IMG/VR virus record: IMGVR_UViG_3300005253_001115
Location: 1 to 64,000 of that record
Direction: 5' to 3' (one strand)
Length of the DNA: 64,000 nucleotides
In this document: positions 1-64,000 of the stretch, piece by piece
How the letters are laid out: each line of letters begins with the position of its first letter
How positions within the stretch are numbered: position 1 is the first letter of the stretch
The notes under the pieces: generated by a model
What the model saw: only the letters and a program-made list of their open reading frames with translations
What the model was told of the DNA's origin: nothing
Database searches by the model: none
Made by a program: the position numbers and the translations under genes

Positions 1-45
1 GTTGCAACCCATCAGTCCTCGGTTTGATTCCGAGCAGCGCCTCCA
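1..45 (+). tRNA. tRNA-Cys(GCA), 5' part cut off by the window edge
   Basis: TT-GCA-AC anticodon loop, T arm ctcgg-TTTGATT-ccgag, ends in U73-CCA. Confidence 0.75.
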
Positions 46-54
46 AAGCTAGGT

Positions 55-71
55 GACCGCGACATGCGGTC
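55..71 (+). repeat. GACAG-family hairpin copy 1 (GACAT loop variant)
   Basis: gaccgc-GACAT-gcggtc. Confidence 0.75.
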
Positions 72-72
72 T

Positions 73-152
73 CGCTGGGTGGTGGAAATGGTATACGCAG
101 CCCTGAAAAAGCCGCCGAAAGGCATGCGGGTTCGAGTCCCGCCCCAGCAACC
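73..152 (+). tRNA. Atypical Leu-type (long variable arm) tRNA with GAA anticodon; possibly degenerate
   Basis: Leu-like D arm, ccgaaagg variable arm, perfect T arm; 6-bp acceptor plus C.A pair; anticodon stem has 2 mismatches around CT-GAA-AA. Confidence 0.5.
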
Positions 153-274
153 TTAGACCGAACCCTTCGCAGGCCGCGAGGAGGGACCTCGGAAGCCCCA
201 TCGCGGCTCCGAAAATGGGCAAGCTGGAAGCCCCAAAGTGTAGCCAGTACGGGCACCTTGACTAAAGACTCTCC

Positions 275-547
275 ATGGACGATACTCTGGTGGAAACCAA
301 GACGAGGTGGAAAGTAGTGGAGATCGTAATTGGTCCGACCAAGACAGCCAAGTGGGCAGAAGGTGATGACTGGGACTGGAAAAAGTCCTTCCTAGAGCTA
401 AAGAAATCTGTGGTACGTGCCGAAGATAAGTGGCACATCCTCCTGAGGGTTGACGAGGGGGAGAAGGACGCAATTTACGCCATGTGCGATGGCCGGTTCC
501 GGGTGGAGACGGTTTTAGAGCACGTAGAAGAGAAGAAGACGGAGTAA
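275..547 (+). CDS. hypothetical protein
   Basis: 90-aa ORF, abuts the next ORF. Confidence 0.6.
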   Translation: MDDTLVETKTRWKVVEIVIGPTKTAKWAEGDDWDWKKSFLELKKSVVRAEDKWHILLRVDEGEKDAIYAMCDGRFRVETVLEHVEEKKTE

Positions 548-931
548 TTGATGTGTGGTGGTGACATGACAGGTGTGCCCGAGCTGGGCAGTGAAGAGTG
601 GCAGAGTCAGTGCAATGAAGAGGCGAGCTTCTTGAGCACGTTCGCGGGGGCGCTGGCGCGGGCTACTGATAAGATAGCTGACAACGACCTGCACGCAGAT
701 GCACGTATGTTGCTTGCAGGTGTTATAGACTCGGTTGTTACCGGTCTTGGAGTACACGCCACGGACACTATCGTCCCAGCCGACGGCATGAGATTCTTGT
801 TTATGTACGAGACATGCTGTGACATGATTGACGTAGCCCCGCTGGTTATCAGCGTGGTGACTCCAGCAGGTCGCGAAAAAGAGGTTCTGGGGGCTAGCTA
901 CACTCTACGCCATAACCTGTTGGCCGAATAA
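548..931 (+). CDS. hypothetical protein
   Basis: 127-aa ORF in tandem arrangement. Confidence 0.6.
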   Translation: MMCGGDMTGVPELGSEEWQSQCNEEASFLSTFAGALARATDKIADNDLHADARMLLAGVIDSVVTGLGVHATDTIVPADGMRFLFMYETCCDMIDVAPLVISVVTPAGREKEVLGASYTLRHNLLAE

Positions 932-943
932 CTAACGATTTCC

Positions 944-1014
944 ATTCTGTATGGTGACGATCTAACACGCTGCGTTTTGACCGCAGAGACCCGGGCCAAA
1001 TCCCGGTTCAGAGT
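944..1014 (+). pseudogene. degenerate tRNA-Gln(TTG)-like sequence
   Basis: Perfect ctgcg-TT-TTG-AC-cgcag arm, but non-consensus T loop (ccaaat) and no CCA. Confidence 0.45.
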
Positions 1015-1018
1015 AGAT

Positions 1019-1088
1019 TAGCTGTGGCTCAGGATGAGCACTCCGGTCTTTAATCTGGAGAGGCAGGGTTCAATCCCCTGACAGTTGA
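1019..1088 (+). tRNA. tRNA-Pyl-like fold with 8-nt anticodon loop (TCTTTAAT)
   Basis: 7-bp acceptor, 1-nt linker, gctc-AGGAT-gagc D arm, 6-bp anticodon stem ctccgg/ctggag, 3-nt variable loop, caggg-TTCAATC-ccctg. Confidence 0.55.
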
Positions 1089-1090
1089 AC

Positions 1091-1105
1091 ACCGCGACAG
1101 GCGGT
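1091..1105 (+). repeat. GACAG hairpin copy 2
   Basis: accgc-GACAG-gcggt. Confidence 0.85.
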
Positions 1106-1185
1106 AACCCAGGATGACCCCGGGGAAATGAGCATAGCCTATTCGGCCCAATCTCAGGACCCCGGGAGACTCCTTTCTAGTTTAT

Positions 1186-1269
1186 GCCCGTGTGGTGGAA
1201 TGGCAGACACGGAGGGTTTAAGCCCCTCTGCCGCAAGGCGTGCCGGTTCAAATCCGGCCATGGGTACCA
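1186..1269 (+). tRNA. tRNA-Leu(TAA)
   Basis: gaggg-TT-TAA-GC-ccctc, long variable arm, CCA. Confidence 0.93.
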
Positions 1270-1283
1270 ATTTAGGAGCATAG

Positions 1284-2060
1284 ATGGTACGGGTAGCAAT
1301 TATGCGAGAGCCCTCTCGCAGCTACGCACTCTACTGCAAGCCGGAAACAGGCATCAGCTATTCCAAGGCGCTTCGACAGCACCAGAGGCTCCGTGGCGTC
1401 TATCGCAGACACGGCTACAAAATTGAGCTTCTTCCGAGAAGCTGGAAATACGTAGCAAGCACTTTCACCCAGGACACGGCCTTTGTGTCTGGCGATGAGG
1501 CGTTGCTCACTAATTGCATGTCTTCCTGGCGCACGAAAGAGCCTCGGCACCGGAGTCACCTTCAACGCACATTGGAAAAGTACGTTCGCGTGGTGGGTCA
1601 GATGGGGCTCCCTGCTGAGCTAGACGTGGGCGAGGTCGTCAAGACCGACGACGAATACATAGTGGGTTGCGCCACAAGGGCGGCATACGCAGGTATCCGG
1701 CAAATCCGGCAGAAGCTCAATCTGGACCTCCCAATCAGGACAGCCAAGCGCCAAGATGATGGCATGCCACACCTGGGCTCTGGTCTCAGCTACCTTGGTG
1801 ATGGGTGGTTGCTGGCTTCAGAGCTTTTGGAGGGCTATCCCTTTCTTGCTGCTTACAATGTACTCTGGGTTCCCCAGGGAGATGAAAACGGAGCCAACGT
1901 GGTCCGGTTGGCTGACGGCTGCCTGATCGCTTCCTCCGATTCTCCGTGGACCGTAGGTGCCCTTCGCGACATGGGTTTTGACGTGGAAACCGTCGATCTA
2001 TCCGAGTACAACAAAGCGTGCGGGCACGTTTCTTGCCTTTCCATTAACATCGTCCTATGA
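1284..2060 (+). CDS. amidinotransferase/DDAH-like (pentein superfamily) protein
   Basis: FTQD, PHLGSG and C-terminal EYNKACGHVSCLS motifs match DDAH/arginine deiminase catalytic positions. Confidence 0.75.
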   Translation: MVRVAIMREPSRSYALYCKPETGISYSKALRQHQRLRGVYRRHGYKIELLPRSWKYVASTFTQDTAFVSGDEALLTNCMSSWRTKEPRHRSHLQRTLEKYVRVVGQMGLPAELDVGEVVKTDDEYIVGCATRAAYAGIRQIRQKLNLDLPIRTAKRQDDGMPHLGSGLSYLGDGWLLASELLEGYPFLAAYNVLWVPQGDENGANVVRLADGCLIASSDSPWTVGALRDMGFDVETVDLSEYNKACGHVSCLSINIVL

Positions 2061-2458
2061 TGGAAGCCCAGCCGATCACATTGCCCAGATCGGCTGTGGC
2101 CTTAGAAACCCGGCACGGGGCTCTGGACCCCTTCGTCACTAACAAGAGTCAAGATCTGCTTGGCCCCAGCATCGGCTATGCTCATTACAAAGGTTGCAGA
2201 ACCGTCGATAGTTTGACCCTGGAAGACCTGTACGTTGAAAGCTCCGCTTTTGTTTCCGCTTGCGGGTGCTCACCCGTCGCCCAGGCCGGGTGTACAGACT
2301 CTAGGTACCGTGTATTGCTCACTGTAGAGGGCTGGCTTGACCCAGGCCGCGTTTATTACGTCAGCGGGTGGCTGGGTGAGGGTCTGTGCGGGCTCGCGCC
2401 AGAGGCGGTGCTTACACGCCGAGAGGCAATCCGGCTCAAGAAGCGGGGTTATCTCTAA
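2057..2458 (+). CDS. hypothetical protein
   Basis: ATGA overlap with upstream gene. Confidence 0.55.
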   Translation: MMEAQPITLPRSAVALETRHGALDPFVTNKSQDLLGPSIGYAHYKGCRTVDSLTLEDLYVESSAFVSACGCSPVAQAGCTDSRYRVLLTVEGWLDPGRVYYVSGWLGEGLCGLAPEAVLTRREAIRLKKRGYL

Positions 2459-2474
2459 GCATGAGGAGTTGAGC

Positions 2475-3167
2475 ATGCTACGTAAATCGAACCGTCCCTA
2501 CACAGACCGAACACCCCGCCAACGGTGGAAGGGGGCACTCTCTCGTTTCAATGCTAATCGCGAGCTTATGGCCCATCTCCCCGAGGGGGTAGAGTTGCCC
2601 GAGCCGTTCGAGGCTACGGCCGAAACCGAGGACAGCTTCTTTACAGATCTCGGAGAGTCCGCCAAGGCGAACTCGGCGTTCCGTCGGGTCGAGTACACCG
2701 GCAACAATATGCAGCTTGTACTAATGACACTCAAGCCCGGGGAAGAGATTGGAGAAGAGGTCCACGAGGCTGTGTCCCAGTTCCTACGTATTGAGCAGGG
2801 CTCGGGGGAGCTGACCCTGGGCGAACAAACCCACGAAATGAAACAGGAATCTGCTGTTGTAGTGCCTGAAGGTACGATTCACAATCTCGTAAACACGGGA
2901 TCAGTTGACATGCACCTTTACTCGATCTATAGTCCTCCGCAACATCCCGCCGGAACAGTCCACGAGACCAAAGAAGAGGCGGACGCCGCAGAGGACCACG
3001 AGGTCGAGGCGGGGATCTATGAGGGCGTAGAGGACATCACAATCAGCGATATTCTTGAGGCGCACGACAAGTGGCAGGCAGAGTCTCCCGGAGACTCTGG
3101 TGCGATTCACAGGTTCGTGGACGACTCCTGGGCAGCCAAGAGAGCAAAAAAAGTGGACGTAGGGTAG
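2475..3167 (+). CDS. cupin-domain protein with N- and C-terminal extensions
   Basis: QLVLMTLKPGEEIGEEVH ... VPEGTIHNLVNTG cupin motifs; GAGGAG RBS before ATG 2475. Confidence 0.8.
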   Translation: MLRKSNRPYTDRTPRQRWKGALSRFNANRELMAHLPEGVELPEPFEATAETEDSFFTDLGESAKANSAFRRVEYTGNNMQLVLMTLKPGEEIGEEVHEAVSQFLRIEQGSGELTLGEQTHEMKQESAVVVPEGTIHNLVNTGSVDMHLYSIYSPPQHPAGTVHETKEEADAAEDHEVEAGIYEGVEDITISDILEAHDKWQAESPGDSGAIHRFVDDSWAAKRAKKVDVG

Positions 3168-3274
3168 AACACTAAAGACCTTTCGTAGCGGCCGAACCCA
3201 TACCCGCGCTACCGGGTGGGTTAGGTGCCGGGGCAGGACCCGCAGTGCCCATGGAATACCTGCGGGGTTTTCTC

Positions 3275-3301
3275 TAAAGATCTTGAAGAAAGAACCGAAG
3301 G
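3275..3301 (+). promoter_or_regulatory. sigma28-like promoter
   Basis: TAAA-N15-ACCGAAGG. Confidence 0.45.
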
Positions 3302-3481
3302 ATGAGAATAGCGCGTGATGTTGATCTGGGCAGGCCAAATTTCTGCTTGGGGAGTCGGGTGGAGCGAACCGGGACGAAGTTCAAGCTATCGGCGTGGGCG
3401 ATGCACCCACGGATCGACCTGGGGAGCGGCAGTTGGGACCGGGATGTCTAAACCGGGCGTGCTCTATGCTGAGGAGGTATC

Positions 3482-3700
3482 ATGGCGAAACCAAAGATGC
3501 AACGACTGGCTTTTGACTTCCCTGCACAGGCCGTCGAAGAACTTGATAGGCTCAGGGCAGAGTTCACGCACCAGGAGACGCGGGCAGATCTCCTGCGAGA
3601 CGCGCTGAAGCTTTACAAGTTCCTGGCCGAGCACCGGGCAGATGGCTACGAGGTGTTGGTGCGCAAGATAGAGGGCGAGAAGATAATAATCGACTTCTAG
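3482..3700 (+). CDS. ribbon-helix-helix (CopG-like) DNA-binding protein
   Basis: Alternating strand RLAFDF followed by two helices (VEELDRL, TRADLLRDAL); GAGGAGG RBS. Confidence 0.7.
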   Translation: MAKPKMQRLAFDFPAQAVEELDRLRAEFTHQETRADLLRDALKLYKFLAEHRADGYEVLVRKIEGEKIIIDF

Positions 3701-3707
3701 GCGACAC

Positions 3708-3734
3708 TAAAGAACTTGCATAGCGGGCCGGTAG
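3708..3734 (+). promoter_or_regulatory. sigma28-like promoter
   Basis: TAAA-N15-GCCGGTAG. Confidence 0.5.
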
Positions 3735-3763
3735 AGGCCGCTCAAATCCTGAAAGGAGATAGC

Positions 3764-3967
3764 ATGAATCAGACCGAGATCACAATGTTTTTCGAAGAGC
3801 ATATCCGTTCAATGGCCCGAGCCACCTCAGTGGCTCGTGTAATGGTTGCGCTGCACAATGTGTGCGTTCACGGCAAAATCTTCGATGAGACTGGTGAGGA
3901 TGTGTCGGAAGAACAACTTGGTGAGCTGTTTGACCATTTCGAGGGCATCCTGGGTATCTTGAAATAG
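3764..3967 (+). CDS. hypothetical protein
   Basis: AGGAG RBS before ATG 3764. Confidence 0.6.
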   Translation: MNQTEITMFFEEHIRSMARATSVARVMVALHNVCVHGKIFDETGEDVSEEQLGELFDHFEGILGILK

Positions 3968-4157
3968 GTGTATCGAATCCCGAGGCACAGGAGAAACATG
4001 AGAGACATAATCGTGGGGCTTGGTGCGATTTTAGCGGCGGTTCTTTCCTACACCACGAACCACCACGTAATCTGGGCCATCTGCCACGGTATTCTCAGTT
4101 GGTTCTATGTGGCTTATCGTACTTTGGGGTACGGGGTATCTTGAAATAGGTGTATCG
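3952..4157 (+). repeat. 24-bp direct repeat (3952-3975 / 4134-4157)
   Basis: gggtatcttgaaataggtgtatcg occurs twice. Confidence 0.9.
3998..4144 (+). CDS. small membrane protein (48 aa, not in ORF track)
   Basis: AGGAG RBS; MRDIIVGLGAILAAVLSYTTNHHVIWAICHGILSWFYVAYRTLGYGVS. Confidence 0.7.
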   Translation: MRDIIVGLGAILAAVLSYTTNHHVIWAICHGILSWFYVAYRTLGYGVS

Positions 4158-4458
4158 TTTGTGGTTTTGTCGAAGAAAAACTAGAGCCGCAGCACGCAGA
4201 ATCGAAGAGGTTCTAGCGCGCACGGGAGGTAAATATCTGGATGCTTCAGCGTGGGCGAAGATCCGTGATCTTTCAGAGACTGAAGCACAACAACAGCTCA
4301 ACGAAGGCGTAGCTAAAGGGCTTTTCGAGAGATGTCTTCTGTACACGGGTTCTGAATTCTCTCCTTTCGTGGTTCCGCTGGGCTGGGACGTAAATCCTTC
4401 AGAATTTCGGGAAGTGTTCATCGCTTCAACAAAACGAAAAAGTTCCAGAAAAGACTAA
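4150..4458 (+). CDS. hypothetical protein
   Basis: 102-aa ORF. Confidence 0.5.
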   Translation: MYRLWFCRRKTRAAARRIEEVLARTGGKYLDASAWAKIRDLSETEAQQQLNEGVAKGLFERCLLYTGSEFSPFVVPLGWDVNPSEFREVFIASTKRKSSRKD

Positions 4459-4482
4459 AGAACTGCTGCGAACGGCCGAAGA
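4456..4482 (+). promoter_or_regulatory. sigma28-like promoter
   Basis: TAAA-N15-GCCGAAGA. Confidence 0.55.
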
Positions 4483-4680
4483 GTAGTATTCGTGCCGGGA
4501 GCTGTCAAAGGTGGCCCGGAAGAGCATGTGGTGGGGTGAAACCTCATCCTGTCGAGTACGCTGCCAAGTAGCCATGTGGGGTCCGTTTCGAGTCCCCGGA
4601 TACATGAAAACGACCACATAAGGGGAGTAGAGACCCCGTTGCTCGATTTTACTGCTGCAAGAGAAAATAGACTAAAGACC

Positions 4681-4709
4681 TTGCAGCGAACGAACAAAGG
4701 TGTTATATA
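4681..4709 (+). promoter_or_regulatory. sigma70-type promoter for a leaderless leader ORF
   Basis: TTGCAG-N17-TATATA with extended-10 TG; ATG follows at 4716. Confidence 0.6.
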
Positions 4710-4715
4710 TACAGC

Positions 4716-4859
4716 ATGGACAACAGAGAACTCAGAACCACCTCAGAAAGCGGTAGCCAGGGCGAGAGCACCGAGACCCTTATTACGGGCGACGGGACCA
4801 CTGTAGCCCCGGCCATAGTGGGACGAGAATGGGCGATGCGCGGTGGTGAGAGCGTGTAG
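4716..4859 (+). CDS. putative attenuator leader peptide (47 aa)
   Basis: No RBS; TAG directly precedes alternative hairpins. Confidence 0.55.
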   Translation: MDNRELRTTSESGSQGESTETLITGDGTTVAPAIVGREWAMRGGESV

Positions 4860-4862
4860 TCT

Positions 4863-4915
4863 GGGTACCAAAGAGTTTTTCAAACCCTTGGTACCCGCAG
4901 GTACCGGGGTTTTTT
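4863..4915 (+). terminator. intrinsic terminator with competing antiterminator
   Basis: cccttggtacc-cgca-ggtaccgggg-TTTTTT competes with gggtaccaa/ttggtaccc. Confidence 0.75.
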
Positions 4916-5070
4916 CGTTTAGGAGCATGATGAAGAATCTCACGAGAACTTACGATGCTGGTTGTTGCATAAACCAAGGAGCTATCCCTGTAGGCTGGCG
5001 GCTCGTGGTTTTTGGTTGGGAGATACGTTTAGCTCCGGTGGCTAGAAGGCCGGATTGCGGAGAACATTGA

Positions 5071-5145
5071 TGCGGCGTAGTTCAATGGCAGAACAGGGTC
5101 CTCATAAGGCTCATGTCGGTGGTTCGATTCCACCCGTCGCAACCA
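5071..5145 (+). tRNA. tRNA-Met(CAT), elongator Met or Ile2
   Basis: gggtc-CT-CAT-AA-ggctc, paired 1-72, CCA. Confidence 0.88.
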
Positions 5146-5158
5146 TTTAGAGGCTTAA

Positions 5159-5551
5159 ATGCACGTAAATGAAATTGGGGCTTTGGCCGAGATCAAAGTA
5201 GCTGCTAGGCTCATGGAGCAGGGGTACATAGTATCTAAGCCTGTTTTTGGTGATGCTCGCTACGACTTGCTGGCAGACAACGGAAGCATACATCGAGTAC
5301 AGTGTAAAAACGGACGTTTACGTAATGGCGTGGTAAAATTCAAGACTAGAAGCCACTGCGCGTTCACAGGCGCGGACAGTCCGTACACTTCGGACGAGAT
5401 CGAATTTTTTGGGGTCTACTGCCCTGAACTGGAAACTGTTTACCTCGTGCCTGTAGGCGACGTTCCTCAGGATAAAGGACATCTTAGAGTGGAGCCCACC
5501 AAAAATGGGCAGGTAAAAGGAATAACGCTAGCAGCTTCGTATCTGCTATAG
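5159..5551 (+). CDS. PD-(D/E)XK homing endonuclease (I-Ssp6803I-like), free-standing
   Basis: GALAE...P..D.RYDLL...RVQCK and FFGVYCP motifs. Confidence 0.8.
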   Translation: MHVNEIGALAEIKVAARLMEQGYIVSKPVFGDARYDLLADNGSIHRVQCKNGRLRNGVVKFKTRSHCAFTGADSPYTSDEIEFFGVYCPELETVYLVPVGDVPQDKGHLRVEPTKNGQVKGITLAASYLL

Positions 5552-5564
5552 GAAAAGGATATTT

Positions 5565-5640
5565 GGGGGCGTAGCTCATTTGGGAGAGCACCTGTTTTGC
5601 AATCAGGAGGTAGTCGGTTCGATCCCGACCGTTTCCACCA
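5565..5640 (+). tRNA. tRNA-Ala(TGC)
   Basis: Cloverleaf, G3.U70, CCA. Confidence 0.92.
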
Positions 5641-5646
5641 CATAAT

Positions 5647-5722
5647 GCACCATTAGCTCATTTGGAAGAGCGTCAGATTTCCAATCTGAAGGCGGTCGGA
5701 TCGTAGCCGACATGGTGCTCCA
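5647..5722 (+). tRNA. tRNA-Gly(TCC)
   Basis: tcaga-TT-TCC-AA-tctga; atypical T loop ATCGTAG; CCA. Confidence 0.88.
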
Positions 5723-5727
5723 TATAA

Positions 5728-5803
<76 letters not shown>

Positions 5804-5807
5804 CTTT

Positions 5808-5883
5808 GGTCCCATAGTTTATCGGTTAGAACACCGGGTTCTCAACCCGGAAAGGGAGGGTTCGATTCCCCCTGGGACTACCA
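5808..5883 (+). tRNA. tRNA-Glu(CTC)
   Basis: ccggg-TT-CTC-AA-cccgg, CCA. Confidence 0.92.
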
Positions 5884-5905
5884 TTTAGGAATGAAAGGAA
5901 CATAT

Positions 5906-5982
5906 TGGGGTGTGGCTTACCGGTAAAAGCGCCGAGCTGATATCTCGGAGACAGGCGGGTTCGACTCCCCCGACCCCAACCA
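5906..5982 (+). tRNA. tRNA-Ile(GAT)
   Basis: ccgag-CT-GAT-AT-ctcgg; a few stem mismatches; CCA. Confidence 0.8.
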
Positions 5983-5986
5983 ATTT

Positions 5987-6061
5987 GCCTCTATAGTTCA
6001 ATGGCTAGAATTGCTGTTTTGTACTCAGCGGATCTCAGTTCGATTCTGAGTAGGGGCTCCA
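5987..6061 (+). tRNA. tRNA-Thr(TGT)
   Basis: TT-TGT-AC loop, CCA. Confidence 0.85.
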
Positions 6062-6066
6062 CATAT

Positions 6067-6143
6067 ACGGCTGTAGCATAACCGGAGAATGCCCCGCCCT
6101 GCGAAGGCGGAGATTGTAGGTTCGAATCCTATCAGCCGTGCCA
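6067..6143 (+). tRNA. tRNA-Arg(GCG)
   Basis: ccgcc-CT-GCG-AA-ggcgg, CCA. Confidence 0.9.
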
Positions 6144-6144
6144 C

Positions 6145-6247
6145 GTCGAACTGGAGATGCGGGTTGGATTCCCGCCAGTTGCGCGATTGCGGACTGTAGC
6201 ATAAATGACAAGAACCGCGACAGGCGGTTCGTGAGTGCGCCGTTCAC
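6145..6247 (+). ncRNA. Y RNA (YrlA-like) circularly permuted tRNA mimic with GACAG hairpin (copy 3, 6212-6230) in the D loop
   Basis: 5' GT(C)GAAC pairs with 3' GTTCAC leaving a bulged C; order is T arm, loop-closed acceptor-like stem, D arm. Confidence 0.75.
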
Positions 6248-6254
6248 TTTACAT

Positions 6255-6321
6255 AGGGCGGGATCTGGGATCAGCAGAGCCTCCAAAACTCAGCAGCGGG
6301 GTTCGATTCCTCGTCGCCCTG
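6255..6321 (+). tRNA. tRNA-Trp(CCA), atypical with minimal D arm
   Basis: CT-CCA-AA loop, gatc-tgg-gatc D arm, canonical T arm, G73. Confidence 0.7.
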
Positions 6322-6354
6322 CGACTTTACTAAAGGAAAGAATGGAGAAGAGAC

Positions 6355-6912
6355 ATGAGTGGCAGCATCCTAGACAAGCGGTGGTTGACCCTGCACAAGG
6401 TTGAGGTAGAGGACATTTGCGTCTCTATTGCCGATCTGAACGCTGGGGAAAATCGCCCGGTCCACATCGGAACCGATGCGCAGAAGCACGGCAAGTTCTT
6501 GGATTTCGTCACGGCTGTGGTTGTGCTCGACCCCGGAAAGGGCGGACGTGTGTTCTACTGCAAGACGCGCGAGAAGCACATCAACAGCTTGCAGCACAAG
6601 CTCTTCACGGAGGTTGGCTTGAGCCTGGAGATTGCTCAGGCGCTTTGTGAGCATATCGACGCAGACCAGATTCAGGTTCACGTCGATGCGAACACCAACC
6701 TCAAGTGGGACTCCGGTAAGTATCACCAGCAGCTAGCGGGCATGGTTGTAGGTAGTGGCTTCAAGGCTGTCCTCAAGCCAGACGCCTGGGCAGCCTCGCA
6801 CGTTGCTGACCATGCTGTAAACGGCAAGAACGAGTCCTCGTCAACACGCCGCAGGAATAAGAAGGCCAGCAAGAGGGCAGGAAAGGCCGGTAAGAAGAGG
6901 TCGAAGAAGTAA
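6355..6912 (+). CDS. RNase H-like YkuK/DUF458 family protein with Lys/Arg-rich tail
   Basis: HIGTDAQ, FVTAVVV, KGGRVFY, VHVD and AASHVADH motifs. Confidence 0.85.
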   Translation: MSGSILDKRWLTLHKVEVEDICVSIADLNAGENRPVHIGTDAQKHGKFLDFVTAVVVLDPGKGGRVFYCKTREKHINSLQHKLFTEVGLSLEIAQALCEHIDADQIQVHVDANTNLKWDSGKYHQQLAGMVVGSGFKAVLKPDAWAASHVADHAVNGKNESSSTRRRNKKASKRAGKAGKKRSKK

Positions 6913-6921
6913 ATGAGTTTT

Positions 6922-6998
6922 GCCGCCGTAGCTCAATTGGATAGAGCATTCGGTTTCGACCCGAAAGGCTGGGGGTTCAAGTCCCTTCGGCGGTGCCA
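6922..6998 (+). tRNA. tRNA-Arg(TCG)
   Basis: ttcgg-TT-TCG-AC-ccgaa, CCA. Confidence 0.92.
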
Positions 6999-7441
6999 TG
7001 AAATATCCTGAGAAAGGAGACAAGTTTTGGTTCGTCCATGCCGGTTACCCGATAATTATCAGGGTGACCGTTATGGACAGCCATCATGGGGAAGTGGACA
7101 TTGACGAACCTGTCGGATTTGACTTAGAGTACACCGACCTGTACACTACGCTTGAAGAGGCAGCAGATGTTTTCTATAGAGACATGGAAGAGGCCAAGCT
7201 GCTCTGGGACGAGGACTTTCCAGGCCAGGGTCAGGTAGAGTTCGAGGAAGACTACACACTAGAGAAATATCGCGAAGACGTTGGTTACACCCTTCGAGTC
7301 TACGATGAGGAAGACGGGAAACAGCATACCCCACAGGGCTGGCCGGACAAGAGCGAGGACGAATGGTTCTCGTTGCGGGAAGTTCGAGAAATCCGAGGGA
7401 CGGACAGATCAGCGTTTGAGGAACTATACGGGGGCAGTTAG
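6998..7441 (+). CDS. hypothetical acidic protein
   Basis: 147-aa ORF filling the space between two tRNAs; ATG overlaps the tRNA CCA. Confidence 0.65.
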   Translation: MKYPEKGDKFWFVHAGYPIIIRVTVMDSHHGEVDIDEPVGFDLEYTDLYTTLEEAADVFYRDMEEAKLLWDEDFPGQGQVEFEEDYTLEKYREDVGYTLRVYDEEDGKQHTPQGWPDKSEDEWFSLREVREIRGTDRSAFEELYGGS

Positions 7442-7509
7442 CTCAGTCAGGCCAGAGCGCCGCCTTGACATGGCGGAGGTCACAGGTTCAAGTCCTGTAC
7501 TGCCCACCA
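7432..7509 (+). tRNA. tRNA-Val(GAC)
   Basis: ccgcc-TT-GAC-AT-ggcgg, CCA. Confidence 0.93.
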
Positions 7510-7524
7510 AATTTGGAGATTGCT

Positions 7525-7821
7525 GTGAACTTGCTGGATTGGATGCGCAAACGAAAGAGCACGCTCGGAGAGGCTAGCGGGGAACGAGTAAATGAGTCTA
7601 TCGGCAACCACGACAGGTTGTTGGCAGGGTTACCGCCGCAGAGGAAGGCGTGGCTGATTGACACGGATGGTCAGAAACACTACCACGATATAGACATTCG
7701 AGACAACACACCGAGCCAAGAGGTCCGAGTAAGGCTACACAAGATAGACGCAGACATCGAGGAGAAGGTTTACGAGTACGACAAAGAAGTAGACGGCTGG
7801 CTGATTTACTATCAGGTTTGA
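7525..7821 (+). CDS. hypothetical protein
   Basis: GGAG RBS with GTG 7525. Confidence 0.6.
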   Translation: MNLLDWMRKRKSTLGEASGERVNESIGNHDRLLAGLPPQRKAWLIDTDGQKHYHDIDIRDNTPSQEVRVRLHKIDADIEEKVYEYDKEVDGWLIYYQV

Positions 7822-7898
7822 GGCCCCTTAGCTCAACTGGACAGAGCAACGGTTTTCTACACCGTAGGTTGAGGGTTCGAATCCTTCAGGGGCTACCA
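7822..7898 (+). tRNA. tRNA-Arg(TCT)
   Basis: acggt-TT-TCT-AC-accgt, CCA. Confidence 0.93.
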
Positions 7899-7906
7899 AT
7901 TTGGAG

Positions 7907-8101
7907 ATGTTGATGTTAGACATACAAGCAGTACGACAGATTAACGGGGACTTGAGAATAGACGATGGGGACGAGGGGCCTCTTCTGACAATTCAATTTT
8001 TCGCGGAGTTTGCGAGCGGGTTTTCGAACGAGGATAAGGATCAAGTTTTGGAGGTGGTGGTCGATAAGCTCGTGGAGCTTCTAGCAGATCGCGATGAGTG
8101 A
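7907..8101 (+). CDS. hypothetical protein
   Basis: Short ORF overlapping the next start. Confidence 0.55.
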   Translation: MLMLDIQAVRQINGDLRIDDGDEGPLLTIQFFAEFASGFSNEDKDQVLEVVVDKLVELLADRDE

Positions 8102-8609
8102 ATACGGTCGGTACATGGAAGCTAACCTTCTCATCGAGAAGAATGACGGTTCTGACTGGACAGACGCGGAAGTAGAAGATCTGGTAGAAAAGCTGGTTTA
8201 CGACAATATGGAACACGGACTTATGGTTGGCGGTGGCATACAGCCCATGAGGACCAGAAAAGACGAATGTGACTATTGCGAGGACCCGGGACATAAAGAC
8301 ATCAGCGAAGAAGAACGTTGTGAAACGTGCGGTGGATCAGGCCGCAAACACGAGGAAGAACCAACTTCTGACCCTGAGGCAGAGCAAGAGTGGAAAGACA
8401 TATACGCTCCTATAGCTCAACGGACAGAGCAGTCCCCCCCTAAGGGAAAGGCTGAAGGTTCGAATCCTTCTAGGAGCGCCAATGTTCGGAACAGATGTGA
8501 TCGAGAAAGCGATGGAGAACCTGGGGACCAAGGTGGCCAAGGCGACAATAGCGGGGTTCGAGATTGGTGCGAAGATCCTGGGCGAGACCATAGCGGCGAA
8601 AATGGATGA
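8094..8609 (+). CDS. hypothetical protein with DnaJ-like CxxCxGxG pair; frame runs through tRNA-Arg(CCT)
   Basis: CDYCEDPG / CETCGGSG. Confidence 0.55.
   Translation: MSEYGRYMEANLLIEKNDGSDWTDAEVEDLVEKLVYDNMEHGLMVGGGIQPMRTRKDECDYCEDPGHKDISEEERCETCGGSGRKHEEEPTSDPEAEQEWKDIYAPIAQRTEQSPPKGKAEGSNPSRSANVRNRCDRESDGEPGDQGGQGDNSGVRDWCEDPGRDHSGENG
8406..8481 (+). tRNA. tRNA-Arg(CCT)
   Basis: CC-CCT-AA loop, CCA. Confidence 0.88.
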
Positions 8610-8736
8610 GCTGCACGAGAGAGAACAGCTCGCTCATCGTCAGGAAGAGGAACGGGAAGCGCACAGGCACAGTCCTTAGGAAGAAATGTACCCTTAAAGC
8701 AGCAGAAAGGCGCTTAAAGGGCGATTAAAGCACCAG

Positions 8737-8811
8737 GGTCCCATAGTTTACTGGCTAGAATTCCGGGTTTTCACCCCGGGGAAGGGGGATCGAAACCCCC
8801 TGGGATCACCA
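8737..8811 (+). tRNA. tRNA-Glu(TTC)
   Basis: ccggg-TT-TTC-AC-cccgg, CCA. Confidence 0.9.
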
Positions 8812-8824
8812 TTTATGCGAATAT

Positions 8825-8904
8825 AGGGTCGTATCCCCTCCGTCTTATAAGCGGTAGAAAGGGTAACTGGTTACATGTGGGTTCAAGTCCCACCGGCCCC
8901 ACCA
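8825..8904 (+). tRNA. D-armless tRNA-like RNA with TAT (Ile) anticodon
   Basis: Acceptor, T arm and ACCA intact; ccgt-CT-TAT-AA-gcgg; no D arm; extra gtaac/gttac hairpin. Confidence 0.6.
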
Positions 8905-8931
8905 TTATCCCTTCCTTAGGGGAAGTTTTAC

Positions 8932-9007
8932 ACCGGTGTAACTCAGTGGCCAGAGTGCCTCTTTTACACGGAGGAAGTCGTCGGTTCAACTCCGGCCACC
9001 GGTACCA
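8932..9007 (+). tRNA. tRNA-Val(TAC)
   Basis: cctct-TT-TAC-AC-ggagg, CCA. Confidence 0.92.
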
Positions 9008-9012
9008 TATAC

Positions 9013-9087
9013 GCGGGTATAGCTCAGTGGTAGAGCATCTTGTTGCCAACGAGAAGGCCGGGGGTTCGAGCCCCCCTACCCGCTCCA
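9013..9087 (+). tRNA. tRNA-Gly(GCC)
   Basis: TT-GCC-AA loop, U73, CCA. Confidence 0.93.
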
Positions 9088-9092
9088 AACAC

Positions 9093-9168
9093 GCCCGTTT
9101 GGTGATAACGGTTAGCATTAGCCCCTGGTATGGGCTAGGAAAGGGTTCGACTCCCTTAACGGGCTCCA
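9093..9168 (+). tRNA. tRNA-Thr(GGT)
   Basis: agccc-CT-GGT-AT-gggct, CCA. Confidence 0.88.
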
Positions 9169-9272
9169 TTTTGTTTTGACCGTTACCAGAAGAAGCGGCG
9201 AACGGGAAGGTAAAACAGAAAGGAGGATACATGTTTATCACAATCTAGCCCGTAATGGGCCAGGAGGATAGC

Positions 9273-9554
9273 ATGTATCGACGAGAGAGAGATCTGGCGC
9301 ACACGTTGTGGGCGCAAAGACGCTTTGCTACAGTGCGGTCTTGGGGGTGGTGGGGAGACGTTTTTCCCGATCTTGGAGAGTGGGCGTCCCAGAGTGGCCG
9401 CTTTCGTAAAGAAACTAGGCTTGGGTGCCCGAACGGTCGTAGTAAGTGCGGAGTGTGCAGCGGAGGGGTTCGAGAACCTACTCGCCAGGAAGTCCGCTCA
9501 AATATTGACTTTGAAGAATACCGAAAGGAGGTAGACATGTCAGCGTTTCAATAG
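9273..9554 (+). CDS. hypothetical basic Cys-containing protein
   Basis: AGGAGG RBS. Confidence 0.6.
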   Translation: MYRRERDLAHTLWAQRRFATVRSWGWWGDVFPDLGEWASQSGRFRKETRLGCPNGRSKCGVCSGGVREPTRQEVRSNIDFEEYRKEVDMSAFQ

Positions 9555-9569
9555 TAAGGAGAAACTGAC

Positions 9570-10163
9570 ATGTATGTTATCGAACCCGCTCTCTGTCGAG
9601 AGCAGGAAATCTATCTGTATTGCTGTGGGAGACTTTCCCGCACTTTCTACGGCCTTCATCACTTGTGTGAGGAATTGTCCGTTGACTTTATCGAGAAGTG
9701 GGTAGGCGAACATTACGGCGAACAGATTAAGATCGTCACCAAGAGGGCTCACGGGCTCCATTGGCCCAAAGACAGGGCAAAGTGGGAGTACCAATTCCCC
9801 GAAGAGTTCTACATCGAACCTGCGATGTACATTGTTCGAACGGATGAAGGAGAGAAACTCACTTCCGATTTCTTGAAGAAGGCGTGCAGCCTATTCTATT
9901 ACAATCGTCGTTACGCTCGCCGGGACTATTACAAGCCCCGGATGGGCCGGAAGACTCAGTGGTGCTACGGAAATTACCGAGCACCCAAGATCACTAACGA
10001 GAAGCGTCAGGCTTTCTGCATCAAGGAAGATGGCGAACCTCCGATTCGCGCTCGTCGAAACATTACCAATTTGACGGACGCCTGGGACGACACTAGCAGA
10101 CACAACGATGCGTGCTGGAAGACCCAGTACAAGAAGAGGAAGAGACAGTATCGACCTAAGTAG
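9570..10163 (+). CDS. hypothetical protein with basic C-terminus
   Basis: AAGGAG RBS, 197 aa. Confidence 0.7.
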   Translation: MYVIEPALCREQEIYLYCCGRLSRTFYGLHHLCEELSVDFIEKWVGEHYGEQIKIVTKRAHGLHWPKDRAKWEYQFPEEFYIEPAMYIVRTDEGEKLTSDFLKKACSLFYYNRRYARRDYYKPRMGRKTQWCYGNYRAPKITNEKRQAFCIKEDGEPPIRARRNITNLTDAWDDTSRHNDACWKTQYKKRKRQYRPK

Positions 10164-10252
10164 TACGCAGGTCCAGTATGGTACGTTCCCGGGGATTCCG
10201 GTTCGAGTCCGGTAATGGTTCAGGGCACTCTAGAATGTCCACTGCGTCAAAT

Positions 10253-10327
10253 GCTGCCATAGCTTAACAGGTAAAGTACGCCACTCGTAATGGCGCGTTC
10301 GGGGTTCGAGTCCTCGTGGCAGCTCCA
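10253..10327 (+). tRNA. tRNA-Thr(CGT)
   Basis: cgcca-CT-CGT-AA-tggcg, CCA. Confidence 0.92.
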
Positions 10328-10344
10328 TACACTAAAGGAAGTGC

Positions 10345-10626
10345 ATGATTCATTTCCTTCGAGACAAGAACAACCACACTATCGTTGACGTAGAGGCACT
10401 CCCCAGCGACATCAAGTGTGTTATCGTTATAGAGCGCTTCGCTGAGAAGCTGCTGAGCCTTTCAGACGCCCTGCGTCCGCTTTTCATTGCCGACATGCAA
10501 CTGATTCAGGAGATTCGCGGGTACCTCTTCGAGAAGAATACGTGGAAGGAGACCCCGGACGAGATAGCACGAAACTGGCTCATTCCTGTTGCACAGCGGT
10601 GGGATCTAGTGTACGTTACGGACTGA
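10345..10626 (+). CDS. hypothetical protein
   Basis: 93-aa ORF with RBS. Confidence 0.6.
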   Translation: MIHFLRDKNNHTIVDVEALPSDIKCVIVIERFAEKLLSLSDALRPLFIADMQLIQEIRGYLFEKNTWKETPDEIARNWLIPVAQRWDLVYVTD

Positions 10627-10640
10627 TTGAGGAGCGATAT

Positions 10641-10907
10641 ATGGGTTTATCTATGGGCGACTTACTGCTAGATTCGGAAAGAAAGGTACTAAGTGCTTTT
10701 GAAGCGATTCTCGCGGAAGATTATGAAGAAACACGTAAAGCAAACAGGAAGTTTTTTATTGACGTGTTAAAAGCTTGTAAGGCTTCTGAAGAGAGGCTCC
10801 TGGCGAGATTTAGCGAGCAACTGGATGGACTTGAGCGCAGACTTGAGCTGTTGGAAAATCCAGACAAATTGTGTAGCCTTGAAGACATGAGGGAGATATC
10901 ATCCTGA
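10641..10907 (+). CDS. hypothetical coiled-coil protein
   Basis: GAGGAG RBS before ATG 10641. Confidence 0.6.
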   Translation: MGLSMGDLLLDSERKVLSAFEAILAEDYEETRKANRKFFIDVLKACKASEERLLARFSEQLDGLERRLELLENPDKLCSLEDMREISS

Positions 10908-11347
10908 TCCTTCTCCAGAAGGACATCACAACAGTACAGGCCCCCGCCCTCATCGCGCACGGAGTGAACTGCTCCGACGTGATGGGGAGTGGGGTGGCCC
11001 GAGCCATCTACATGAGGTGGCCGACCGTGAAGGCCATGTACCACAAGGAAGGTTCGATGCGGCTGGGAGATGCCCAGTTCGTAGAGGTAGAAGATGGGCT
11101 GGTGGTGGCTAACTGCTTCACCCAGTCTGAGTACGGTAGAAGCGGAGAGCGTTACGCAGCTCCGGGTGCCATTAAGATGGCTCTATCAACGGCAGCCTGT
11201 GTGGCAATGGACCGAGGTCTGGACAAGGTACACATCCCCAGGATCGGCTCTGGTCTTGGGGGCTTGGATTGGTACGAGGACGTGGTTCCGGCTCTATTGG
11301 AGATCGAGAAGCACGCTCCCATTAACTTCGTAGTTTGTGATGTCTGA
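10904..11347 (+). CDS. macrodomain protein (Poa1p/TARG1/DarG-like ADP-ribose hydrolase)
   Basis: KDIT...IAHGVNC..MGSGVA and PRIGSGLGGLDW; domain begins upstream of the GTG at 10964, implying a CTG start at 10904. Confidence 0.8.
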   Translation: MILLQKDITTVQAPALIAHGVNCSDVMGSGVARAIYMRWPTVKAMYHKEGSMRLGDAQFVEVEDGLVVANCFTQSEYGRSGERYAAPGAIKMALSTAACVAMDRGLDKVHIPRIGSGLGGLDWYEDVVPALLEIEKHAPINFVVCDV

Positions 11348-11606
11348 AGAATTTGACATTATGTGGTACGGCTCTGGCGGCACACCGGGCTCGAAGGGCC
11401 TCATGACGAAAGAAGCTGCGGAAGTGTACGCCCGGACGCTGGAAGCCACAGACCGCGTTATTGGGTGGAAAGCTGGAACTTGCCAATCAGTATTTCAGTT
11501 CTGGGCGCTGGGGAATGGGGAGGCGATGGAGCTTCCGCACAACGAGGAACCCCCTACAGGGCGCAGAGCGGCAATTAAATGGCAGAAGGCGAGGAGACCG
11601 AAATGA
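11340..11606 (+). CDS. hypothetical protein with C-terminal RRxAIxxQKAR tag
   Basis: Ends TGRRAAIKWQKARRPK. Confidence 0.7.
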   Translation: MSEEFDIMWYGSGGTPGSKGLMTKEAAEVYARTLEATDRVIGWKAGTCQSVFQFWALGNGEAMELPHNEEPPTGRRAAIKWQKARRPK

Positions 11607-11701
11607 GAATGTTGTGGTTCAGGTTCAAGACTTTAGTGCTTATAGCTGCGGGCTGGGCGCTGGCCTTCGTCGTGTACAAAATTATGGGGTAAGGCACGCA
11701 A

Positions 11702-11995
11702 ATGTTCGAAAGACTAGATCTGCTATCCCAGCACCCTACCGACAAGGCGCTGGATATCCTGTACGAAGAATTCGACAAAGCTCTGCTGGCTGGGGAATTT
11801 GAGGCAGTTGACATTTACATGCGGCACGCTATAGTGAGTCGCTATCGGGTAGAGACCTTGGTGGGTTTTTTGACGATTTCCTTCCAATGGAAAGACCATC
11901 TAAAGGAACGGCCGGGTTTCTACGCTAGAGTAAAGGCTCGCGTAGAGAAGAGTTACCCAGATAGGGCAGAGAAGATCTTGATGGGGCTAGAGTAG
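11702..11995 (+). CDS. hypothetical protein
   Basis: 97-aa ORF. Confidence 0.6.
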   Translation: MFERLDLLSQHPTDKALDILYEEFDKALLAGEFEAVDIYMRHAIVSRYRVETLVGFLTISFQWKDHLKERPGFYARVKARVEKSYPDRAEKILMGLE

Positions 11996-12005
11996 AGGAG
12001 TTGGC

Positions 12006-12173
12006 GTGGGCGAAAAATGTGAAAAGTGCGATCATGGTGAGCATGCGCCCGGCAAGTGCGAAGTCCTCCACGTCTATGCGAGAGGCCCGAACGACCCGCC
12101 GGGGAATCGGCGCTGTTTGTGCGGATACGTTTTTGAAGACTTCACCACCCAGAGCAACGGAGATGCAGAATGA
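12006..12173 (+). CDS. small Cys/His-rich protein (55 aa, not in ORF track)
   Basis: GAGGAG RBS plus GTG; CEKCDHGEH...CLCG; ATGA overlap with the next gene. Confidence 0.55.
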   Translation: MGEKCEKCDHGEHAPGKCEVLHVYARGPNDPPGNRRCLCGYVFEDFTTQSNGDAE

Positions 12174-12754
12174 GTCTGGTACCGCACAAGTGCAGATGTG
12201 GGCAGTGTTTTCTGGAGATGCCGGAGACAGTACCACAGTCCAGAGGAGGACTGTTTGACCAACTCATGGTGCTAACTGCGGTGGCTGGGCACTTACAGCG
12301 GTCAGGAGAGCATCATTCAGCAGAGACGATTATAGAGGTGCAGGACAAGCTTTACACTGGGCTAGCGGCTGCACTACGAAAGGCAGAAAAGGGGGCGATA
12401 GCTCAGCAGGGAGAGCGCTTGAATATTCAAGAGGTCCGGGGTTCGAGCCCCCGTCGCTCCACCATTATTTCTGACTTCTTGGCGTCACTTCGTATGTACG
12501 AGTTCAACGCGATGGATTGCGGGTCCAGGCGGGTAATAAAGCTGTCCGTGGACGATATTGAGAAAGATTTCCTCGATGAGCTAAAGTTTGTGGACCAACT
12601 TCCCGAAGATGGTATCACAGGAAGAGCCCTGGAGCTTGCGGACCTTGTGTCCGATATGATCTGGGGCGGAGCTAGAGGCTGGGAACGCGCAGATCAGGAG
12701 CAGTTTGAGCACTTGAAGCGTGAAGCCGGGAAGAGAATGAAAGTAACCAACTGA
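12170..12754 (+). CDS. hypothetical protein containing an in-frame tRNA-like insert
   Basis: 194-aa ORF stays open across 12392-12464. Confidence 0.6.
   Translation: MSLVPHKCRCGQCFLEMPETVPQSRGGLFDQLMVLTAVAGHLQRSGEHHSAETIIEVQDKLYTGLAAALRKAEKGAIAQQGERLNIQEVRGSSPRRSTIISDFLASLRMYEFNAMDCGSRRVIKLSVDDIEKDFLDELKFVDQLPEDGITGRALELADLVSDMIWGGARGWERADQEQFEHLKREAGKRMKVTN
12392..12464 (+). tRNA. tRNA-Ala with the anticodon precisely deleted
   Basis: cttgaat-attcaag versus cttgaat-GGC-attcaag in tRNA-Ala(GGC); G3.U70, D/T arms and ACCA intact. Confidence 0.85.
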
Positions 12755-12773
12755 AACAGTTGAGGAAATCACG

Positions 12774-12965
12774 ATGGCCGGTACAAAGACTCAGAACAAG
12801 AACATGGGCAAGCGCGGAACGACGCAGCGCGACCGGTTCCTCACGGGCACGGACACGCCTGTGATTCGCATCATGCTAGGCGGCAAGCGGCGCTTTGTGT
12901 GGGGAGTCAAGAACACAGATGGCGGATACCGCCACGTCGATATTGCAGAAACCGAGCTTCGATAG
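12774..12965 (+). CDS. small basic hypothetical protein
   Basis: GAGGA RBS, 63 aa. Confidence 0.6.
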   Translation: MAGTKTQNKNMGKRGTTQRDRFLTGTDTPVIRIMLGGKRRFVWGVKNTDGGYRHVDIAETELR

Positions 12966-13018
12966 TCTCGGGTGGTTATCTAAAGACATGGACGAAAAGT
13001 GCATCTAACAGAATTTGA

Positions 13019-13095
13019 CGCGGGGTAGAGAAGTCTGGCATCTCGCAAGGCTCATAACCTTGAGATCGGAGGTTCGAATCCTTCTCCCGCTACCA
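13019..13095 (+). tRNA. tRNA-fMet(CAT)
   Basis: C1.U72 mismatch, CT-CAT-AA loop, CCA. Confidence 0.88.
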
Positions 13096-13100
13096 TTTTA

Positions 13101-13356
13101 CGGCTTATCCTTAGGCTGTAGAAGAAGCCGCGACAGGCGGCACAGACCGCCTCCAGAGGGGCTTCGAGGAAGGGAAATCCCGACAACAAAGTCCGCCCTG
13201 GTTGCGGAACCAATGTAGCTCGGTCAGTAGGCTTCCTTTTGTGCATGTAATGTGCATGTGGTCGCGACAGGCGACCGCGGTAATAACGATATTATGACCC
13301 AACAATACCCGCCAAGCCTCTCTACGATGCTCAAACCGGCGGGTTTTTGTTTTTTC
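13101..13356 (+). ncRNA. uncharacterised multi-hairpin RNA with GACAG hairpins copies 4 and 5 and a 3' terminator
   Basis: Hairpins at 13127-13141 and 13258-13278, several further helices, acccgcc/ggcgggt plus T-run. Confidence 0.6.
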
Positions 13357-13374
13357 CTGTGTTATTTCAACCAC

Positions 13375-13542
13375 ATGGACGATAAAGAGATCGAGATTGC
13401 CATTGACCAGTGGATTCGTGAGGTAGATTCTGCTAACCTAGAGCCTGAGGAGCTTGCTCTCTCTTTCCAGGCTCTCTGCACGGAGTTCGACATTCCTGAA
13501 GACCTTGGAAAGAAATTTGTTGCTTCAGCACTAGAAGACTAA
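13375..13542 (+). CDS. hypothetical acidic protein
   Basis: ATG after the terminator, 55 aa. Confidence 0.5.
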   Translation: MDDKEIEIAIDQWIREVDSANLEPEELALSFQALCTEFDIPEDLGKKFVASALED

Positions 13543-13566
13543 AGTTCCTCAGTGTGCGGCCGATAT
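13540..13566 (+). promoter_or_regulatory. sigma28-like promoter
   Basis: TAAAGTT-N12-GCCGATAT (15-nt spacer after TAAA), near-consensus. Confidence 0.7.
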
Positions 13567-13585
13567 ACTTCTGTGGAGAACCCGA

Positions 13586-14125
13586 ATGTCTGTTAAACGA
13601 GCGGTAGGTTATTGTGAGAAAGTGAACTGTGAGGACTACGCCAAGGGCGTATTCCTGCTCAACCACGGGGATACCTTCTACTGCCCCAGGTGCCGAGACA
13701 TAGGTGCTGTGGTAGCAGAGAGAGGCATCCATAGTGCAAAAGACGGTGTATCTTTCAAGGAAGTCAGGGTTGAATTCAACTACGACCCTATCAACAGACG
13801 TTTCAAAGAAATCGGTATCGTCCGAGACGAGTCGATCTGGGGCTCTGGCAGTACATACACGCTGCTCAGTCCTCTCATCAAGACCGAGAAGAGAGCCCTC
13901 AAGGTTGCAGAAGCGATCCTGGCCAATCTCCAGCGCTATGCAGACATTCTGGATGACGGCATTCCCAGAACCACCGAGACCATTGTATCTTTCGATGATG
14001 ATATCAGCGTCTTCACGGACAAGATGAGGCGTCTTGGTGCGGAGTGGGAGAACTCGAATCTCTCAATAAAAAGGCACGTCCGAGCGTGCAAGGATAAAGG
14101 GACTGCATGGCAAGAAATGGCATGA
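13586..14125 (+). CDS. hypothetical zinc-ribbon protein
   Basis: CEKVNC...CPRC; GGAG RBS. Confidence 0.7.
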   Translation: MSVKRAVGYCEKVNCEDYAKGVFLLNHGDTFYCPRCRDIGAVVAERGIHSAKDGVSFKEVRVEFNYDPINRRFKEIGIVRDESIWGSGSTYTLLSPLIKTEKRALKVAEAILANLQRYADILDDGIPRTTETIVSFDDDISVFTDKMRRLGAEWENSNLSIKRHVRACKDKGTAWQEMA

Positions 14126-14328
14126 TCGAAGTAGAGGGCTCCGTGGAGAAGATCCTCGGTGGCGGAATCTACGACGTTTCGGTGGACGGGTCTACTAGAC
14201 ATGTCATGGCCAAGCTGAGCGGTCGCCTACGCCAGTATCGAATCCGGGTCCTCCCCGGAGACAAGGTACGACTCGAAGTCTCGGAAGCCGACACTACAAA
14301 AGGCTTCATCGTTTACAGAATTGGCTAA
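14107..14328 (+). CDS. infA: translation initiation factor IF-1
   Basis: IEVEGSVEKIL...AKLSGRLRQYRIRVLPGDKV...KGFIVYR. Confidence 0.93.
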   Translation: MARNGMIEVEGSVEKILGGGIYDVSVDGSTRHVMAKLSGRLRQYRIRVLPGDKVRLEVSEADTTKGFIVYRIG

Positions 14329-14353
14329 AGTTCTGACCTGTCCCTGCCGATGA
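14326..14353 (+). promoter_or_regulatory. sigma28-like promoter
   Basis: TAAAGTT...GCCGATGA, 16-nt spacer. Confidence 0.6.
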
Positions 14354-14372
14354 GGAGGGGAAGGAGAGCATC

Positions 14373-14543
14373 ATGGTCAAAGTGTACATCATCGAGAGCG
14401 AGCGAGGCTGGGGCCAGAAGATTGACGAGGTGAAAGAGTTCGACACTCTGGAGCTTGCGGAAACCTTCGTGACTGAATTCAACTCTCACAACACCGAAGA
14501 GAAGGTCCCGGACTGGTACATGCGGGCGGAAGTGGTTCGATGA
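14373..14543 (+). CDS. small hypothetical protein (56 aa, not in ORF track)
   Basis: AAGGAG RBS; MVKVYIIESERGWGQKIDE...PDWYMRAEVVR. Confidence 0.7.
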   Translation: MVKVYIIESERGWGQKIDEVKEFDTLELAETFVTEFNSHNTEEKVPDWYMRAEVVR

Positions 14544-15028
14544 TCGAGCTATCCCCCTTCGTGGTTGCTATCCTGGGCATTTTCGCTATCATCGGGTTCA
14601 TCGATGTTGTGGGGCGGTTTTCGTCTCCCCGTCGAACCCGAATACGGGTGGATGGAACTGTAAACAGCAAGAGGCATCTACTGGCATGTGGCCTGATCTC
14701 CCAGGCACACCGCCAGGGAGACCCAGAGTTCTAGTGGCACAGCGTAAGTCGTGCGAAGGAAAAGACGGTAGGACCCTTAGAAAGGGTTCGCGTGTCGAGA
14801 TTCATGCACACACGACGGAGAGCGGCTGGCACATGAGTGGCTTTTTTGGTAAGGTACTGGAAGTATTGCACGATGAGAAGGGTCCATACCTTCGGATCAA
14901 GCTAAAAGGCACTCGTAAAGGTGCGGAGAGGCTTGCCCGAGCGTACAACATAACTAGACGTTAAAGGGGTCCGGGCAGATGAAAATAATCGCTTACAGGG
15001 GCGTACAGAGCAGCACCCTGGGGGAAAC

Positions 15029-15250
15029 ATGGGCTGGGCAAGAGGGTCTGAGCTTGTAGGGCGCGTAGCGCGAGTTTTGGTTGGCGTGGTAGAAACCCCC
15101 GAATGTCGGCGGGAAATCTACGAAGAGCTGGTTCAGGTGGCCCTGGACTTCGATTGTGACACGCTGGATGAGTGCCGAGGGATTGACACTGAACTGGACG
15201 CTGCGATTGACGAGCACTGGGGACCTTACGACAACGAGGAAGAAGACTAA
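15029..15250 (+). CDS. hypothetical protein
   Basis: 73-aa ORF with RBS. Confidence 0.6.
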   Translation: MGWARGSELVGRVARVLVGVVETPECRREIYEELVQVALDFDCDTLDECRGIDTELDAAIDEHWGPYDNEEED

Positions 15251-15444
15251 TGGGGCTTGTGCTTACAATCATTTATGTGGCTATTGGCGTCTCCCTAGCC
15301 AATCATATGGAGTACACGGACGGATTGAAGGGAATCCAGGCTCCTGCTAGATTTTTCGTGCTAGCAGCCGCTTGGCCGTTGCTGGTTTTTTATTGTTTGA
15401 AGTGTCTTGCCGACGGCACTGCCACGCTTCGGAGAAGGGGATGA
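15250..15444 (+). CDS. small membrane protein
   Basis: Two hydrophobic segments. Confidence 0.55.
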   Translation: MGLVLTIIYVAIGVSLANHMEYTDGLKGIQAPARFFVLAAAWPLLVFYCLKCLADGTATLRRRG

Positions 15445-15648
15445 TTTACTCAGGTCGAGTACATAAGATTGGTTTTTGCGCTATTCGTTGCTGGCTGTGG
15501 GTTGCCTTCTTGTGATGCAACACCCTATCACTGGCGCACGGTGGCTAGACTGTGGCTTGTTGCTCGTGGCTGCGGACTTCTTCGGACTACTTAACTTGAA
15601 TGGCTGGGGCGGCAAGCGCCGTAACTGGGCTGGGGAGTTGACACCATA

Positions 15649-16242
15649 ATGGGTTGGGACCAAGAGATATCGCGACAGGATGTACAGGGACTCCTTTTGG
15701 ACCTTCTCGGGGTAGATCCGAACGAGTTGCTCCGGCAGGTGATCGAGCAGAAGCTCGCTGGGCTGGGGCTATCCTACGAGGTCGAGGAAGATCCCGCACG
15801 GGAAGAAGGTGATGGTATGGTCCACAGCTTCCACCCTCGGAAGATCACGTTCTCAGACGGCCGGGTTTTCGTGGAAACCATCACGGAAAGCGTCCGCAGT
15901 GACGATTGGGGCAGCGACCACTACGGATTCGTGGAGGCCGGAAAGCCCTACAAGATCCTGCACGTTGACTATAACGATAACGGCGAGGGGGACGAACCGA
16001 AGGTCACTGAGGAAATAATTCCGGGGTCCGATGGTAATGTAACTTCCCTCGATGAGATTCGTGAGAAGGGGAACGCGCTGACTCCGGGCATGGGGGACGA
16101 GATCAGCGACTTCTTCGATTCCCAGGGAATCACCTCCTTCGAGTTTGCGCCTGCCGAGGAGTGTGGCGGCGGACTCTGTGCAGCCTGCGGCGATGCCGAC
16201 GGACCTTCCAAGGTCTGCGACTGTCCGAACTGTCATGTCTGA
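15649..16242 (+). CDS. hypothetical acidic protein with Cys-rich C-terminus
   Basis: 197 aa. Confidence 0.7.
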   Translation: MGWDQEISRQDVQGLLLDLLGVDPNELLRQVIEQKLAGLGLSYEVEEDPAREEGDGMVHSFHPRKITFSDGRVFVETITESVRSDDWGSDHYGFVEAGKPYKILHVDYNDNGEGDEPKVTEEIIPGSDGNVTSLDEIREKGNALTPGMGDEISDFFDSQGITSFEFAPAEECGGGLCAACGDADGPSKVCDCPNCHV

Positions 16243-16573
16243 GTCCGTAATCGACAGCGGGAAGCTGATCCCAGTTGACCTGACCAGGGAAGAGGCTCTC
16301 GCAGAATGCGAACGTCTCGGGCTGGAATGGATTTTGGAGACTTACGAAGACGCCAAGGAAGCCCTGTGTTGTGAGACTGAAGAGTACGCAGACATTGAGG
16401 GACTGGGGTTCTGCCGGGTCGAAGGCTTCAAGACTGAAGATCCTACTACTGATTGGTGTACCCTATCGAAGAATGAGGACGGGAGCTACGACTTCCGGGC
16501 TAGCTACTACAACGGCGGGGCACATTGGACGGAGCTTGTCGAAGGGGCCTGGAGGAAGCCGAGGAATGGATAA
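16235..16573 (+). CDS. hypothetical protein
   Basis: Overlapping start at 16235. Confidence 0.6.
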   Translation: MSESVIDSGKLIPVDLTREEALAECERLGLEWILETYEDAKEALCCETEEYADIEGLGFCRVEGFKTEDPTTDWCTLSKNEDGSYDFRASYYNGGAHWTELVEGAWRKPRNG

Positions 16574-16736
16574 AGAACATCGGCATCCCAACGTATGGCC
16601 CGCTAAGTTGGGAACCCAGCCAGCACGGCATACAGTGACCGATCTTCTTAACCCTAATTTGCTTACCTACTACCACCTTGCTTCGAGTGACAGTAGATAG
16701 GATAGGCCCCGGTCGGCACCTTTTTGTTAGCCTGTA

Positions 16737-17024
16737 ATGATTGTTGCGTACCACGGCACTAGCCGGGAGAATGTTGATTCCATTTTGAAAGAAGGATTTC
16801 GAGTAGGTACCTATTTTGCCTATGCTATCGAAAATGCTAGAAAATTTGGTGGAGAGTGTGTTTTTGCTGCACAGTTCAACGAAGACGGATTTCGTGGGGA
16901 TAATGACGGATGGCAGTTTCATCTTCGCGATCCTCTAGCGCCAAGCGAAATTCTGTGGTTTGGGTCGTCTACATCCTGCGGTGCTCCGACGGCACGCTGT
17001 ACACCGGGTACACGAACGACATAG
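16737..17024 (+). CDS. small protein with ADP-ribosyltransferase-fold-like YHGT motif
   Basis: [18 protein letters not shown]...GTYFA. Confidence 0.5.
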
Positions 17025-17221
17025 AGGCTAGGCTAAAGAAGCACAATGCCGGAAAAGGCGCGAAGTACACTAGAAGTAGGCTACCAACAGTAGTCTGCTA
17101 CACCTCCCGGTGGGGCAGTAAGTCGCTCGCTATGCGTTGTGAGGCTGACATTAAGAAGAAGACGCGAGCCCAGAAGCTAGCTCTCATTGAAGATCGAGAC
17201 GAATGGGGCTATGGTGACTAA
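16955..17221 (+). CDS. GIY-YIG nuclease, YhbQ/UPF0213-like
   Basis: [18 protein letters not shown]...[15 protein letters not shown]. Confidence 0.85.
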
Positions 17222-17232
17222 AAGGAAACCGA

Positions 17233-17658
17233 ATGGACATCAGTAAGACATCGAGTACGTATCGAAAATATGTAGCAGGAGCCAAGAGCTACGCAAGGTT
17301 TTTCGATAAGCACTTCTTCAGCAGCGACATGGAAAGTGTTGGCTTTTGCTCTATGATGCGGACCATTTACTTCTGGAGACCCCTCATCGCCACTACCCGC
17401 GTACTGATGATGGCTATGACGGTTGTGATAGTCTGCGCGGCTTTTTACCTCAAATCGACGGAGATCCTAGCGGGTATTGTGGTATTCCTTTTGCTTGCCC
17501 TGCTTGTCTGGGTGGCCAAGATAGCGGTTTTGGCTGGTGGGGATTACTTCGACTCAGCAGACGAGTCTCTATTATTTCAGTGGGCAAAAGCCTCACACGA
17601 CAAGGTTTGTCCGCTCGTTACCTTTACCCCCACGGAGGAAGAAAAATGCGACGAATAG
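17233..17658 (+). CDS. membrane protein
   Basis: Two TM segments. Confidence 0.6.
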   Translation: MDISKTSSTYRKYVAGAKSYARFFDKHFFSSDMESVGFCSMMRTIYFWRPLIATTRVLMMAMTVVIVCAAFYLKSTEILAGIVVFLLLALLVWVAKIAVLAGGDYFDSADESLLFQWAKASHDKVCPLVTFTPTEEEKCDE

Positions 17659-17789
17659 CTTTGATTATCAAAGAGTGGTATGTCGTCCCCGGTGGTATGG
17701 TGGTGTCGATTCCCTTTTTACTGGCCATCGTTCTACTGTGCGTAGGTGCCGTCGGCCAAGCTACCCTTAAATTGATTTTTTAGGAGAAT

Positions 17790-18398
17790 ATGATGTTTGA
17801 AGTTGGTCTTTTGGTCGCGGGCTTTTTGGCTCTTCCCTGGTACGTTCTGAGTATCTTGGTGATCGTCTTTCTATGTGACGTTGGGGCGGCATCGAAGGAT
17901 GAGTTCGCTTTCGCCACTGGAGCAATTATCGTAGGGCTGCTTCTTGTCTCTGGTCTAGGCTGGTGGACAGAGGGCTTCAATCCTCTTGGGTGGGCATGGA
18001 ACAATCCAGTGGATGTGATTACTGGCTTCGTGGCCTACTCGTTGATCGGGTGTCTCTGGAGTGTTGCCAAGTGGAAGCTGTTTCTCCGCAAGTCGTTCAA
18101 GCGTTCTGAGAAGAAATTCGAAGAGGCCCTGACCAACTTCCAACGCATGCTGGACGAGGTGGCAAACGGGACTAGGCACCACGCGCCCACTGACCCGCCG
18201 AAGAAGACACGACCGAGCGAGTCGTTCGCCAGCGAGAACGCCGGTCGCCTGACGGGCTGGATTTTTCACTGGCCTTTCTCGGTTCTGGGTGTTCTGGTCG
18301 GTGACGTTATCATCCGGTTCGCGGACACTTGCTACAAGGCGCTGCACGGACTGTTCGAGCGCATGGCTCGGGCGCAGTTTGCGGGGTATGAGGAATGA
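17790..18398 (+). CDS. membrane protein
   Basis: Several TM segments; AGGAG RBS. Confidence 0.7.
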   Translation: MMFEVGLLVAGFLALPWYVLSILVIVFLCDVGAASKDEFAFATGAIIVGLLLVSGLGWWTEGFNPLGWAWNNPVDVITGFVAYSLIGCLWSVAKWKLFLRKSFKRSEKKFEEALTNFQRMLDEVANGTRHHAPTDPPKKTRPSESFASENAGRLTGWIFHWPFSVLGVLVGDVIIRFADTCYKALHGLFERMARAQFAGYEE

Positions 18399-18607
18399 GA
18401 AACCCCAAAGAGGCTTTGACCAAAGCAGGGTATGAGGCGTACCGGGCACATTTGTGGAACCTGCGGGAAGCTTTGTTCTTCCTTACGGGACACGCTGAGG
18501 ACCTGGAGCTAGATGCTCTTGACGACGGAGAACTGTGCAGAGGGCTGTATACCCTTGAGGGGGCCTTGCACACGCATAGGTTGGTATTGTTGGGCGAGTC
18601 CCGATGA
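18395..18607 (+). CDS. hypothetical protein
   Basis: ATGA overlaps on both sides. Confidence 0.6.
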   Translation: MRNPKEALTKAGYEAYRAHLWNLREALFFLTGHAEDLELDALDDGELCRGLYTLEGALHTHRLVLLGESR

Positions 18608-18996
18608 GGAATGAACCTACCTGTGAATGTATCGTCGATGGCTGCAAAAACCGTATCTCTGCCTTGGACGACCAATTCTGGTGCGGTGAGCACGGTGGAG
18701 AGACAATGTACGAGATGACAGACCGTAAGGGTTTGGTCGCTGCACAGAAAGCCCTGCGTCAGGAGCAGCACGGCACAAAGGAGGTACAGGGCACGCCGAT
18801 CGACGAGAATAAACCCATGACTGTTTCTGAGATGATAAGCGTGGTCGCTTACGAGCAGGGTACGGATGTTCTGGGCGGCACCGAGGAGGTGGAGATTCCC
18901 GACCCAGCTCCTACCAATTTGACCACTATCTTGACCACTACGGCCAGCGTAACGATTACCAAGCCCCGCGAAGCGAACCGTTTGAAGGCGCGGTAA
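18604..18996 (+). CDS. hypothetical protein, N-terminal C3H cluster plus internal tag variant
   Basis: CIVDGC...FWCGEH; TDRKGLVAAQKALR. Confidence 0.65.
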   Translation: MRNEPTCECIVDGCKNRISALDDQFWCGEHGGETMYEMTDRKGLVAAQKALRQEQHGTKEVQGTPIDENKPMTVSEMISVVAYEQGTDVLGGTEEVEIPDPAPTNLTTILTTTASVTITKPREANRLKAR

Positions 18997-19277
18997 TGCT
19001 CTGTACGATATGCTGTAAATGCGGCAGGTGGTACGGCCCCTGGTACGAGGAGCCCAGAAACTGCCTTGGCCAGTGGTATTTTGACGAGGCCGGGAAGCAG
19101 CGCTACAATAGTTGCGATCATTTGCGCTGTGGGGGTTGCGGGAAGGGGGACTTTCCCCTACCCTGTGAAGGTGAGAAAAAGGTGCTGAAAGCTCCTGGGG
19201 GCGCTCCTAGGAAAAAGTTCAATCGAAAGAAGAAAAAAAACAAGAATCGGAACAGAAATCGCTCAAGAAATGGCTAG
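18996..19277 (+). CDS. Cys-rich protein with Lys/Arg/Asn tail
   Basis: CCKCG...CGGC; RKKKKNKNRNRNRSR. Confidence 0.6.
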   Translation: MLCTICCKCGRWYGPWYEEPRNCLGQWYFDEAGKQRYNSCDHLRCGGCGKGDFPLPCEGEKKVLKAPGGAPRKKFNRKKKKNKNRNRNRSRNG

Positions 19278-19346
19278 GCTGTCCGATACTACACTAAAGA
19301 GCTTGTGCATCGCGAAAACTTTTCGGGTGCTTATATATTGGATACA

Positions 19347-19424
19347 ATGATGGTCTCAGTAAAACAGTCCCAATCGAAGCCGAGTCAGCCCAGTAATCCT
19401 GGGCAGGAGACTGGTGTGCTGTAG
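19347..19424 (+). CDS. putative attenuator leader peptide (25 aa)
   Basis: Leaderless ATG after TATATT; followed by a terminator. Confidence 0.45.
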   Translation: MMVSVKQSQSKPSQPSNPGQETGVL

Positions 19425-19450
19425 CTCGAACTGAAACGAGCGACTTTTCG

Positions 19451-19484
19451 CGCCCCGGCCTCCAACGACCGGGGCGTTTTTTTT
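19451..19484 (+). terminator. intrinsic terminator upstream of second tRNA array
   Basis: cgccccgg...ccggggcg plus T8. Confidence 0.8.
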
Positions 19485-19496
19485 GGAGGTACCGTT

Positions 19497-19910
19497 TTGG
19501 CTGGAAGAAATAAATCACCCAATTGTAAAAATGGTCACCCGTTTACAAAAGAGAACACGCAAGTACGGCCTAACGGCGCTCGCAGATGCCGTACCTGCCA
19601 TAGAGCGGAAAACCGAAAATACGATAGAGCAAATGTACTGAAGAGGCGTGAAGGGCAACTCAAGATCAAGTACGATATTTCTGCTTACGACTACGAAGAA
19701 ATGCTGCGCAGGCAAGGTAATGTTTGCGCTATATGCAAAGAAGGTTCTGATAAAGTTTTTCATGTAGATCACGATCATTGTACTGGGGAAGTTCGTGGAT
19801 TGCTGTGCAAGCCATGTAACGTTGGTTTGGGTTGGTTCAGGGATAACCGGAAAGCGCTTTTGGAAGCTTCAGAATACTTGCTTCAAGACTCCAGAAGTGG
19901 CCAAAAATAA
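19497..19910 (+). CDS. endonuclease VII-family (HNH) homing endonuclease
   Basis: CAIC...VDHDH.TGEVRGLLC..CNVGLG. Confidence 0.88.
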   Translation: MAGRNKSPNCKNGHPFTKENTQVRPNGARRCRTCHRAENRKYDRANVLKRREGQLKIKYDISAYDYEEMLRRQGNVCAICKEGSDKVFHVDHDHCTGEVRGLLCKPCNVGLGWFRDNRKALLEASEYLLQDSRSGQK

Positions 19911-19980
19911 GAAGGCAAAAGGATTTTATTGCGACCGTTCCTGTATGGCGCGGGATTTCGGACGCGGAAGAAGTAAATGT

Positions 19981-20055
19981 TCCCCGTAATGCACAAGGCG
20001 TGCAGTCGTCCTGTTAAGGCGTATGAGCTAGGTTCGATTCCTAGACGGGGAGCCA
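19981..20055 (+). tRNA. tRNA-Asn(GTT)
   Basis: CT-GTT-AA loop, G73, CCA. Confidence 0.9.
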
Positions 20056-20067
20056 ATTTAAGGCAAA

Positions 20068-20159
20068 CAAAGGTCATATCCCGGTCGCCAGAGAGGCGGT
20101 ACGGGTATCGCGACAGGCGATAAGGTAGGCTAGCGTTTGTATAGCCGGGAAGTTCTTTG
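20068..20159 (+). ncRNA. uncharacterised multibranch RNA carrying GACAG hairpin copy 6 (20106-20122)
   Basis: Outer caaagg/tctttg and tcccgg/ccggga helices; inner cgcc-AGAGA-ggcg and tatcgc-GACAG-gcgata. Confidence 0.55.
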
Positions 20160-20164
20160 CTCCC

Positions 20165-20239
20165 GGCCCTTATAACTCAATTGGCAGAGTGCCGGGCCTG
20201 AAGCCCGGATGTTGCAGGTTCGAGTCCTGCTAAGGGCCA
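20165..20239 (+). tRNA. atypical tRNA: 8-bp acceptor (His-like G-1:C73), loop CC-TGA-AG
   Basis: Perfect stems, no U33, no CCA. Confidence 0.6.
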
Positions 20240-20247
20240 CAGAGAGT

Positions 20248-20262
20248 GCCGCGACAGGCGGC
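20248..20262 (+). repeat. GACAG hairpin copy 7
   Basis: gccgc-GACAG-gcggc. Confidence 0.85.
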
Positions 20263-20283
20263 GAGCGACCGGCAACAGTTTAA

Positions 20284-20360
20284 CAGGGTGTAGTTCAGTC
20301 TGGAAGAATCCTCCCCTCGGAAGGGAGAGGTCGTTGGTTCAAATCCAACCACCCTGACCA
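20284..20360 (+). tRNA. tRNA-Pro(CGG)
   Basis: ctccc-CT-CGG-AA-gggag, CCA. Confidence 0.92.
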
Positions 20361-20380
20361 TTTGATTACGAAAGGATAAA

Positions 20381-20652
20381 CAGACGGGCGGACAATCGCT
20401 CCAAGGAGAGGAAAGTCGGGACTGCACGGTACAGCCTAGAGGGTAACACCCTTCCACCGTGAGGTGCGTGACGGCAACAGAGACGAGCCTATTTGGTTAG
20501 GTTGAAACGGGCGACAGCGTGGGCGCAGCAACCGAAAGCAGGGGACATTGATCGTACCAGAGAGTCCCCGGGTATCGGGCAAAGATTCTAGTGGTAACAC
20601 TAGAGCAAGACGAATGATTGTCGATAACAGAATCCCGCTTATAGCCCATCTG
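20381..20652 (+). ncRNA. rnpB: RNase P RNA (compact, bacterial type)
   Basis: GAGGAAAGTCGGGAC and AACAGAATCCCGCTTA (P4), GCAACAGAGA, TGAAACGG, terminal P1 cagacgggc/gcccatctg. Confidence 0.93.
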
Positions 20653-20670
20653 CAATTTTAGGAGAAGAAC

Positions 20671-21108
20671 ATGTTGGCATTGGAAGATTTGGCAGGAGCT
20701 GACGAAACATTGGTTCGTGACCATATCGTGTGCGAGTTCGAGATCGAGGAGAAGGAGCTTGACGGATTCGAGGTCTTGATTGCTTACGAGAGTTGCGGTA
20801 GTTGGGGTTGCGATTCGAGCAACTGGTTCTTGCTCCGCAAGGACGGGCAGTTGTACGAGAACCACGGCTCGCACTGCTCGTGCAACGGGTTCGAGGAGCA
20901 GTGGGCTCCTGAGGAGACGAGCGTTGATTACTTGTTGTCGGAGAAGTTCTACTTTCCGTCGGGTGGGTACGACACCAACGGAAACGAAGAGGCCGTGAGT
21001 CGAGAGATTCGCCGTTTTTTTACAGTGACAGAAGCGACTGGCCGAAGGGCTGCAATCGCTGCACAGAAGGCACGGGCCGCAAACCCGTACATTGAAACGG
21101 AGGAATAG
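20671..21108 (+). CDS. hypothetical protein with C-terminal RRxAIxxQKAR tag
   Basis: GSHCSC motif; ends TGRRAAIAAQKARAANPYIETEE. Confidence 0.75.
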   Translation: MLALEDLAGADETLVRDHIVCEFEIEEKELDGFEVLIAYESCGSWGCDSSNWFLLRKDGQLYENHGSHCSCNGFEEQWAPEETSVDYLLSEKFYFPSGGYDTNGNEEAVSREIRRFFTVTEATGRRAAIAAQKARAANPYIETEE

Positions 21109-21114
21109 AAATAT

Positions 21115-21191
21115 TGGGAACTAGCTCAACTGGCTAGAGCGTCGGTCTCTGACACCGAAGGTTCTGGGTTCGAACCCCAGGTTCCCAACCA
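21115..21191 (+). tRNA. tRNA-Gln(CTG)
   Basis: tcggt-CT-CTG-AC-accga, CCA. Confidence 0.92.
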
Positions 21192-21199
21192 TACATTAT

Positions 21200-21275
21200 G
21201 GACCCCTAGCTCAACAGGTAGAGCGGCTGTCTCTTAAACAGCAGGTTCAGGGTTCGAGTCCCTGGGGGTTCACCA
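21200..21275 (+). tRNA. tRNA-Lys(CTT)
   Basis: gctgt-CT-CTT-AA-acagc, CCA. Confidence 0.93.
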
Positions 21276-21280
21276 TATAT

Positions 21281-21326
21281 CCGGGTGTAGCGCAGTCTGG
21301 TAGCGCGCCTGCTTTGGGAGCAGGAT
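21281..21326 (+). pseudogene. 5' half of tRNA-Pro(TGG), T arm and acceptor 3' strand lost
   Basis: D arm and cctgc-TT-TGG-GA-gcagg intact, then sequence switches. Confidence 0.8.
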
Positions 21327-21419
21327 TTGGGTGGCACTACTTGCCCAGAAAACTTACAGCCTTTGTGCCTTAATTGCCATAGAGACAAAACGGTACAGGA
21401 GTCGAAAAATAGAAAATGA
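21327..21419 (+). pseudogene. C-terminal remnant of an HNH endonuclease
   Basis: LGGTTCPENLQPLCLNCHRDKTVQESKNRK-stop, no start. Confidence 0.75.
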
Positions 21420-21421
21420 TT

Positions 21422-21496
21422 CGGGGTATGGCGCAGAGGCAGCGCGCCGCGTTTGGGACGCGGAGGTCGAGATTTCGAAATTCTCTACCCCGACCA
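21422..21496 (+). tRNA. tRNA-Pro(TGG)
   Basis: ccgcg-TT-TGG-GA-cgcgg, CCA. Confidence 0.88.
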
Positions 21497-21503
21497 TACA
21501 TAA

Positions 21504-21591
21504 GGACCGGTAGCAAAATTGGCTGAATGCAGCGGACTTTTAACCCGCAGGAGAAATCCCACTGTGAGTTCGAATCTCACCCGGTTCACCA
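21504..21591 (+). tRNA. tRNA-Lys(TTT) with long variable arm
   Basis: CT-TTT-AA loop; gga-GAAA-tcc extra arm; CCA. Confidence 0.8.
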
Positions 21592-21597
21592 TATTAA

Positions 21598-21685
21598 GGA
21601 AGAGTGGCAGATAGGAATCGCGCCCGGTTGCTAACCGGAGGCCGGGGGCAACCCCGAGTGGGATCGTTACCCACCTCTTCCGCCA
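21598..21685 (+). tRNA. tRNA-Ser(GCT)
   Basis: TT-GCT-AA, long variable arm, G73, CCA. Confidence 0.88.
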
Positions 21686-21692
21686 TACATAT

Positions 21693-21767
21693 TGGGGTGT
21701 CATCCAACGGCTAGGATACCGCTCTTTGAAAGCGAGGATAAAGGTTCGACTCCTTTCACCCCATCCA
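21693..21767 (+). tRNA. tRNA-Gln(TTG)
   Basis: cgct-CT-TTG-AA-agcg, CCA. Confidence 0.88.
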
Positions 21768-21770
21768 TTT

Positions 21771-21856
21771 AGAAGGTACCGTGCAGGGCACAAACTGGGC
21801 TTGAACCCCAGGGCATCGCGAGAGCGGTGGGAGATCGTTACTTCTACCTTCTGCCA
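21771..21856 (+). tRNA. tRNA-Ser(TGA)
   Basis: ctggg-CT-TGA-AC-cccag, long variable arm, G73, CCA. Confidence 0.8.
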
Positions 21857-21973
21857 TACAGCCAGGAAGAGTGACAGAGCGGCTATTGTGCCTGTTTCGA
21901 AAACAGTGGCCTGGGCGAGAGCCCAGCGGGGGTTCGAGTCCTCCCTCTTCCGGTACTTCTACCTTCTGCCATA
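21839..21973 (+). repeat. 20-bp direct repeat of the tRNA-Ser(TGA) 3' end (21839-21858 / 21954-21973)
   Basis: tacttctaccttctgccata occurs twice. Confidence 0.9.
21865..21952 (+). tRNA. tRNA-Ser(CGA), no encoded CCA
   Basis: TT-CGA-AA, long variable arm, G73. Confidence 0.88.
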
Positions 21974-22016
21974 TTGGGTGTCGTTCCTACGTATTATTTG
22001 TATGTAGGGGACTGAA

Positions 22017-22430
22017 ATGGCTCGTGTTTTTGACAATCAGCCGGATACAATATATCCAATTACAGCGCCCACGCGCCGTAAACTGGCTGTAGCTCTGGAA
22101 GATACGGAAGCAGCCAATGAGCTTGTTGACGCCATAGATTCTTCCAGATCTGTTGAGATTTCTCAGGTGTCCTTGCATCATACAGCCCTAGCCATAGATG
22201 ACGTTATTTTATGCGACGCGACCAACGGGCCAGTTGTCGTTACTCTTTTCCCTGCAACAGAAGCCAACTCCGGGAAAGTCCTAGAGATCAAGAAAATCGA
22301 CCCCACAGGAAACATTGTGACTGTGGACGGCAATGGCGCTAACATAGATGGTGGTCCGACTGCTGTGTTAACCATTCAGTTTGAAACAATCACAATTGTT
22401 ACTGCCGCTTCGGCATGGTGGATACTATGA
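22017..22430 (+). CDS. putative virion structural protein
   Basis: Beta-rich, DATNGPVVVTL...IKKID..GNIVTVDG tail-fibre-like segment. Confidence 0.6.
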   Translation: MARVFDNQPDTIYPITAPTRRKLAVALEDTEAANELVDAIDSSRSVEISQVSLHHTALAIDDVILCDATNGPVVVTLFPATEANSGKVLEIKKIDPTGNIVTVDGNGANIDGGPTAVLTIQFETITIVTAASAWWIL

Positions 22431-23626
22431 CATACAGACCCTTTGTTGAAGACAGCAAGGCTGCTTTTGGAGAACTTCAGATATCGGAGTTGTCCCCAGT
22501 CTTTCAGAATACTTTTGAATACACGGTGGATAATACTGAGTTGCTTACCAACACCGTTGTTGCTGGTGGCACGGTAACTCAAGCAAACGGAATGGGGACG
22601 GTAGGTACCTCAACAACGACAGCAAGTACCGCATTGATGGAATCTAGGCAACATGCAAGATATCATGCTGGACAAGGCGGTCTATCAAGATTCACTGCCC
22701 TTTGGTCTGCTCCGGTAGAGGGCACTGAGATGTATGTTGGACTAGCGGACGAGATTGGCTCTATTGCTGCTTTTGAGAATGGTTTTATGGTAGGGTACGA
22801 TGGAGTTACGTTCGGCTTCCATAGGTTTCAGAACGACACCAAGATTACTATAGCATTATCCGAGTGGGATGATCCGCTAGACGGATCAGGCCCTAGTGGC
22901 ATGACTATAAACACAGCCATGTTGAACGTTTTTCAGATTCAATTCCAATATTTAGGAGCGGGACCAATTAAGATCTTCATAGAGGATGATACTAACGGCA
23001 AATTTATCTTGGCCCACACAGTGAGTTATGTCAATCAGAATACTGAACCGTCCGTCCATAATCCTAATTTCCACCACATCATGTGGGTAAACAACGGCGG
23101 CACAACAAGCGATATGATTATCAGGTCAGGCTCTTTCGGTTTCTACATCGAGGGAAGAACAGATTTGATACAACTTCATCAGCCTCAATTTGCTTCCGGC
23201 ACTCAGCAAAAAACCAGTGTCACAGATGAGGTTGCCATTTTAACGATCAGAAACAAGACTACATACGCCTCGAAGACGAATTTCATAGATATTTTGATTC
23301 AAGGATTATTGGGTGCCATTGATGCAAATCAAGCGTCTAATATTGGGGTAGTTCGAATTGTCAAAAATGCAACACTTGGGGGTGCTCCTGATTATTCGGA
23401 CATAAACTCTAGTGATTCAGTGGTAGAGATGGATACCGATGGAACCGACGTGACAGGTGGACAGGAGTTGATAGGTACTCCGCTTTCTGGACAAAATGAT
23501 AAAGACGATAGAGACGTTACCGATTTGAAAATCATTCTGAATCCAGGGGATACCTTGACTGTTGCAGGCTCCAGTGGCAATAGTGCTACAATGGCTGGAG
23601 GCATTCTTTGGCGGGAGCTGTTCTAG
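22427..23626 (+). CDS. putative virion structural beta-sandwich protein
   Basis: About 400 aa, T/G/N-rich, more AT-rich codon usage than flanks. Confidence 0.6.
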   Translation: MTYRPFVEDSKAAFGELQISELSPVFQNTFEYTVDNTELLTNTVVAGGTVTQANGMGTVGTSTTTASTALMESRQHARYHAGQGGLSRFTALWSAPVEGTEMYVGLADEIGSIAAFENGFMVGYDGVTFGFHRFQNDTKITIALSEWDDPLDGSGPSGMTINTAMLNVFQIQFQYLGAGPIKIFIEDDTNGKFILAHTVSYVNQNTEPSVHNPNFHHIMWVNNGGTTSDMIIRSGSFGFYIEGRTDLIQLHQPQFASGTQQKTSVTDEVAILTIRNKTTYASKTNFIDILIQGLLGAIDANQASNIGVVRIVKNATLGGAPDYSDINSSDSVVEMDTDGTDVTGGQELIGTPLSGQNDKDDRDVTDLKIILNPGDTLTVAGSSGNSATMAGGILWRELF

Positions 23627-23647
23627 CACCTACACTAAAGGGTAACC

Positions 23648-23929
23648 ATGCAAGAGGTGCCCGATATCAATCTAATCCCCCACGAGGGCGACATTATCTG
23701 CGACGAGTGCAGACAGGAGGCAAGTTTTCTGATCGGTCCCGAGCCGATAAATGACGGCAAGAACAGGTGCAAAGCATGCTTTGGGCAGCATTATCCACAG
23801 TACAAGGACGCCGTGACAGACTTTTCTGACCTCCTAGACTTGATGCTGGAGATGCAGTCGCGTATGATGACGACGGACATGATGCACGAATTATACGGGA
23901 ACCAAGAGGAACCCGAAGAAAAGGATTAA
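23648..23929 (+). CDS. hypothetical zinc-finger protein
   Basis: CDEC...CKAC. Confidence 0.6.
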   Translation: MQEVPDINLIPHEGDIICDECRQEASFLIGPEPINDGKNRCKACFGQHYPQYKDAVTDFSDLLDLMLEMQSRMMTTDMMHELYGNQEEPEEKD

Positions 23930-24017
23930 GGAGAGTTGCCAGAGAGGCCAAATGGGCTTGCTTGGAAAGCAATGCGCGGTAAAACGCACGGGGGTTCGAC
24001 TCCCCCACTCTCCGCCA
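23930..24017 (+). tRNA. tRNA-Ser(GGA)
   Basis: TT-GGA-AA, long variable arm, CCA. Confidence 0.92.
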
Positions 24018-24018
24018 C

Positions 24019-24116
24019 AATGAAGTCAGAAATCCGAGTTCGAGTCCCGGCGGGGATCTTACCGCGACAGGCGGTTGATGTTCCCTGTAGGTTAATTGGT
24101 AAACCACTGGCGCATT
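24019..24116 (+). ncRNA. second circularly permuted tRNA mimic (YrlA-like topology) with GACAG hairpin copy 8 (24061-24075) capping the acceptor-like stem
   Basis: gtcag..T arm (TTCGAGT)..cgggga/tccctg..ggtt-AATTGGTA-aacc D arm..ctggc. Confidence 0.75.
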
Positions 24117-24122
24117 TACAGA

Positions 24123-24155
24123 TGGGAGATTGGCTACCCGAGGAGCCAATCTCCC
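24123..24155. terminator. strong hairpin at the end of the tRNA array
   Basis: tgggagattggct/agccaatctccca 13-bp stem, no clear U-run. Confidence 0.5.
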
Positions 24156-24164
24156 ACAATAGAC

Positions 24165-24191
24165 TAAAGATCTCCTGACAGGTGCCGATGA
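24165..24191 (+). promoter_or_regulatory. sigma28-like promoter
   Basis: TAAA-N15-GCCGATGA. Confidence 0.65.
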
Positions 24192-24227
24192 GTATTGTAT
24201 ACTGTCACCAAATCACGGGAGACTCTA

Positions 24228-24590
24228 ATGAGCAAAAGACCGAAGATCAACCACCTGGCCCGGCTGGGCCTGGAACCCCACCCCCACAGCACGCATACCC
24301 TCGACAATGCGCGCAGGCGGGACGTTGAGATTCTAGGCCGTCGCTCTCGTAAGGAGTGGCCCTGTGCCGACCCCAAGTGCAGCGTAGGCTTCGACATTGA
24401 TCTTGACGAGGTGTACATCGAGCATTTCGTGGGAACCTCGCGGTACGGAGGTGAGCACTTCCAGTACCACGTTGCATGCGCAATCAATAAGCAGGTCGTT
24501 CGACCTGTAGAGGGTGCCATCGACAAGGGTAACAATCGCCGACAAGCAATTCAGGCGCAACGCGCACGAAAGGCAGCCAATGCTGGTTAG
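24228..24590 (+). CDS. hypothetical zinc-binding protein with C-terminal RRxAIxxQRAR tag
   Basis: CADPKC...YHVAC; ends NNRRQAIQAQRARKAANAG; GGAG RBS before ATG 24228. Confidence 0.7.
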   Translation: MSKRPKINHLARLGLEPHPHSTHTLDNARRRDVEILGRRSRKEWPCADPKCSVGFDIDLDEVYIEHFVGTSRYGGEHFQYHVACAINKQVVRPVEGAIDKGNNRRQAIQAQRARKAANAG

Positions 24591-25136
24591 ACTCGTCCTT
24601 GAGGAGAACACACAGTGAGCAAGGTTCTTCAAAAGATCGGAACTATACGCACGACTGCCGAGCGTTTCGGCGTACCCACCGAAGGCATCCCAACGGAGCG
24701 GCATAATACCCTTGTATTCGTCAACCACAGGTTGCGCTCGACCCTAGGTAGCGCAAACTGGGTCGGAAAGTTTTGCTGGATCGAGATACACAAGTTAGTT
24801 TTCGCGAACCCCGAGCAAATGCGCGAGACGCTGGCACACGAGATTGCGCATGCCATGCAGGGTCCCGGCCACGGTCACAGCCAGCGATGGGAAGCAACCG
24901 CAAAGTCTCTCGGAAGTAAGGGCAAAAGACACGCTTCGCGCGAAGCTTGCGAAGCTATTGGAATCAGGGATACCTACCGCGTGGTAGCGCATTGCGAGAG
25001 ATGCGGCAGTGAATTCAAACGGGCCCGTGCCCCCGATAAACGCAAACAGTACACGCATATTAGGTGCGGCGGTGATATTGTCCTCGACTCGGAATACATC
25101 GAGGACAATAGAAAGGCAGCCAATGCTGGTTAGACT
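24568..25136 (+). repeat. 26-bp direct repeat (24568-24593 / 25111-25136) flanking the SprT-like gene
   Basis: gaaaggcagccaatgctggttagact occurs twice. Confidence 0.92.
24615..25133 (+). CDS. SprT-like zinc metalloprotease
   Basis: TLAHEIAH (HExxH), GHGHSQRW, C-terminal CERC..HIRC ribbon. Confidence 0.85.
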   Translation: MSKVLQKIGTIRTTAERFGVPTEGIPTERHNTLVFVNHRLRSTLGSANWVGKFCWIEIHKLVFANPEQMRETLAHEIAHAMQGPGHGHSQRWEATAKSLGSKGKRHASREACEAIGIRDTYRVVAHCERCGSEFKRARAPDKRKQYTHIRCGGDIVLDSEYIEDNRKAANAG

Positions 25137-25905
25137 GGTTTCAGATTTGCACCTTGAGTTCGGAAAGGACTGGGAGCCTGTGGTTCCTGAACTACCCGAG
25201 GACAGCGAGTCTGTTCTTGTGGTAGCCGGGGACATCGACACGGGTCTGGACGCTTGCGACTTTCTCCAGCAGGTTGCCCATCGGTTCTTGCACACGATTT
25301 ACGTTCTTGGCAACCACGATTTCTACAGAGGCAATGATCTCCACCTTCTGCCCGGATATGTTCGAGAGGAGTTGAGCGACTTCCCCAATATCACCCTTCT
25401 GGAGAACGAGACTCTGGTTGTGGGCAATGTCCGGTTCTTGGGGACTACCCTCTGGACCAATATGGCGAACGAGAATCCGACTGTCATGCTCATTATCGAG
25501 CAGGGCATGGCGGACTACGGGCAAATCAAGAAGAACGGCGGGGAGAGGATATTCGCCCCTGACACGATTGCTATACACAAGTTGGCAGTGAAATTTCTCG
25601 AAGAGGAGTTGCCGAAGGAGCACGATGGTCCGACCATAGTCGTCACACATCACCTTCCTAGCTTCCAAAGCGTACACCCCATGTACCATCGACCGGGGGT
25701 GAATGCTATCAATCCCGGGTTCTACTCCAGCTTGGATGGGTTGCTGGTTGACCACGACATTGCTTACTGGCTTCACGGCCACACGCACGCGACCGTAGAA
25801 TACGAGATCGAAGGCACTAGAGTACGAATGAACCCGCTTGGGTACGCGCCGGTAGAGCGTAAAGAGAATCCGCAATTTTCACCAACATGGAGAATCGAAG
25901 TATGA
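25123..25905 (+). CDS. calcineurin-like metallophosphoesterase
   Basis: SDLH, AGD, GNHD, THH and HGHTH motifs. Confidence 0.9.
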   Translation: MLVRLVSDLHLEFGKDWEPVVPELPEDSESVLVVAGDIDTGLDACDFLQQVAHRFLHTIYVLGNHDFYRGNDLHLLPGYVREELSDFPNITLLENETLVVGNVRFLGTTLWTNMANENPTVMLIIEQGMADYGQIKKNGGERIFAPDTIAIHKLAVKFLEEELPKEHDGPTIVVTHHLPSFQSVHPMYHRPGVNAINPGFYSSLDGLLVDHDIAYWLHGHTHATVEYEIEGTRVRMNPLGYAPVERKENPQFSPTWRIEV

Positions 25906-26267
25906 GTGGAGAAACCAAGGAAGACAAGTTTGACCGACTATTCCGACATGCCGACGCGATGTTCGATCGGGCGGAAAAGATGTTCGCGAATTTTCCGTGG
26001 AGCAAGCCGCCCAGCAACGACGGCTTCTTCACTAGAACCGTAACATACGTGCCCCTTGAGGATGAAGAGGAAGTCGAGCCCTGCAACGACCCCAGCGAGT
26101 ACAAGTTGGTCAAGACACCAACAGCCTTCGAGAGCAAGGAAGCCATCGAAGAGTGGCTGAACGGTTTCGGTGCAGAGGGCTGGGACCTGAACTGTTTCGA
26201 GTTCGGGTATGCGATCTTTTCACGGTACGTGGAGGACGAGGACGAGGATGAAGCGGAGGTGGAATGA
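25902..26267 (+). CDS. hypothetical protein
   Basis: ATGA overlap; EEWLNGFGAEGWDL segment. Confidence 0.65.
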   Translation: MSGETKEDKFDRLFRHADAMFDRAEKMFANFPWSKPPSNDGFFTRTVTYVPLEDEEEVEPCNDPSEYKLVKTPTAFESKEAIEEWLNGFGAEGWDLNCFEFGYAIFSRYVEDEDEDEAEVE

Positions 26268-26581
26268 CCACTGTAATTCATATTCGAGACACCCCGCCGG
26301 GATACAAGGACAACCCGGACTACGTGTACATCGGACGCCCCAGCAAGTGGGGTAATCCTTACCCGGTGAGCATGGGTCGGACCGCCTGTATTGATCTGTT
26401 TCGAGAGCATGTGACTTCCGATCCACGGTTGCTGGAGGCTCTCTCCGAACTACGGGGAAAGACCCTGGTCTGCTATTGTAAGCCCCAGGCTTGTCACGGG
26501 GATGTGCTAGCTGAACTGGCTGATGCCAAGCAGAAGGAGGACGAAGATGAAGCGGAAGAATCAGAGTCCGAGGGAGTATAG
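26264..26581 (+). CDS. DUF4326-like protein
   Basis: VYIGRPSKWGNPY...LRGKTLVCYCKPQACHGDVL. Confidence 0.85.
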   Translation: MTTVIHIRDTPPGYKDNPDYVYIGRPSKWGNPYPVSMGRTACIDLFREHVTSDPRLLEALSELRGKTLVCYCKPQACHGDVLAELADAKQKEDEDEAEESESEGV

Positions 26582-26855
26582 TCTACAGCATTGCAAGGAT
26601 CGTGCGCGCGAGCGTTACGCTTTCGAGCTTCTGGACAACGACTACGACGTTCTATGTAACTCTGTTAGGGAAGAGTTGGTGGGCGACTGCTTTATAGGCG
26701 GGATCTCTAGGTTGAAAAAGGTCAACCAAGAGGGTTCGCAATACACCTTTATCGTGGTCCTAAGGGGCAGAGAACTGGTTGTGGTATTTGACGCTGGGCG
26801 CTCATTAGTTACCACTCTTTTGCCGCCGGAGCAGTTTTCTGAGCATTTGAGCTAA
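26547..26855 (+). CDS. hypothetical protein
   Basis: HCKDRARERY...LVTTL, weakly RelE-like. Confidence 0.6.
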   Translation: MKRKNQSPREYSLQHCKDRARERYAFELLDNDYDVLCNSVREELVGDCFIGGISRLKKVNQEGSQYTFIVVLRGRELVVVFDAGRSLVTTLLPPEQFSEHLS

Positions 26856-26879
26856 AGACTTCGGCCGAGAGACCGATAG
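26853..26879 (+). promoter_or_regulatory. sigma28-like promoter, leaderless to ATG 26887
   Basis: TAAA-N15-ACCGATAG. Confidence 0.55.
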
Positions 26880-26886
26880 ATAAGGT

Positions 26887-27339
26887 ATGAGTAGTGGAGC
26901 AGAACACAATAGAGGAGCCCTAGTTGCCGGTGGGTTAGTCATGCTTGCCTGTGTAGTAACAGGAGTTGCGTTTGATCCTAGATTAGGTACTATTGCCGCA
27001 GTATCGTTTCTGTTTGGCGTTTTCATGTTGAGCCCGGATCTGGATCTACGGAACAGTTCCCCAACTAAGCGCTGGGGTCCTCTTCGACTCTTATGGCGAT
27101 TCTACTCTAAAACACATGCACACAGAGGCATTAGCCATAGTATGCTCTTTGGCACTTTGGAGCGTGTCCTGTACATGTCTTCCGTTCTTCTGCTGATTGG
27201 CTATTGCTGGCACGGGTTCAACGTAGAATTTTTCAGCGATGTGCAAGTAATGGCGCAAGCATATCCATTAGAAATGCTTACCTCGTTCACAGGCATGTGG
27301 GTAGCAAATACAGTACACATCGTACAAGACGGGATGTAA
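26887..27339 (+). CDS. DUF2227-like metal-binding membrane protein
   Basis: LSPDLD, RWGPLRLLW and HRGISH motifs. Confidence 0.8.
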   Translation: MSSGAEHNRGALVAGGLVMLACVVTGVAFDPRLGTIAAVSFLFGVFMLSPDLDLRNSSPTKRWGPLRLLWRFYSKTHAHRGISHSMLFGTLERVLYMSSVLLLIGYCWHGFNVEFFSDVQVMAQAYPLEMLTSFTGMWVANTVHIVQDGM

Positions 27340-27470
27340 ATGATGGACAACATTGAAACACTCAAAGTAGATCTCCGTTGGCAGCTTTCCTTCGAAGAAA
27401 TTGACTGGGACTATTTCATGGAAACCGTAGAAAGGGCTAGGGCTGCTCAACAGGCGCTACTGGATCAGCA

Positions 27471-27695
27471 ATGAGCAAAGGATATCGGAAAATATCCGTC
27501 GGTGGTGTGAATTACGAGTATAAGGTAGGGCGCGCTCACGTAGACATCAGACCCCCTGGGGGGGCACGCATGACGCCGGACTTACGCCAGGTGACGGGGC
27601 TTACCTGGGACGAAATCGAGCGCGGGACGTGGAAGCGGTATTTCAGCGTCACGCCGCAACAAATTAGAGAGTACATTGAAGGAAGACAGACATGA
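27471..27695 (+). CDS. hypothetical protein
   Basis: 74 aa, overlapping starts/stops. Confidence 0.6.
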   Translation: MSKGYRKISVGGVNYEYKVGRAHVDIRPPGGARMTPDLRQVTGLTWDEIERGTWKRYFSVTPQQIREYIEGRQT

Positions 27696-28042
27696 GCAAA
27701 CCCAGTAGCAAACCTCTGGTTCGATGCACAGGGAAAGAGTGCTCCATTCACTGCCCACACAGCCTACCACATGAAAAGTGGGGCGAACTGAAGACATGTA
27801 CTCTCTGGGGAGAATGTTCAGAGAGTGAGAAAAAGATTCGTTGCGTGAAAGTGAAAGAAGGAGAACACGATGAATGACCGAAACTGTGCGGTCCGAGAGA
27901 GAATCGGAGACGGCGTTTCAGTTGGGCGCTGCTGGATTTACACAGACGAGGCTGAGGGTACTCTGACGTGCCCCAGACACGGAGATGTAACAAGTATTCA
28001 GAAGCGCTTCAGCGAGACTGGGGAGCTTGGAGAAGACCCGAG

Positions 28043-29272
28043 ATGAGTGACTACGACGTATTTCAGGGTGGCGTGCCGATCAAGGCATGGACGAAGGGCG
28101 TGCCGATTGAGTCGGCGGCTCTCGATCAGTTGAAGAATGTGGCGGCTCTGCCGTTCATTCACAAGTGGGTAGCAGTGATGCCGGACGTTCACTTCGGGCG
28201 TGGTGCTACCGTTGGCTCGGTCATTCCGACCAAGGGGGCTATCATTCCGGCGGCTGTCGGTGTGGACATTGGTTGCGGCATGGTCGCCGTGCGAACGGGA
28301 CTCGTGTCTCACGACCTTCCGACCAACTTGAAGAAGTGGCGTCTAGCTATCGAAGAGGCTGTGCCGCACGGCGCAGTCAAGGGTGCTTCCCACGATCGTG
28401 GCGGATTCTCTCCGGGCGCTCTTCCGAAGACGAACTCTCGTCTGTGGCAGAACAAGTTGGCGAATCGTTACGCTACCATTATGGGAAAGCACAAGTCGGT
28501 TGCTCACAAGGCTGGTCCACACCAGCTTGGTACGCTTGGGGGCGGTAACCACTTCATCGAGATTTGCCTGGATGAGGCGGATCGCGTGTGGCTGATGCTG
28601 CACTCGGGTAGCCGTGGCCTTGGCAACAAGATCGGAATGTACTTCACCGATCTGGCAAAGAAGGAGATGAAGATTCACTTCGTGAACTTGCCGGACAAGG
28701 ATCTTGCATATCTGCCGGAGGGTACGCAGCACTTCGATGACTACATCGAGGCGATGACGTGGGCGCAGGACTTTGCTCAGTTCAACCGCGACCTTATGGT
28801 TCTTCAGGTGTTCGATGCCTTGAAGCGCGAGGGCGGAGTTCCGCAGAAGAAGCTCTTGACTCACGATGTGGCAGTCAATTGCCATCACAATTACAGCGCT
28901 CGCGAGAACCACTACGGACAGAACGTGTGGCTCACTCGTAAGGGAGCAGTGTGCGCGCGCAAGGGCGTCATGGGAATCATCCCGGGTTCGATGGGTACCA
29001 AGTCCTTCATTGTAGAGGGCAAGGGTAACCCGGAGAGCTTTGACTCGTGCTCGCACGGGGCTGGTCGCATCATGAGCCGCTCGAAGGCAAAGAAGACGTT
29101 CACGCTGGACGACCACATCAAGGCAACGGAGGGGGTCGAGTGTCGCAAGGACGAAGGAGTCATTGATGAGACGCCGGGAGCTTATAAGGATATCGACGCT
29201 GTTATGGCAGCGCAGGCATCTTTGGTGGACATCAAGCATACGCTTCGTCAGGTGCTCTGTGTCAAGGGCTAA
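28043..29272 (+). CDS. rtcB: RtcB RNA 3'-phosphate/5'-OH ligase
   Basis: MPDVH, VGVDIGCG, GTLGGGNHF, HSGSRG, HHNY, SHGAGR and DETPGAYK motifs. Confidence 0.97.
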   Translation: MSDYDVFQGGVPIKAWTKGVPIESAALDQLKNVAALPFIHKWVAVMPDVHFGRGATVGSVIPTKGAIIPAAVGVDIGCGMVAVRTGLVSHDLPTNLKKWRLAIEEAVPHGAVKGASHDRGGFSPGALPKTNSRLWQNKLANRYATIMGKHKSVAHKAGPHQLGTLGGGNHFIEICLDEADRVWLMLHSGSRGLGNKIGMYFTDLAKKEMKIHFVNLPDKDLAYLPEGTQHFDDYIEAMTWAQDFAQFNRDLMVLQVFDALKREGGVPQKKLLTHDVAVNCHHNYSARENHYGQNVWLTRKGAVCARKGVMGIIPGSMGTKSFIVEGKGNPESFDSCSHGAGRIMSRSKAKKTFTLDDHIKATEGVECRKDEGVIDETPGAYKDIDAVMAAQASLVDIKHTLRQVLCVKG

Positions 29273-29410
29273 TCTGGTTGCCGTAAAGAGGCAAGATAAG
29301 AATGGAAAGATGGTAACCAAGTGGGTTCGACCTGAAGGTGTAAATCCGCCTTCTTAGTCCAACACACATGGCGGCTACAAAGTTGCTTCTGGGGTAGGAA
29401 AGGGAACACA

Positions 29411-29674
29411 ATGTCGCAGCAGGAACATGACGCTAGAGTCAGAGATCGCCTTTCTTGGCGCTTTATCCAACACAAGGAAGACGCCTGCCCCAAATGTCAC
29501 GGAGCAGGGGTTCGTATGTATCCCAATACTGCAACATGGGACAATAGACCTGGAATGGTATCTGGCCAAGCATTCACAGGAGATGTTTGTGACAAGTGTT
29601 GGGGAAGTGGGGATAAATATCGCCCTTGGCCCTCGCATCGAGAATTCAGAGAATTGAAAGAAGCAAATGGCTAG
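29411..29674 (+). CDS. DnaJ-like zinc-finger protein
   Basis: CPKCHGAG / CDKCWGSG. Confidence 0.65.
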   Translation: MSQQEHDARVRDRLSWRFIQHKEDACPKCHGAGVRMYPNTATWDNRPGMVSGQAFTGDVCDKCWGSGDKYRPWPSHREFRELKEANG

Positions 29675-29761
29675 TCCCGCAACGTGGAAAGATTACGCGC
29701 TGGGGTTTGGCCTCATCATGCTTATGCTAGGATTTACGGCAGGCTTCATAGTAGGTGTGAC

Positions 29762-29998
29762 ATGGCACTAGGAGATGAACTTCACTACGAGATCTGCCCG
29801 ATGCTGTTCGATTATCGCATCATCAAGACCGACGGATACATTGTCACAGACAATTGGTTATACGACGATCTTGATGATGCGGTCACGGCCTTAGTGCAGA
29901 TGGAAGAAGGCAAGGAACCAGAGGGCTGGTTCCGCCATATCGAGACTGGGCGGCGTCGCCCCGGTGGGAATGCGTCCAAGGAGTACATAAACCCGTGA
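29762..29998 (+). CDS. hypothetical protein
   Basis: AGGTG RBS; EPEGWFRH. Confidence 0.6.
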   Translation: MALGDELHYEICPMLFDYRIIKTDGYIVTDNWLYDDLDDAVTALVQMEEGKEPEGWFRHIETGRRRPGGNASKEYINP

Positions 29999-30375
29999 GC
30001 CATTCAGGCATGAGCCATTACATTGTATGCGCACATTGCGGCAAGACCTACAATACCCATGATTCGTGGCAGGCTGGCGACCACGAGAACGAAGCATGTA
30101 CCGCTGTCCAGCACGGTTTTTGCGATACCTGCGGAGGTAATGGAGCACTACACATAGCCGAAACCGGAGAGGCAGTCCACACAGATCAGACAGAGTGCAT
30201 CAGGTTTCTAACGGAGCAGGTTAAATACATGGAGCAGTACCGCCTTGAGCACGACACGAGGTATTGCGAACTGGAGAAAGCTGTGGAGGGTTTGGTCAAT
30301 GGCCGCAAGGCTGCCTTGGCGGAATCCCGGACACTAAAGGCAATACGAAACTCCGATGCCGCTGTATCACGTTAA
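29995..30375 (+). CDS. hypothetical Cys/His-rich protein
   Basis: CAHC, CDTC; weak tag variant NGRKAALAESR. Confidence 0.6.
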   Translation: MSHSGMSHYIVCAHCGKTYNTHDSWQAGDHENEACTAVQHGFCDTCGGNGALHIAETGEAVHTDQTECIRFLTEQVKYMEQYRLEHDTRYCELEKAVEGLVNGRKAALAESRTLKAIRNSDAAVSR

Positions 30376-30643
30376 TGTTTCCGTCGTTGTAGGCGACCAG
30401 CATCTCACCTTTTCGAAGGTAGTAGAAGCAAAAGGTTCAGTTGCTGGTCCCATTAAGCTAACGGTGGCTAGGCTCCCGGGCGTGTATCAGCGTGAAGAAG
30501 CCCCTTCCGACATTGGGAGTTCCAGCAGGTGCTATGCAGGGCACGCAAGTGACCTTACTCTAATTCACGGAGAGGTACCAGAGCCGGAACCCATCACCGA
30601 TCGTCGAGGGGCGATTAGAGACCAGAAAGCACGCAATGGATAA
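30356..30643 (+). CDS. hypothetical protein with C-terminal RRxAIxxQKAR tag
   Basis: Ends TDRRGAIRDQKARNG. Confidence 0.7.
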   Translation: MPLYHVNVSVVVGDQHLTFSKVVEAKGSVAGPIKLTVARLPGVYQREEAPSDIGSSSRCYAGHASDLTLIHGEVPEPEPITDRRGAIRDQKARNG

Positions 30644-30938
30644 AGTGATGGAATTGAAAGCCCAGCTCTCCACCGCCGAAGCTGAGCGGGATGCTGCGCG
30701 GGAGGAGGCGGGGATGAGTGATGCAGCATTTGTAACGCTTCTGGCTGCCAGCACAAAACAAGATGATGAACTCACCAGGCTGCGCGTCCTGGTTGAGGAG
30801 CGGAAAGCAGGAACACCTCACCACCACGATCGAGACTATCCGGGTTGCAAGGTAGCTGTAGACGCTCTCTACAGGAAGCGTGACGAACTCCAAGCCACCG
30901 TCGCCGCCCATGTAAAGGCTGCGGCAGAGCTAGCCTAG
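30636..30938 (+). CDS. hypothetical coiled-coil protein
   Basis: 100 aa, overlapping start. Confidence 0.6.
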   Translation: MDKVMELKAQLSTAEAERDAAREEAGMSDAAFVTLLAASTKQDDELTRLRVLVEERKAGTPHHHDRDYPGCKVAVDALYRKRDELQATVAAHVKAAAELA

Positions 30939-30947
30939 AGAGATTCA

Positions 30948-31361
30948 ATGGGTGACGTAAAGGTAGTATTCACGAACGGCTGTTTCGACCTACTGCACGT
31001 TGGTCATATTCGGTATCTGGCTGCGGCTAAGCTACATGGGGACTGGCTCATCGTAGGGCTGAACTCGGACGAAAGTTTCCGCCGACACAAGGGCAGGAAT
31101 CCCATCAACTGTGAGCAGTGGCGCTACGAGATGCTGATGGCTTTGGGGTGTGTGGACGAGGTGCGAATCTTCGATGAAGACACGCCGGAGAGGCTTCTCT
31201 CAGAGATCGAGCCAAATATCCTAGTAAAGGGCGCAGATTACAAGCCCGAAGACGTACTCGGGCGTGAGCACGCAAAGAAGGTGCTGTGCCTGGAGGTTGG
31301 TGCGCAGGTCCATACGAGCGATCTTTTCGAGAAGATCAGAATACACTTTCAAGGAGTTTGA
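30948..31361 (+). CDS. RfaE domain II/HldC-like nucleotidyltransferase (heptose-1-phosphate adenylyltransferase family)
   Basis: FTNGCFDLLHVGH, LIVGLNSD, LVKGADY. Confidence 0.85.
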   Translation: MGDVKVVFTNGCFDLLHVGHIRYLAAAKLHGDWLIVGLNSDESFRRHKGRNPINCEQWRYEMLMALGCVDEVRIFDEDTPERLLSEIEPNILVKGADYKPEDVLGREHAKKVLCLEVGAQVHTSDLFEKIRIHFQGV

Positions 31362-31465
31362 TATGATGATAAATTGCAAACGCTGCGGAATCCTTACCAA
31401 AGATTTTCTGTACCACTGGCTCTGGTGTCGTAATTGTCGCTTGAAGCACCAAAATGGTAGATAAA

Positions 31466-32071
31466 CTAAGAGACCTCTGCCATGCACTGGTGGGTTCGCT
31501 TCATCCATCCGTGGAGAAACACGATCATTTCAGGCTTGTTCTTGACGAGGCGGCAGAGAAAACCTACCCGCTCCATTACGACAGCCTGGGCGACGGCGTT
31601 CTCGCCATCTTTCTCCACGGCTGAGGCAACCTTCTTCAGCGTGTTCGGCCCGATAGCACCATCGACTCCGGCTCCGACTACCTTCTGGAGTGTCTTGGCG
31701 GAGCGGCTGGTGCCAGAATTCACTGCGTAGTCCATCACGGCTAGAGCAATGGCGGGAGCTAGGTCGTCCCCGTGGATTTTGTTCCAATACTTCTCCCGGT
31801 AGATGTCCTTCGCCCCCTCTTCCGTGAGGTTCTTGATGTCTACGTCGGGGTGCGACCGCTTGGCGATGCCGAAATTCGTCTCACCTCCGGGATCGGACTC
31901 GTGATTTGTGTAGCCACCTTCCCACCGCAGAGTAAACTTCATAGCTCTTTCAAATTTGTCCATTTCAGGCTCCTCGGGTATAACCGGACGCACAGCTTGG
32001 GAAGGAACCGGCTGGGGCTTAGTGTTCCCCCGCTTGTCCAAAAAGCTCATGATCCAGTCAAAAAATCCCAT
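31466..32071 (-). CDS. endolysin, glycosyl hydrolase family 108 with peptidoglycan-binding domain
   Basis: WEGGY...DPGGETNFGI, VDGAIGPNTL, FLHGWMKR. Confidence 0.9.
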   Translation of the reverse strand: MGFFDWIMSFLDKRGNTKPQPVPSQAVRPVIPEEPEMDKFERAMKFTLRWEGGYTNHESDPGGETNFGIAKRSHPDVDIKNLTEEGAKDIYREKYWNKIHGDDLAPAIALAVMDYAVNSGTSRSAKTLQKVVGAGVDGAIGPNTLKKVASAVEKDGENAVAQAVVMERVGFLCRLVKNKPEMIVFLHGWMKRTHQCMAEVS

Positions 32072-32091
32072 ACTGGAGAGATAATGGTGAG

Positions 32092-35000
32092 TTAGGGTCG
32101 AGGCTCCTGCTCGTACTCGATCGGCATACCAGCGGACTGGATGAGCTGCTGAACGCGGGCGAACAGGTCGTCGGCACCGTCGTGCTCGGAGGACTTGTCC
32201 AGAGCCTCCAGACGGGGCGTGATACCAAGTAGCCACTCGGGAGGACCGTCAATCACGATTCCGCCGTGACGCTCGAACCTGTGGCTCCTGAGGGCCATAA
32301 TTGCCGGACTTACTTCCTCGAAAAGGGGGCTCATGATTACGATACGCTCCCCCACGGGACCCTTAGGATCGACCGCAATAGCCATTTTCTGGTTTGGCAT
32401 TAGCGGTTGAACCTGCTTCTGTTCGACATTTGCGTCATCGTCAGCTTGGATGGGGTCGATCGGAACTTCTCGCTCGTTTCTGTGATTCACGGATGGTCCT
32501 ATTCCCGGGCGTTCCTCTTCCAGAGGAGTGCTGTATTCCTTCGGGAAGATGGCGTCGATGTCCATCAGGTCTTCCATAGTTCGCGCCGCTTCCGTGGCTG
32601 CGGGGTAAATGTTCTCTTCGGGCTCCTCGATACTCATGAAGCCAGACTTCTTGCCTGTAAAGTCCATGTCCCAGTACGGACGGATCTTGGTGCCGCCACC
32701 ACGACCGCCTCGTCCCCGCTCTCCGTGATTCATGTCATCACCGCCCGGATTTTGTCCGCCGGGTCCATGCATGTTCGTGGGGTCGAGAGTTGAAGTAGCT
32801 TTGTCTGCATCGTCGTGGTCGTCGTAGAAATCAGGGTGCTCCACAAGATGATCCTTAGTCACCTCCTTAGCTATGCCTCTATCTACACCGTGTTCCCACA
32901 CTTCAATATCTGTGCCTGTCTTTAGCGCCTCGGGGTCGAAGGCAGAATCCGGCATGCCATCAGCCCTACCGCCAGGAAGCAGCTCTTCTTGAGCGCAAGC
33001 CTTGAACATGTTGCGCTCTGGGTCCGGGTAGTTCTGTACGGGCAGGAATCCTGTCTCTTGGTCTGCACCACGAGGCTTAATCATCGGGGCACGGTCGAGA
33101 CCGCCGCCACCTGGCTTACGAACTATCTGTCCGGGGAAGCTGGAGGGAGGGGACTCTTCGGCACTTCTAGTGGGGGACGGGTGCGGAGTGGAAGTCTCGG
33201 GCATCTGTGGCAACGGAAGCTCTACAGGCAAGAAGCCCCGGTCCTTGTTGTTGGGTGTCTCGTATGCTTCAGCAGGGTCGCCTTCCCAGTCCGGGAAGAC
33301 ACCGGTTTCTGGTGTCATGCCGTTCGGGCTGGGCTCAAGCTCCTCCATTTGGTGCGGCGTAGACCCGCCGAACCCGTCACGGCCAAGAGGCCCTTCTAGG
33401 GGATGGTTCGAGAATCTAGATCCTCGATCGAAGTCCTTGACGCCGGGATACTCTTCGGCGCGCTTGTGTAGGCGCTGGGGCTCCGCCGTGGCTAGGCCCG
33501 GATGCTGGGATTCACCCTTCTTGTCAGCGGGCCACTCGTAAAGATTCCACAAGAGGAAATCATCTTGCGTCTTGTCTGGGTCTGTTCGGAATGAGCTAGG
33601 GCCTACACCTGTGCCGAATACTCCGCTCTTGGTGTTACCCTTCTTGCGCTCTTCTCTATAGTTCCCGTCGAAGCATTCTTCACCTTCGCGGATATGCGAG
33701 TCCCCACATTCATTCATGTTCTTCTCCTGAGAACCGCCCTCCTCCGAGCGGTCCTTCAAAAAACGAGTAGCCAATTCGATCAGCTTGTCCGGGTCTGTTA
33801 TTGCTGTCTCGTCCTCAATCGAACGAGTCAGAGCCAGGAACTTGCCCATATCGGGTCCGGGCTTGAAGCCCTTCGCGATTAGGTGCTTACCCGAAACAGA
33901 GTCTACCAGCTTCCCGCCTGGGGCAGCTACAGAAGTGACATGCTGGTGGTAGTCCTCAAGGAACTTGTCCTGGGAACTTACGTCCCTGCGCAGGGCTTCC
34001 TCGGTTGTTCTGCCCAACACATCAGCCTTCGACAAGGCCGCAAGCAGCTCGGGGCTAACATCGGCATCACCCAATGTGCGACCCAGCTTCCTGTAGCCTT
34101 TGCGGCCACTGGTTCCGGGAAGGATCGCCGGGCGCAAGTGGGTATCAACTAGAGTCTCAACCTGCTTAATTAGAGCCAGTGGTGCTTTCATCCTGCCCAA
34201 GAACGCGCGAGTAGGCTCGATGCCAGCCTCTTCGTGTCCACGGGAGGTAATGTACCCGTCGATCTCCTCAGTAGAGACCGGCTTTCCAAAGTCGTGTGCC
34301 AGAGCCCCAAGCATTAGGGGGAGATCGAACGCAGGATCGCCAGTGCGCTGTTTTGCAGCCTCATCGAGAACCAGCAGGGTGTGGACGTAAACGTCCCCCT
34401 CGGGGTGCCACTTAGGTTCCTGCGGAACACCCAGTAGCGCCTCGATCTCCGGGAAGTAGCGGAGCAGGTTTGCCTGATGCAGCACCTCAATTCCCTTACT
34501 CGGTTTTTGGCCCTTTAGGAGCATCTTGGAGAACTCCGGCAGGATACGCTCACCCGGGAGCTGCTCAAGCGGCTGTGCGGCCACGAGTTGAAGTGTCTGG
34601 GGGTCTACATCAAAGTCAAAACGCGCAGCGAACTGGGCCACTCTGAGGGCTCGTAACGGGTCGTCAGAGAACGTGTTGACATCTGCGGCACGCAGGATTC
34701 CTGCCTTGAGGTCAGCGACACCGTTTAAGGGGTCAATGATCTCGTCTGTTAAAGGGTCTTTCGAAAGGGCGTTGATCGTGAGATCGCGCCTGCGGGCAGC
34801 GTCTTCCACGCTCATGGTAGGATCAGGAATTACATCAAAGCCTTTGTGCCCCTCTCCGGTCTTCTTCTCGCGGCGAGGGAGTGCAACGTCCCAGTCAAGC
34901 TCTTGGATGTTCAGCACGCCGAACTGCTGTCCGACCTCTTTTACATTACCAAACCGGGAAAGGATCTCGTTGACCTTCTCCATGGGGAGACCGAAGACCT

Positions 35001-35202
35001 CGAAGTCCACGTCTTTGCTTGGGAGGCCGAGTAGCTCATCTCGCACGATGCCCCCGACGAGCAAGGCTACCCCTCCCGCGCCTTCAACAGCGCGTGCGAA
35101 TGCCTCGACCAGAGCTTTTTCATTCGGATTCACGAGAATATTCCTGTATTTCTTCCTCATCCGCATAGCGGCTATGTGTGCGAATCCTGTGGCAATTTGC
35201 AC
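32092..35202 (-). CDS. cca: CCA tRNA nucleotidyltransferase (class II + HD domain) fused to ~550-aa acidic/Pro-rich extension
   Basis: VGGIVRD, DVDFE, RRDLTINA, DDPLRALR, HPEGDV, HDFGK. Confidence 0.9.
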   Translation of the reverse strand: MQIATGFAHIAAMRMRKKYRNILVNPNEKALVEAFARAVEGAGGVALLVGGIVRDELLGLPSKDVDFEVFGLPMEKVNEILSRFGNVKEVGQQFGVLNIQELDWDVALPRREKKTGEGHKGFDVIPDPTMSVEDAARRRDLTINALSKDPLTDEIIDPLNGVADLKAGILRAADVNTFSDDPLRALRVAQFAARFDFDVDPQTLQLVAAQPLEQLPGERILPEFSKMLLKGQKPSKGIEVLHQANLLRYFPEIEALLGVPQEPKWHPEGDVYVHTLLVLDEAAKQRTGDPAFDLPLMLGALAHDFGKPVSTEEIDGYITSRGHEEAGIEPTRAFLGRMKAPLALIKQVETLVDTHLRPAILPGTSGRKGYRKLGRTLGDADVSPELLAALSKADVLGRTTEEALRRDVSSQDKFLEDYHQHVTSVAAPGGKLVDSVSGKHLIAKGFKPGPDMGKFLALTRSIEDETAITDPDKLIELATRFLKDRSEEGGSQEKNMNECGDSHIREGEECFDGNYREERKKGNTKSGVFGTGVGPSSFRTDPDKTQDDFLLWNLYEWPADKKGESQHPGLATAEPQRLHKRAEEYPGVKDFDRGSRFSNHPLEGPLGRDGFGGSTPHQMEELEPSPNGMTPETGVFPDWEGDPAEAYETPNNKDRGFLPVELPLPQMPETSTPHPSPTRSAEESPPSSFPGQIVRKPGGGGLDRAPMIKPRGADQETGFLPVQNYPDPERNMFKACAQEELLPGGRADGMPDSAFDPEALKTGTDIEVWEHGVDRGIAKEVTKDHLVEHPDFYDDHDDADKATSTLDPTNMHGPGGQNPGGDDMNHGERGRGGRGGGTKIRPYWDMDFTGKKSGFMSIEEPEENIYPAATEAARTMEDLMDIDAIFPKEYSTPLEEERPGIGPSVNHRNEREVPIDPIQADDDANVEQKQVQPLMPNQKMAIAVDPKGPVGERIVIMSPLFEEVSPAIMALRSHRFERHGGIVIDGPPEWLLGITPRLEALDKSSEHDGADDLFARVQQLIQSAGMPIEYEQEPRP

Positions 35203-35725
35203 ATACTAATTGACATCTCTCTAACTCTTTTTGGATTACATCGTTTGTTGCACCCATGTGTATTAGCTTACTTACGCTGGTATGTCCGGGAGAATCACTG
35301 ATATTGTCAAAATCAAAAACGAAAGAAGGGAAGGTATTATTGCAATCATAGCATTTACCTCCATGCTGGAGGACTAATTTATTCTTTCGGCGCTTTGTGC
35401 GTACCCTTTCCCAGTGAGCATGGCAATAGCCTTTGGCTATATGCTTAGCAGTACAATTTGTAATGCGGCAGCCCTGCTTGCCGTCTTTTTCCTGTGTTTC
35501 TTGGTCTAATGGGGTTTCTTGTCTTAGGCGCTGATAGTGAAAAAGGCAATATCCCCGAGACCCGTGCTTTCTTTCGCACCCTTCAACAGTACATCCTTGT
35601 TTTCCGTCTGTTTTTCTTATTTCCTGGTGAAGCGGTGTTCCGCGCTCCATACGATCATAATGTAACTCACAATATCCGTGTCCGTAGTGTTTCCTCTCAC
35701 AATCACTTATTTTGCATATTCTCAT
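35120..35725 (-). CDS. HNH-like endonuclease with three Cys/His repeats
   Basis: 3x Cx4C..KH...GYCxxH; C-terminal CYDC...CQLVCANCHRIRT. Confidence 0.75.
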   Translation of the reverse strand: MRICKISDCERKHYGHGYCELHYDRMERGTPLHQEIRKTDGKQGCTVEGCERKHGSRGYCLFHYQRLRQETPLDQETQEKDGKQGCRITNCTAKHIAKGYCHAHWERVRTKRRKNKLVLQHGGKCYDCNNTFPSFVFDFDNISDSPGHTSVSKLIHMGATNDVIQKELERCQLVCANCHRIRTHSRYADEEEIQEYSRESE

Positions 35726-37479
35726 CTGCGGGGTCTCTTCAAGAATGTTGCTCTGACGAACTCAGAGTCGAGGCTACCAGAGACATTCGAATCCGCCCCT
35801 AGCTGCACGCTTGTTGCTGTAATACCTGTCATATCGGGAACCGTGGCTGCCAAGTCCTCTATCAGAGTAACGCCATCTACGGAAATTCGCAACAGCGAAC
35901 TACTCCATTCGGCGACTACCTCAGTAATTTTACCACTAACCCACGAGGTTGGCGTAGGTGTAGTAATGGTTCCGGTTGTAGCGGCATCCTGAACCAGTAA
36001 CGTAAGTGTTCCGTCTACATTTACCTTTAATGCAACACCGTTAACCAGCGTGATGGGGTCCCTGGTGTCGAAGACCCACTTAGGTTCGGTAGGTGTGGCC
36101 TCGAATCCGATCGCTAGACTGAACACGGCTGCGCCTTCCACCATATCGAAGGGCACATCTGGAGCAAACGACAGGTTGTCTGTAGCCCGAATCTCGTCAG
36201 TAAGGACCTGCGATGTGGCAAAAGGCGTGTGGGAAATGCTGGGCACGGCCAGTCGCACGGTAACATAGTCACCCTGGTTGACGCTACCGATCTCCAGACG
36301 CCAAGAGAATTTCTCGGTAGTAGCCGGGTACTCGGAAGGCTGAGCCTGGATACTGAACGGCTTCAAAGGGCGGGCATTGAATAGGTCTGCGGGATTGAGG
36401 CTGACCGACTTAGCGGGCAAAGCACGGTCAGCGAAATCGAAGAAGTTAAGGATGAGCTTGACCTCGGTGATGTCGCTGTCCGGGGCCACTTTTTCCATAC
36501 CTGCTAGCAAGGACAGGGCGATAGGCTTCGTGATGTCGAACAGGATAGGCTCTGCTAGGCCGAAGCTGGCAGTGCTGAACGGAGAGATGCTTACAGGGCT
36601 GGCACCGTTTACCTGAATGCTCCAAACATTTGCGTCAAACCCGTCTCCTTGTAGCTTCTGTACACCGCTCTTGATGATAGAGATGCCTGGAGAGTCCATG
36701 GTGTAGCTATCTGGGAAGAATCCAGTCCCACAAGGGATCGTAGAGGAGCCGGTGAACAGGTTATTTGGAAGAAGCTGAATGGAGCCTTGTTCTGTGAACG
36801 TTGATGTACCCAGCTCCCACGGAGGAGTGTCGATTGTCTGGAACGATAGAGACCCTGGTTTCGGTAACAAGCGTTCGCCACCACCAAGGTACACTAGTTG
36901 ACCAGCAAGTTGGGCATCGGACTTGATCTCTGCAAGCTTCTCGAAGTTGATGTCCGCCCACACGGAGTTCACGATAGTAGGCTCCGGGATGACTGTCTGG
37001 TTAACGCCAAGCTCGATAGGTGTGTGGGGAGAAACATCAGCATAGGGCTCATCTCGCTCCTTCTCCTTATCAAGGTGCCAGGAGCGGTTGGGTGTAGAAC
37101 CGACCACCGAAGTGCTGGGTTGGTCGGAGAATGTTCCTTGTTCCTTCATCACAGCAGTCACGCTTGTAGTTAGGCTCTGACCATCTAGATCCAGAGAGAC
37201 TCTAGCTTCAAGGTTGGTAGAAACTGCTGGGTTGATGAAGAATACTGCGAAATAACCGTCTTGGTTGGCGGCGGACTTGGTAAAGGTTACCTTCTCTAGA
37301 GCTACCTCGACCAGTCCGGTCTGCGCCGTATTGTAGACATTGAAAAGCTGCACCTCTCCCGAGATGACATCAGCAGGATGAAAGAAGTCGTCACACGGAC
37401 TGACTACGTAGACCTGTACTGTGACTACGTTGCTGTCAACGTTATGATACGCAGCGATTTTTGCTTCGAGAGTAGCCAT
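35722..37479 (-). CDS. putative virion structural protein with lectin/LamG-like C-terminus
   Basis: 585 aa, beta-rich, S/T-rich. Confidence 0.6.
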   Translation of the reverse strand: MATLEAKIAAYHNVDSNVVTVQVYVVSPCDDFFHPADVISGEVQLFNVYNTAQTGLVEVALEKVTFTKSAANQDGYFAVFFINPAVSTNLEARVSLDLDGQSLTTSVTAVMKEQGTFSDQPSTSVVGSTPNRSWHLDKEKERDEPYADVSPHTPIELGVNQTVIPEPTIVNSVWADINFEKLAEIKSDAQLAGQLVYLGGGERLLPKPGSLSFQTIDTPPWELGTSTFTEQGSIQLLPNNLFTGSSTIPCGTGFFPDSYTMDSPGISIIKSGVQKLQGDGFDANVWSIQVNGASPVSISPFSTASFGLAEPILFDITKPIALSLLAGMEKVAPDSDITEVKLILNFFDFADRALPAKSVSLNPADLFNARPLKPFSIQAQPSEYPATTEKFSWRLEIGSVNQGDYVTVRLAVPSISHTPFATSQVLTDEIRATDNLSFAPDVPFDMVEGAAVFSLAIGFEATPTEPKWVFDTRDPITLVNGVALKVNVDGTLTLLVQDAATTGTITTPTPTSWVSGKITEVVAEWSSSLLRISVDGVTLIEDLAATVPDMTGITATSVQLGADSNVSGSLDSEFVRATFLKRPRR

Positions 37480-37552
37480 AGTGTTGTACCAAAAAGAGCC
37501 AGCCTGGGTGGGAACCCGGGCTGGCCCCGTGGGTAGTCCAAAATTGGACTAT

Positions 37553-37756
37553 TTACTTCGTAACGCCGTCTTGCTTCGGAAGCAACTTCACGCCACCGAG
37601 TGTGAGCACCTTGGCAACCATGTCCAGAACCTTGACGATGATGGTATCGTCCTTGGTGCCGGGAATCAGTCGCTTGGCAAGCTCAGCCAGGGCCACAATA
37701 GCGCCCCAAGACAGTGCAATAGTTTCGGCATTTGCCGTTACCCAGTCCAACATATC
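37553..37756 (-). CDS. holin-like small membrane protein
   Basis: TM helix then IPGTKDD; GAAGGGAG RBS. Confidence 0.5.
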   Translation of the reverse strand, partial: DMLDWVTANAETIALSWGAIVALAELAKRLIPGTKDDTIIVKVLDMVAKVLTLGGVKLLPKQDGVTK

Positions 37757-37811
37757 TATTCTCCCTTCGAAGGTGAAGAAGCCCAAACCCTGGGCTCTCT
37801 GTAGAGATAAC

Positions 37812-38723
37812 CTATAGAATCTCGGTGGGCCATTTGCGGGAAAGCTCTGGTGTTTTGATAGCGTGGAGCGCTTTGAGCATTTTGACGGCTCTGGAGCCTA
37901 CTAGGGTAAAATCGTGAGTGGTGTTCCTGTTCACGTTCACATTAGCATGGTGCTCAGGCACCAGTTTGGTGGCTATGTCGCGTACCCACTCACAGGTCAT
38001 TCTGGTCCCTGATACTTTCCAAACGGATAAACCCTTCGTATTGTGTGTAAGGCAACCGTCTGCGTCGTACAGACCCTTCAGGTACGCTAAATTCAGGGGG
38101 TGCTCTAGGTCCGGTGGGGACAACGTGTGGCTCTTGTTGGGAACTACGTTGAACTGCTGTAGATTTTTGACCCACTGGGATGAGCTTATCGCCACAGAGT
38201 ACATCTGACCTCCTCGTGGCGCTTTGTACTCTCGTACCTTGCCTGCGAACTTTGTTACCGCCTTGAATCCGTCAATAAGCTCTCTATCCTTCAACGATAG
38301 TCGTATTACACCATTGATGACGTTTCCGTCGCCTGCGAGGAGACCTGCCCAGTAGGAATTGATGACGTTTGGGTCCTTGAAGAACTCGTCGTTTACTTTG
38401 TAGCGCCGTCCTTGATTGTTCTCGCGATTAGGGTTCTTGGCAACTAGGTCTTTGATCCACCCGTAGACAGTTGGTTTGCTTACGTCGAGCTGTACAGAAA
38501 CCTTATCTAACGAGCTTCCGTTCGAGTACAAAGCCCTGGCGGCTTCGCGTTGCGTCTCCTGCTTGGGCGTCCGTCGCGTGAGTTTAACCCGTGTCTCTGG
38601 TTCCGGCAGGTCTCTTGTCCATCTCCAAATGGTTTGCCTCAGGGTACCTGTGCGCTTGATGATCTCTTTGACTGGGATGCCTTCTGCCCACAGTTCTCTA
38701 ACTTCTGTCTTTCGCTTATCCAT
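37812..38723 (-). CDS. LAGLIDADG homing endonuclease with N-terminal HTH repeats
   Basis: YWAGLLAGDG and YLKGLYDADG. Confidence 0.88.
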   Translation of the reverse strand: MDKRKTEVRELWAEGIPVKEIIKRTGTLRQTIWRWTRDLPEPETRVKLTRRTPKQETQREAARALYSNGSSLDKVSVQLDVSKPTVYGWIKDLVAKNPNRENNQGRRYKVNDEFFKDPNVINSYWAGLLAGDGNVINGVIRLSLKDRELIDGFKAVTKFAGKVREYKAPRGGQMYSVAISSSQWVKNLQQFNVVPNKSHTLSPPDLEHPLNLAYLKGLYDADGCLTHNTKGLSVWKVSGTRMTCEWVRDIATKLVPEHHANVNVNRNTTHDFTLVGSRAVKMLKALHAIKTPELSRKWPTEIL

Positions 38724-38824
38724 GAATATCCTCCTTGTAGACTCTTTAGTCTATTGGAGATATAATCCTTGAAGTGCGAAATAATTCTAATATGAAGATA
38801 ATCTTCTAAGTAGTTGATTTTACT

Positions 38825-40051
38825 CTATAATATGCCAATATTGGACAAAGTTTGCATTATGTCACCGCTGGAAAACGTGCCCATCGGGAAAGTGAACCGA
38901 TTCAGCGCACGGAACCCCATAGGCTTTCCAGCGAAGTTACCCACGGAACTTGTTGCACGGATGAATCCCAGCTTCGCGGGGCTAACCGAATCACTCAAGT
39001 AATCCCGGAACCTGTTGATGGCTTCAGCCAGCATCGGAGCATGGTCGTAATCTAGTGTTACCGTCTGGCCAGAGAAGGAAAACGCTAGATCCACTTCCAT
39101 GAGATACTGTGCGTTTAATCCGTACCACGCGGCAGCCAGGAGAATGAATGAGTTGAACTGAGATCCCCCAATAAACGACATTTGCCAAGCGGTGATCGGG
39201 TAGGTTACATTGACGATTTCCAGACCCCTGTCGAGATACTCAACAAGGTCGGAGTCCTCGTAAGCCTGTACACGTCCACGTTGCTTTTGGAACTTGTCGA
39301 TTAACTGGCGTAGCTGTACGGTCATATTGAGGATAGGTCCGTCAACTGACCGAATTAGTTGGAATTGCGTCTCTTCAGCAGCGGCAATGTTCTGCCGGAC
39401 GCTCCACAAAGAGACGTATGCGCAGTTGGGCGTAGACAGCACACCCGCAGGAATAGTGTAGTAGTACAGGTAGCTGTCGCCGAACTCTACCTCTTGGATC
39501 TGACCGTTGTCTAGCGTAACAATGGTAGACGTTCCTTGAGGTCCAATGGCCACGCTCTTTCCAGACGTACTGCCAAGTATCAGCTCCAAGGCCAAAGTAC
39601 CGCCGTTCGCGATGTCGATCCTCTCTGTACGCTGGATCTGTACTCGAAGCTCTCGGCTGACCAGGCTTAGGATACACTGGCTCCGGTCCTCGGAAGCCGT
39701 TACAACGATATCCTGAACATCGAATTCGTGAGTGATCTCAGCCTGCTCGTTGGTGTTCGTTACGATGAACGCCTTGAACTGATATCGGTTGTTGGGGTTA
39801 GACAACATAGCGTCATTGGCGACCGTCCACGTTGTAGCGTACTCACCTACTCCCCCGTCTGCTTGTAGAACACCAGTTTGTACAGCCACTCCGTTGGGAT
39901 CTAGAATCTCGTAGGAAGGGTACCTAAGAGGGTCCTTGGGGATGAGAGGGGTAGTTTTGGAACCGTCGGTGAAGAACCCTATACGGAATACCTGGGAAGT
40001 GCCCCGCGTTAGTAGTCGGGGGATGTCATCGGATTCACTAAGGAATGCCAT
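38825..40051 (-). CDS. putative virion structural (neck/adaptor-like) protein
   Basis: 408 aa in structural operon; function inferred from context. Confidence 0.5.
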   Translation of the reverse strand: MAFLSESDDIPRLLTRGTSQVFRIGFFTDGSKTTPLIPKDPLRYPSYEILDPNGVAVQTGVLQADGGVGEYATTWTVANDAMLSNPNNRYQFKAFIVTNTNEQAEITHEFDVQDIVVTASEDRSQCILSLVSRELRVQIQRTERIDIANGGTLALELILGSTSGKSVAIGPQGTSTIVTLDNGQIQEVEFGDSYLYYYTIPAGVLSTPNCAYVSLWSVRQNIAAAEETQFQLIRSVDGPILNMTVQLRQLIDKFQKQRGRVQAYEDSDLVEYLDRGLEIVNVTYPITAWQMSFIGGSQFNSFILLAAAWYGLNAQYLMEVDLAFSFSGQTVTLDYDHAPMLAEAINRFRDYLSDSVSPAKLGFIRATSSVGNFAGKPMGFRALNRFTFPMGTFSSGDIMQTLSNIGIL

Positions 40052-40725
40052 TATAACTCCTTCGGAACTTTGCGGGATGCTAGGTACGTAGTCTCGGGCA
40101 CGAATACAATCCCGATATCATTCTCTAGCGAGTATACTCTGTGTCGCAATGTATCGTGCGTTCCCATAGCCATAGTCACGTCGTTCTTCAACCCTTCTAG
40201 AAACCTTTCAGAGAAGCCGCGAAAAACTCCCCCTGCAAAGTCCACGTCGTATGGGAAGTCTTCTGCCTGTATGTTTACCGTGACCGTATCTCCCCAGCCT
40301 TCTGCTCTGCCGTACTTTCCCTGGAGGTATGCAAGGTTGGTCTTTACAGCTATCCCGTCAATATCGAAGTACGGAAGCATGCTGTACGCCATGAAGTTCT
40401 TGATGACCGCAGCGGCGTAGTTGATGGAGGGGAGAGGGTAGACCCCGAGTTCACAGGCAGGTATCTTTTGATGCGTTACAGTGAACCCCAGGTCTTGATC
40501 CCCCGCTTCGTTCAGCTTGTAGACTACTGCGACCCACAAGTCTACAGGCATGTTCAGTAAGTTCTGCAAATCCGTCATGTGGATATAGAAGGCCGAACAC
40601 AGGGTGTAGTCTATGTCTACACCCTGGTCCGACTCATAAGAGACGCCAATGGGCCTTCTAGCCTCTGACAGCAAGGTATGCGCCAGAGTCACGCCAATGC
40701 GTTGTGCGAGCTTTGCAGCTTCCAT
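40051..40725 (-). CDS. hypothetical protein
   Basis: 224 aa, TAATG overlap. Confidence 0.7.
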   Translation of the reverse strand: MEAAKLAQRIGVTLAHTLLSEARRPIGVSYESDQGVDIDYTLCSAFYIHMTDLQNLLNMPVDLWVAVVYKLNEAGDQDLGFTVTHQKIPACELGVYPLPSINYAAAVIKNFMAYSMLPYFDIDGIAVKTNLAYLQGKYGRAEGWGDTVTVNIQAEDFPYDVDFAGGVFRGFSERFLEGLKNDVTMAMGTHDTLRHRVYSLENDIGIVFVPETTYLASRKVPKEL

Positions 40726-40750
40726 AAACCGAGACTCTCCTGTCTACGGT

Positions 40751-41842
40751 TTACGCAATTCCCACTACCAGATCCGAGAGGAGATCAGGGTGCAGGATGT
40801 ACGCTACCGGTGAAGCGTCATTGATCGAGGTGAATACTCGAAGAACGCCGAACTGGAAAGTACCGTATCGGATGTTGGTCCGAGTGTCCACGGCAGAGGC
40901 ATCCAGCGCAATGACCGTATCGCCCGTAGCTAGGGAAGAAGCGCCGACCGTAGCACCAACTGCCGTAGCCTGCGTGAAATCTAGTTCCGTGTTGGCTTCC
41001 GTCACGTCAACTTCGCCAGCAGCACCGAGCCCGTCAGAGACAAGAGCAATCTGCGCTCCGATACTTACAGCTTCACCAGAGCTTAGCTGGCTGTTGGTTT
41101 CCGCAATCACCTCGGCCTTCGTCAAGGTAGCCGAAGAGTACACAACCGCATCCACGCCCCCGTTGTCCATGTCAACACTGAGAGTGGTGTCGTTCGACAT
41201 GTCGAAGGTCTCACCCGTGGCACCGACAGCAATTGCCTGCGAGTCCGTGATTAGTAGATCTGCGATACCTTGGTCAACGCCATGGATCTCACCAGTAGCA
41301 CCACCGCCACCAACACGATCACCGAACTTCGCTCGAACATCGTAGCTTTGGTCAGAAGCAGCAATCTTCTCTGTGAAGTTACGAATAACGACGTTGGAAC
41401 CCCGGGCCTTCAGCTTGGCTGCTCGGGTAGCGAGAGCGTCACCAGAGCCCTTGAGCTGGTCAGAGTTGTCTACACCGGACACGAAGTCGATGAGGTCGAA
41501 CGGGTTCTTTACCACACCATGCACGTCGGCGTCGATGAAGTTCTCACTCGGGGGTTCGCCTGTATAAGCAGCCTTGAGGGCGACGTAGTTGGCAGCGCTG
41601 ATGAGCGCTGCTACCGGGTCAGCAACGGTCACACCGATGCCACTCACGTTGGTGGAGTTACCACCACCTGTGCGGCGTCGCAGGATGTCGATTCCAGTGG
41701 TAGATTCGGCCAGAACAGACATGGGACCTGTGCCTGCCTCAATGTCCTTGAGGATCTTGGGGAGGCGGGACTTTCCGTTTGAATGTCCCTCGTAGATCTC
41801 CTCATACGTGAGATCCGTCTTTGCGTTGATCGTAATGGTCAT
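40751..41842 (-). CDS. putative virion structural protein
   Basis: A/G/T/D-rich, strong AAGGAG RBS. Confidence 0.6.
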   Translation of the reverse strand: MTITINAKTDLTYEEIYEGHSNGKSRLPKILKDIEAGTGPMSVLAESTTGIDILRRRTGGGNSTNVSGIGVTVADPVAALISAANYVALKAAYTGEPPSENFIDADVHGVVKNPFDLIDFVSGVDNSDQLKGSGDALATRAAKLKARGSNVVIRNFTEKIAASDQSYDVRAKFGDRVGGGGATGEIHGVDQGIADLLITDSQAIAVGATGETFDMSNDTTLSVDMDNGGVDAVVYSSATLTKAEVIAETNSQLSSGEAVSIGAQIALVSDGLGAAGEVDVTEANTELDFTQATAVGATVGASSLATGDTVIALDASAVDTRTNIRYGTFQFGVLRVFTSINDASPVAYILHPDLLSDLVVGIA

Positions 41843-41941
41843 TTTGTTGCTCCTTAGAACGCATCTGGACTGTCGCCAGCAACGTCATTCTAAAGGCTCT
41901 CAGCAAACGGGGCGTTTTGGCCTTCTACTTCAATAGATAAG

Positions 41942-42940
41942 CTATGTCTGCCCGACAGGTACGTTCACATAGGGTTCGAACGTCTGGACCAATCTGAGGG
42001 TCGTGTCGTGGCTCGTGAGGATGTTCAGGGGCCTGTTCGGGCTGGAATCGACCACTTTCCACAGCTCTTGGTCCCGACAGCGGAAAACGAAGTCCTCCAC
42101 GCCCACTTTGGGGACACTGCTGTCAAAAAAGGCCGTGATAGTTTGCCAGGAGTCGTAGATTCCGAACTCCGCCAGGGTGATACTCTCCCTATCTCGGGGG
42201 AGGTCAATCCGAATGCGAAGATCGTCCATCAGCTTGGACCGCAGGAAGAAATGAGACATGATGGGGTTCGCGTCACTTAGGGTTGCCCGAGAGAACTCAA
42301 ACCGGAATGTGAGCTTCTGGTCGCCGATTCTGGCGTTTAGGCTAGCGTAAGTGACCGGAACAAAATCGGTTTCGTCGGCTGACTTGACGAAAGCTTCGAT
42401 GCTGTTGTTCTGGGTTATCGTAGTCGATCTCACGACCATCTTGAAGACATCGGCAATCCCAAGGGATTGGCGGATCGCTACGTCGGCCTCAATATACCCT
42501 TCCAGGGCGGTATCGTCCAGTCCCAGGAGCACTGGGCGGGCCTGTAGCTCGAAAAGGGGTCTTACATTAACACATCGGAGGCTGGGGTGGGTCACGTCGA
42601 TGGTCAGATCGGTCGTGCCGAACTTCGAGTAACCACCAACGATTCCGGTTCCGTAGCAGATCTGGCACTGTCCGTCCGGGGAAGATTCCACGATGAAGCA
42701 GGAGCAGCGACGGCCTGTCAGTTTACGCTGGAAAAACAGCGTGTCCACCCGGTCTACAGAGAGAGCATCGCGGGTACGAGACTGGATTCTAGGAATCAGA
42801 TCTAGAAGTGCAACTTGGTGCGGATAATCCTCTTTTGCTTGGGTTTTGTCGAAGACGTGATTGTCTCGATTGACCTGATGAGCATCGGTCGTGCGGACGT
42901 TATCGGCTTTTCTGAGCATACGCGCCTCCCCTGAAGACAT
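41942..42940 (-). CDS. putative head-completion/neck protein
   Basis: GRRCSC...CQICYGTGIVGGY motif; function inferred from context. Confidence 0.5.
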   Translation of the reverse strand: MSSGEARMLRKADNVRTTDAHQVNRDNHVFDKTQAKEDYPHQVALLDLIPRIQSRTRDALSVDRVDTLFFQRKLTGRRCSCFIVESSPDGQCQICYGTGIVGGYSKFGTTDLTIDVTHPSLRCVNVRPLFELQARPVLLGLDDTALEGYIEADVAIRQSLGIADVFKMVVRSTTITQNNSIEAFVKSADETDFVPVTYASLNARIGDQKLTFRFEFSRATLSDANPIMSHFFLRSKLMDDLRIRIDLPRDRESITLAEFGIYDSWQTITAFFDSSVPKVGVEDFVFRCRDQELWKVVDSSPNRPLNILTSHDTTLRLVQTFEPYVNVPVGQT

Positions 42941-42969
42941 AAGTTATCTCTAGGGTGGAGGAGTGTGTC

Positions 42970-43356
42970 GTGTCCCAACCCAAGTTCTTCAGAGCCGACG
43001 ATGACGAGGAGGAGGGAGAGCGCCCTAAGCCCGCTCCCGGCGACTGGTTCGGCACTTCAGACCAGAAATTCCGTGCAAAGACCCCTACGTTCTCGTTCAC
43101 GAACGGGCTTGACCCTCACGGAACAGACGGCTGGCGCGATTTCTTCAAAGGGAGTCAGCCACGAGACCCGCTGTGGAACCCTCTGCTGTCGCCAGACAAG
43201 AAAGCAGAGACGATCCGGTTTCGAGACAAGAACTCAGACCGAGAGGAGATGATCTGGGTTCTTGAACACGCTGCCGAGATATTTGAAGCGGGAGGTCACA
43301 CTGACCTAGCTGCTGAGTGCGAAACGCTTTGCGAGCTGGCATATTTGGAGGACTAG
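42970..43356 (+). CDS. hypothetical protein
   Basis: GGAGGAG RBS. Confidence 0.6.
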   Translation: MSQPKFFRADDDEEEGERPKPAPGDWFGTSDQKFRAKTPTFSFTNGLDPHGTDGWRDFFKGSQPRDPLWNPLLSPDKKAETIRFRDKNSDREEMIWVLEHAAEIFEAGGHTDLAAECETLCELAYLED

Positions 43357-43358
43357 AA

Positions 43359-43721
43359 ATGAAGGCTAGATATTTGATTCCCGCCATGCTGGCGGTTCTT
43401 TTCATGAGTAGCGGTTGTATTACACATTACGATCCGATCTCTATCGAGCAGCTTTCCCAGAAGAACCAGCAGGTGACTTCGATTACCGAGTCGGTGTGCG
43501 AGGACTTCTACGCCGGGGCGCATGCCTTTGGCGAGGGCCCCGAGCGCGCGTACCCCTGGCTTGGCCGGGCTCGCGAGGTAGATGACGCGAATGTGGTCAT
43601 GCGCAAACAGGGTGTAGTATGCTACTCGTCTACTACTAGAGATCTTTCATCTGACGGCGAGAATCGACTCTTGAACGCTTTCAAGCGTACTTGGCGCAGC
43701 GCTGAGGAGGTCATCAAGTAA
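43359..43721 (+). CDS. lipoprotein
   Basis: Signal peptide with lipobox MSSG-C. Confidence 0.65.
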   Translation: MKARYLIPAMLAVLFMSSGCITHYDPISIEQLSQKNQQVTSITESVCEDFYAGAHAFGEGPERAYPWLGRAREVDDANVVMRKQGVVCYSSTTRDLSSDGENRLLNAFKRTWRSAEEVIK

Positions 43722-44215
43722 TGAAGTGGTTAATCGAAGCTATCAAGACTCTTATCGCTTACCTGTCTGTAGAGTCTAAGAAATCCAACAATCCTGTGAC
43801 GGATATTACGAACTTCCTGGGCGACAAGGCTGTGAAGCTAGGGGGCGTTACTGGCGTTCTGGCGAGCTTTGGGGCTGAAATTGGCGGGGCTGCTATCAAC
43901 GAAGCGATTGCTTTCGTGAAGACCCACAAGACAACGCTCTTCCAGATGACGAAGAAGGAGATGAAGTACCTGTGGGGCAACATCTTCAAGAACAAGGGTG
44001 AGTTCGATGAGAAGGCGTACAAAGCATTCGTCGCCGGGCTCGATGAAGAACTATTGATCGCCGAGGCCGAGGCTAATGCTGACGCCATGGGAAAGATCGC
44101 AGATCGCGTTGCCAAAAAGAAAGAGCTGGCTGTGGACCTGAAGCACAAGCTTAGCGTGCTGGCCCGGTTCGCTTTGGCCAAGGCAATCAGCATCGCGTCT
44201 CACGGGATACTCTAA
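43721..44215 (+). CDS. hypothetical helical protein
   Basis: TAATG overlap. Confidence 0.65.
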   Translation: MKWLIEAIKTLIAYLSVESKKSNNPVTDITNFLGDKAVKLGGVTGVLASFGAEIGGAAINEAIAFVKTHKTTLFQMTKKEMKYLWGNIFKNKGEFDEKAYKAFVAGLDEELLIAEAEANADAMGKIADRVAKKKELAVDLKHKLSVLARFALAKAISIASHGIL

Positions 44216-44216
44216 G

Positions 44217-44768
44217 CTATTTGGACGACTTCTTTCGGACCCGAGCTTTCTTGGGCTCTCGACCAACGAAGGGGTAGCGCTTCAATCGCTTCACACGCTT
44301 GAGAAGCTTCCCCTTTTCGTTTAGCTTTCCTTCCATCGTATACACAGCAATGGCGAGCGCGTCGGCCTCGTGTACACTGAGGTGGTTGAAATGCGATTTC
44401 ATGGTCTCGACCCTACCGTAGCGGCTGTTCAGGTAGTTCTTCCACGAAGCGGAAGTAATTAGCTCTGTGGGGATTCCTCTGCTAGAGTTTACCGTGCAGA
44501 GAATACCCAGCATGATGTTGATGTACTCGCCCACCACTCCGCCGTTGCTTCCGGGTCTGGCCATGAATCTCTCCGCCACGACCAGATCAGGCTTGTGCTT
44601 CTCCAACAGAGTAAAATAGCGGTTCCTGAAGCCCTTCGATTCCTTCTCGAAAGCATCCCGCTTCAAGTCCTTGATGCACAGGATGTAACCCGCTTCCAGA
44701 ACCTTCGTGTCCTCCATTACGGCGAACGCGAAATTTATCTTGCCTGGGTCTAGTGCTAGGATCTTCAT
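44217..44768 (-). CDS. ruvC: RuvC-like Holliday junction resolvase
   Basis: ILALDPG, VVAER, SASWK, HEADALAIA. Confidence 0.8.
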   Translation of the reverse strand: MKILALDPGKINFAFAVMEDTKVLEAGYILCIKDLKRDAFEKESKGFRNRYFTLLEKHKPDLVVAERFMARPGSNGGVVGEYINIMLGILCTVNSSRGIPTELITSASWKNYLNSRYGRVETMKSHFNHLSVHEADALAIAVYTMEGKLNEKGKLLKRVKRLKRYPFVGREPKKARVRKKSSK

Positions 44769-44853
44769 GTGATGGTTATCCAGCCCGGTTTGACACTCAT
44801 ACTAAAGATAACCGTAGGGGTGGGGTACTTTTGATTACACTCTTGGAGAAAGA

Positions 44854-45453
44854 ATGTCAGGAAAATCAGTAGCTTCAGAGCTGGGGCAAATTCTTCGCAG
44901 CCTGCCCCAGATGAACGCTGAGGAACGAGAGATCGCAGTAGAGCGGCTGGCAATTTTCGGGGTAGAACCCCCAGAGGGTCCTGTGCGTCGTCCGGGCGTG
45001 GAGTGCCCTTTTACGCAAATGCAGGTCGTAAGTCCCTGTAATTTAACGAAATGCAAGTATCACATTGAAAACGAGTGGTCTAGGAACTGCCTACTGGAGT
45101 ACCTTGAGGTGCAAGGTAGCGAGTCTCTGGCTGTGGAGGAGATTGCGTTCCTGTATAGCACCCCAACCGAGAAAGTCGAAGGCGTAATTAAGCAAGCGAT
45201 GCTGCAACTACGCGAAAACTCTAAGGAAACTATGGGTATCGTGGGGGGCTTTGAGAAGTCCGAGACACCCGATATTCAGGTGAATTTGGAAGAGGATGAC
45301 GATTTCGTCATTACTGCCGCGACCTTAGCGCCCCAGTTCCTAGAAAAGGTGAATGTTGCTCTGGAATCGGCCGCGCCTGCGGCTGACGTTTTCAACCACC
45401 CCGCCATTAGACTTTTGGGCATACTTGACACTATTATTGGCGAACTAGACTAA
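44854..45453 (+). CDS. protein with Cys cluster and sigma region-4-like HTH
   Basis: SLAVEEIAFLYSTPTEKVEGVIKQAMLQLR. Confidence 0.55.
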   Translation: MSGKSVASELGQILRSLPQMNAEEREIAVERLAIFGVEPPEGPVRRPGVECPFTQMQVVSPCNLTKCKYHIENEWSRNCLLEYLEVQGSESLAVEEIAFLYSTPTEKVEGVIKQAMLQLRENSKETMGIVGGFEKSETPDIQVNLEEDDDFVITAATLAPQFLEKVNVALESAAPAADVFNHPAIRLLGILDTIIGELD

Positions 45454-45510
45454 GAAGAGACCTTATTATCTACATGTAGGAGTCTAACGCACTTGCGGGG
45501 AGAGAACTGT

Positions 45511-46311
45511 ATGTCTAATTCCGACAACTCGATTGATCGAGAGCAGCGAATGCTAGCTCGCCTTCGAGGTAAGATGGCCAGCAAGGTAGGACACCGGGCT
45601 GATCTGTACCTCGGTGATTACCGAACCATCAACCAGACCACGGCCCAGATCCTCATTGGTTACGGAGACCGTTTTGGCATTCCCACGGGAAATGACCTCA
45701 CGGATTTCATGGTCAAGAGTTTCGCTGGACAGATTGTCCCGCAAATGGCAACCGCCAAGGTCCACGGTGATATCGAAGCAATTTCGGTTGTAGCTGAGAT
45801 CTACCGCCCCACTCGTCGTCTCGAAGAGGCGAACTCGATGACGGCCATCGCCAGCACCCAGTATGTCGATTCCGATATGGGAGAGACCTGGGAAGTGATG
45901 GGAGACGAGGAAACCAAGTACCTCGCTCGTGTCATGAAGGACGACATTGGGGCGATTCTTCAGGAGCGCCGCAACCGGATGACATCGCAGTTCACCGGCA
46001 AGGTCTGTCTAGCTAACGCGCTATCGGCTGGTATCAATCAGGTCGAGCAGGGCGCTCTGGTCCGCTTCTACTGGAACAGCTCAGTCCTACAGGGCGAGGT
46101 TACCCAGGTTCAGGAGAATGGCATCAAGATCAACGCCGAGGATGGCGGCACCTTCACGGTGCCCCGCGAGGCGGTGACTGAGGTTCTTCGCTGGAGCAGC
46201 AAGACCGAGAACAACCTGAAGGAAACCCTTGGCGATTATTTCGAAAAAGCCTACGGTTTCGAGGATTACGGTCAGCAGCTAGCGAGAGACCTTAACGGCA
46301 GGTACAGATAG
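45511..46311 (+). CDS. putative virion protein
   Basis: 266 aa, head module context. Confidence 0.6.
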   Translation: MSNSDNSIDREQRMLARLRGKMASKVGHRADLYLGDYRTINQTTAQILIGYGDRFGIPTGNDLTDFMVKSFAGQIVPQMATAKVHGDIEAISVVAEIYRPTRRLEEANSMTAIASTQYVDSDMGETWEVMGDEETKYLARVMKDDIGAILQERRNRMTSQFTGKVCLANALSAGINQVEQGALVRFYWNSSVLQGEVTQVQENGIKINAEDGGTFTVPREAVTEVLRWSSKTENNLKETLGDYFEKAYGFEDYGQQLARDLNGRYR

Positions 46312-46334
46312 ACTTCTTAGGGACAGGGAACACC

Positions 46335-46871
46335 ATGTCCGATGAGCGAGCTTTATCTAAGCCCCCTATTCTGCCTAAGGTTCCGACGGTTGATGAGCCT
46401 CCGCAACTCTCTCCCATTCCCCCGGTGGAGTTGCTTGATCGTCCTGACCTCTCAGACCAGAAGCTAGAGAACCGCCCAGAAATGGACGACTCTTTGCGCG
46501 GTAAGCGTGGGGGTGAGTTCAAGTCACCCTATATGCACAACCTACGCCGGGACCCGTCTCGCCAAAAGCGTGAAGATACGGAGCAGAGAGATCAGCTCCA
46601 CGATCTAAGGAAGCAGCGCAAAGAGATCGACAAGCAGATCAACGATATCCGAAATCAGGATACTAGGATCAACCCCTACAACGTCAATACACATGTAGCG
46701 ATTACGACCGATGCTATCATTGCCGACTTGCGTAACATGGAGCAATCACCGTGGAGCGGCGAGCTTAGCACGCAGCGTGGCTACTCTCCGCTGCATACGT
46801 TGTTCAACGACCAGTTCAGCGTGTCAGAAGAAGATGAGGAGTGGGAAAATGAACTACTTCTTGACTGCTGA
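46335..46871 (+). CDS. hypothetical protein
   Basis: 178 aa. Confidence 0.65.
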   Translation: MSDERALSKPPILPKVPTVDEPPQLSPIPPVELLDRPDLSDQKLENRPEMDDSLRGKRGGEFKSPYMHNLRRDPSRQKREDTEQRDQLHDLRKQRKEIDKQINDIRNQDTRINPYNVNTHVAITTDAIIADLRNMEQSPWSGELSTQRGYSPLHTLFNDQFSVSEEDEEWENELLLDC

Positions 46872-47196
46872 TGACATTAAGACTGGGCGGAAGTGCCTTC
46901 TTAACGGAAGGATCGTAACACCTATTGGCATGCGCGGACGCAAAGTAAAGCTTGCTGAGGACGGACAGTGGCATCTCCACACTTTACTACAACCTCTTAC
47001 GCAGGACCAGATACGAGAAGAACTAATCTCCACAATGGCTGATTTGGTAGAGGGCAAGAGCATCTCCACCATGAAGGCTAAAGGGAGGGGAGTGGAGTTT
47101 GTTCTTAATGACAATACACGGGTAGGGCTTACTATCACTGCGGGAGAAAATCTGGAGCTTAGCGTGCTCGATTCCGACGGCAAAAGGATACTGTAG
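46849..47196 (+). CDS. hypothetical protein
   Basis: RBS plus ATG 46849. Confidence 0.6.
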   Translation: MNYFLTADDIKTGRKCLLNGRIVTPIGMRGRKVKLAEDGQWHLHTLLQPLTQDQIREELISTMADLVEGKSISTMKAKGRGVEFVLNDNTRVGLTITAGENLELSVLDSDGKRIL

Positions 47197-47826
47197 ATGC
47201 CCAGACCCAAAAGGACGCCGAAGGACAAAGACGCAGCCTCGGAGGCTCTACTGGACAACCTCACGAAAAAGGGTCAGGTCAAGGAAGAGCGTGACGAAGC
47301 TAACGATGACCCGTTTCTAGACCAAGACGGTGACATGCGTGTAGTCCCAACAAATGCGGATCTGTCGGGTCTGGTTTCGGACGAAGCCTCTATTAACTCT
47401 CTCCCGTTCAAAGAAATTCTCCGAAGAAATCTACAGGTTACACTGCGCGCCACCGAAATGGCCGAACTTGCTTACCACGCCAATCCTCGGCAGGGTACTG
47501 CTACAGCCCTAACCTCGATGCAGAATTTGGCAACGGATCTCATCAAGGCCATCGAGGAGCGTCAAGATCCTATGGACTTGGCTTCTGAGGTTGAGGAAGC
47601 TGTTATCCAGCCCATGATTGCAGAGTTCATCAAGATTCTAACGTCCGAGGCTGAGCGCAAGCGTTCCGCTTTGATGGCTATTACACCCGCCGAGAATGCT
47701 GGTGTCGTTTCACACGAGATGCGGGATCTTCTGGCAGGCATCAGAGGTGGTATGGACGAAGCATACGATGATGGTCGCCGAAAGCTAGAAGACCTCCTGT
47801 GCTCCAAGATCAAGAAGACTAAGTAA
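47197..47826 (+). CDS. putative terminase small subunit
   Basis: Helical 209 aa directly upstream of TerL; positional inference. Confidence 0.4.
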   Translation: MPRPKRTPKDKDAASEALLDNLTKKGQVKEERDEANDDPFLDQDGDMRVVPTNADLSGLVSDEASINSLPFKEILRRNLQVTLRATEMAELAYHANPRQGTATALTSMQNLATDLIKAIEERQDPMDLASEVEEAVIQPMIAEFIKILTSEAERKRSALMAITPAENAGVVSHEMRDLLAGIRGGMDEAYDDGRRKLEDLLCSKIKKTK

Positions 47827-49820
47827 TGGCGAAGGCTGCGGCAGAACAATGGTCACCGTCAAGTATGGTGGATGCGGCCCTGGCTTCTGACCTTGACCCT
47901 GGAATTTTCTCTACCATTGATGAGGGAGATGTACCCAAGTCTGGGAACTTTCTTGACTTCTGCATTAACAAGAAGTTCCTTAACGTACTGCCCTACCCCA
48001 GACAGGTCGAAGTGGGACTAATGTTCTTCGAGGAATATTGTCCCGACTGCTCGAACCCTGCTTGGCTTTTTGGTGACGAACGGGATCTAGATCTGTTCGA
48101 CCAACCAATGGGAGAGATCCTAGAAAACATCAAATTGCTTGAGTTTGGCGTGTGCCCTAAATGCGGGCAGAATCGTAATGACTTCGTAAAGAAGGGATAC
48201 TTCCATAACCCATACGAACTGGCTGGATGCGCTGGACAGCGTTCCGGCAAGTCCGCAGTTATCGCCATGATTGCTGCCTATGTCCTTCATAGGTATTTGT
48301 GCATTCCTGATCCTATTCGCACCTTAGGTCTGCTGTCGTCCTCTCAGCTATACATGAGTATGACCGCCATTTCCGCCGGTCAGGCCGAAGCGTCCTTGTG
48401 GACTCCCTTCAAGGAATACGTCGATCAGGCTCCTTGGTTTGTGGAGTACCACAAGCTTCTAGCTGATACAGGAGAGCGTCTAGGGACGGAACTACTACAT
48501 CGACCTAGAACATTCCTCGTGTACCAACACAAGCGCATCGCTTGTATGTACGAAGCACCTAATAAGCGTCGTCTTCGTGGTAAGACTCGTTTCTTCACTG
48601 CAATTGATGAGATCGGATGGATGGAGGCGGATGCCGCCAAGCAGTCTGTAACTATGTCTGCTGACGAAATTTCCGCTTCTCTAGACAACTCTTTGCGAAC
48701 CGTCCGATCTATGGTCGAGACCCTGCGCGAAAAGCGTAATCTCTTCAACCTACCAGACGGCTACGCCTGCAACATCTCCAGCCCCTCCGACAAGAACGAC
48801 CGTATCATGCGGTCTGTGCGTTCCGCTCGCACCAATCGGAAGATCTACGCTTACCATTACCCGACCTGGGAAGCAAACCCATTCATTTCCCGTGCCAGCC
48901 TACAGCCCGAGTACGACAAGAGCAAGATGGTGGCCGAACGAGATTTCGGTGCCGTACCCCCGTTGGCAAATGATCCGTTCATTGACAACCCGAATTGCGT
49001 CGATCTTATGATCGTGCCGGATCACAAGCACAATCTGATTCAAGTCAAGATGGCATATAACACGGACGACTTTGGCAACAAGACGAAGTACGCCTCCGTG
49101 AAGGTCCCACACATCGACAAGCGAAAGCCTAGAATGCTTCTCGTGGATGCTGGAGAGAAGCGTAATCACTTTGCCGTTATGCTTATGACCTGGGACACGA
49201 AGATGAACCGTGCCCGAGTCGATTACGTTTTCGATGTTCCGCCGGAGGAGGGTATTCCGATCAATTTCGCTTTGATGTGGGAGCACTGCTTCCTACCGCT
49301 GGTACAGGGCTTGCTCATCAAGCACATGTTCTCGGATACATGGAACAGCACGGACTTGGTACAGAAGCTCCGACAGCACAAGGTAATGTCAGAGCAATAC
49401 ACTTTGAAATTCATGGACTTAATAGAGATAGCTGCACGTCTAAGCTCCGGCGAGCTGATGCTACCGAAGCCCGAGCTTCCCGTAGAGGATCTGAGGCTGA
49501 CCTACGAGAATCCGACCGAGTTCGTAGACGGGAAGCCCATTCTTGGTCTGATTTTACAGATGTTGACGGTTAGGCAGGTAGGACGACGGGTCGTAAAGCC
49601 AGTAAATGGCGAAGATGATATGTTCCGAGCCTTGGCTTTGGGCATGTATCACATCATCCGACCGGAGATCAAGAGGATCTACGCTGTGGATGCCGCAGGC
49701 GGGGCTGGTGGCAATCTGGGGGTTATCTCTAGTAGGAGTGCGGGGTCTGCCGGAATTGACCCAAGAAAACGCACATCAGGCGCTATTTTAGCGACAAAGC
49801 GCGGTTATCGCAACCGATAG
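47826..49820 (+). CDS. terL: terminase large subunit
   Basis: PYPRQ Q-motif, GQRSGKS Walker A, AIDE Walker B, ISSP, nuclease LVDAG..DD. Confidence 0.9.
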   Translation: MAKAAAEQWSPSSMVDAALASDLDPGIFSTIDEGDVPKSGNFLDFCINKKFLNVLPYPRQVEVGLMFFEEYCPDCSNPAWLFGDERDLDLFDQPMGEILENIKLLEFGVCPKCGQNRNDFVKKGYFHNPYELAGCAGQRSGKSAVIAMIAAYVLHRYLCIPDPIRTLGLLSSSQLYMSMTAISAGQAEASLWTPFKEYVDQAPWFVEYHKLLADTGERLGTELLHRPRTFLVYQHKRIACMYEAPNKRRLRGKTRFFTAIDEIGWMEADAAKQSVTMSADEISASLDNSLRTVRSMVETLREKRNLFNLPDGYACNISSPSDKNDRIMRSVRSARTNRKIYAYHYPTWEANPFISRASLQPEYDKSKMVAERDFGAVPPLANDPFIDNPNCVDLMIVPDHKHNLIQVKMAYNTDDFGNKTKYASVKVPHIDKRKPRMLLVDAGEKRNHFAVMLMTWDTKMNRARVDYVFDVPPEEGIPINFALMWEHCFLPLVQGLLIKHMFSDTWNSTDLVQKLRQHKVMSEQYTLKFMDLIEIAARLSSGELMLPKPELPVEDLRLTYENPTEFVDGKPILGLILQMLTVRQVGRRVVKPVNGEDDMFRALALGMYHIIRPEIKRIYAVDAAGGAGGNLGVISSRSAGSAGIDPRKRTSGAILATKRGYRNR

Positions 49821-49830
49821 GAGGGCTCTC

Positions 49831-50142
49831 GTGGACGATTTCGTATCCAAGGTAGCGCAAAGACTAAAGCTTTCTAAGGACCAGACACGTAAACTTCGCA
49901 CCACTGCGCAGGTTGCGGGTGTTGACTCCGAGAAGAAAGTGGAGGCTGTTCTAGCAGGTATTCAGCGGGGCGAGGCTAATGTTGCTGCGGCGAATCAGGC
50001 CCTTGTTCAGCCGGTGGAGTATCCGTCTCGCGTAGACGAATGTCCGATCTGCTATGCACGGATGACACCTGTAACCATTGCTGGCGCGAGACCTGCGTTC
50101 TTTTGCCCCGTCCACAACGTCTGCATGCCGACGACCGAGTAA
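49831..50142 (+). CDS. small zinc-ribbon protein
   Basis: CPIC...FFCPVH. Confidence 0.65.
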   Translation: MDDFVSKVAQRLKLSKDQTRKLRTTAQVAGVDSEKKVEAVLAGIQRGEANVAAANQALVQPVEYPSRVDECPICYARMTPVTIAGARPAFFCPVHNVCMPTTE

Positions 50143-50145
50143 TCA

Positions 50146-52170
50146 ATGAAGTTTCATTTTGGACAAGGACGCGCCCGGACACCCCACGGAAGCCCCGGGG
50201 GGCGTATTGGCAAGACCAGGACTGCAACTGCTGGTGTTAGTAGTGGTAGTGGCATTGGTCCCGGCAGCGGTGGTGGTGGCGGAGGTTCAGGCTTCGGCGG
50301 AGGCGGAAACTATGATGTTTCTCGCTTCAATCCTGTCCACGACAATCTAGAAATTGGATCGGTAATTGAAGATTGGATGCCCCGAGACCAAACTGGTCTC
50401 AACCAGATGTGGCGTCTGATTTATTTGCGCGACGCAATTGTTGGTCCGGCAGTCGATCTCTACTCCAACCTGCCGTACTCTGAGTGCAGGTTGACGGGTA
50501 TTGACGATCCGGCTATCATGCGCGTCTATCAGGATACCATGGAGCGCCTGGACATCGTAACGATGATGCCAGAGCTGGTCCGTGAATTCCTCATGATTGG
50601 GCGATTCTGCTCATCCCTCATCTTCGACCGGCGTCAGGGCGTGTTCACGGACTGGACCACCCACGACCCGGACTTCCTGCGCATCGAGCCCATCCCTGTT
50701 CGTGGCTTCGACCCCAAGATTGACCTTGTAGCGTCTCCGGCGCTAAAGAACTTTCTCCATTCTATGGACCCACGGGACATGGCGGTAAGAGACAACCTCC
50801 CGCTTGAGTTCTTCGATGAGTTCGAGAAGACGGGGACCTACAAGCTGAATCCTCTGAACACCTTGTTTGTGCCACGGCGCGCGAACCCCTACGATTACGT
50901 CGGTACGTCGTTCTTGACCCGTATCGTTAGTTTTTGGGCATTGGAGAAGTCTCTCATCGAGAGCACAGTAACCAATGCCCGACGCCGCACACGTTCTATC
51001 CTTCACGTCACAGCGGGCCTTGACAACATGTGGGAGCCCACAGAAGACGAGTTGGAGGCTATATCCGGTCTATTTATCCAGGCTGACGAGGACCCGGTAG
51101 GCGCTGTTGTAACCACCCGCACAGGTGTCGAGACTAACGAGGTCAAGGCGGGTATGGACTTCTGGAAACTCTCCGATGAGTGGGCCTTTCTTACAGAGGG
51201 CAAGATGCGCGCCCTCGGTATCTCGGACGCCTTTCTTAGTGGTGACGCGACCTACAATAACATGGAGACCGCCCTGTCGGTGTTTATGGAGTCTCTACGG
51301 ACCCTGCGAGCCTACATGGACCGTCGCGTCTTCTACGAGAAGGTCTTTGCCACTATCGCCCGTGTTCACGGATTCATCAAGCCCGATGCCAGAAGTCGCC
51401 ATCTCCGAGGCCCACGTATTGGTCAGACGCTAGAGTACAAGAACGCTATCAAGATCCCCCGCGAAGACCTTCTCATGCCAAAGATCGTCTGGGACAAGAA
51501 GCTCCAGCCCGAAGGCGATATGAACTTCCTTGAGATGCTTCAGTCAGCCGATGACGCTGGCGTTCCGGTCACGTTGAAGCAGTGGGCCTCTGGTGCCGGT
51601 CTCAACCTAGAAGAGATGATGGAAGAGTTGGAAGAGGACTCTCGCTACCGCAAGATGACAGCGGAGTGGCGCAAGCAGTTCACGGGAGACCAAGCCCTAG
51701 AGCAGGAAGTGATGTCCAGCCTTGGACTCCGCTCGATCCCTGTGTGGGACGATCAGCACAACTTTCTGATATTGTCCTCTGACGAGGCCCTAGACGTTAT
51801 TGAGCACTTCACAAAGAGCCGACGTAATCTAGCCAAGCTCCGCAGTCCCGACGAAACCATGCGCACAATTAGTAGCCTGTTGGACGGAAATTCTATGAAG
51901 ACTGAGCTTATGGGTTATCTTCTAAGGCGGCTAGGAATCGGTAAAGCCCTCCCTATGGAGGACAATACCTACGAGGCTATTTCCGAGCACCTGTTCAAGA
52001 TTGGTACACAAACGGAGAGCGGCAAAAAGAAGAAGGCGGTACACGCTGAGTTCGAGACATTGGCGAAGATGATGACACCTCAGTTTTCCGACGGAGAGAA
52101 GAGCAAGCTTCTCGCCACGGCGACTAGGGATGTCTCACCGTTCTCTGCAAGTTCCGTGACGGGGAGTTAA
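50146..52170 (+). CDS. portal protein
   Basis: Follows TerL; size and KMRALGISDAFLSGDATYNN portal-like segment. Confidence 0.8.
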   Translation: MKFHFGQGRARTPHGSPGGRIGKTRTATAGVSSGSGIGPGSGGGGGGSGFGGGGNYDVSRFNPVHDNLEIGSVIEDWMPRDQTGLNQMWRLIYLRDAIVGPAVDLYSNLPYSECRLTGIDDPAIMRVYQDTMERLDIVTMMPELVREFLMIGRFCSSLIFDRRQGVFTDWTTHDPDFLRIEPIPVRGFDPKIDLVASPALKNFLHSMDPRDMAVRDNLPLEFFDEFEKTGTYKLNPLNTLFVPRRANPYDYVGTSFLTRIVSFWALEKSLIESTVTNARRRTRSILHVTAGLDNMWEPTEDELEAISGLFIQADEDPVGAVVTTRTGVETNEVKAGMDFWKLSDEWAFLTEGKMRALGISDAFLSGDATYNNMETALSVFMESLRTLRAYMDRRVFYEKVFATIARVHGFIKPDARSRHLRGPRIGQTLEYKNAIKIPREDLLMPKIVWDKKLQPEGDMNFLEMLQSADDAGVPVTLKQWASGAGLNLEEMMEELEEDSRYRKMTAEWRKQFTGDQALEQEVMSSLGLRSIPVWDDQHNFLILSSDEALDVIEHFTKSRRNLAKLRSPDETMRTISSLLDGNSMKTELMGYLLRRLGIGKALPMEDNTYEAISEHLFKIGTQTESGKKKKAVHAEFETLAKMMTPQFSDGEKSKLLATATRDVSPFSASSVTGS

Positions 52171-52171
52171 C

Positions 52172-52310
52172 ATGCGAATTTGTAGTATAGACGGATGTGA
52201 GCGCAAGCATTATTTACAAAGAATTGAAGAGGTGCGAAATGGTATGTTCTAACTGCCATCGAATGAGAACGTATTCTAGATATGAGCAGCTTGAGCTTGG
52301 GGGGCTCTAA
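52172..52310 (+). pseudogene. internally deleted HNH paralog of 35120-35725
   Basis: MRICSIDGCERKHY joined out of frame to KELKRCEMVCSNCHRMRTYSRY. Confidence 0.8.
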
Positions 52311-53290
52311 TGCAACCGAAACACTACAAATTTGAAAATTTGGAATCTTCCCTCAGCACCAAGATGTTCGAGGATCACTGGAAGCTCTATGAGCGAGCAG
52401 TGGAGAGCCTGAATGAGACCATGACAAAGCTATCCAACCCGTATGACCCGGAGCGCCTCCGCTCTGCCTCTACGGCTTCTGGTGAATGGCGCGACATCGA
52501 GAACGACAAGACAAGCCTGTCGAACTCTGCAATGCTTCACGAGCTATTCTTCGAGAACGTACTCATGCCCCCGCAGAGCGCCCCGATGCCTGCCGGACCT
52601 ATGTTCACCTCGTTGGTACAGTCTGAGTTCCCTCACGTCAAGGCTACTGATTTCTGGTCGCATGTCATCAAGCCCACAGCTAAGGCTGCTCGCGGCTGGT
52701 GCATTGTTGGCTGGGATACGGTGAACTCCAAGATGGACGTTACCATGATGGACGGGGACTTCGGTCCGTGTCTCGTGGGCCTGTACCCCATTTTGGTGAT
52801 AGACACCTCCGAGCACGCTTATGCACCGCAGTATGGCATTGACAAGGGCACGTACCTTGAGCATATCGCCAAAAGCATCAACTGGAGCATCATTGAGCAC
52901 CGTGTCGGTGTCATCCACAGCGCCTCTGAGCTGATGCGAACAGCTATCCCCGAGCAGGCCGAAGACTACGTTCGAGACATGCTGGAAGAGCAGAAGGACG
53001 ATTTCGGGTTCCCGGACAAAGAGTCCTACAACGAACAGGGCCTACCGCCCGCAGTCGGGCTGGATTCGCGAAACGAGAAGTCTATTTCACCCAATCCCCG
53101 AGTTCAGAGTTCTGTAGCAGACGGCCAGGGTGGCGTAACGTTGGCTGACCTAGAAGCAGCTAGGGACAGGATTAAGGCACTTGCCAAAGTAACCTTCAGA
53201 TCCGAAGACTCCATGTATGACGAGGAAGTACGCGGGAAAAGCGCGGACTTTCGGGAGGCTCTATGGGACAGGCTTCGAGAGGAAGAGTAA
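52310..53290 (+). CDS. Fe/Mn superoxide dismutase-like protein with C-terminal extension
   Basis: EDHWKLY, LHELFFEN, RGW, IDTSEHAYAPQY (four metal ligands present). Confidence 0.8.
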   Translation: MQPKHYKFENLESSLSTKMFEDHWKLYERAVESLNETMTKLSNPYDPERLRSASTASGEWRDIENDKTSLSNSAMLHELFFENVLMPPQSAPMPAGPMFTSLVQSEFPHVKATDFWSHVIKPTAKAARGWCIVGWDTVNSKMDVTMMDGDFGPCLVGLYPILVIDTSEHAYAPQYGIDKGTYLEHIAKSINWSIIEHRVGVIHSASELMRTAIPEQAEDYVRDMLEEQKDDFGFPDKESYNEQGLPPAVGLDSRNEKSISPNPRVQSSVADGQGGVTLADLEAARDRIKALAKVTFRSEDSMYDEEVRGKSADFREALWDRLREEE

Positions 53291-54238
53291 ATGAGCAATC
53301 AATCAGACATCAGGAAAATTACGGAATTGGCTGGCGCAGCTATCGTTCTCGGGTTTGCAGAAGATATTGTAACCCTGAATGAGGTTCTGGCTTTTGATAT
53401 GCGGTTCAATCTCCGACACCCCAAGCTGGCAGCTATCTACATGCTTGAAATCCCCATCAATGGGTGCAACTTCGAGGTCGTAAAGCGAGATGGTCAGCGT
53501 TACCACGTAGGCGGTGACATCGCTGGCAAGATTCTTGGCGAAGAGAAGGCATACATGGGCACGCTGGAGAATGTAGCGACGCAGGCCAAGGAGCAGTCCG
53601 GCCTCATAAAGCAGTTCTGCCGCAAGTGTGACCTGTTTAACCAGCTCTATCCCCAGGAAGCGCTGGAGCAGGCACAGAAGGATCGGGCTAAGGCTATGGA
53701 GGAGCAGTATCTTCAGCAGGCAGGAGGAGTCCTGTCCCGTCTAGCGAAGGCCGATAAGAAGCTCCCAGAAATGCCCGTCAACCCGGCCAAGCCGTCTCCG
53801 GTTTCGGCTGCTGTGGCGGACCGTCTTCGCTCGAAGCTCCGAACGAACTGTGAGATCCAGTACACTGTAGCACAGACTCACCTGGGAAAGTGGCTAGATT
53901 TTCTTCGTAGCAAGCGTGGCCAGGTTCTCAGCAAGACCGAGAATTTCCGGGATTCTGATCCCACGGGTACCCTGAAGTTCGAGGCCGTAGGTGGCAAGCT
54001 GGTGCTGTCCCGAGAAGGAGAAAAACTGGGAGAGTGGGATGATTACGCCGAGGCGTACAAATTCATGCGATTGGGAGCCAATACGCTCCCGAATATCATG
54101 CTCCCTCTGACGGATGAGTCCTACGAGAGGACGATCTCCAGTATCCCTGTAGAGGAAGACATGCTGCGGCAGGCCATTGGAACCCAGGTTACCGAGAAAA
54201 TCTGCACAGCTTCTCTGTGGGAAAGGCTGAATTCGTAG
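53291..54238 (+). CDS. hypothetical protein
   Basis: 315 aa in head module. Confidence 0.7.
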   Translation: MSNQSDIRKITELAGAAIVLGFAEDIVTLNEVLAFDMRFNLRHPKLAAIYMLEIPINGCNFEVVKRDGQRYHVGGDIAGKILGEEKAYMGTLENVATQAKEQSGLIKQFCRKCDLFNQLYPQEALEQAQKDRAKAMEEQYLQQAGGVLSRLAKADKKLPEMPVNPAKPSPVSAAVADRLRSKLRTNCEIQYTVAQTHLGKWLDFLRSKRGQVLSKTENFRDSDPTGTLKFEAVGGKLVLSREGEKLGEWDDYAEAYKFMRLGANTLPNIMLPLTDESYERTISSIPVEEDMLRQAIGTQVTEKICTASLWERLNS

Positions 54239-54273
54239 CTTATATTCTAAGTACCAGCCGCTAGGGGGGGAAA

Positions 54274-55014
54274 ATGGCAGATAACGAGCCCACTATCGTA
54301 CACGGTTCGGTCGTTACGGCCGAATCTAGTATCGAAGCCCACAAGAAGTCATACCAGTATGACAAGGGACGTGGCGTTACGGCTAGTGTTCTTCAAGGTA
54401 AGGAAATCTCCAGTAACTTCAAGCGAGACATTGACGTGTCTTGGCTTCAGGCTGCGGCGGACACCTACCGGATCAGTGGTGACATCAATGATTACGTCAT
54501 TGTAGACATTCCGTCGGTAACGATTGACATCCCGAATCGAAATCTCCAGGCGTTCCCATACGAAGAGGTTTCATTTTTCGACAACATGCAGGGTTCGCTA
54601 GTGTATCAGACGTTCACTGGACGCCCGACGCACGTTGACCATCAGAATTCTGACCCCCTTGAGGCTAAGGGCGTCCATTTTGACTCTACCCTCCAGTTCG
54701 TTCCTGCATACAACGTATGGAAGATTAGGACTCTTGCTGGTTTCGACCGCACAAAGGACCAGAAGCTTGTATCCGACATCTTGACTGGTCGCCGAAATGG
54801 CTACTCGATGGGTGCGCTGGTACAGAACTTCGTGTGCTCCAACTGTGGCGAGGTCGAGGTCATCAAGAAGCCTTGCCGGTGCATGGCTATGGGCAAAGGC
54901 TCTATCGTGGATGGTCGCCTTGTATATCAGCTTTGCGCCGGAGTACAGTTCTTTGAGCAGTCCTCAGTAGAGGACCCGGCAGACCCTACGGCCGTGACAG
55001 ACTCGGTTAGGTAA
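54274..55014 (+). CDS. putative prohead protease
   Basis: VDHQN, GYSMG, CSNC, FFEQSSVEDPAD; lies between portal and scaffold. Confidence 0.65.
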   Translation: MADNEPTIVHGSVVTAESSIEAHKKSYQYDKGRGVTASVLQGKEISSNFKRDIDVSWLQAAADTYRISGDINDYVIVDIPSVTIDIPNRNLQAFPYEEVSFFDNMQGSLVYQTFTGRPTHVDHQNSDPLEAKGVHFDSTLQFVPAYNVWKIRTLAGFDRTKDQKLVSDILTGRRNGYSMGALVQNFVCSNCGEVEVIKKPCRCMAMGKGSIVDGRLVYQLCAGVQFFEQSSVEDPADPTAVTDSVR

Positions 55015-55018
55015 CGAT

Positions 55019-55786
55019 ATGCCGTGGCAAAGTAAAAAGCAGCAGCGGTGGGGACATAGCCCCGCAGGCAAGAAAGAACTGTCCAAGAAGGAAATCAAGG
55101 AATTTGATGACGCTACGGATTTCGATTCCCTGAAGGATGAGGCTACTGGGGGTAAGGGACCTACACGACGACAAGGAAGCGGACAGAAGACGCCGGAGTC
55201 TGTAAAGAATCTGCGGCGATCTAGTCGCGAGATCCACAAGGACGTAAACCAGAACAGTGCTGGCCCCCAGACCTCCAAGAAGGGCGACAGGGGTTATAAC
55301 CGCAAGCAGAAGCACAAGAATAGTGACGACGAGACGATTAGCGAGGAGCTTACAATGGTGGATGAGACATATCGTGGCGTAGGTTTCCCGATGGCTGAGA
55401 CACTGAGCTGGAAGACCTCTGCGCGCAGGGGCAGCGGAACTTCTTCGGCTGGCGACGACGACGAAACCCCGGTAGTTGACACACCCGGTTTCCCGCCTAC
55501 CAAGGAAGGTGGCGGCGATGTTCCCGACGATGGGGCGGCGTGGGGCTCTTCAATAGCAGCAGACCTTACATGGTCCACACACAAGTCTGAGACATTCAAC
55601 GACGACGGTGAAAAGGGCGGTGTGTCATCCTGGGGCCTGAAATCCATTATCGACCGTGGCGTCAAGACCCACGAGAAGCCCTCTGGGGCAAAGCGTATTG
55701 AAGACGCCGAGAACCAGACTACGAAGCGCGAAATTCCGGGAAAGCAGTTCAAGTCCTACTCGATGGTTGGAGCGTTTTACTGGTAA
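55019..55786 (+). CDS. hydrophilic low-complexity protein
   Basis: MPWQSKKQQRW N-terminus. Confidence 0.65.
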   Translation: MPWQSKKQQRWGHSPAGKKELSKKEIKEFDDATDFDSLKDEATGGKGPTRRQGSGQKTPESVKNLRRSSREIHKDVNQNSAGPQTSKKGDRGYNRKQKHKNSDDETISEELTMVDETYRGVGFPMAETLSWKTSARRGSGTSSAGDDDETPVVDTPGFPPTKEGGGDVPDDGAAWGSSIAADLTWSTHKSETFNDDGEKGGVSSWGLKSIIDRGVKTHEKPSGAKRIEDAENQTTKREIPGKQFKSYSMVGAFYW

Positions 55787-56496
55787 TGAGTGAAGAGAAG
55801 CCTTACGGGATTGTTTACGTGCTGACTTCGCCTAGCGGGAAGCAGTACGTGGGCCAGACAGTCAAAACTTTGAAGCACCGTCTCCGAAAACATAGATCCC
55901 TAGCAGAAGGTAGGTTTCAAAATTCAGCTATTGCTGGGGCTGTTAGGAAGTACGGTATAGACGCTTTTGAAAGTTGTGTAATAGCAATAGCATCTTCGCA
56001 AAGGGAGTTAGACGCTCTAGAGATTCGCCATATTGCAGAACAGGGTACTATTGCTCCCAATGGTTATAATCTTCTCGCTGGCGGCTCTGGTGGTCGTGTG
56101 CATCATAAAGACACGAGAGAAAAGCTTAGAAAGGCTGCCACAGGTAGAAAGGCTTCTGACGAAACTAGACGTAAAATGTCTGAGTCCAACAAGGGCGATA
56201 AGAACGGGTTTTACGGAAGGAAACATTCCGAAGAAACAAAATTGAAGATGCGCGTCCACAAAAGAACACCAGAGCACGCAGCTAAACTGGGTTCCGCCAA
56301 AGCAGGTACAGTTCTAACACAGGAACATAAAACCAAAATAGGTGAAGGAATTAGGAAATTTTGGGACGAGAAAGGTAGAAGCCCCCTAAATCACAGCACA
56401 TACGCAGGGTACCGAAAGGGCTGCAAATGCCGTCCCTGCCTAGACGCTAATTCTTCTTACCACAAAGCACGGAGAGAGCGAAAGCTCGCTGAGTAA
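55786..56496 (+). CDS. GIY-YIG homing endonuclease with NUMOD3 repeats
   Basis: GIVYV...YVGQT, GYNL, HSEETKLKM repeats. Confidence 0.9.
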   Translation: MSEEKPYGIVYVLTSPSGKQYVGQTVKTLKHRLRKHRSLAEGRFQNSAIAGAVRKYGIDAFESCVIAIASSQRELDALEIRHIAEQGTIAPNGYNLLAGGSGGRVHHKDTREKLRKAATGRKASDETRRKMSESNKGDKNGFYGRKHSEETKLKMRVHKRTPEHAAKLGSAKAGTVLTQEHKTKIGEGIRKFWDEKGRSPLNHSTYAGYRKGCKCRPCLDANSSYHKARRERKLAE

Positions 56497-56497
56497 T

Positions 56498-57388
56498 ATG
56501 GACAACAAAACGCTAGCACACAGATTGAACTGGAAGGTTCTTGGTTACGGACATGGCGGGTATCATTATAACCCACATGTGTGTATAGCACAAGGGTCTT
56601 TAGTGTACACACCAGAAGGAACAATTTCTATCGAAGAATGCGTTCCCGGAATGCTTGTTTTTCAGTGTGATGAAGAGCGAATGTGTCTCAGCACCACGAC
56701 AGTTAGAACAGTGTACAGTCACGGCATTCAGTCAGTATTTCGTGTCATTTCTGAGACGGGAGACGAGATTACAGCTACAGTAGACCACAAGTTTTTGTTT
56801 GAAAATGGCTGGTTGTCCTTGAAAGAAGCCGTGGGCCTAACGGACGATGAGTTTCCTCACGCCACTAAATACCCGAAATTCCAGATGTTGTCGGCGAGGG
56901 GGGACATTGTTGTCACGAAGATGATTAGCGTGGAATTTGTAGGAAACGTCCCTGTTTATGATATTGAGGTGGAGTCAGAGTACCATAATTTCATCTGTGA
57001 AGGTTATGTGACTCACAATTCAAAGCCCGTAGCCCTCGAACCCATTGGTGAGGAAGGCGGATATTCATATTTCGGTCCGCCCCCAGATGGCGGCTTCAGT
57101 TACGGATTATTTTCCGACGGCGAAAACACCATAGCTTCACAGATGGCCCTAGAGGTATTCAGCCCTCATAATGGGAAGCTCATGAAGTACCGGGGACCCG
57201 TCCCTTTTGAGGAAGTGCAGAAGGCAATGAGCGGCTCTAAGTTCGCGAATTTGCTGCATTCTTGCGGAACCTGCTCATCCTCCTACGTAACATCTTCCGA
57301 TCACGCCCAGAACTGCCACTGCCCATCCTGCGGGACATTGAGTGACTATGGCAGTGCCTTGATGCGCGGTCGTAAAAACAGACGATAA
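56498..57388 (+). CDS. intein-containing hypothetical protein
   Basis: Hint domain between short exteins; C-terminal CGTC...CPSC. Confidence 0.8.
   Translation: MDNKTLAHRLNWKVLGYGHGGYHYNPHVCIAQGSLVYTPEGTISIEECVPGMLVFQCDEERMCLSTTTVRTVYSHGIQSVFRVISETGDEITATVDHKFLFENGWLSLKEAVGLTDDEFPHATKYPKFQMLSARGDIVVTKMISVEFVGNVPVYDIEVESEYHNFICEGYVTHNSKPVALEPIGEEGGYSYFGPPPDGGFSYGLFSDGENTIASQMALEVFSPHNGKLMKYRGPVPFEEVQKAMSGSKFANLLHSCGTCSSSYVTSSDHAQNCHCPSCGTLSDYGSALMRGRKNRR
56582..57019 (+). mobile_element. mini-intein (146 aa)
   Basis: C1 (CIAQGSLV), block B TVDHKF, block F VYDIEV, terminal HN followed by Ser+1. Confidence 0.9.
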
Positions 57389-57537
57389 TTTACCCTTTTT
57401 GGGTGCTTATCTATAATAGAGCAGCAAAGCCCGCCTGCTATGACAAAGGCTCGGGTGTGGGTCCATTGATTCCTCATCTGAAAACGCAAAGCGATCCCGA
57501 GCCCAGAGAACTAAGTTCTAAAAAGAGGAAAAACACA

Positions 57538-59985
57538 ATGGCTTCAGAAAGAATGAATTTGAACAAGATTCGAAAGGCCCTCGGCAAGCAGGTAGTTGCT
57601 GGTGATCCGGGCGCGCTAGACCCCGCAGTCGGTCCCGGCGGCGGCACACACAACACTGATATCGAGATTGCAGATGACGTGGTAAAGCTGGTTGACACCA
57701 ACTCTCCTAGCACGCCTGATCTCGAAACTCGCGCCTACGAAGGTGGCACAGAGGATGACGGCTCTGCCGACACCCCGCCCTACGACGGCGACGCCTCTGT
57801 AGACGGCAACCCCGTGATTCCCGACACGATGGCAGCAACCGGCGGACGTGGCAACACGAAGCTTGGTGGCCCCATTGGCGGTGAGCCTCAGGGTGTAAAT
57901 GAAGATGCAAACGCCATCGAAGCTCAGGAAGATGCTGACGCAGGCGACGCACAAAAGAATAGTGGCGGCGGCGGACCGAGCGTTCAGCTTCCCGATACTC
58001 TGGAGGACGACCTTTCCGTGGCTCCCAACGACCCTCACGCTTCTGTACAGGCTCTCACGACCGACGACATCGCTGACCTCCGCAAGATCGTGGCGGAAGA
58101 TGCCGAGTCCAACGTCGCGAAGGCAGTCAAGGCCCTCCAGTGGCTTGACCGCAACCCTAACCACGCACAGCGACAGCAGGTTCGCGCTGGCATCGACGCC
58201 TGGAAGCCCCGCCCCGAGATCGCTCGCGAAGCTCAGGCCCGATATGGCTTTGCATTCCTGCACACCGAAGCTGCTGCTGCTCCAGAGAGCGCAGATTACA
58301 CCCGCAAGGTTCTATCCTGGCTCAAGAAGTTTGTGACTGCTCGCAAGATCACGATCGCTTCTGAGTTCCTCAAGAGCAAGGACGCCCAGGCCGAACCCAA
58401 GCTTGCTTCTCAGATTCAGTCTTGGTTGGTTAAAGCTGTGGATCAGGTTCGTGAGAACAGAGAAGATGTTGGCATTGATGACATCACCCTTTACGGTCCC
58501 CAGAACGACTCCCCATCCCACAAGCCTGCCGCTTCTGACGATGGTTTCGATGAGCCCAAGGTTGTGAGCCTAGACGACGTTCCGTTCCTCGACCCCGAGC
58601 GCCATCCTGCACAGGCTGGTTCTGAGGTTGACGAGCAGTCCGGCACTCCGGCACAAGACGGAAACGCTGTAGATGGCGACTCTTTCGACGCCAAGGGCCA
58701 CGATCGCGCCAAGGAGAGCAATCTCCCGACCGCCGGTCACAAGGCTACGGCAATGCCCCCGACGGACCCGATGGCTCAGCCCCCGGCTCCGGTAGAGGCT
58801 CCCCCGGTTCCCGGAATGCCTGACCCGATGGCTGACCCGCTTGGAATGCCCCCGGCTCCCGGAATGAACCCGATGGCTGACCCGATGGCTATGGACCCGA
58901 TGGCTATGGACCCGATGGCTATGGACCCGATGGCTATGGAGGCACCGCCCGAGATGCCCATGGGTGACGAGATGATTCCTGGGATTCCCCCGGTTCTGCC
59001 CGAAGGCGAGCCTGAGCTTCCGATGGAAGGAATGGGCGGTGAGATGGGTGGCGGCGGAATGCCGATGGCCCCAGCCGCTGGCCCTGACGCCGGTATGGAA
59101 CAATCCCTTGAAGAGTGGCTACAGCAAGAGCTTATGGCCCCGGAGGTAGGTATGGACCCCGCCCAGTCCGCTCATGTTGAAATGCTCTCGAACTTCGAGG
59201 ACATCGGAATCGTCGCCGCAGAGGACGTAGTAATGTCCCTCTACAACGCCGATCAGGAAAACCCGCACTGGAACATCGACATTAACGGTCGCCCCGTTGC
59301 CCGCGTCGAGCTTGCTGCTCAGCCGAAGCCTGAGGAGGTCCGTTCGACGTTCCTCTCCGGTCCCTACGCTGAGAACATTGCTCAGGCGATGGCCAAGGTC
59401 GGCGTTGTTGACGTTCTGAGTGCAATCAACGCAAAGCCTTACGCTGCGAAGATTGAGGTTGGTAAGTTGGCCAAGAAGATCCGAGCCAAGGTTGAGGAAG
59501 AGATGGAAGAGAAGCTGGCTGAAGCAGTCGGTACCCTCCGAGATCGTTTCCTTACCGCCGCACGAATCGCCCTCGCCGGTTACAACAACAACTTCTTCCG
59601 TGGCGAAGATCATCAGCTCAAGGCTGCGATCTGGAGCGAGCTTGGACGCATTGGTGTCCGGGACGCTGCTGGCCTCATTGAGGCTAGTTTCGATGAGGGG
59701 TCCGTACCCTTCTTCGAGTCGGTCATGGCGAAGGCTGAAGAACTCATGGACCTGCCCGACGAAGCGCGTGACGCAATCGCCAAGGCAATCCCTGAGAGCA
59801 ACTCCCTTGTGGAGGCAGGTGCCTCGACTGGGAACAACCTGCCCATGCACGAAGACATGGCATCACAGCTCGAAGCGGGAAATATGCCGTTCACGAACCC
59901 GGCAGCGCCGGTCGTGGCATCCCGAGGCGACGTGACTGCCGGTCTCCGAAAGCGGGTACGATTGTCAACATTCCGGTCCAGCTAA
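57538..59985 (+). CDS. putative capsid scaffolding/core protein
   Basis: Acidic, Pro/Met-rich, upstream of capsid genes. Confidence 0.6.
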   Translation: MASERMNLNKIRKALGKQVVAGDPGALDPAVGPGGGTHNTDIEIADDVVKLVDTNSPSTPDLETRAYEGGTEDDGSADTPPYDGDASVDGNPVIPDTMAATGGRGNTKLGGPIGGEPQGVNEDANAIEAQEDADAGDAQKNSGGGGPSVQLPDTLEDDLSVAPNDPHASVQALTTDDIADLRKIVAEDAESNVAKAVKALQWLDRNPNHAQRQQVRAGIDAWKPRPEIAREAQARYGFAFLHTEAAAAPESADYTRKVLSWLKKFVTARKITIASEFLKSKDAQAEPKLASQIQSWLVKAVDQVRENREDVGIDDITLYGPQNDSPSHKPAASDDGFDEPKVVSLDDVPFLDPERHPAQAGSEVDEQSGTPAQDGNAVDGDSFDAKGHDRAKESNLPTAGHKATAMPPTDPMAQPPAPVEAPPVPGMPDPMADPLGMPPAPGMNPMADPMAMDPMAMDPMAMDPMAMEAPPEMPMGDEMIPGIPPVLPEGEPELPMEGMGGEMGGGGMPMAPAAGPDAGMEQSLEEWLQQELMAPEVGMDPAQSAHVEMLSNFEDIGIVAAEDVVMSLYNADQENPHWNIDINGRPVARVELAAQPKPEEVRSTFLSGPYAENIAQAMAKVGVVDVLSAINAKPYAAKIEVGKLAKKIRAKVEEEMEEKLAEAVGTLRDRFLTAARIALAGYNNNFFRGEDHQLKAAIWSELGRIGVRDAAGLIEASFDEGSVPFFESVMAKAEELMDLPDEARDAIAKAIPESNSLVEAGASTGNNLPMHEDMASQLEAGNMPFTNPAAPVVASRGDVTAGLRKRVRLSTFRSS
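58869..58940 (+). repeat. 15-bp tandem repeat encoding (MDPMA)n
   Basis: atggacccgatggct repeated. Confidence 0.85.
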
Positions 59986-60017
59986 GCTAGACCACAAGGA
60001 TAAAAGGAAATTAAATC

Positions 60018-60770
60018 ATGGGATACGATCTAAAACGATCTCACTTCAGCCTAGTGCTGGAGAAAGTAGTTCAGGCTGGTCAGGTTATCACGGAAGAGGG
60101 TGTACTGCTCTATGCCGCTCTTGACGCTGCCACGGGTACGGAAGTTGTTCTTCCGTCCGACGAGAGCGCAGGGGTTATCGCAGGCTTTGCCATTCGCGAC
60201 AACGCTGACCACGCCACCACGTCCGAAGTAGAGAGCATCACGGTTCCGGCCAGCGCTCCCTATCAGGTTCAGCTTCGCAACAACAACCTTGTTGCATCCA
60301 CCCCGGCTGACGGTTCGACGGCGCAGCTATCGGCTATTCTGGACGATGGTACTACCCAGATGACCAACGCAAATGATAGCTCTGGTGGAGCTAACTCCGT
60401 TGGTGTCGATGACGTGACTGGTCTTCTGGACTTCGACGTGGCTCGTGCTGGTGAAACTATCGTGGTGACCTATCGGTACAACCTCACGGTTGCTGAGAGC
60501 CGCCTCAAGTTCTTCCAGCGCAACATCAATAACGAGGCTTCCACCCTGTTCGGTCAGGTTGGTGTCGGTATGGGACACGGTGAGATCTTCACCGACCAGT
60601 TCGACGCTACCGTCGAATGGAGCACTAGCCCGACCATTGCGTCCGGTGCAGGTGGTACTCTTACCGTAGGCGGTTCCGGTGCTGTTCTTGACGCTCGCGT
60701 CATCAGCGTGCCGAACGTGAACAACCCGCTTCTCGGAGTCAGCTTCGACATCGGCGGCTCTGTCGCGTAA
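60018..60770 (+). CDS. putative head decoration/minor capsid protein
   Basis: Between scaffold and MCP; beta-rich. Confidence 0.55.
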   Translation: MGYDLKRSHFSLVLEKVVQAGQVITEEGVLLYAALDAATGTEVVLPSDESAGVIAGFAIRDNADHATTSEVESITVPASAPYQVQLRNNNLVASTPADGSTAQLSAILDDGTTQMTNANDSSGGANSVGVDDVTGLLDFDVARAGETIVVTYRYNLTVAESRLKFFQRNINNEASTLFGQVGVGMGHGEIFTDQFDATVEWSTSPTIASGAGGTLTVGGSGAVLDARVISVPNVNNPLLGVSFDIGGSVA

Positions 60771-60934
60771 GTCGTAGTGTAGCAATATAGCGGGACGGTC
60801 GGAAGGCCGTTCCGCTTGATACACCCTTACCTCCCCTGAGCGGGGGAGGCTGATTTATCTCGGATTATTTGAACGCTCACGGTGTAAAGAAATTTCAGAC
60901 TTACTAACTCTTGGACTACTATAGGAGAAAACAA

Positions 60935-62068
60935 ATGTCTAAGAACCCCTATCTAGCTCGCCCGGCATACGTCGGACGCAACGGGGATGCGCTCGTAGAT
61001 GGTGGCCATAAAGCTGGCCGCGTTTCGCGAGCAGGCACCGTGATTCAGTCAAATACTGAGTCTGCTGTTGCAGGTAATGGCGAGATCAACGCAGGAAGCA
61101 AGCGTGAGCTGATGCAGGCCATCAGTTCGCTACAGCGCGCGGTGTCAGTCGGTGAAGTCCGACAGGCTTCGCAGCAAGAGCAGTACGGCGATGTCGTACA
61201 GGCTCGACGTGAGCTGGTCGAGGCTGCCTACGCCGACAAGAACGGTGAAGGTTGGCAGGTACTCGGCGAGGTAATCGGTGAAGAGATCTGGGAGACCCTA
61301 GGTCGTGAAGGCTTCGCCCGCAAGACTCTTCTCATCAAGCCCCTGGGCAAGGGTGAGACTGGTCGATTGCGCGTCCGCCGCAAGGATGTGATTTCGTTCT
61401 TCGCCACAAGCGATCCGAACGTCATTGCTTCCAGCGTCCGACAGTTCTACATCTACCCGCCCGAGTTCTACTTGATCGCGCACATTACGATCGAGGACAA
61501 GGAGATTGAGCAAGCTTCTGGCGATCTTCTGGACGACAAGTACCAAGACGGTCTTGAGCAGATCATGGTCAACGAGGATAACGTTTGGCGTAACCTCATC
61601 AATGCTGCCGCTGGCGCATCGAATGACCTGTTCCTGTTCAACACCTTCACGCCCACGGTATTCTCCACCATGCGTACACAGATTGCGCGTTGGGGTATCC
61701 CGGTAACTGGTGCGGTCATCGCCTTCGACCTCTGGGACGACATCATTGCTGACACTGAGTTCAGCACTTGGTTCGACCCGGTATCGAAGCACGAGATCGT
61801 TCTTGAAGGTTCCCTCGGCAGCATCCTTGGTGTTAATCTCATCACGGACGCCTTCCGCCACGATACCTTGCAGGTGTTGCAGCCCGGTGAAGTTTACTTC
61901 GTCGGTGCCCCGCAGACCCTCGGTGGTATTACGCAGCGTAAGGAACTCGCCACTGAGAGCATCAACAAGTACAACCAGGGCAAGCCGGAGCGCGGCTGGT
62001 TCATGGAGACCATAGAGGGAATGTCAATTGTGAATTCCCGAGCAGTTACACGCGGTAACCGCGTATAG
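60935..62068 (+). CDS. major capsid protein
   Basis: 377 aa, biased codons, AGGAG RBS, followed by a strong terminator; position in head module. Confidence 0.8.
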   Translation: MSKNPYLARPAYVGRNGDALVDGGHKAGRVSRAGTVIQSNTESAVAGNGEINAGSKRELMQAISSLQRAVSVGEVRQASQQEQYGDVVQARRELVEAAYADKNGEGWQVLGEVIGEEIWETLGREGFARKTLLIKPLGKGETGRLRVRRKDVISFFATSDPNVIASSVRQFYIYPPEFYLIAHITIEDKEIEQASGDLLDDKYQDGLEQIMVNEDNVWRNLINAAAGASNDLFLFNTFTPTVFSTMRTQIARWGIPVTGAVIAFDLWDDIIADTEFSTWFDPVSKHEIVLEGSLGSILGVNLITDAFRHDTLQVLQPGEVYFVGAPQTLGGITQRKELATESINKYNQGKPERGWFMETIEGMSIVNSRAVTRGNRV

Positions 62069-62130
62069 TTGCTGGTCCGTGTAATAACAGTTACGACTGT
62101 AGTTGCACATTCCATTTGGTTCCAAAAGAG

Positions 62131-62162
62131 GAGGCCGGAGGCAGTGCCTCCGGCCTCTTTTT
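62131..62162 (+). terminator. intrinsic terminator after MCP
   Basis: gaggccggaggca/tgcctccggcctc plus T-run. Confidence 0.85.
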
Positions 62163-62186
62163 GTTGCAGTACACTAAAGTAACCTC

Positions 62187-62879
62187 ATGGATGAATTGAA
62201 GTTTTGTAGAGGTTGCTCCCAAGATTTACCAAAGGCCGAGTTTGCCAAGCGTGCAGATCGACCACTAGGTACGTCGAGCCGATGCAAGAAATGTCTCAGT
62301 GCGGACCTCAGGAAGAAGTACCAAGACCCCGAATTCGCAGAGAAGGACATAGCAAGAGCTTCCAAGTGGGCTAAGGACAACCCAGAGAAGCATGTAGCCA
62401 GAACTACAAACTGGAAGAAACAGAACCCGGAAAAAGTGTCCAAGCAGCAAAAGCGCTGGTACGACGACAACAAAGAAAGAGTCAGAGACAACCAGAGAAC
62501 CTACGAGAAAGAGAGATACAACACAGACCCGAACTACATGCTCCGAAAGCGTCTCAGAAGCCGAATGTACGACATTTTCAGGTCTGAGACAAGGAACGGA
62601 AAGAAAGCAGGATCGCACGTAAGAGACCTAGGGTGTTCTATAACACAGCTTATCTCTTACATGGAGGACAAGTTTACACCAGAAATGACCTGGGACAACC
62701 ACGGAGCACTCTGGGAGATAGACCACGTTGTACCGCTGGCCAATTTTGACTTGACGGACAGGAACCAGTTTCTAGAGGCGTGCCACTTTACCAATTTACA
62801 ACCCTTAGGAATTGATGAACACTTGGAAAAGACCACAAGAGAATTGGCGGACACATGCAACCTTTCAACTGGTCAATAA
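62187..62879 (+). CDS. HNH endonuclease-like protein
   Basis: CRGC..CKKC N-terminus; WEIDHVVP...HFTNLQPL. Confidence 0.8.
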   Translation: MDELKFCRGCSQDLPKAEFAKRADRPLGTSSRCKKCLSADLRKKYQDPEFAEKDIARASKWAKDNPEKHVARTTNWKKQNPEKVSKQQKRWYDDNKERVRDNQRTYEKERYNTDPNYMLRKRLRSRMYDIFRSETRNGKKAGSHVRDLGCSITQLISYMEDKFTPEMTWDNHGALWEIDHVVPLANFDLTDRNQFLEACHFTNLQPLGIDEHLEKTTRELADTCNLSTGQ

Positions 62880-63104
62880 AGGCATTCAACTTTGGTTCTA
62901 AAGATGGCTCGTACAAGCTGAGAATTGAGGAAGCAGAAGACAACATTTCTATGGGTGTAGAGATGTTGAAAAGGGTCAAGCAGTCGGGTGCGCCCGAGGC
63001 TACCTCTGAGCAGATTGAACAGATAGCAGGTGAACTTAGTTCTACCTTAGACAAACTTCGCCAACTACGTACCAACATGAAATCCATGATATAGGAGACC
63101 CAGA

Positions 63105-63422
63105 ATGACTCGGGCACAAAGACTTCTTACATTGGCCTACAAGGCCCACCAGCGCGGCGAGGAAACCATCGCAGCACGCATTACTGCGTTTGCTTTTGCC
63201 GAGCCGGATTCAGCACAGATTTTCGAGAAGATTACTTCTGATAAGACCTCGGGGACCTCCGAGGTTGATCGTGCTGAAGCTACAATCCGAGCTGCCGAAG
63301 CTACTACTAAGGGTGCTATCTTTAGTGGTAGAGGGAGCAATGCGCTCTTGGCAATCGCGGAGAAGGCCCACAGAGACGGTCTTCCCAAGATAGCCGCAGC
63401 AATCGCTAACGCAGCCAGATAA
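63105..63422 (+). CDS. hypothetical Ala-rich protein
   Basis: AGGAG RBS, internal KAH repeat. Confidence 0.6.
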   Translation: MTRAQRLLTLAYKAHQRGEETIAARITAFAFAEPDSAQIFEKITSDKTSGTSEVDRAEATIRAAEATTKGAIFSGRGSNALLAIAEKAHRDGLPKIAAAIANAAR

Positions 63423-63455
63423 TCGGTCTGCCACCCTCTCTAAAGGGAGACTACA

Positions 63456-64000
63456 ATGGCCGATCCGACAGGCAGCGTAGGCGGAACATTTGGCGCTGGA
63501 CCCGGCGAGACTCCGGGCGAGCGTATCTTCCAATCGGTTGATACGCTTGCTCGACTTGCCACTATTCAAACAGCCGTAGATCGCACACTCATTCTCGTTG
63601 AGGGCGAGCAGGGCGGTCTGCTTTATCGTATGGACAAGCAGGCAACTGTACCGGGCTCCAACGAAGTTGCAGCCCCGAACGGTGGTGTGTGGAAGCTAGT
63701 CAATCTGGGTGGTGTCCAGGGAAATACAGGCGAAACTGGCCCCGCAGGCGCTCCCACGGGCGTCACAGGAGAGACTGGCGCTTCCGGCCCCCAAGGTGTC
63801 GTAGGTTCGCAAGGTATCCAAGGTGACATAGGTACTACCGGACCCAACGGCGAGACGGGAGCCCAAGGCACCGCAGGCGTCAACGGACTCCTAGGTGAAG
63901 TTGGACCCACGGGTTCGGGCGGAACTGGCAACACTGGCAATACTGGCGTGGATGGTTTCGGTAACACAGGACACACAGGAAATACTGGACCGGCTGGCGT
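63456..64000 (+). CDS. collagen-like (Gly-X-Y) fibre protein, partial
   Basis: MADPTGS... then [23 protein letters not shown]; open to window end. Confidence 0.8.

What the first reader, a model, noticed from the sequence alone, without database searches (positions are those of the whole stretch)
32092..35202. CCA-adding enzyme with a ~550-aa disordered extension in the virion module
Seen: a complete class II NTase+HD enzyme followed by an acidic/Pro-rich tail with one compact motif (ALKTGTDIEVWEH...IAKEVTKDHLVEHPDFY, DUF5661-like from memory). It is co-oriented with structural genes rather than with the tRNAs. Inference: a head-packaged, proteolytically trimmed enzyme injected to repair tRNA 3' ends early in infection.
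Basis: partly seen in the sequence, partly recalled or inferred. Interest (0 to 1): 0.62.

Follow-up and report, generated by a model that had tools for sequence, protein, structure and literature searches.

The report
tRNA-repair enzyme fused to phage carrier
An uncultured marine-sediment jumbo phage carries its only tRNA 3'-end (CCA) repair enzyme fused to a conserved, mostly unfolded phage protein that swaps enzyme modules between strains, which resembles proteins phages pack into the particle and inject, though packaging is not shown.

Summary
The ORF is real: minus strand, 32092-35202, probable GTG start at 35133, about 1013 aa. It is uninterrupted in 12 full-length homologues and in an independent metagenome study, so it is not a missed stop. 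Residues ~24-480 are a complete class II CCA-adding/repair enzyme with an HD domain. The 557-aa tail is acidic, Pro/Gly-rich and mostly predicted unfolded, yet as conserved as the enzyme.

The tail is not an extension of the enzyme. Distant relatives encode the backbone alone (430 aa) or only the C-terminal domain (120 aa) at the same kind of position. The enzyme is therefore an N-terminal graft. DUF5661 (0-2 copies), Fic and coiled-coil cassettes come and go.

DUF5661 recurs in polyvalent-type proteins and in head-gene modules. One case is an independent CCA-DUF5661 fusion next to a portal gene. About 30 of 33 phage tRNA genes encode CCA, so the enzyme's role is repair.

Delivery through the virion is plausible but unproven. 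Proteolytic trimming is untested.

The parts
32092..35202 (-). Whole open frame (1036 codons from the first GTG). The probable gene is 32092-35133 (GTG start, 1013 aa). Stop codon TAA at 32092-32094.
   Evidence: The 1013-aa database call P0003 is 100% identical. The L024 homologue aligns from 35133.
34690..35064 (-). Class II nucleotidyltransferase head (PolyA_pol, residues 47-171) with GGxVRD, DxD and RRD motifs.
   Evidence: Pfam 67.5 bits. Genome search placed it at 34690-35064. Motif residues are invariant in alignment A1.
34438..34617 (-). PolyA_pol RNA-binding neck (residues 196-255).
   Evidence: Pfam 34.5 bits, cut-off 22.
34099..34389 (-). HD phosphohydrolase domain (residues 272-368). 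H266, H303 and D304 are invariant.
   Evidence: Pfam 20.8 bits here and 27.9 bits in the relative P0002. Invariant columns.
33763..34098 (-). C-terminal body/tail region of the CCA enzyme (residues 369-480).
   Evidence: PHROG 2244 match runs to residue 459. 79% identity to L003 through residue ~528.
33655..33708 (-). Conserved Cys/His junction motif CGDSHIRxGEECxDGxYRE (residues 499-516). It is present in the CCA fusions and absent from the backbone-only protein P0013.
   Evidence: Alignment A1 invariants. P0013 sequence.
33004..33654 (-). Backbone part 1 (residues 517-733). Predicted unfolded but with strongly conserved short motifs: GPSxFRTxPD, AEPQRxH, RDGFGGSTP, PGGGGLDRAPM, TGFLPVQN, NMFKA.
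   Evidence: pLDDT below 50. 60-85% family identity. Alignment.
32803..33003 (-). DUF5661-type cassette (residues 734-800). It forms a helical hairpin with pLDDT ~85. Copy number is 0, 1 or 2 among relatives, and strain variants delete it in frame.
   Evidence: In-frame skips at 32809->32984 (174 nt) and 32784->33002 (net 207 nt) in run X5.
32401..32802 (-). Backbone part 2 (residues 801-934). Gly-rich GPGGQNPGG...GRGGG, then YWDMDFTGKK, ARTMEDLMDID and HRNER motifs. Predicted unfolded.
32095..32400 (-). C-terminal alpha/beta anchor domain (residues 935-1036; order b-b-a-b-a-a-b). It is the most conserved part of the tail and also exists as a stand-alone 120-aa protein.
   Evidence: pLDDT above 90. 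Alignment A4. Stand-alone version in L018. No significant fold match.
35120..35725 (-). Context: HNH homing endonuclease inserted between the 585-aa gene and the CCA gene. It has low GC and is absent in L003, L024 and L025.
   Evidence: A variant junction in run X4 is consistent with an HNH-less strain.
35722..37479 (-). Context: conserved upstream partner gene (585 aa, ConA/Laminin-G-like C-terminus). In relatives it overlaps the start of the backbone gene by 1-4 nt.
31466..32071 (-). Context: GH108 + PG_binding_3 lysin, the last gene of the minus-strand block (ATG 32071 or 31962). It follows the backbone gene in most relatives.
38825..40051 (-). Context: connector-like protein (408 aa, phrog_17327). 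Its PaBG homologue is annotated head-tail connector and is followed directly by the endolysin.

Best explanation
The gene encodes a mosaic cargo-on-carrier protein.

Shown:
- A complete class II CCA-adding/repair enzyme (NTase head, neck, HD domain) is joined in one frame to a ~530-aa backbone.
- The backbone consists of conserved but unfolded Pro/Gly/acid-rich segments carrying short linear motifs. It ends in a ~100-aa alpha/beta anchor domain.
- The backbone is the older part. It occurs without any enzyme in distant relatives, and the anchor domain occurs alone.
- In this clade the CCA enzyme was grafted onto the backbone's N-terminus. Small cassettes (DUF5661 x0-2, a Fic domain, a Lys/Glu coiled coil) are inserted or lost between close strains.
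- The protein evolves much faster than the capsid protein.

Inferred:
- The gene is expressed late with the neck/connector block.
- The protein is incorporated into the particle through its backbone, its anchor domain or both, and leaves with the DNA.
- Once inside, the enzyme rebuilds tRNA 3'-CCA ends and removes 2',3'-cyclic phosphate ends through the HD domain. This would act on host or phage tRNAs attacked by host nucleases, before the phage's own RtcB, phosphoesterase and 33 tRNAs are made.
- The unfolded carrier would let the protein thread through the portal and tail channel.
For: Architecture and reality of the fusion:
- document 12 full-length homologues of 981-1490 aa from different samples (8 database proteins, a further read of the 1490-aa form from L003, and ORFs in L024 and L025), not counting the window's own gene call P0003.
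- An independent study's contigs cover the gene without indels.

Backbone autonomous:
- L006 has a 430-aa backbone-only gene with its own ATG, directly after the homologue of the window's 585-aa gene at 54% identity.
- L018 has a 120-aa anchor-only gene directly before a GH108 lysin.

Cassette turnover:
- Alignment A1 shows the variable inserts.
- Fic is found only in the 1490-aa form (L003/P0002 = P0008), Pfam 25.1 bits with an HPFEDGNGR motif.
- In-frame DUF5661 deletions occur in strain variants.

Fast evolution:
- Between the two phages (G000 and G001, the L003 record) the major capsid protein is 97% identical. The CCA part is 79%, the 585-aa protein 74% and the tail 54%.

Repair rather than maturation:
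- About 30 of 33 tRNA genes encode CCA.
- The fusion is the only PolyA_pol-family gene in both genomes.
- The best NCBIfam match is 'multifunctional CCA addition/repair protein'.
- An RtcB, Metallophos and CTP_transf cluster is conserved next door.

Late or virion context:
- The window and L003 show the order connector-like gene, ConA-like gene, this gene, lysin.
- L004, L024 and L025 keep the ConA-like gene, this gene and a lysin homologue; L024 also has the connector.
- PaBG has connector followed directly by endolysin.

Packaging analogy:
- DUF5661 co-occurs with InPase, mCpol, NUDIX, 2H, GNAT, LPD1, Acb1 and transglutaminase in large proteins.
- All five informative DUF5661 contexts I examined lie in virion or packaging modules:
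  1. CCA-HD-DUF5661 protein P0083 directly after the portal and five genes before the prohead protease.
  2. A DUF5661-InPase protein three genes after a portal and beside an SNF2/DdrB-ParB polyvalent protein.
  3. The Rctr197k 2039-aa protein beside a phrog_1645 virion protein.
  4. Vibrio phage VPs20 gp14, between the terminase and a DUF2184-domain gene that I take, from memory, to be the capsid gene.
  5. Synechococcus phage S-SRM01 gp206, between the small and large terminase subunits.
- Iyer et al. 2017 (PMC5512222) argue from such contexts that these proteins are packaged and injected.
Against: - There is no direct evidence of packaging. The phage is uncultured, no RNA run holds it and no virion proteome exists.
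- The window's gene is not in the head module proper. Portal, protease and capsid genes lie 13-27 kb away on the other strand.
- Members of the family without DUF5661 exist, so DUF5661 cannot be the general packaging determinant.
- The anchor domain has no recognisable fold relative (best VIA Z 5.5). No other protein in the genome shares it.
- The conserved adjacency of the anchor domain to the lysin gene could point to a lysis-linked rather than a virion-linked role.
- A folded 50-kDa enzyme would have to unfold to pass through the tail.
- The NCBIfam equivalog cut-off is not reached (216.6 against 451 bits), so CCA specificity is inferred and not shown.
- The contexts examined for DUF5661 were few and chosen by me.
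Confidence: 0.45

Rival explanations
1. The protein is not packaged. It is a late cytoplasmic tRNA-repair enzyme. Its backbone and anchor tether it to something inside the infected cell, for example the adjacent GH108 lysin or lysis machinery, assembly sites or the translation apparatus. Alternatively, the backbone protein has its own late function and the enzyme simply shares its expression.
For: - The anchor domain gene lies directly upstream of the lysin in the window, L003, L004/L005 and L018, with an ATGA overlap in L018.
- In L024 and L025 the next ORF downstream is also a homologue of the window's lysin.
- The gene is outside the portal-to-capsid head module.
- The fusion is the phage's only CCA enzyme, so it must also serve any intracellular need.
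Against: - No holin- or spanin-like membrane protein lies near the lysin, so there is no recognisable lysis cassette.
- In L008 three genes separate the backbone gene from the nearest peptidoglycan hydrolase.
- The enzyme-cassette turnover (CCA, Fic, DUF5661) and the rapid divergence are what is seen in conflict proteins delivered to the host.
- An independent CCA-DUF5661 fusion is placed between portal and protease.
Confidence: 0.3
2. The NTase-HD module is used against nucleotide-based immunity or another RNA, not for tRNA 3'-end repair. One option is that the HD domain hydrolyses cyclic or 2',3'-cyclic-phosphate signalling molecules. Another is that the NTase tails a host RNA.
For: - DUF5661's commonest partners act on nucleotides or nucleotide signals: mCpol, InPase, NUDIX, 2H phosphoesterases and Acb1.
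- The NCBIfam equivalog threshold for Cca is not met.
Against: - All class II tRNA-NTase motifs, the RNA-binding neck and the body are conserved.
- The best family matches are CCA addition/repair enzymes.
- The genomic setting is rich in tRNA functions: 33 tRNAs and RtcB.
Confidence: 0.1
3. Artefact: a missed stop codon, a frameshift or a chimeric assembly joins a normal ~450-aa CCA gene to a downstream gene.
For: - Ordinary phage CCA enzymes are about 400-450 aa. The best hit in the phage collection is a 449-aa ORF.
- A backbone-only gene exists in one distant relative.
Against: - One uninterrupted frame is seen in 12 homologues from different samples and assemblers.
- The 79%-identity alignment to P0002 runs unbroken from the enzyme through the junction motif to about residue 528.
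- No indels appear in contigs of an independent study at depths of 200-500.
Confidence: 0.01

Closest known systems
Bacterial and phage class II CCA-adding enzymes with an HD domain (E. coli Cca type, NCBIfam PRK10885; stand-alone phage enzymes in PHROG 2244)
   Same: The head, neck, body and HD domains and all catalytic motifs are the same. The best family matches are to these enzymes. Jumbo phages of several groups are known to encode such enzymes (PMC7824862).
   Different: Known phage enzymes are stand-alone and about 400-450 aa. This one carries a 557-aa conserved tail. It lies in a late block rather than beside the tRNA genes. It scores below the equivalog cut-off (216.6 against 451 bits).
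Polyvalent proteins of phages and conjugative elements (Iyer, Burroughs, Anand, de Souza, Aravind 2017, PMC5512222)
   Same: Several conflict-type modules sit in one polypeptide. There is strong mosaicism between close relatives and rapid divergence. The genes are phage-encoded near virion genes. DUF5661 is shared with proteins that carry that paper's hallmark domains (InPase, LPD1, 2H, GNAT).
   Different: None of that paper's hallmark domains is in this protein. The paper mentions neither a CCA enzyme nor Fic (0 occurrences). More than half of this protein is a conserved unfolded backbone of a family with about 11 clusters at 50% identity.
Virion-packaged, injected phage enzymes (T4 Alt, P1 DarB/DdrB, N4 virion RNA polymerase), as summarised in PMC5512222
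   Same: The proposed logic is the same: an enzyme made late, carried in the particle and active at the very start of the next infection.
   Different: Those are experimentally shown to be in virions. Here packaging is only inferred. No capsid-targeting sequence or cleavage site has been identified.
P0083-type CCA-HD-DUF5661 protein (652 aa) of an uncultured phage (locus L010)
   Same: It is a CCA enzyme (33% identical) with a DUF5661 module (49% identical). Its phage has a portal and a protease of the same PHROG families as the window's.
   Different: It has no backbone or anchor domain, and DUF5661 is C-terminal. The gene sits directly between portal and prohead protease.

Membership tests
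Class II tRNA nucleotidyltransferase (CCA-adding enzyme) | PolyA_pol head domain above the Pfam gathering score, with GGxVRD, DxD and RRD motifs | tested here: met
   67.5 bits against 23. G50 G51 R54 D55, D64 D66 and R138 R139 D140 are invariant in 9 sequences.
Class II tRNA nucleotidyltransferase (CCA-adding enzyme) | RNA-binding neck (PolyA_pol_RNAbd) and (E/D)DxxR motif | tested here: met
   34.5 bits against 22. D180 D181 P182 L183 R184 are invariant.
Multifunctional CCA addition/repair protein (E. coli Cca type) | HD phosphohydrolase domain after the NTase | tested here: inconclusive
   Pfam HD scores 20.8 bits, just under the cut-off of 22, in the window protein. It scores 27.9 bits in the relative P0002. 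H266, H303 and D304 are invariant.
Multifunctional CCA addition/repair protein (E. coli Cca type) | NCBIfam equivalog score (PRK10885, cut-off 451 bits) | tested here: not met
   It is the best hit, but at only 216.6 bits. The protein is a divergent relative, not an equivalog.
Class II tRNA nucleotidyltransferase (CCA-adding enzyme) | Specific addition of C, C, A to tRNA 3' ends, as opposed to A-adding or poly(A) activity | not testable with these tools
   This needs an enzyme assay. CCA families outrank PcnB and A-adding models.
DUF5661 (PF18905) | Score above the curated cut-off of 27 bits | tested here: not met
   16.9 bits and 21.3 bits. The close relative P0007 passes with 32.4 bits.
DUF5661 (PF18905) | Reciprocal retrieval and the family's invariant residues (GG, F, L, G, ExEH, DHL, YY) | tested here: met
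   phmmer with the tail finds more than 1000 proteins through residues ~734-796. Of the 139 best, 132 are PF18905 members. The consensus matches the window sequence except that the final YY reads FY.
Polyvalent proteins (Iyer et al. 2017) | Two or more conflict-type domains in one polypeptide, with mosaic architectures among relatives | tested here: met
   NTase, HD and DUF5661 are present here. A Fic domain or a coiled coil is added in relatives, and DUF5661 occurs in 0-2 copies.
Polyvalent proteins (Iyer et al. 2017) | Presence of the hallmark domains catalogued for the class (for example LPD domains, MuF, DarB-type helicase, InPase, ART) | tested here: not met
   None was found in this protein by Pfam, PHROGs or NCBIfam. 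The only link is DUF5661, which co-occurs with such domains elsewhere.
Polyvalent proteins (Iyer et al. 2017) | Encoded in a virion or portal-terminase context | tested here: inconclusive
   The gene lies in a late block with a connector-like gene and a lysin. It is 13 kb from the terminase and 15 kb from the portal, on the opposite strand.
Virion-packaged injected enzymes | Physical presence in particles and delivery into the host | not testable with these tools
   The phage is uncultured, from marine sediment metagenomes, and no RNA run holds it.
Protease-processed internal head proteins | A prohead protease in the genome and defined cleavage sites in the protein | not tested
   A protease gene is present at 54274-55014 (phrog_18299). 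No cleavage consensus is known for this phage group, so sites could not be sought.

The most novel reading that the evidence does not exclude
This is a previously undescribed family of virion-delivered carrier proteins in marine-sediment jumbo phages. A conserved unfolded backbone with a small anchor domain is loaded with exchangeable enzyme heads. Here the head is the phage's only CCA-adding/repair enzyme, and in a relative a Fic domain is added. tRNA 3'-end repair would then be injected together with the DNA as a pre-emptive counter to tRNA-targeting host defences. DUF5661 would be a general adaptor of packaged cargo proteins.
Probability: 0.35. Interest if true: 0.78.

Novelty: new variant of a known kind. 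Interest (0 to 1): 0.6.

Why it matters
Host defences that cut tRNAs act within minutes of infection, whereas phage repair enzymes are normally made only after infection has begun. A repair enzyme that travels in the particle would close that gap. It would also be the first tRNA-repair activity among injected phage proteins. I found no such report in the polyvalent-protein survey or in a targeted literature search.

Some findings stand whether or not the protein is packaged:
- The family shows stepwise growth of a protein: anchor only, then backbone, then backbone plus enzyme plus cassettes.
- It contains a long 'disordered' region under purifying selection as strong as that on an enzyme.
- It gives DUF5661, a domain with more than 1000 representative clusters and no literature, a testable context: head-module and polyvalent-type proteins.

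Tried and rejected
- Fold of the C-terminal domain. Foldseek against PDB and BFVD gave nothing at E <= 0.001. VIA-align wide gave a best Z of 5.5 (an S-layer protein and a 2H phosphodiesterase), inside the noise band the tool states. ESM Atlas gave TM <= 0.36. The fold is unassigned, and I make no claim that it is new.
- Sequence searches. A profile of the tail found nothing in PDB. The 585-aa, 408-aa and 363-aa neighbours found nothing useful in PDB. tblastn of the 585-aa and 363-aa proteins against phage genomes found nothing. A protein-atlas look-up of the anchor domain gave no usable hit.
- Complex prediction of the 585-aa neighbour with the last 201 residues gave no verdict (score 0.12, mark 0.32). 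This is not evidence either way.
- The promoter and terminator scan of 31-45.5 kb was uninformative. Promoter-like sites were near the shuffle expectation and there were no minus-strand terminators.
- Sequencing runs held DNA only, with no RNA holder, so expression timing cannot be read.
- Literature: 'DUF5661' gives 0 papers. No paper reports a CCA enzyme in a virion proteome. The PaBG proteome paper lists processed virion proteins but nothing homologous.
- I considered a lysis-cassette reading because the lysin is adjacent. There is no holin- or spanin-like membrane protein nearby, so I keep it only as part of the first rival explanation.
- I considered seeking prohead-protease sites in the tail. 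I did not pursue it because no cleavage consensus is available for this phage group.
- Operators' notes. Read laying was given 3401 letters. No genetic code other than table 11 was used. The big protein search was used once, after the family scans left the tail open.


Full report
**What is at the coordinates**

The window is the first 64 kb of a 266,640-bp IMG/VR virus record. It belongs to a jumbo phage found in marine sediment metagenomes from at least two studies. Its major capsid protein is 35-37% identical to those of PaBG, BcepSauron and the Erwinia jumbo phages.

The finding's coordinates delimit one open frame on the minus strand, 32092-35202, with 1036 codons from the first GTG. The likely start is GTG 35133:
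- AGGA lies 7 nt upstream.
- The database gene call with 100% identity is 1013 aa.
- Homologues begin at the same place.

The stop is TAA at 32092-32094. The next gene, a GH108/PG_binding_3 lysin, starts at ATG 32071 or 31962 and does not overlap.

**The enzyme**

- Pfam finds the PolyA_pol head (residues 47-171, 67.5 bits), the RNA-binding neck (196-255) and an HD domain (272-368, 20.8 bits against a cut-off of 22). PHROG 2244 'tRNA nucleotidyltransferase' covers residues 47-459 at E 4e-78.
- The class II motifs (GGxVRD, DxD, RRD, DDPLR) and the HD histidines and aspartate are invariant in nine family members.
- The best NCBIfam model is 'multifunctional CCA addition/repair protein', but at 216.6 bits against a cut-off of 451. 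The best solved relatives are CCA-adding enzymes. It is therefore a divergent but complete class II tRNA nucleotidyltransferase. CCA specificity is inferred.
- It is the only gene of this family in the 266-kb record (89% complete) and in the related 184-kb record.
- Ordinary phage versions are about 400-450 aa. No hit in the phage collection extends beyond query residue ~505, and the best one is a 449-aa ORF.

**The tail**

Residues 480-1036 have net charge -46, 10.6% Pro and 10.8% Gly. An AlphaFold model built on an 18-sequence alignment gives pLDDT below 50 for 383 of 557 residues. It has two confident islands:

The unfolded blocks are not free to vary. In 25-residue windows they are 60-85% identical across the family, against 78-92% in the enzyme. 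They carry invariant strings such as RDGFGGSTP, PGGGGLDRAP and NMF. This is the pattern of segments that fold on binding or make many short contacts, not of a spacer.

**The fusion is real and conserved**

- A word search with the C-terminal domain found eight further proteins of 981-1490 aa besides the window's own gene call. All of them carry an N-terminal PolyA_pol domain.
- The 1490-aa form was also read directly from the IMG/VR contig L003, and L024 and L025 hold two more full-length ORFs of 1040 and 1059 aa.
- Contigs from an independent study cover the gene at high depth with no insertion or deletion.
- A missed stop or a chimera is excluded.

**The tail is the older, autonomous part**

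An exhaustive HMMER search of 1.84 billion representatives found only about 11 clusters with the backbone. Two of them are informative.

- In locus L006 a 430-aa protein starts with its own ATG, overlapping the upstream stop (TAATG). It begins at the GPSxF block, so it lacks both the enzyme and the Cys/His junction motif. The gene before it is the homologue of the window's 585-aa gene, at 54% identity.
- In L018 a 120-aa protein consists of little more than the C-terminal domain. It is followed, with an ATGA overlap, by a GH108 lysin.

The series is therefore anchor domain alone, then backbone plus anchor, then CCA enzyme plus backbone plus anchor.

Within the last group the alignment shows exchangeable inserts:
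- a Cys-containing segment plus a Lys/Glu coiled coil in three members;
- a Fic domain in the 1490-aa form only (L003; Pfam 25.1 bits, HPFEDGNGR motif);
- DUF5661 in 0, 1 or 2 copies.

Strain variants in run X5 skip 174 nt, or a net 207 nt, exactly over the window's DUF5661 cassette, in frame.

Between the window's phage and the L003 phage the capsid protein is 97% identical. The 585-aa protein is 74%, the CCA part 79% and the tail 54%. This accessory protein is evolving fast.

**DUF5661**

- The window's copy is below the Pfam cut-off (16.9 and 21.3 bits against 27).
- The tail nevertheless retrieves more than 1000 representative proteins through this segment alone. Of the best 139, 132 are PF18905 members. 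Their consensus (PGGxAD...F...L..G..VE.EH....AKEIAKDHL.E.P.YY) fits the window sequence.
- The same 139 proteins also carry mCpol (11 of them), InPase, NUDIX, 2H phosphoesterases, GNATs, LPD1, Acb1, SET and transglutaminase. Some are proteins of 850-2000 aa. These are the kinds of domain, several named in that survey, described for polyvalent proteins (PMC5512222).
- One of them, P0083 (652 aa), is an independent CCA-HD-DUF5661 fusion, 33% identical in the enzyme.

**Genomic context**

In the window:
- The 33 tRNA genes (73-24017), RtcB (27968-29272), a metallophosphoesterase (25009-25905) and a CTP_transf-like gene (30948-31361) are on the + strand.
- The finding's gene is in a convergent minus-strand block running from 44768 to 31466. 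In order, the block holds a RuvC-like resolvase, four unknown genes, a connector-like protein (phrog_17327), an endonuclease, the 585-aa ConA-like protein, an HNH endonuclease, the CCA fusion and the lysin.
- Terminase, portal, prohead protease and capsid protein follow on the + strand at 47.8-62 kb.

In relatives:
- L003, L024 and L025 lack the two homing endonucleases.
- There the 585-aa gene overlaps the start of the fusion gene by 4 nt. A variant junction in run X4 looks the same.
- In PaBG the connector is followed directly by the endolysin. The pair of 585-aa gene and backbone gene is therefore an insertion specific to this clade, inside a late neck-to-lysin block.

DUF5661 proteins elsewhere:
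- P0083 lies immediately after a portal of the same PHROG family as the window's, and five genes before a prohead protease of the same family.
- A DUF5661-InPase protein lies three genes after a portal and beside an SNF2/DdrB-ParB polyvalent protein.
- The Rctr197k 2039-aa protein (DUF7178 x3, InPase, LigT, DUF5661) lies beside a phrog_1645 virion protein.
- In the cultured Vibrio phage VPs20 the module lies inside gp14, between the terminase and a DUF2184-domain gene. From memory, unverified, DUF2184 marks the capsid gene in this phage group.
- In Synechococcus phage S-SRM01 it lies in gp206, between the small and large terminase subunits.
- Two further contexts (L013 and L014) were too short or uninformative.

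**How it most likely works**

Shown:
- The protein is a cargo-on-carrier mosaic.
- Its enzyme head is intact.
- The phage's tRNA genes almost all encode their own CCA: 31 of 33 by an automatic count, of which one Ser gene is a doubtful overlap. The enzyme is therefore not needed for maturation and reads as a repair activity.
- It sits next to a conserved RNA-repair cluster.

Inferred, at about 0.45:
- The protein is made late and incorporated into the particle through its backbone and/or anchor.
- It is threaded out with the DNA.
- It restores damaged tRNA 3' ends at the start of infection.

The main rival, at about 0.3, is that the protein stays in the cell and the anchor's conserved adjacency to the lysin reflects a different, late intracellular role. 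No membrane protein of a lysis cassette is nearby, which weakens that reading somewhat. A role of the NTase-HD module against nucleotide signals is possible but less likely. Proteolytic trimming remains untested.

**Comparison and novelty**

- The enzyme belongs to a known family.
- The architecture works like a polyvalent protein, but it carries none of that class's catalogued hallmark domains. That survey mentions neither CCA enzymes nor Fic.
- I found no paper on DUF5661 and none on a CCA enzyme in a virion.
- I file it as a new variant of a known kind: a small, fast-evolving family in sediment jumbo phages, with an unassigned anchor domain.

**Limits**

- The phage is uncultured, and there are no expression or proteome data.
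- The complex prediction gave no verdict.
- The DUF5661 contexts examined were few and chosen by me.
Their head-module role rests on gene position and on my own recollection.

Noticed in passing
window 35120-35725 (-) and 37812-38723 (-): Two homing-type endonuclease genes sit between translationally coupled late genes: an HNH endonuclease with GC 0.42-0.47, and a phrog_4645 endonuclease. Both are absent at the same places in L003, L024 and L025. A loose end at 35111 in run X4 reads like an HNH-less junction, with the start MRVEA... overlapping the upstream stop.
   Followed up: partly
window 73-24017 (+): There are 33 tRNA genes, all on the + strand. About 30 encode their 3'-CCA. tRNA-Phe (73-152) and one tRNA-Ser (21865-21952) do not. 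One call at 12392-12464 has an abnormal two-base 'anticodon'.
   Followed up: partly
window 25009-31361 (+); L004 5326-9940; L008 3552-6575: An RNA-repair-like cluster of metallophosphoesterase, RtcB and a CTP_transf-like nucleotidyltransferase converges on the end of the late block. It is conserved in relatives. L008 adds a SET-domain gene and a DUF4326 gene.
   Followed up: partly
L003 3691-8163 (protein P0002, residues ~927-993): The relative's copy carries a Fic domain whose motif reads HPFEDGNGRVGD. The final conserved Arg of the canonical Fic motif is replaced, which may mean an altered activity.
   Followed up: no
L025 22-2904: The homologue of the 408-aa connector-like protein is 960 aa in this phage. 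Residues 1-329 and 879-960 match the window's protein, with ~550 extra residues between them. The insert may be an intein or an added domain.
   Followed up: no
window 33655-33708 (-), residues 499-516: A conserved Cys/His motif (CGDSHIRxGEECxDGxY) lies at the enzyme-backbone junction. It may bind metal. NCBIfam gives only a weak 'cysteine-rich acidic repeat' hit (E 0.008). Members with the coiled-coil insert add two more Cys residues.
   Followed up: no
window 22415-23626 (+): A phrog_1645 'virion structural protein' gene lies in the middle of the tRNA array, far from the head module. Its homologue in Virus Rctr197k lies two genes after the DUF5661-bearing 2039-aa polyvalent protein.
   Followed up: no
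window 33183-33284 (run X4) and 33836-33870 (runs X4, X5): Further strain-level variants occur inside the gene. One is a 100-nt skip over the variable DWEG...NNKDRG segment. In addition, contigs diverge on both sides of a 34-nt conserved stretch near residue 450. Several related strains appear to coexist in the same sediments.
   Followed up: no
window 57403-59985 (+): An 860-aa protein with an ATPase-like region (phrog_20988, residues 610-809) is encoded between the prohead protease and the capsid gene. That is an unusual place for an ATPase.
   Followed up: no
PF18905 control genomes: DUF5661 also matches in Deinococcus radiodurans, Haloferax volcanii and Methanosarcina acetivorans, over the cut-off in two of the three. 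The domain is therefore not confined to phage records. These may be proviral copies.
   Followed up: no
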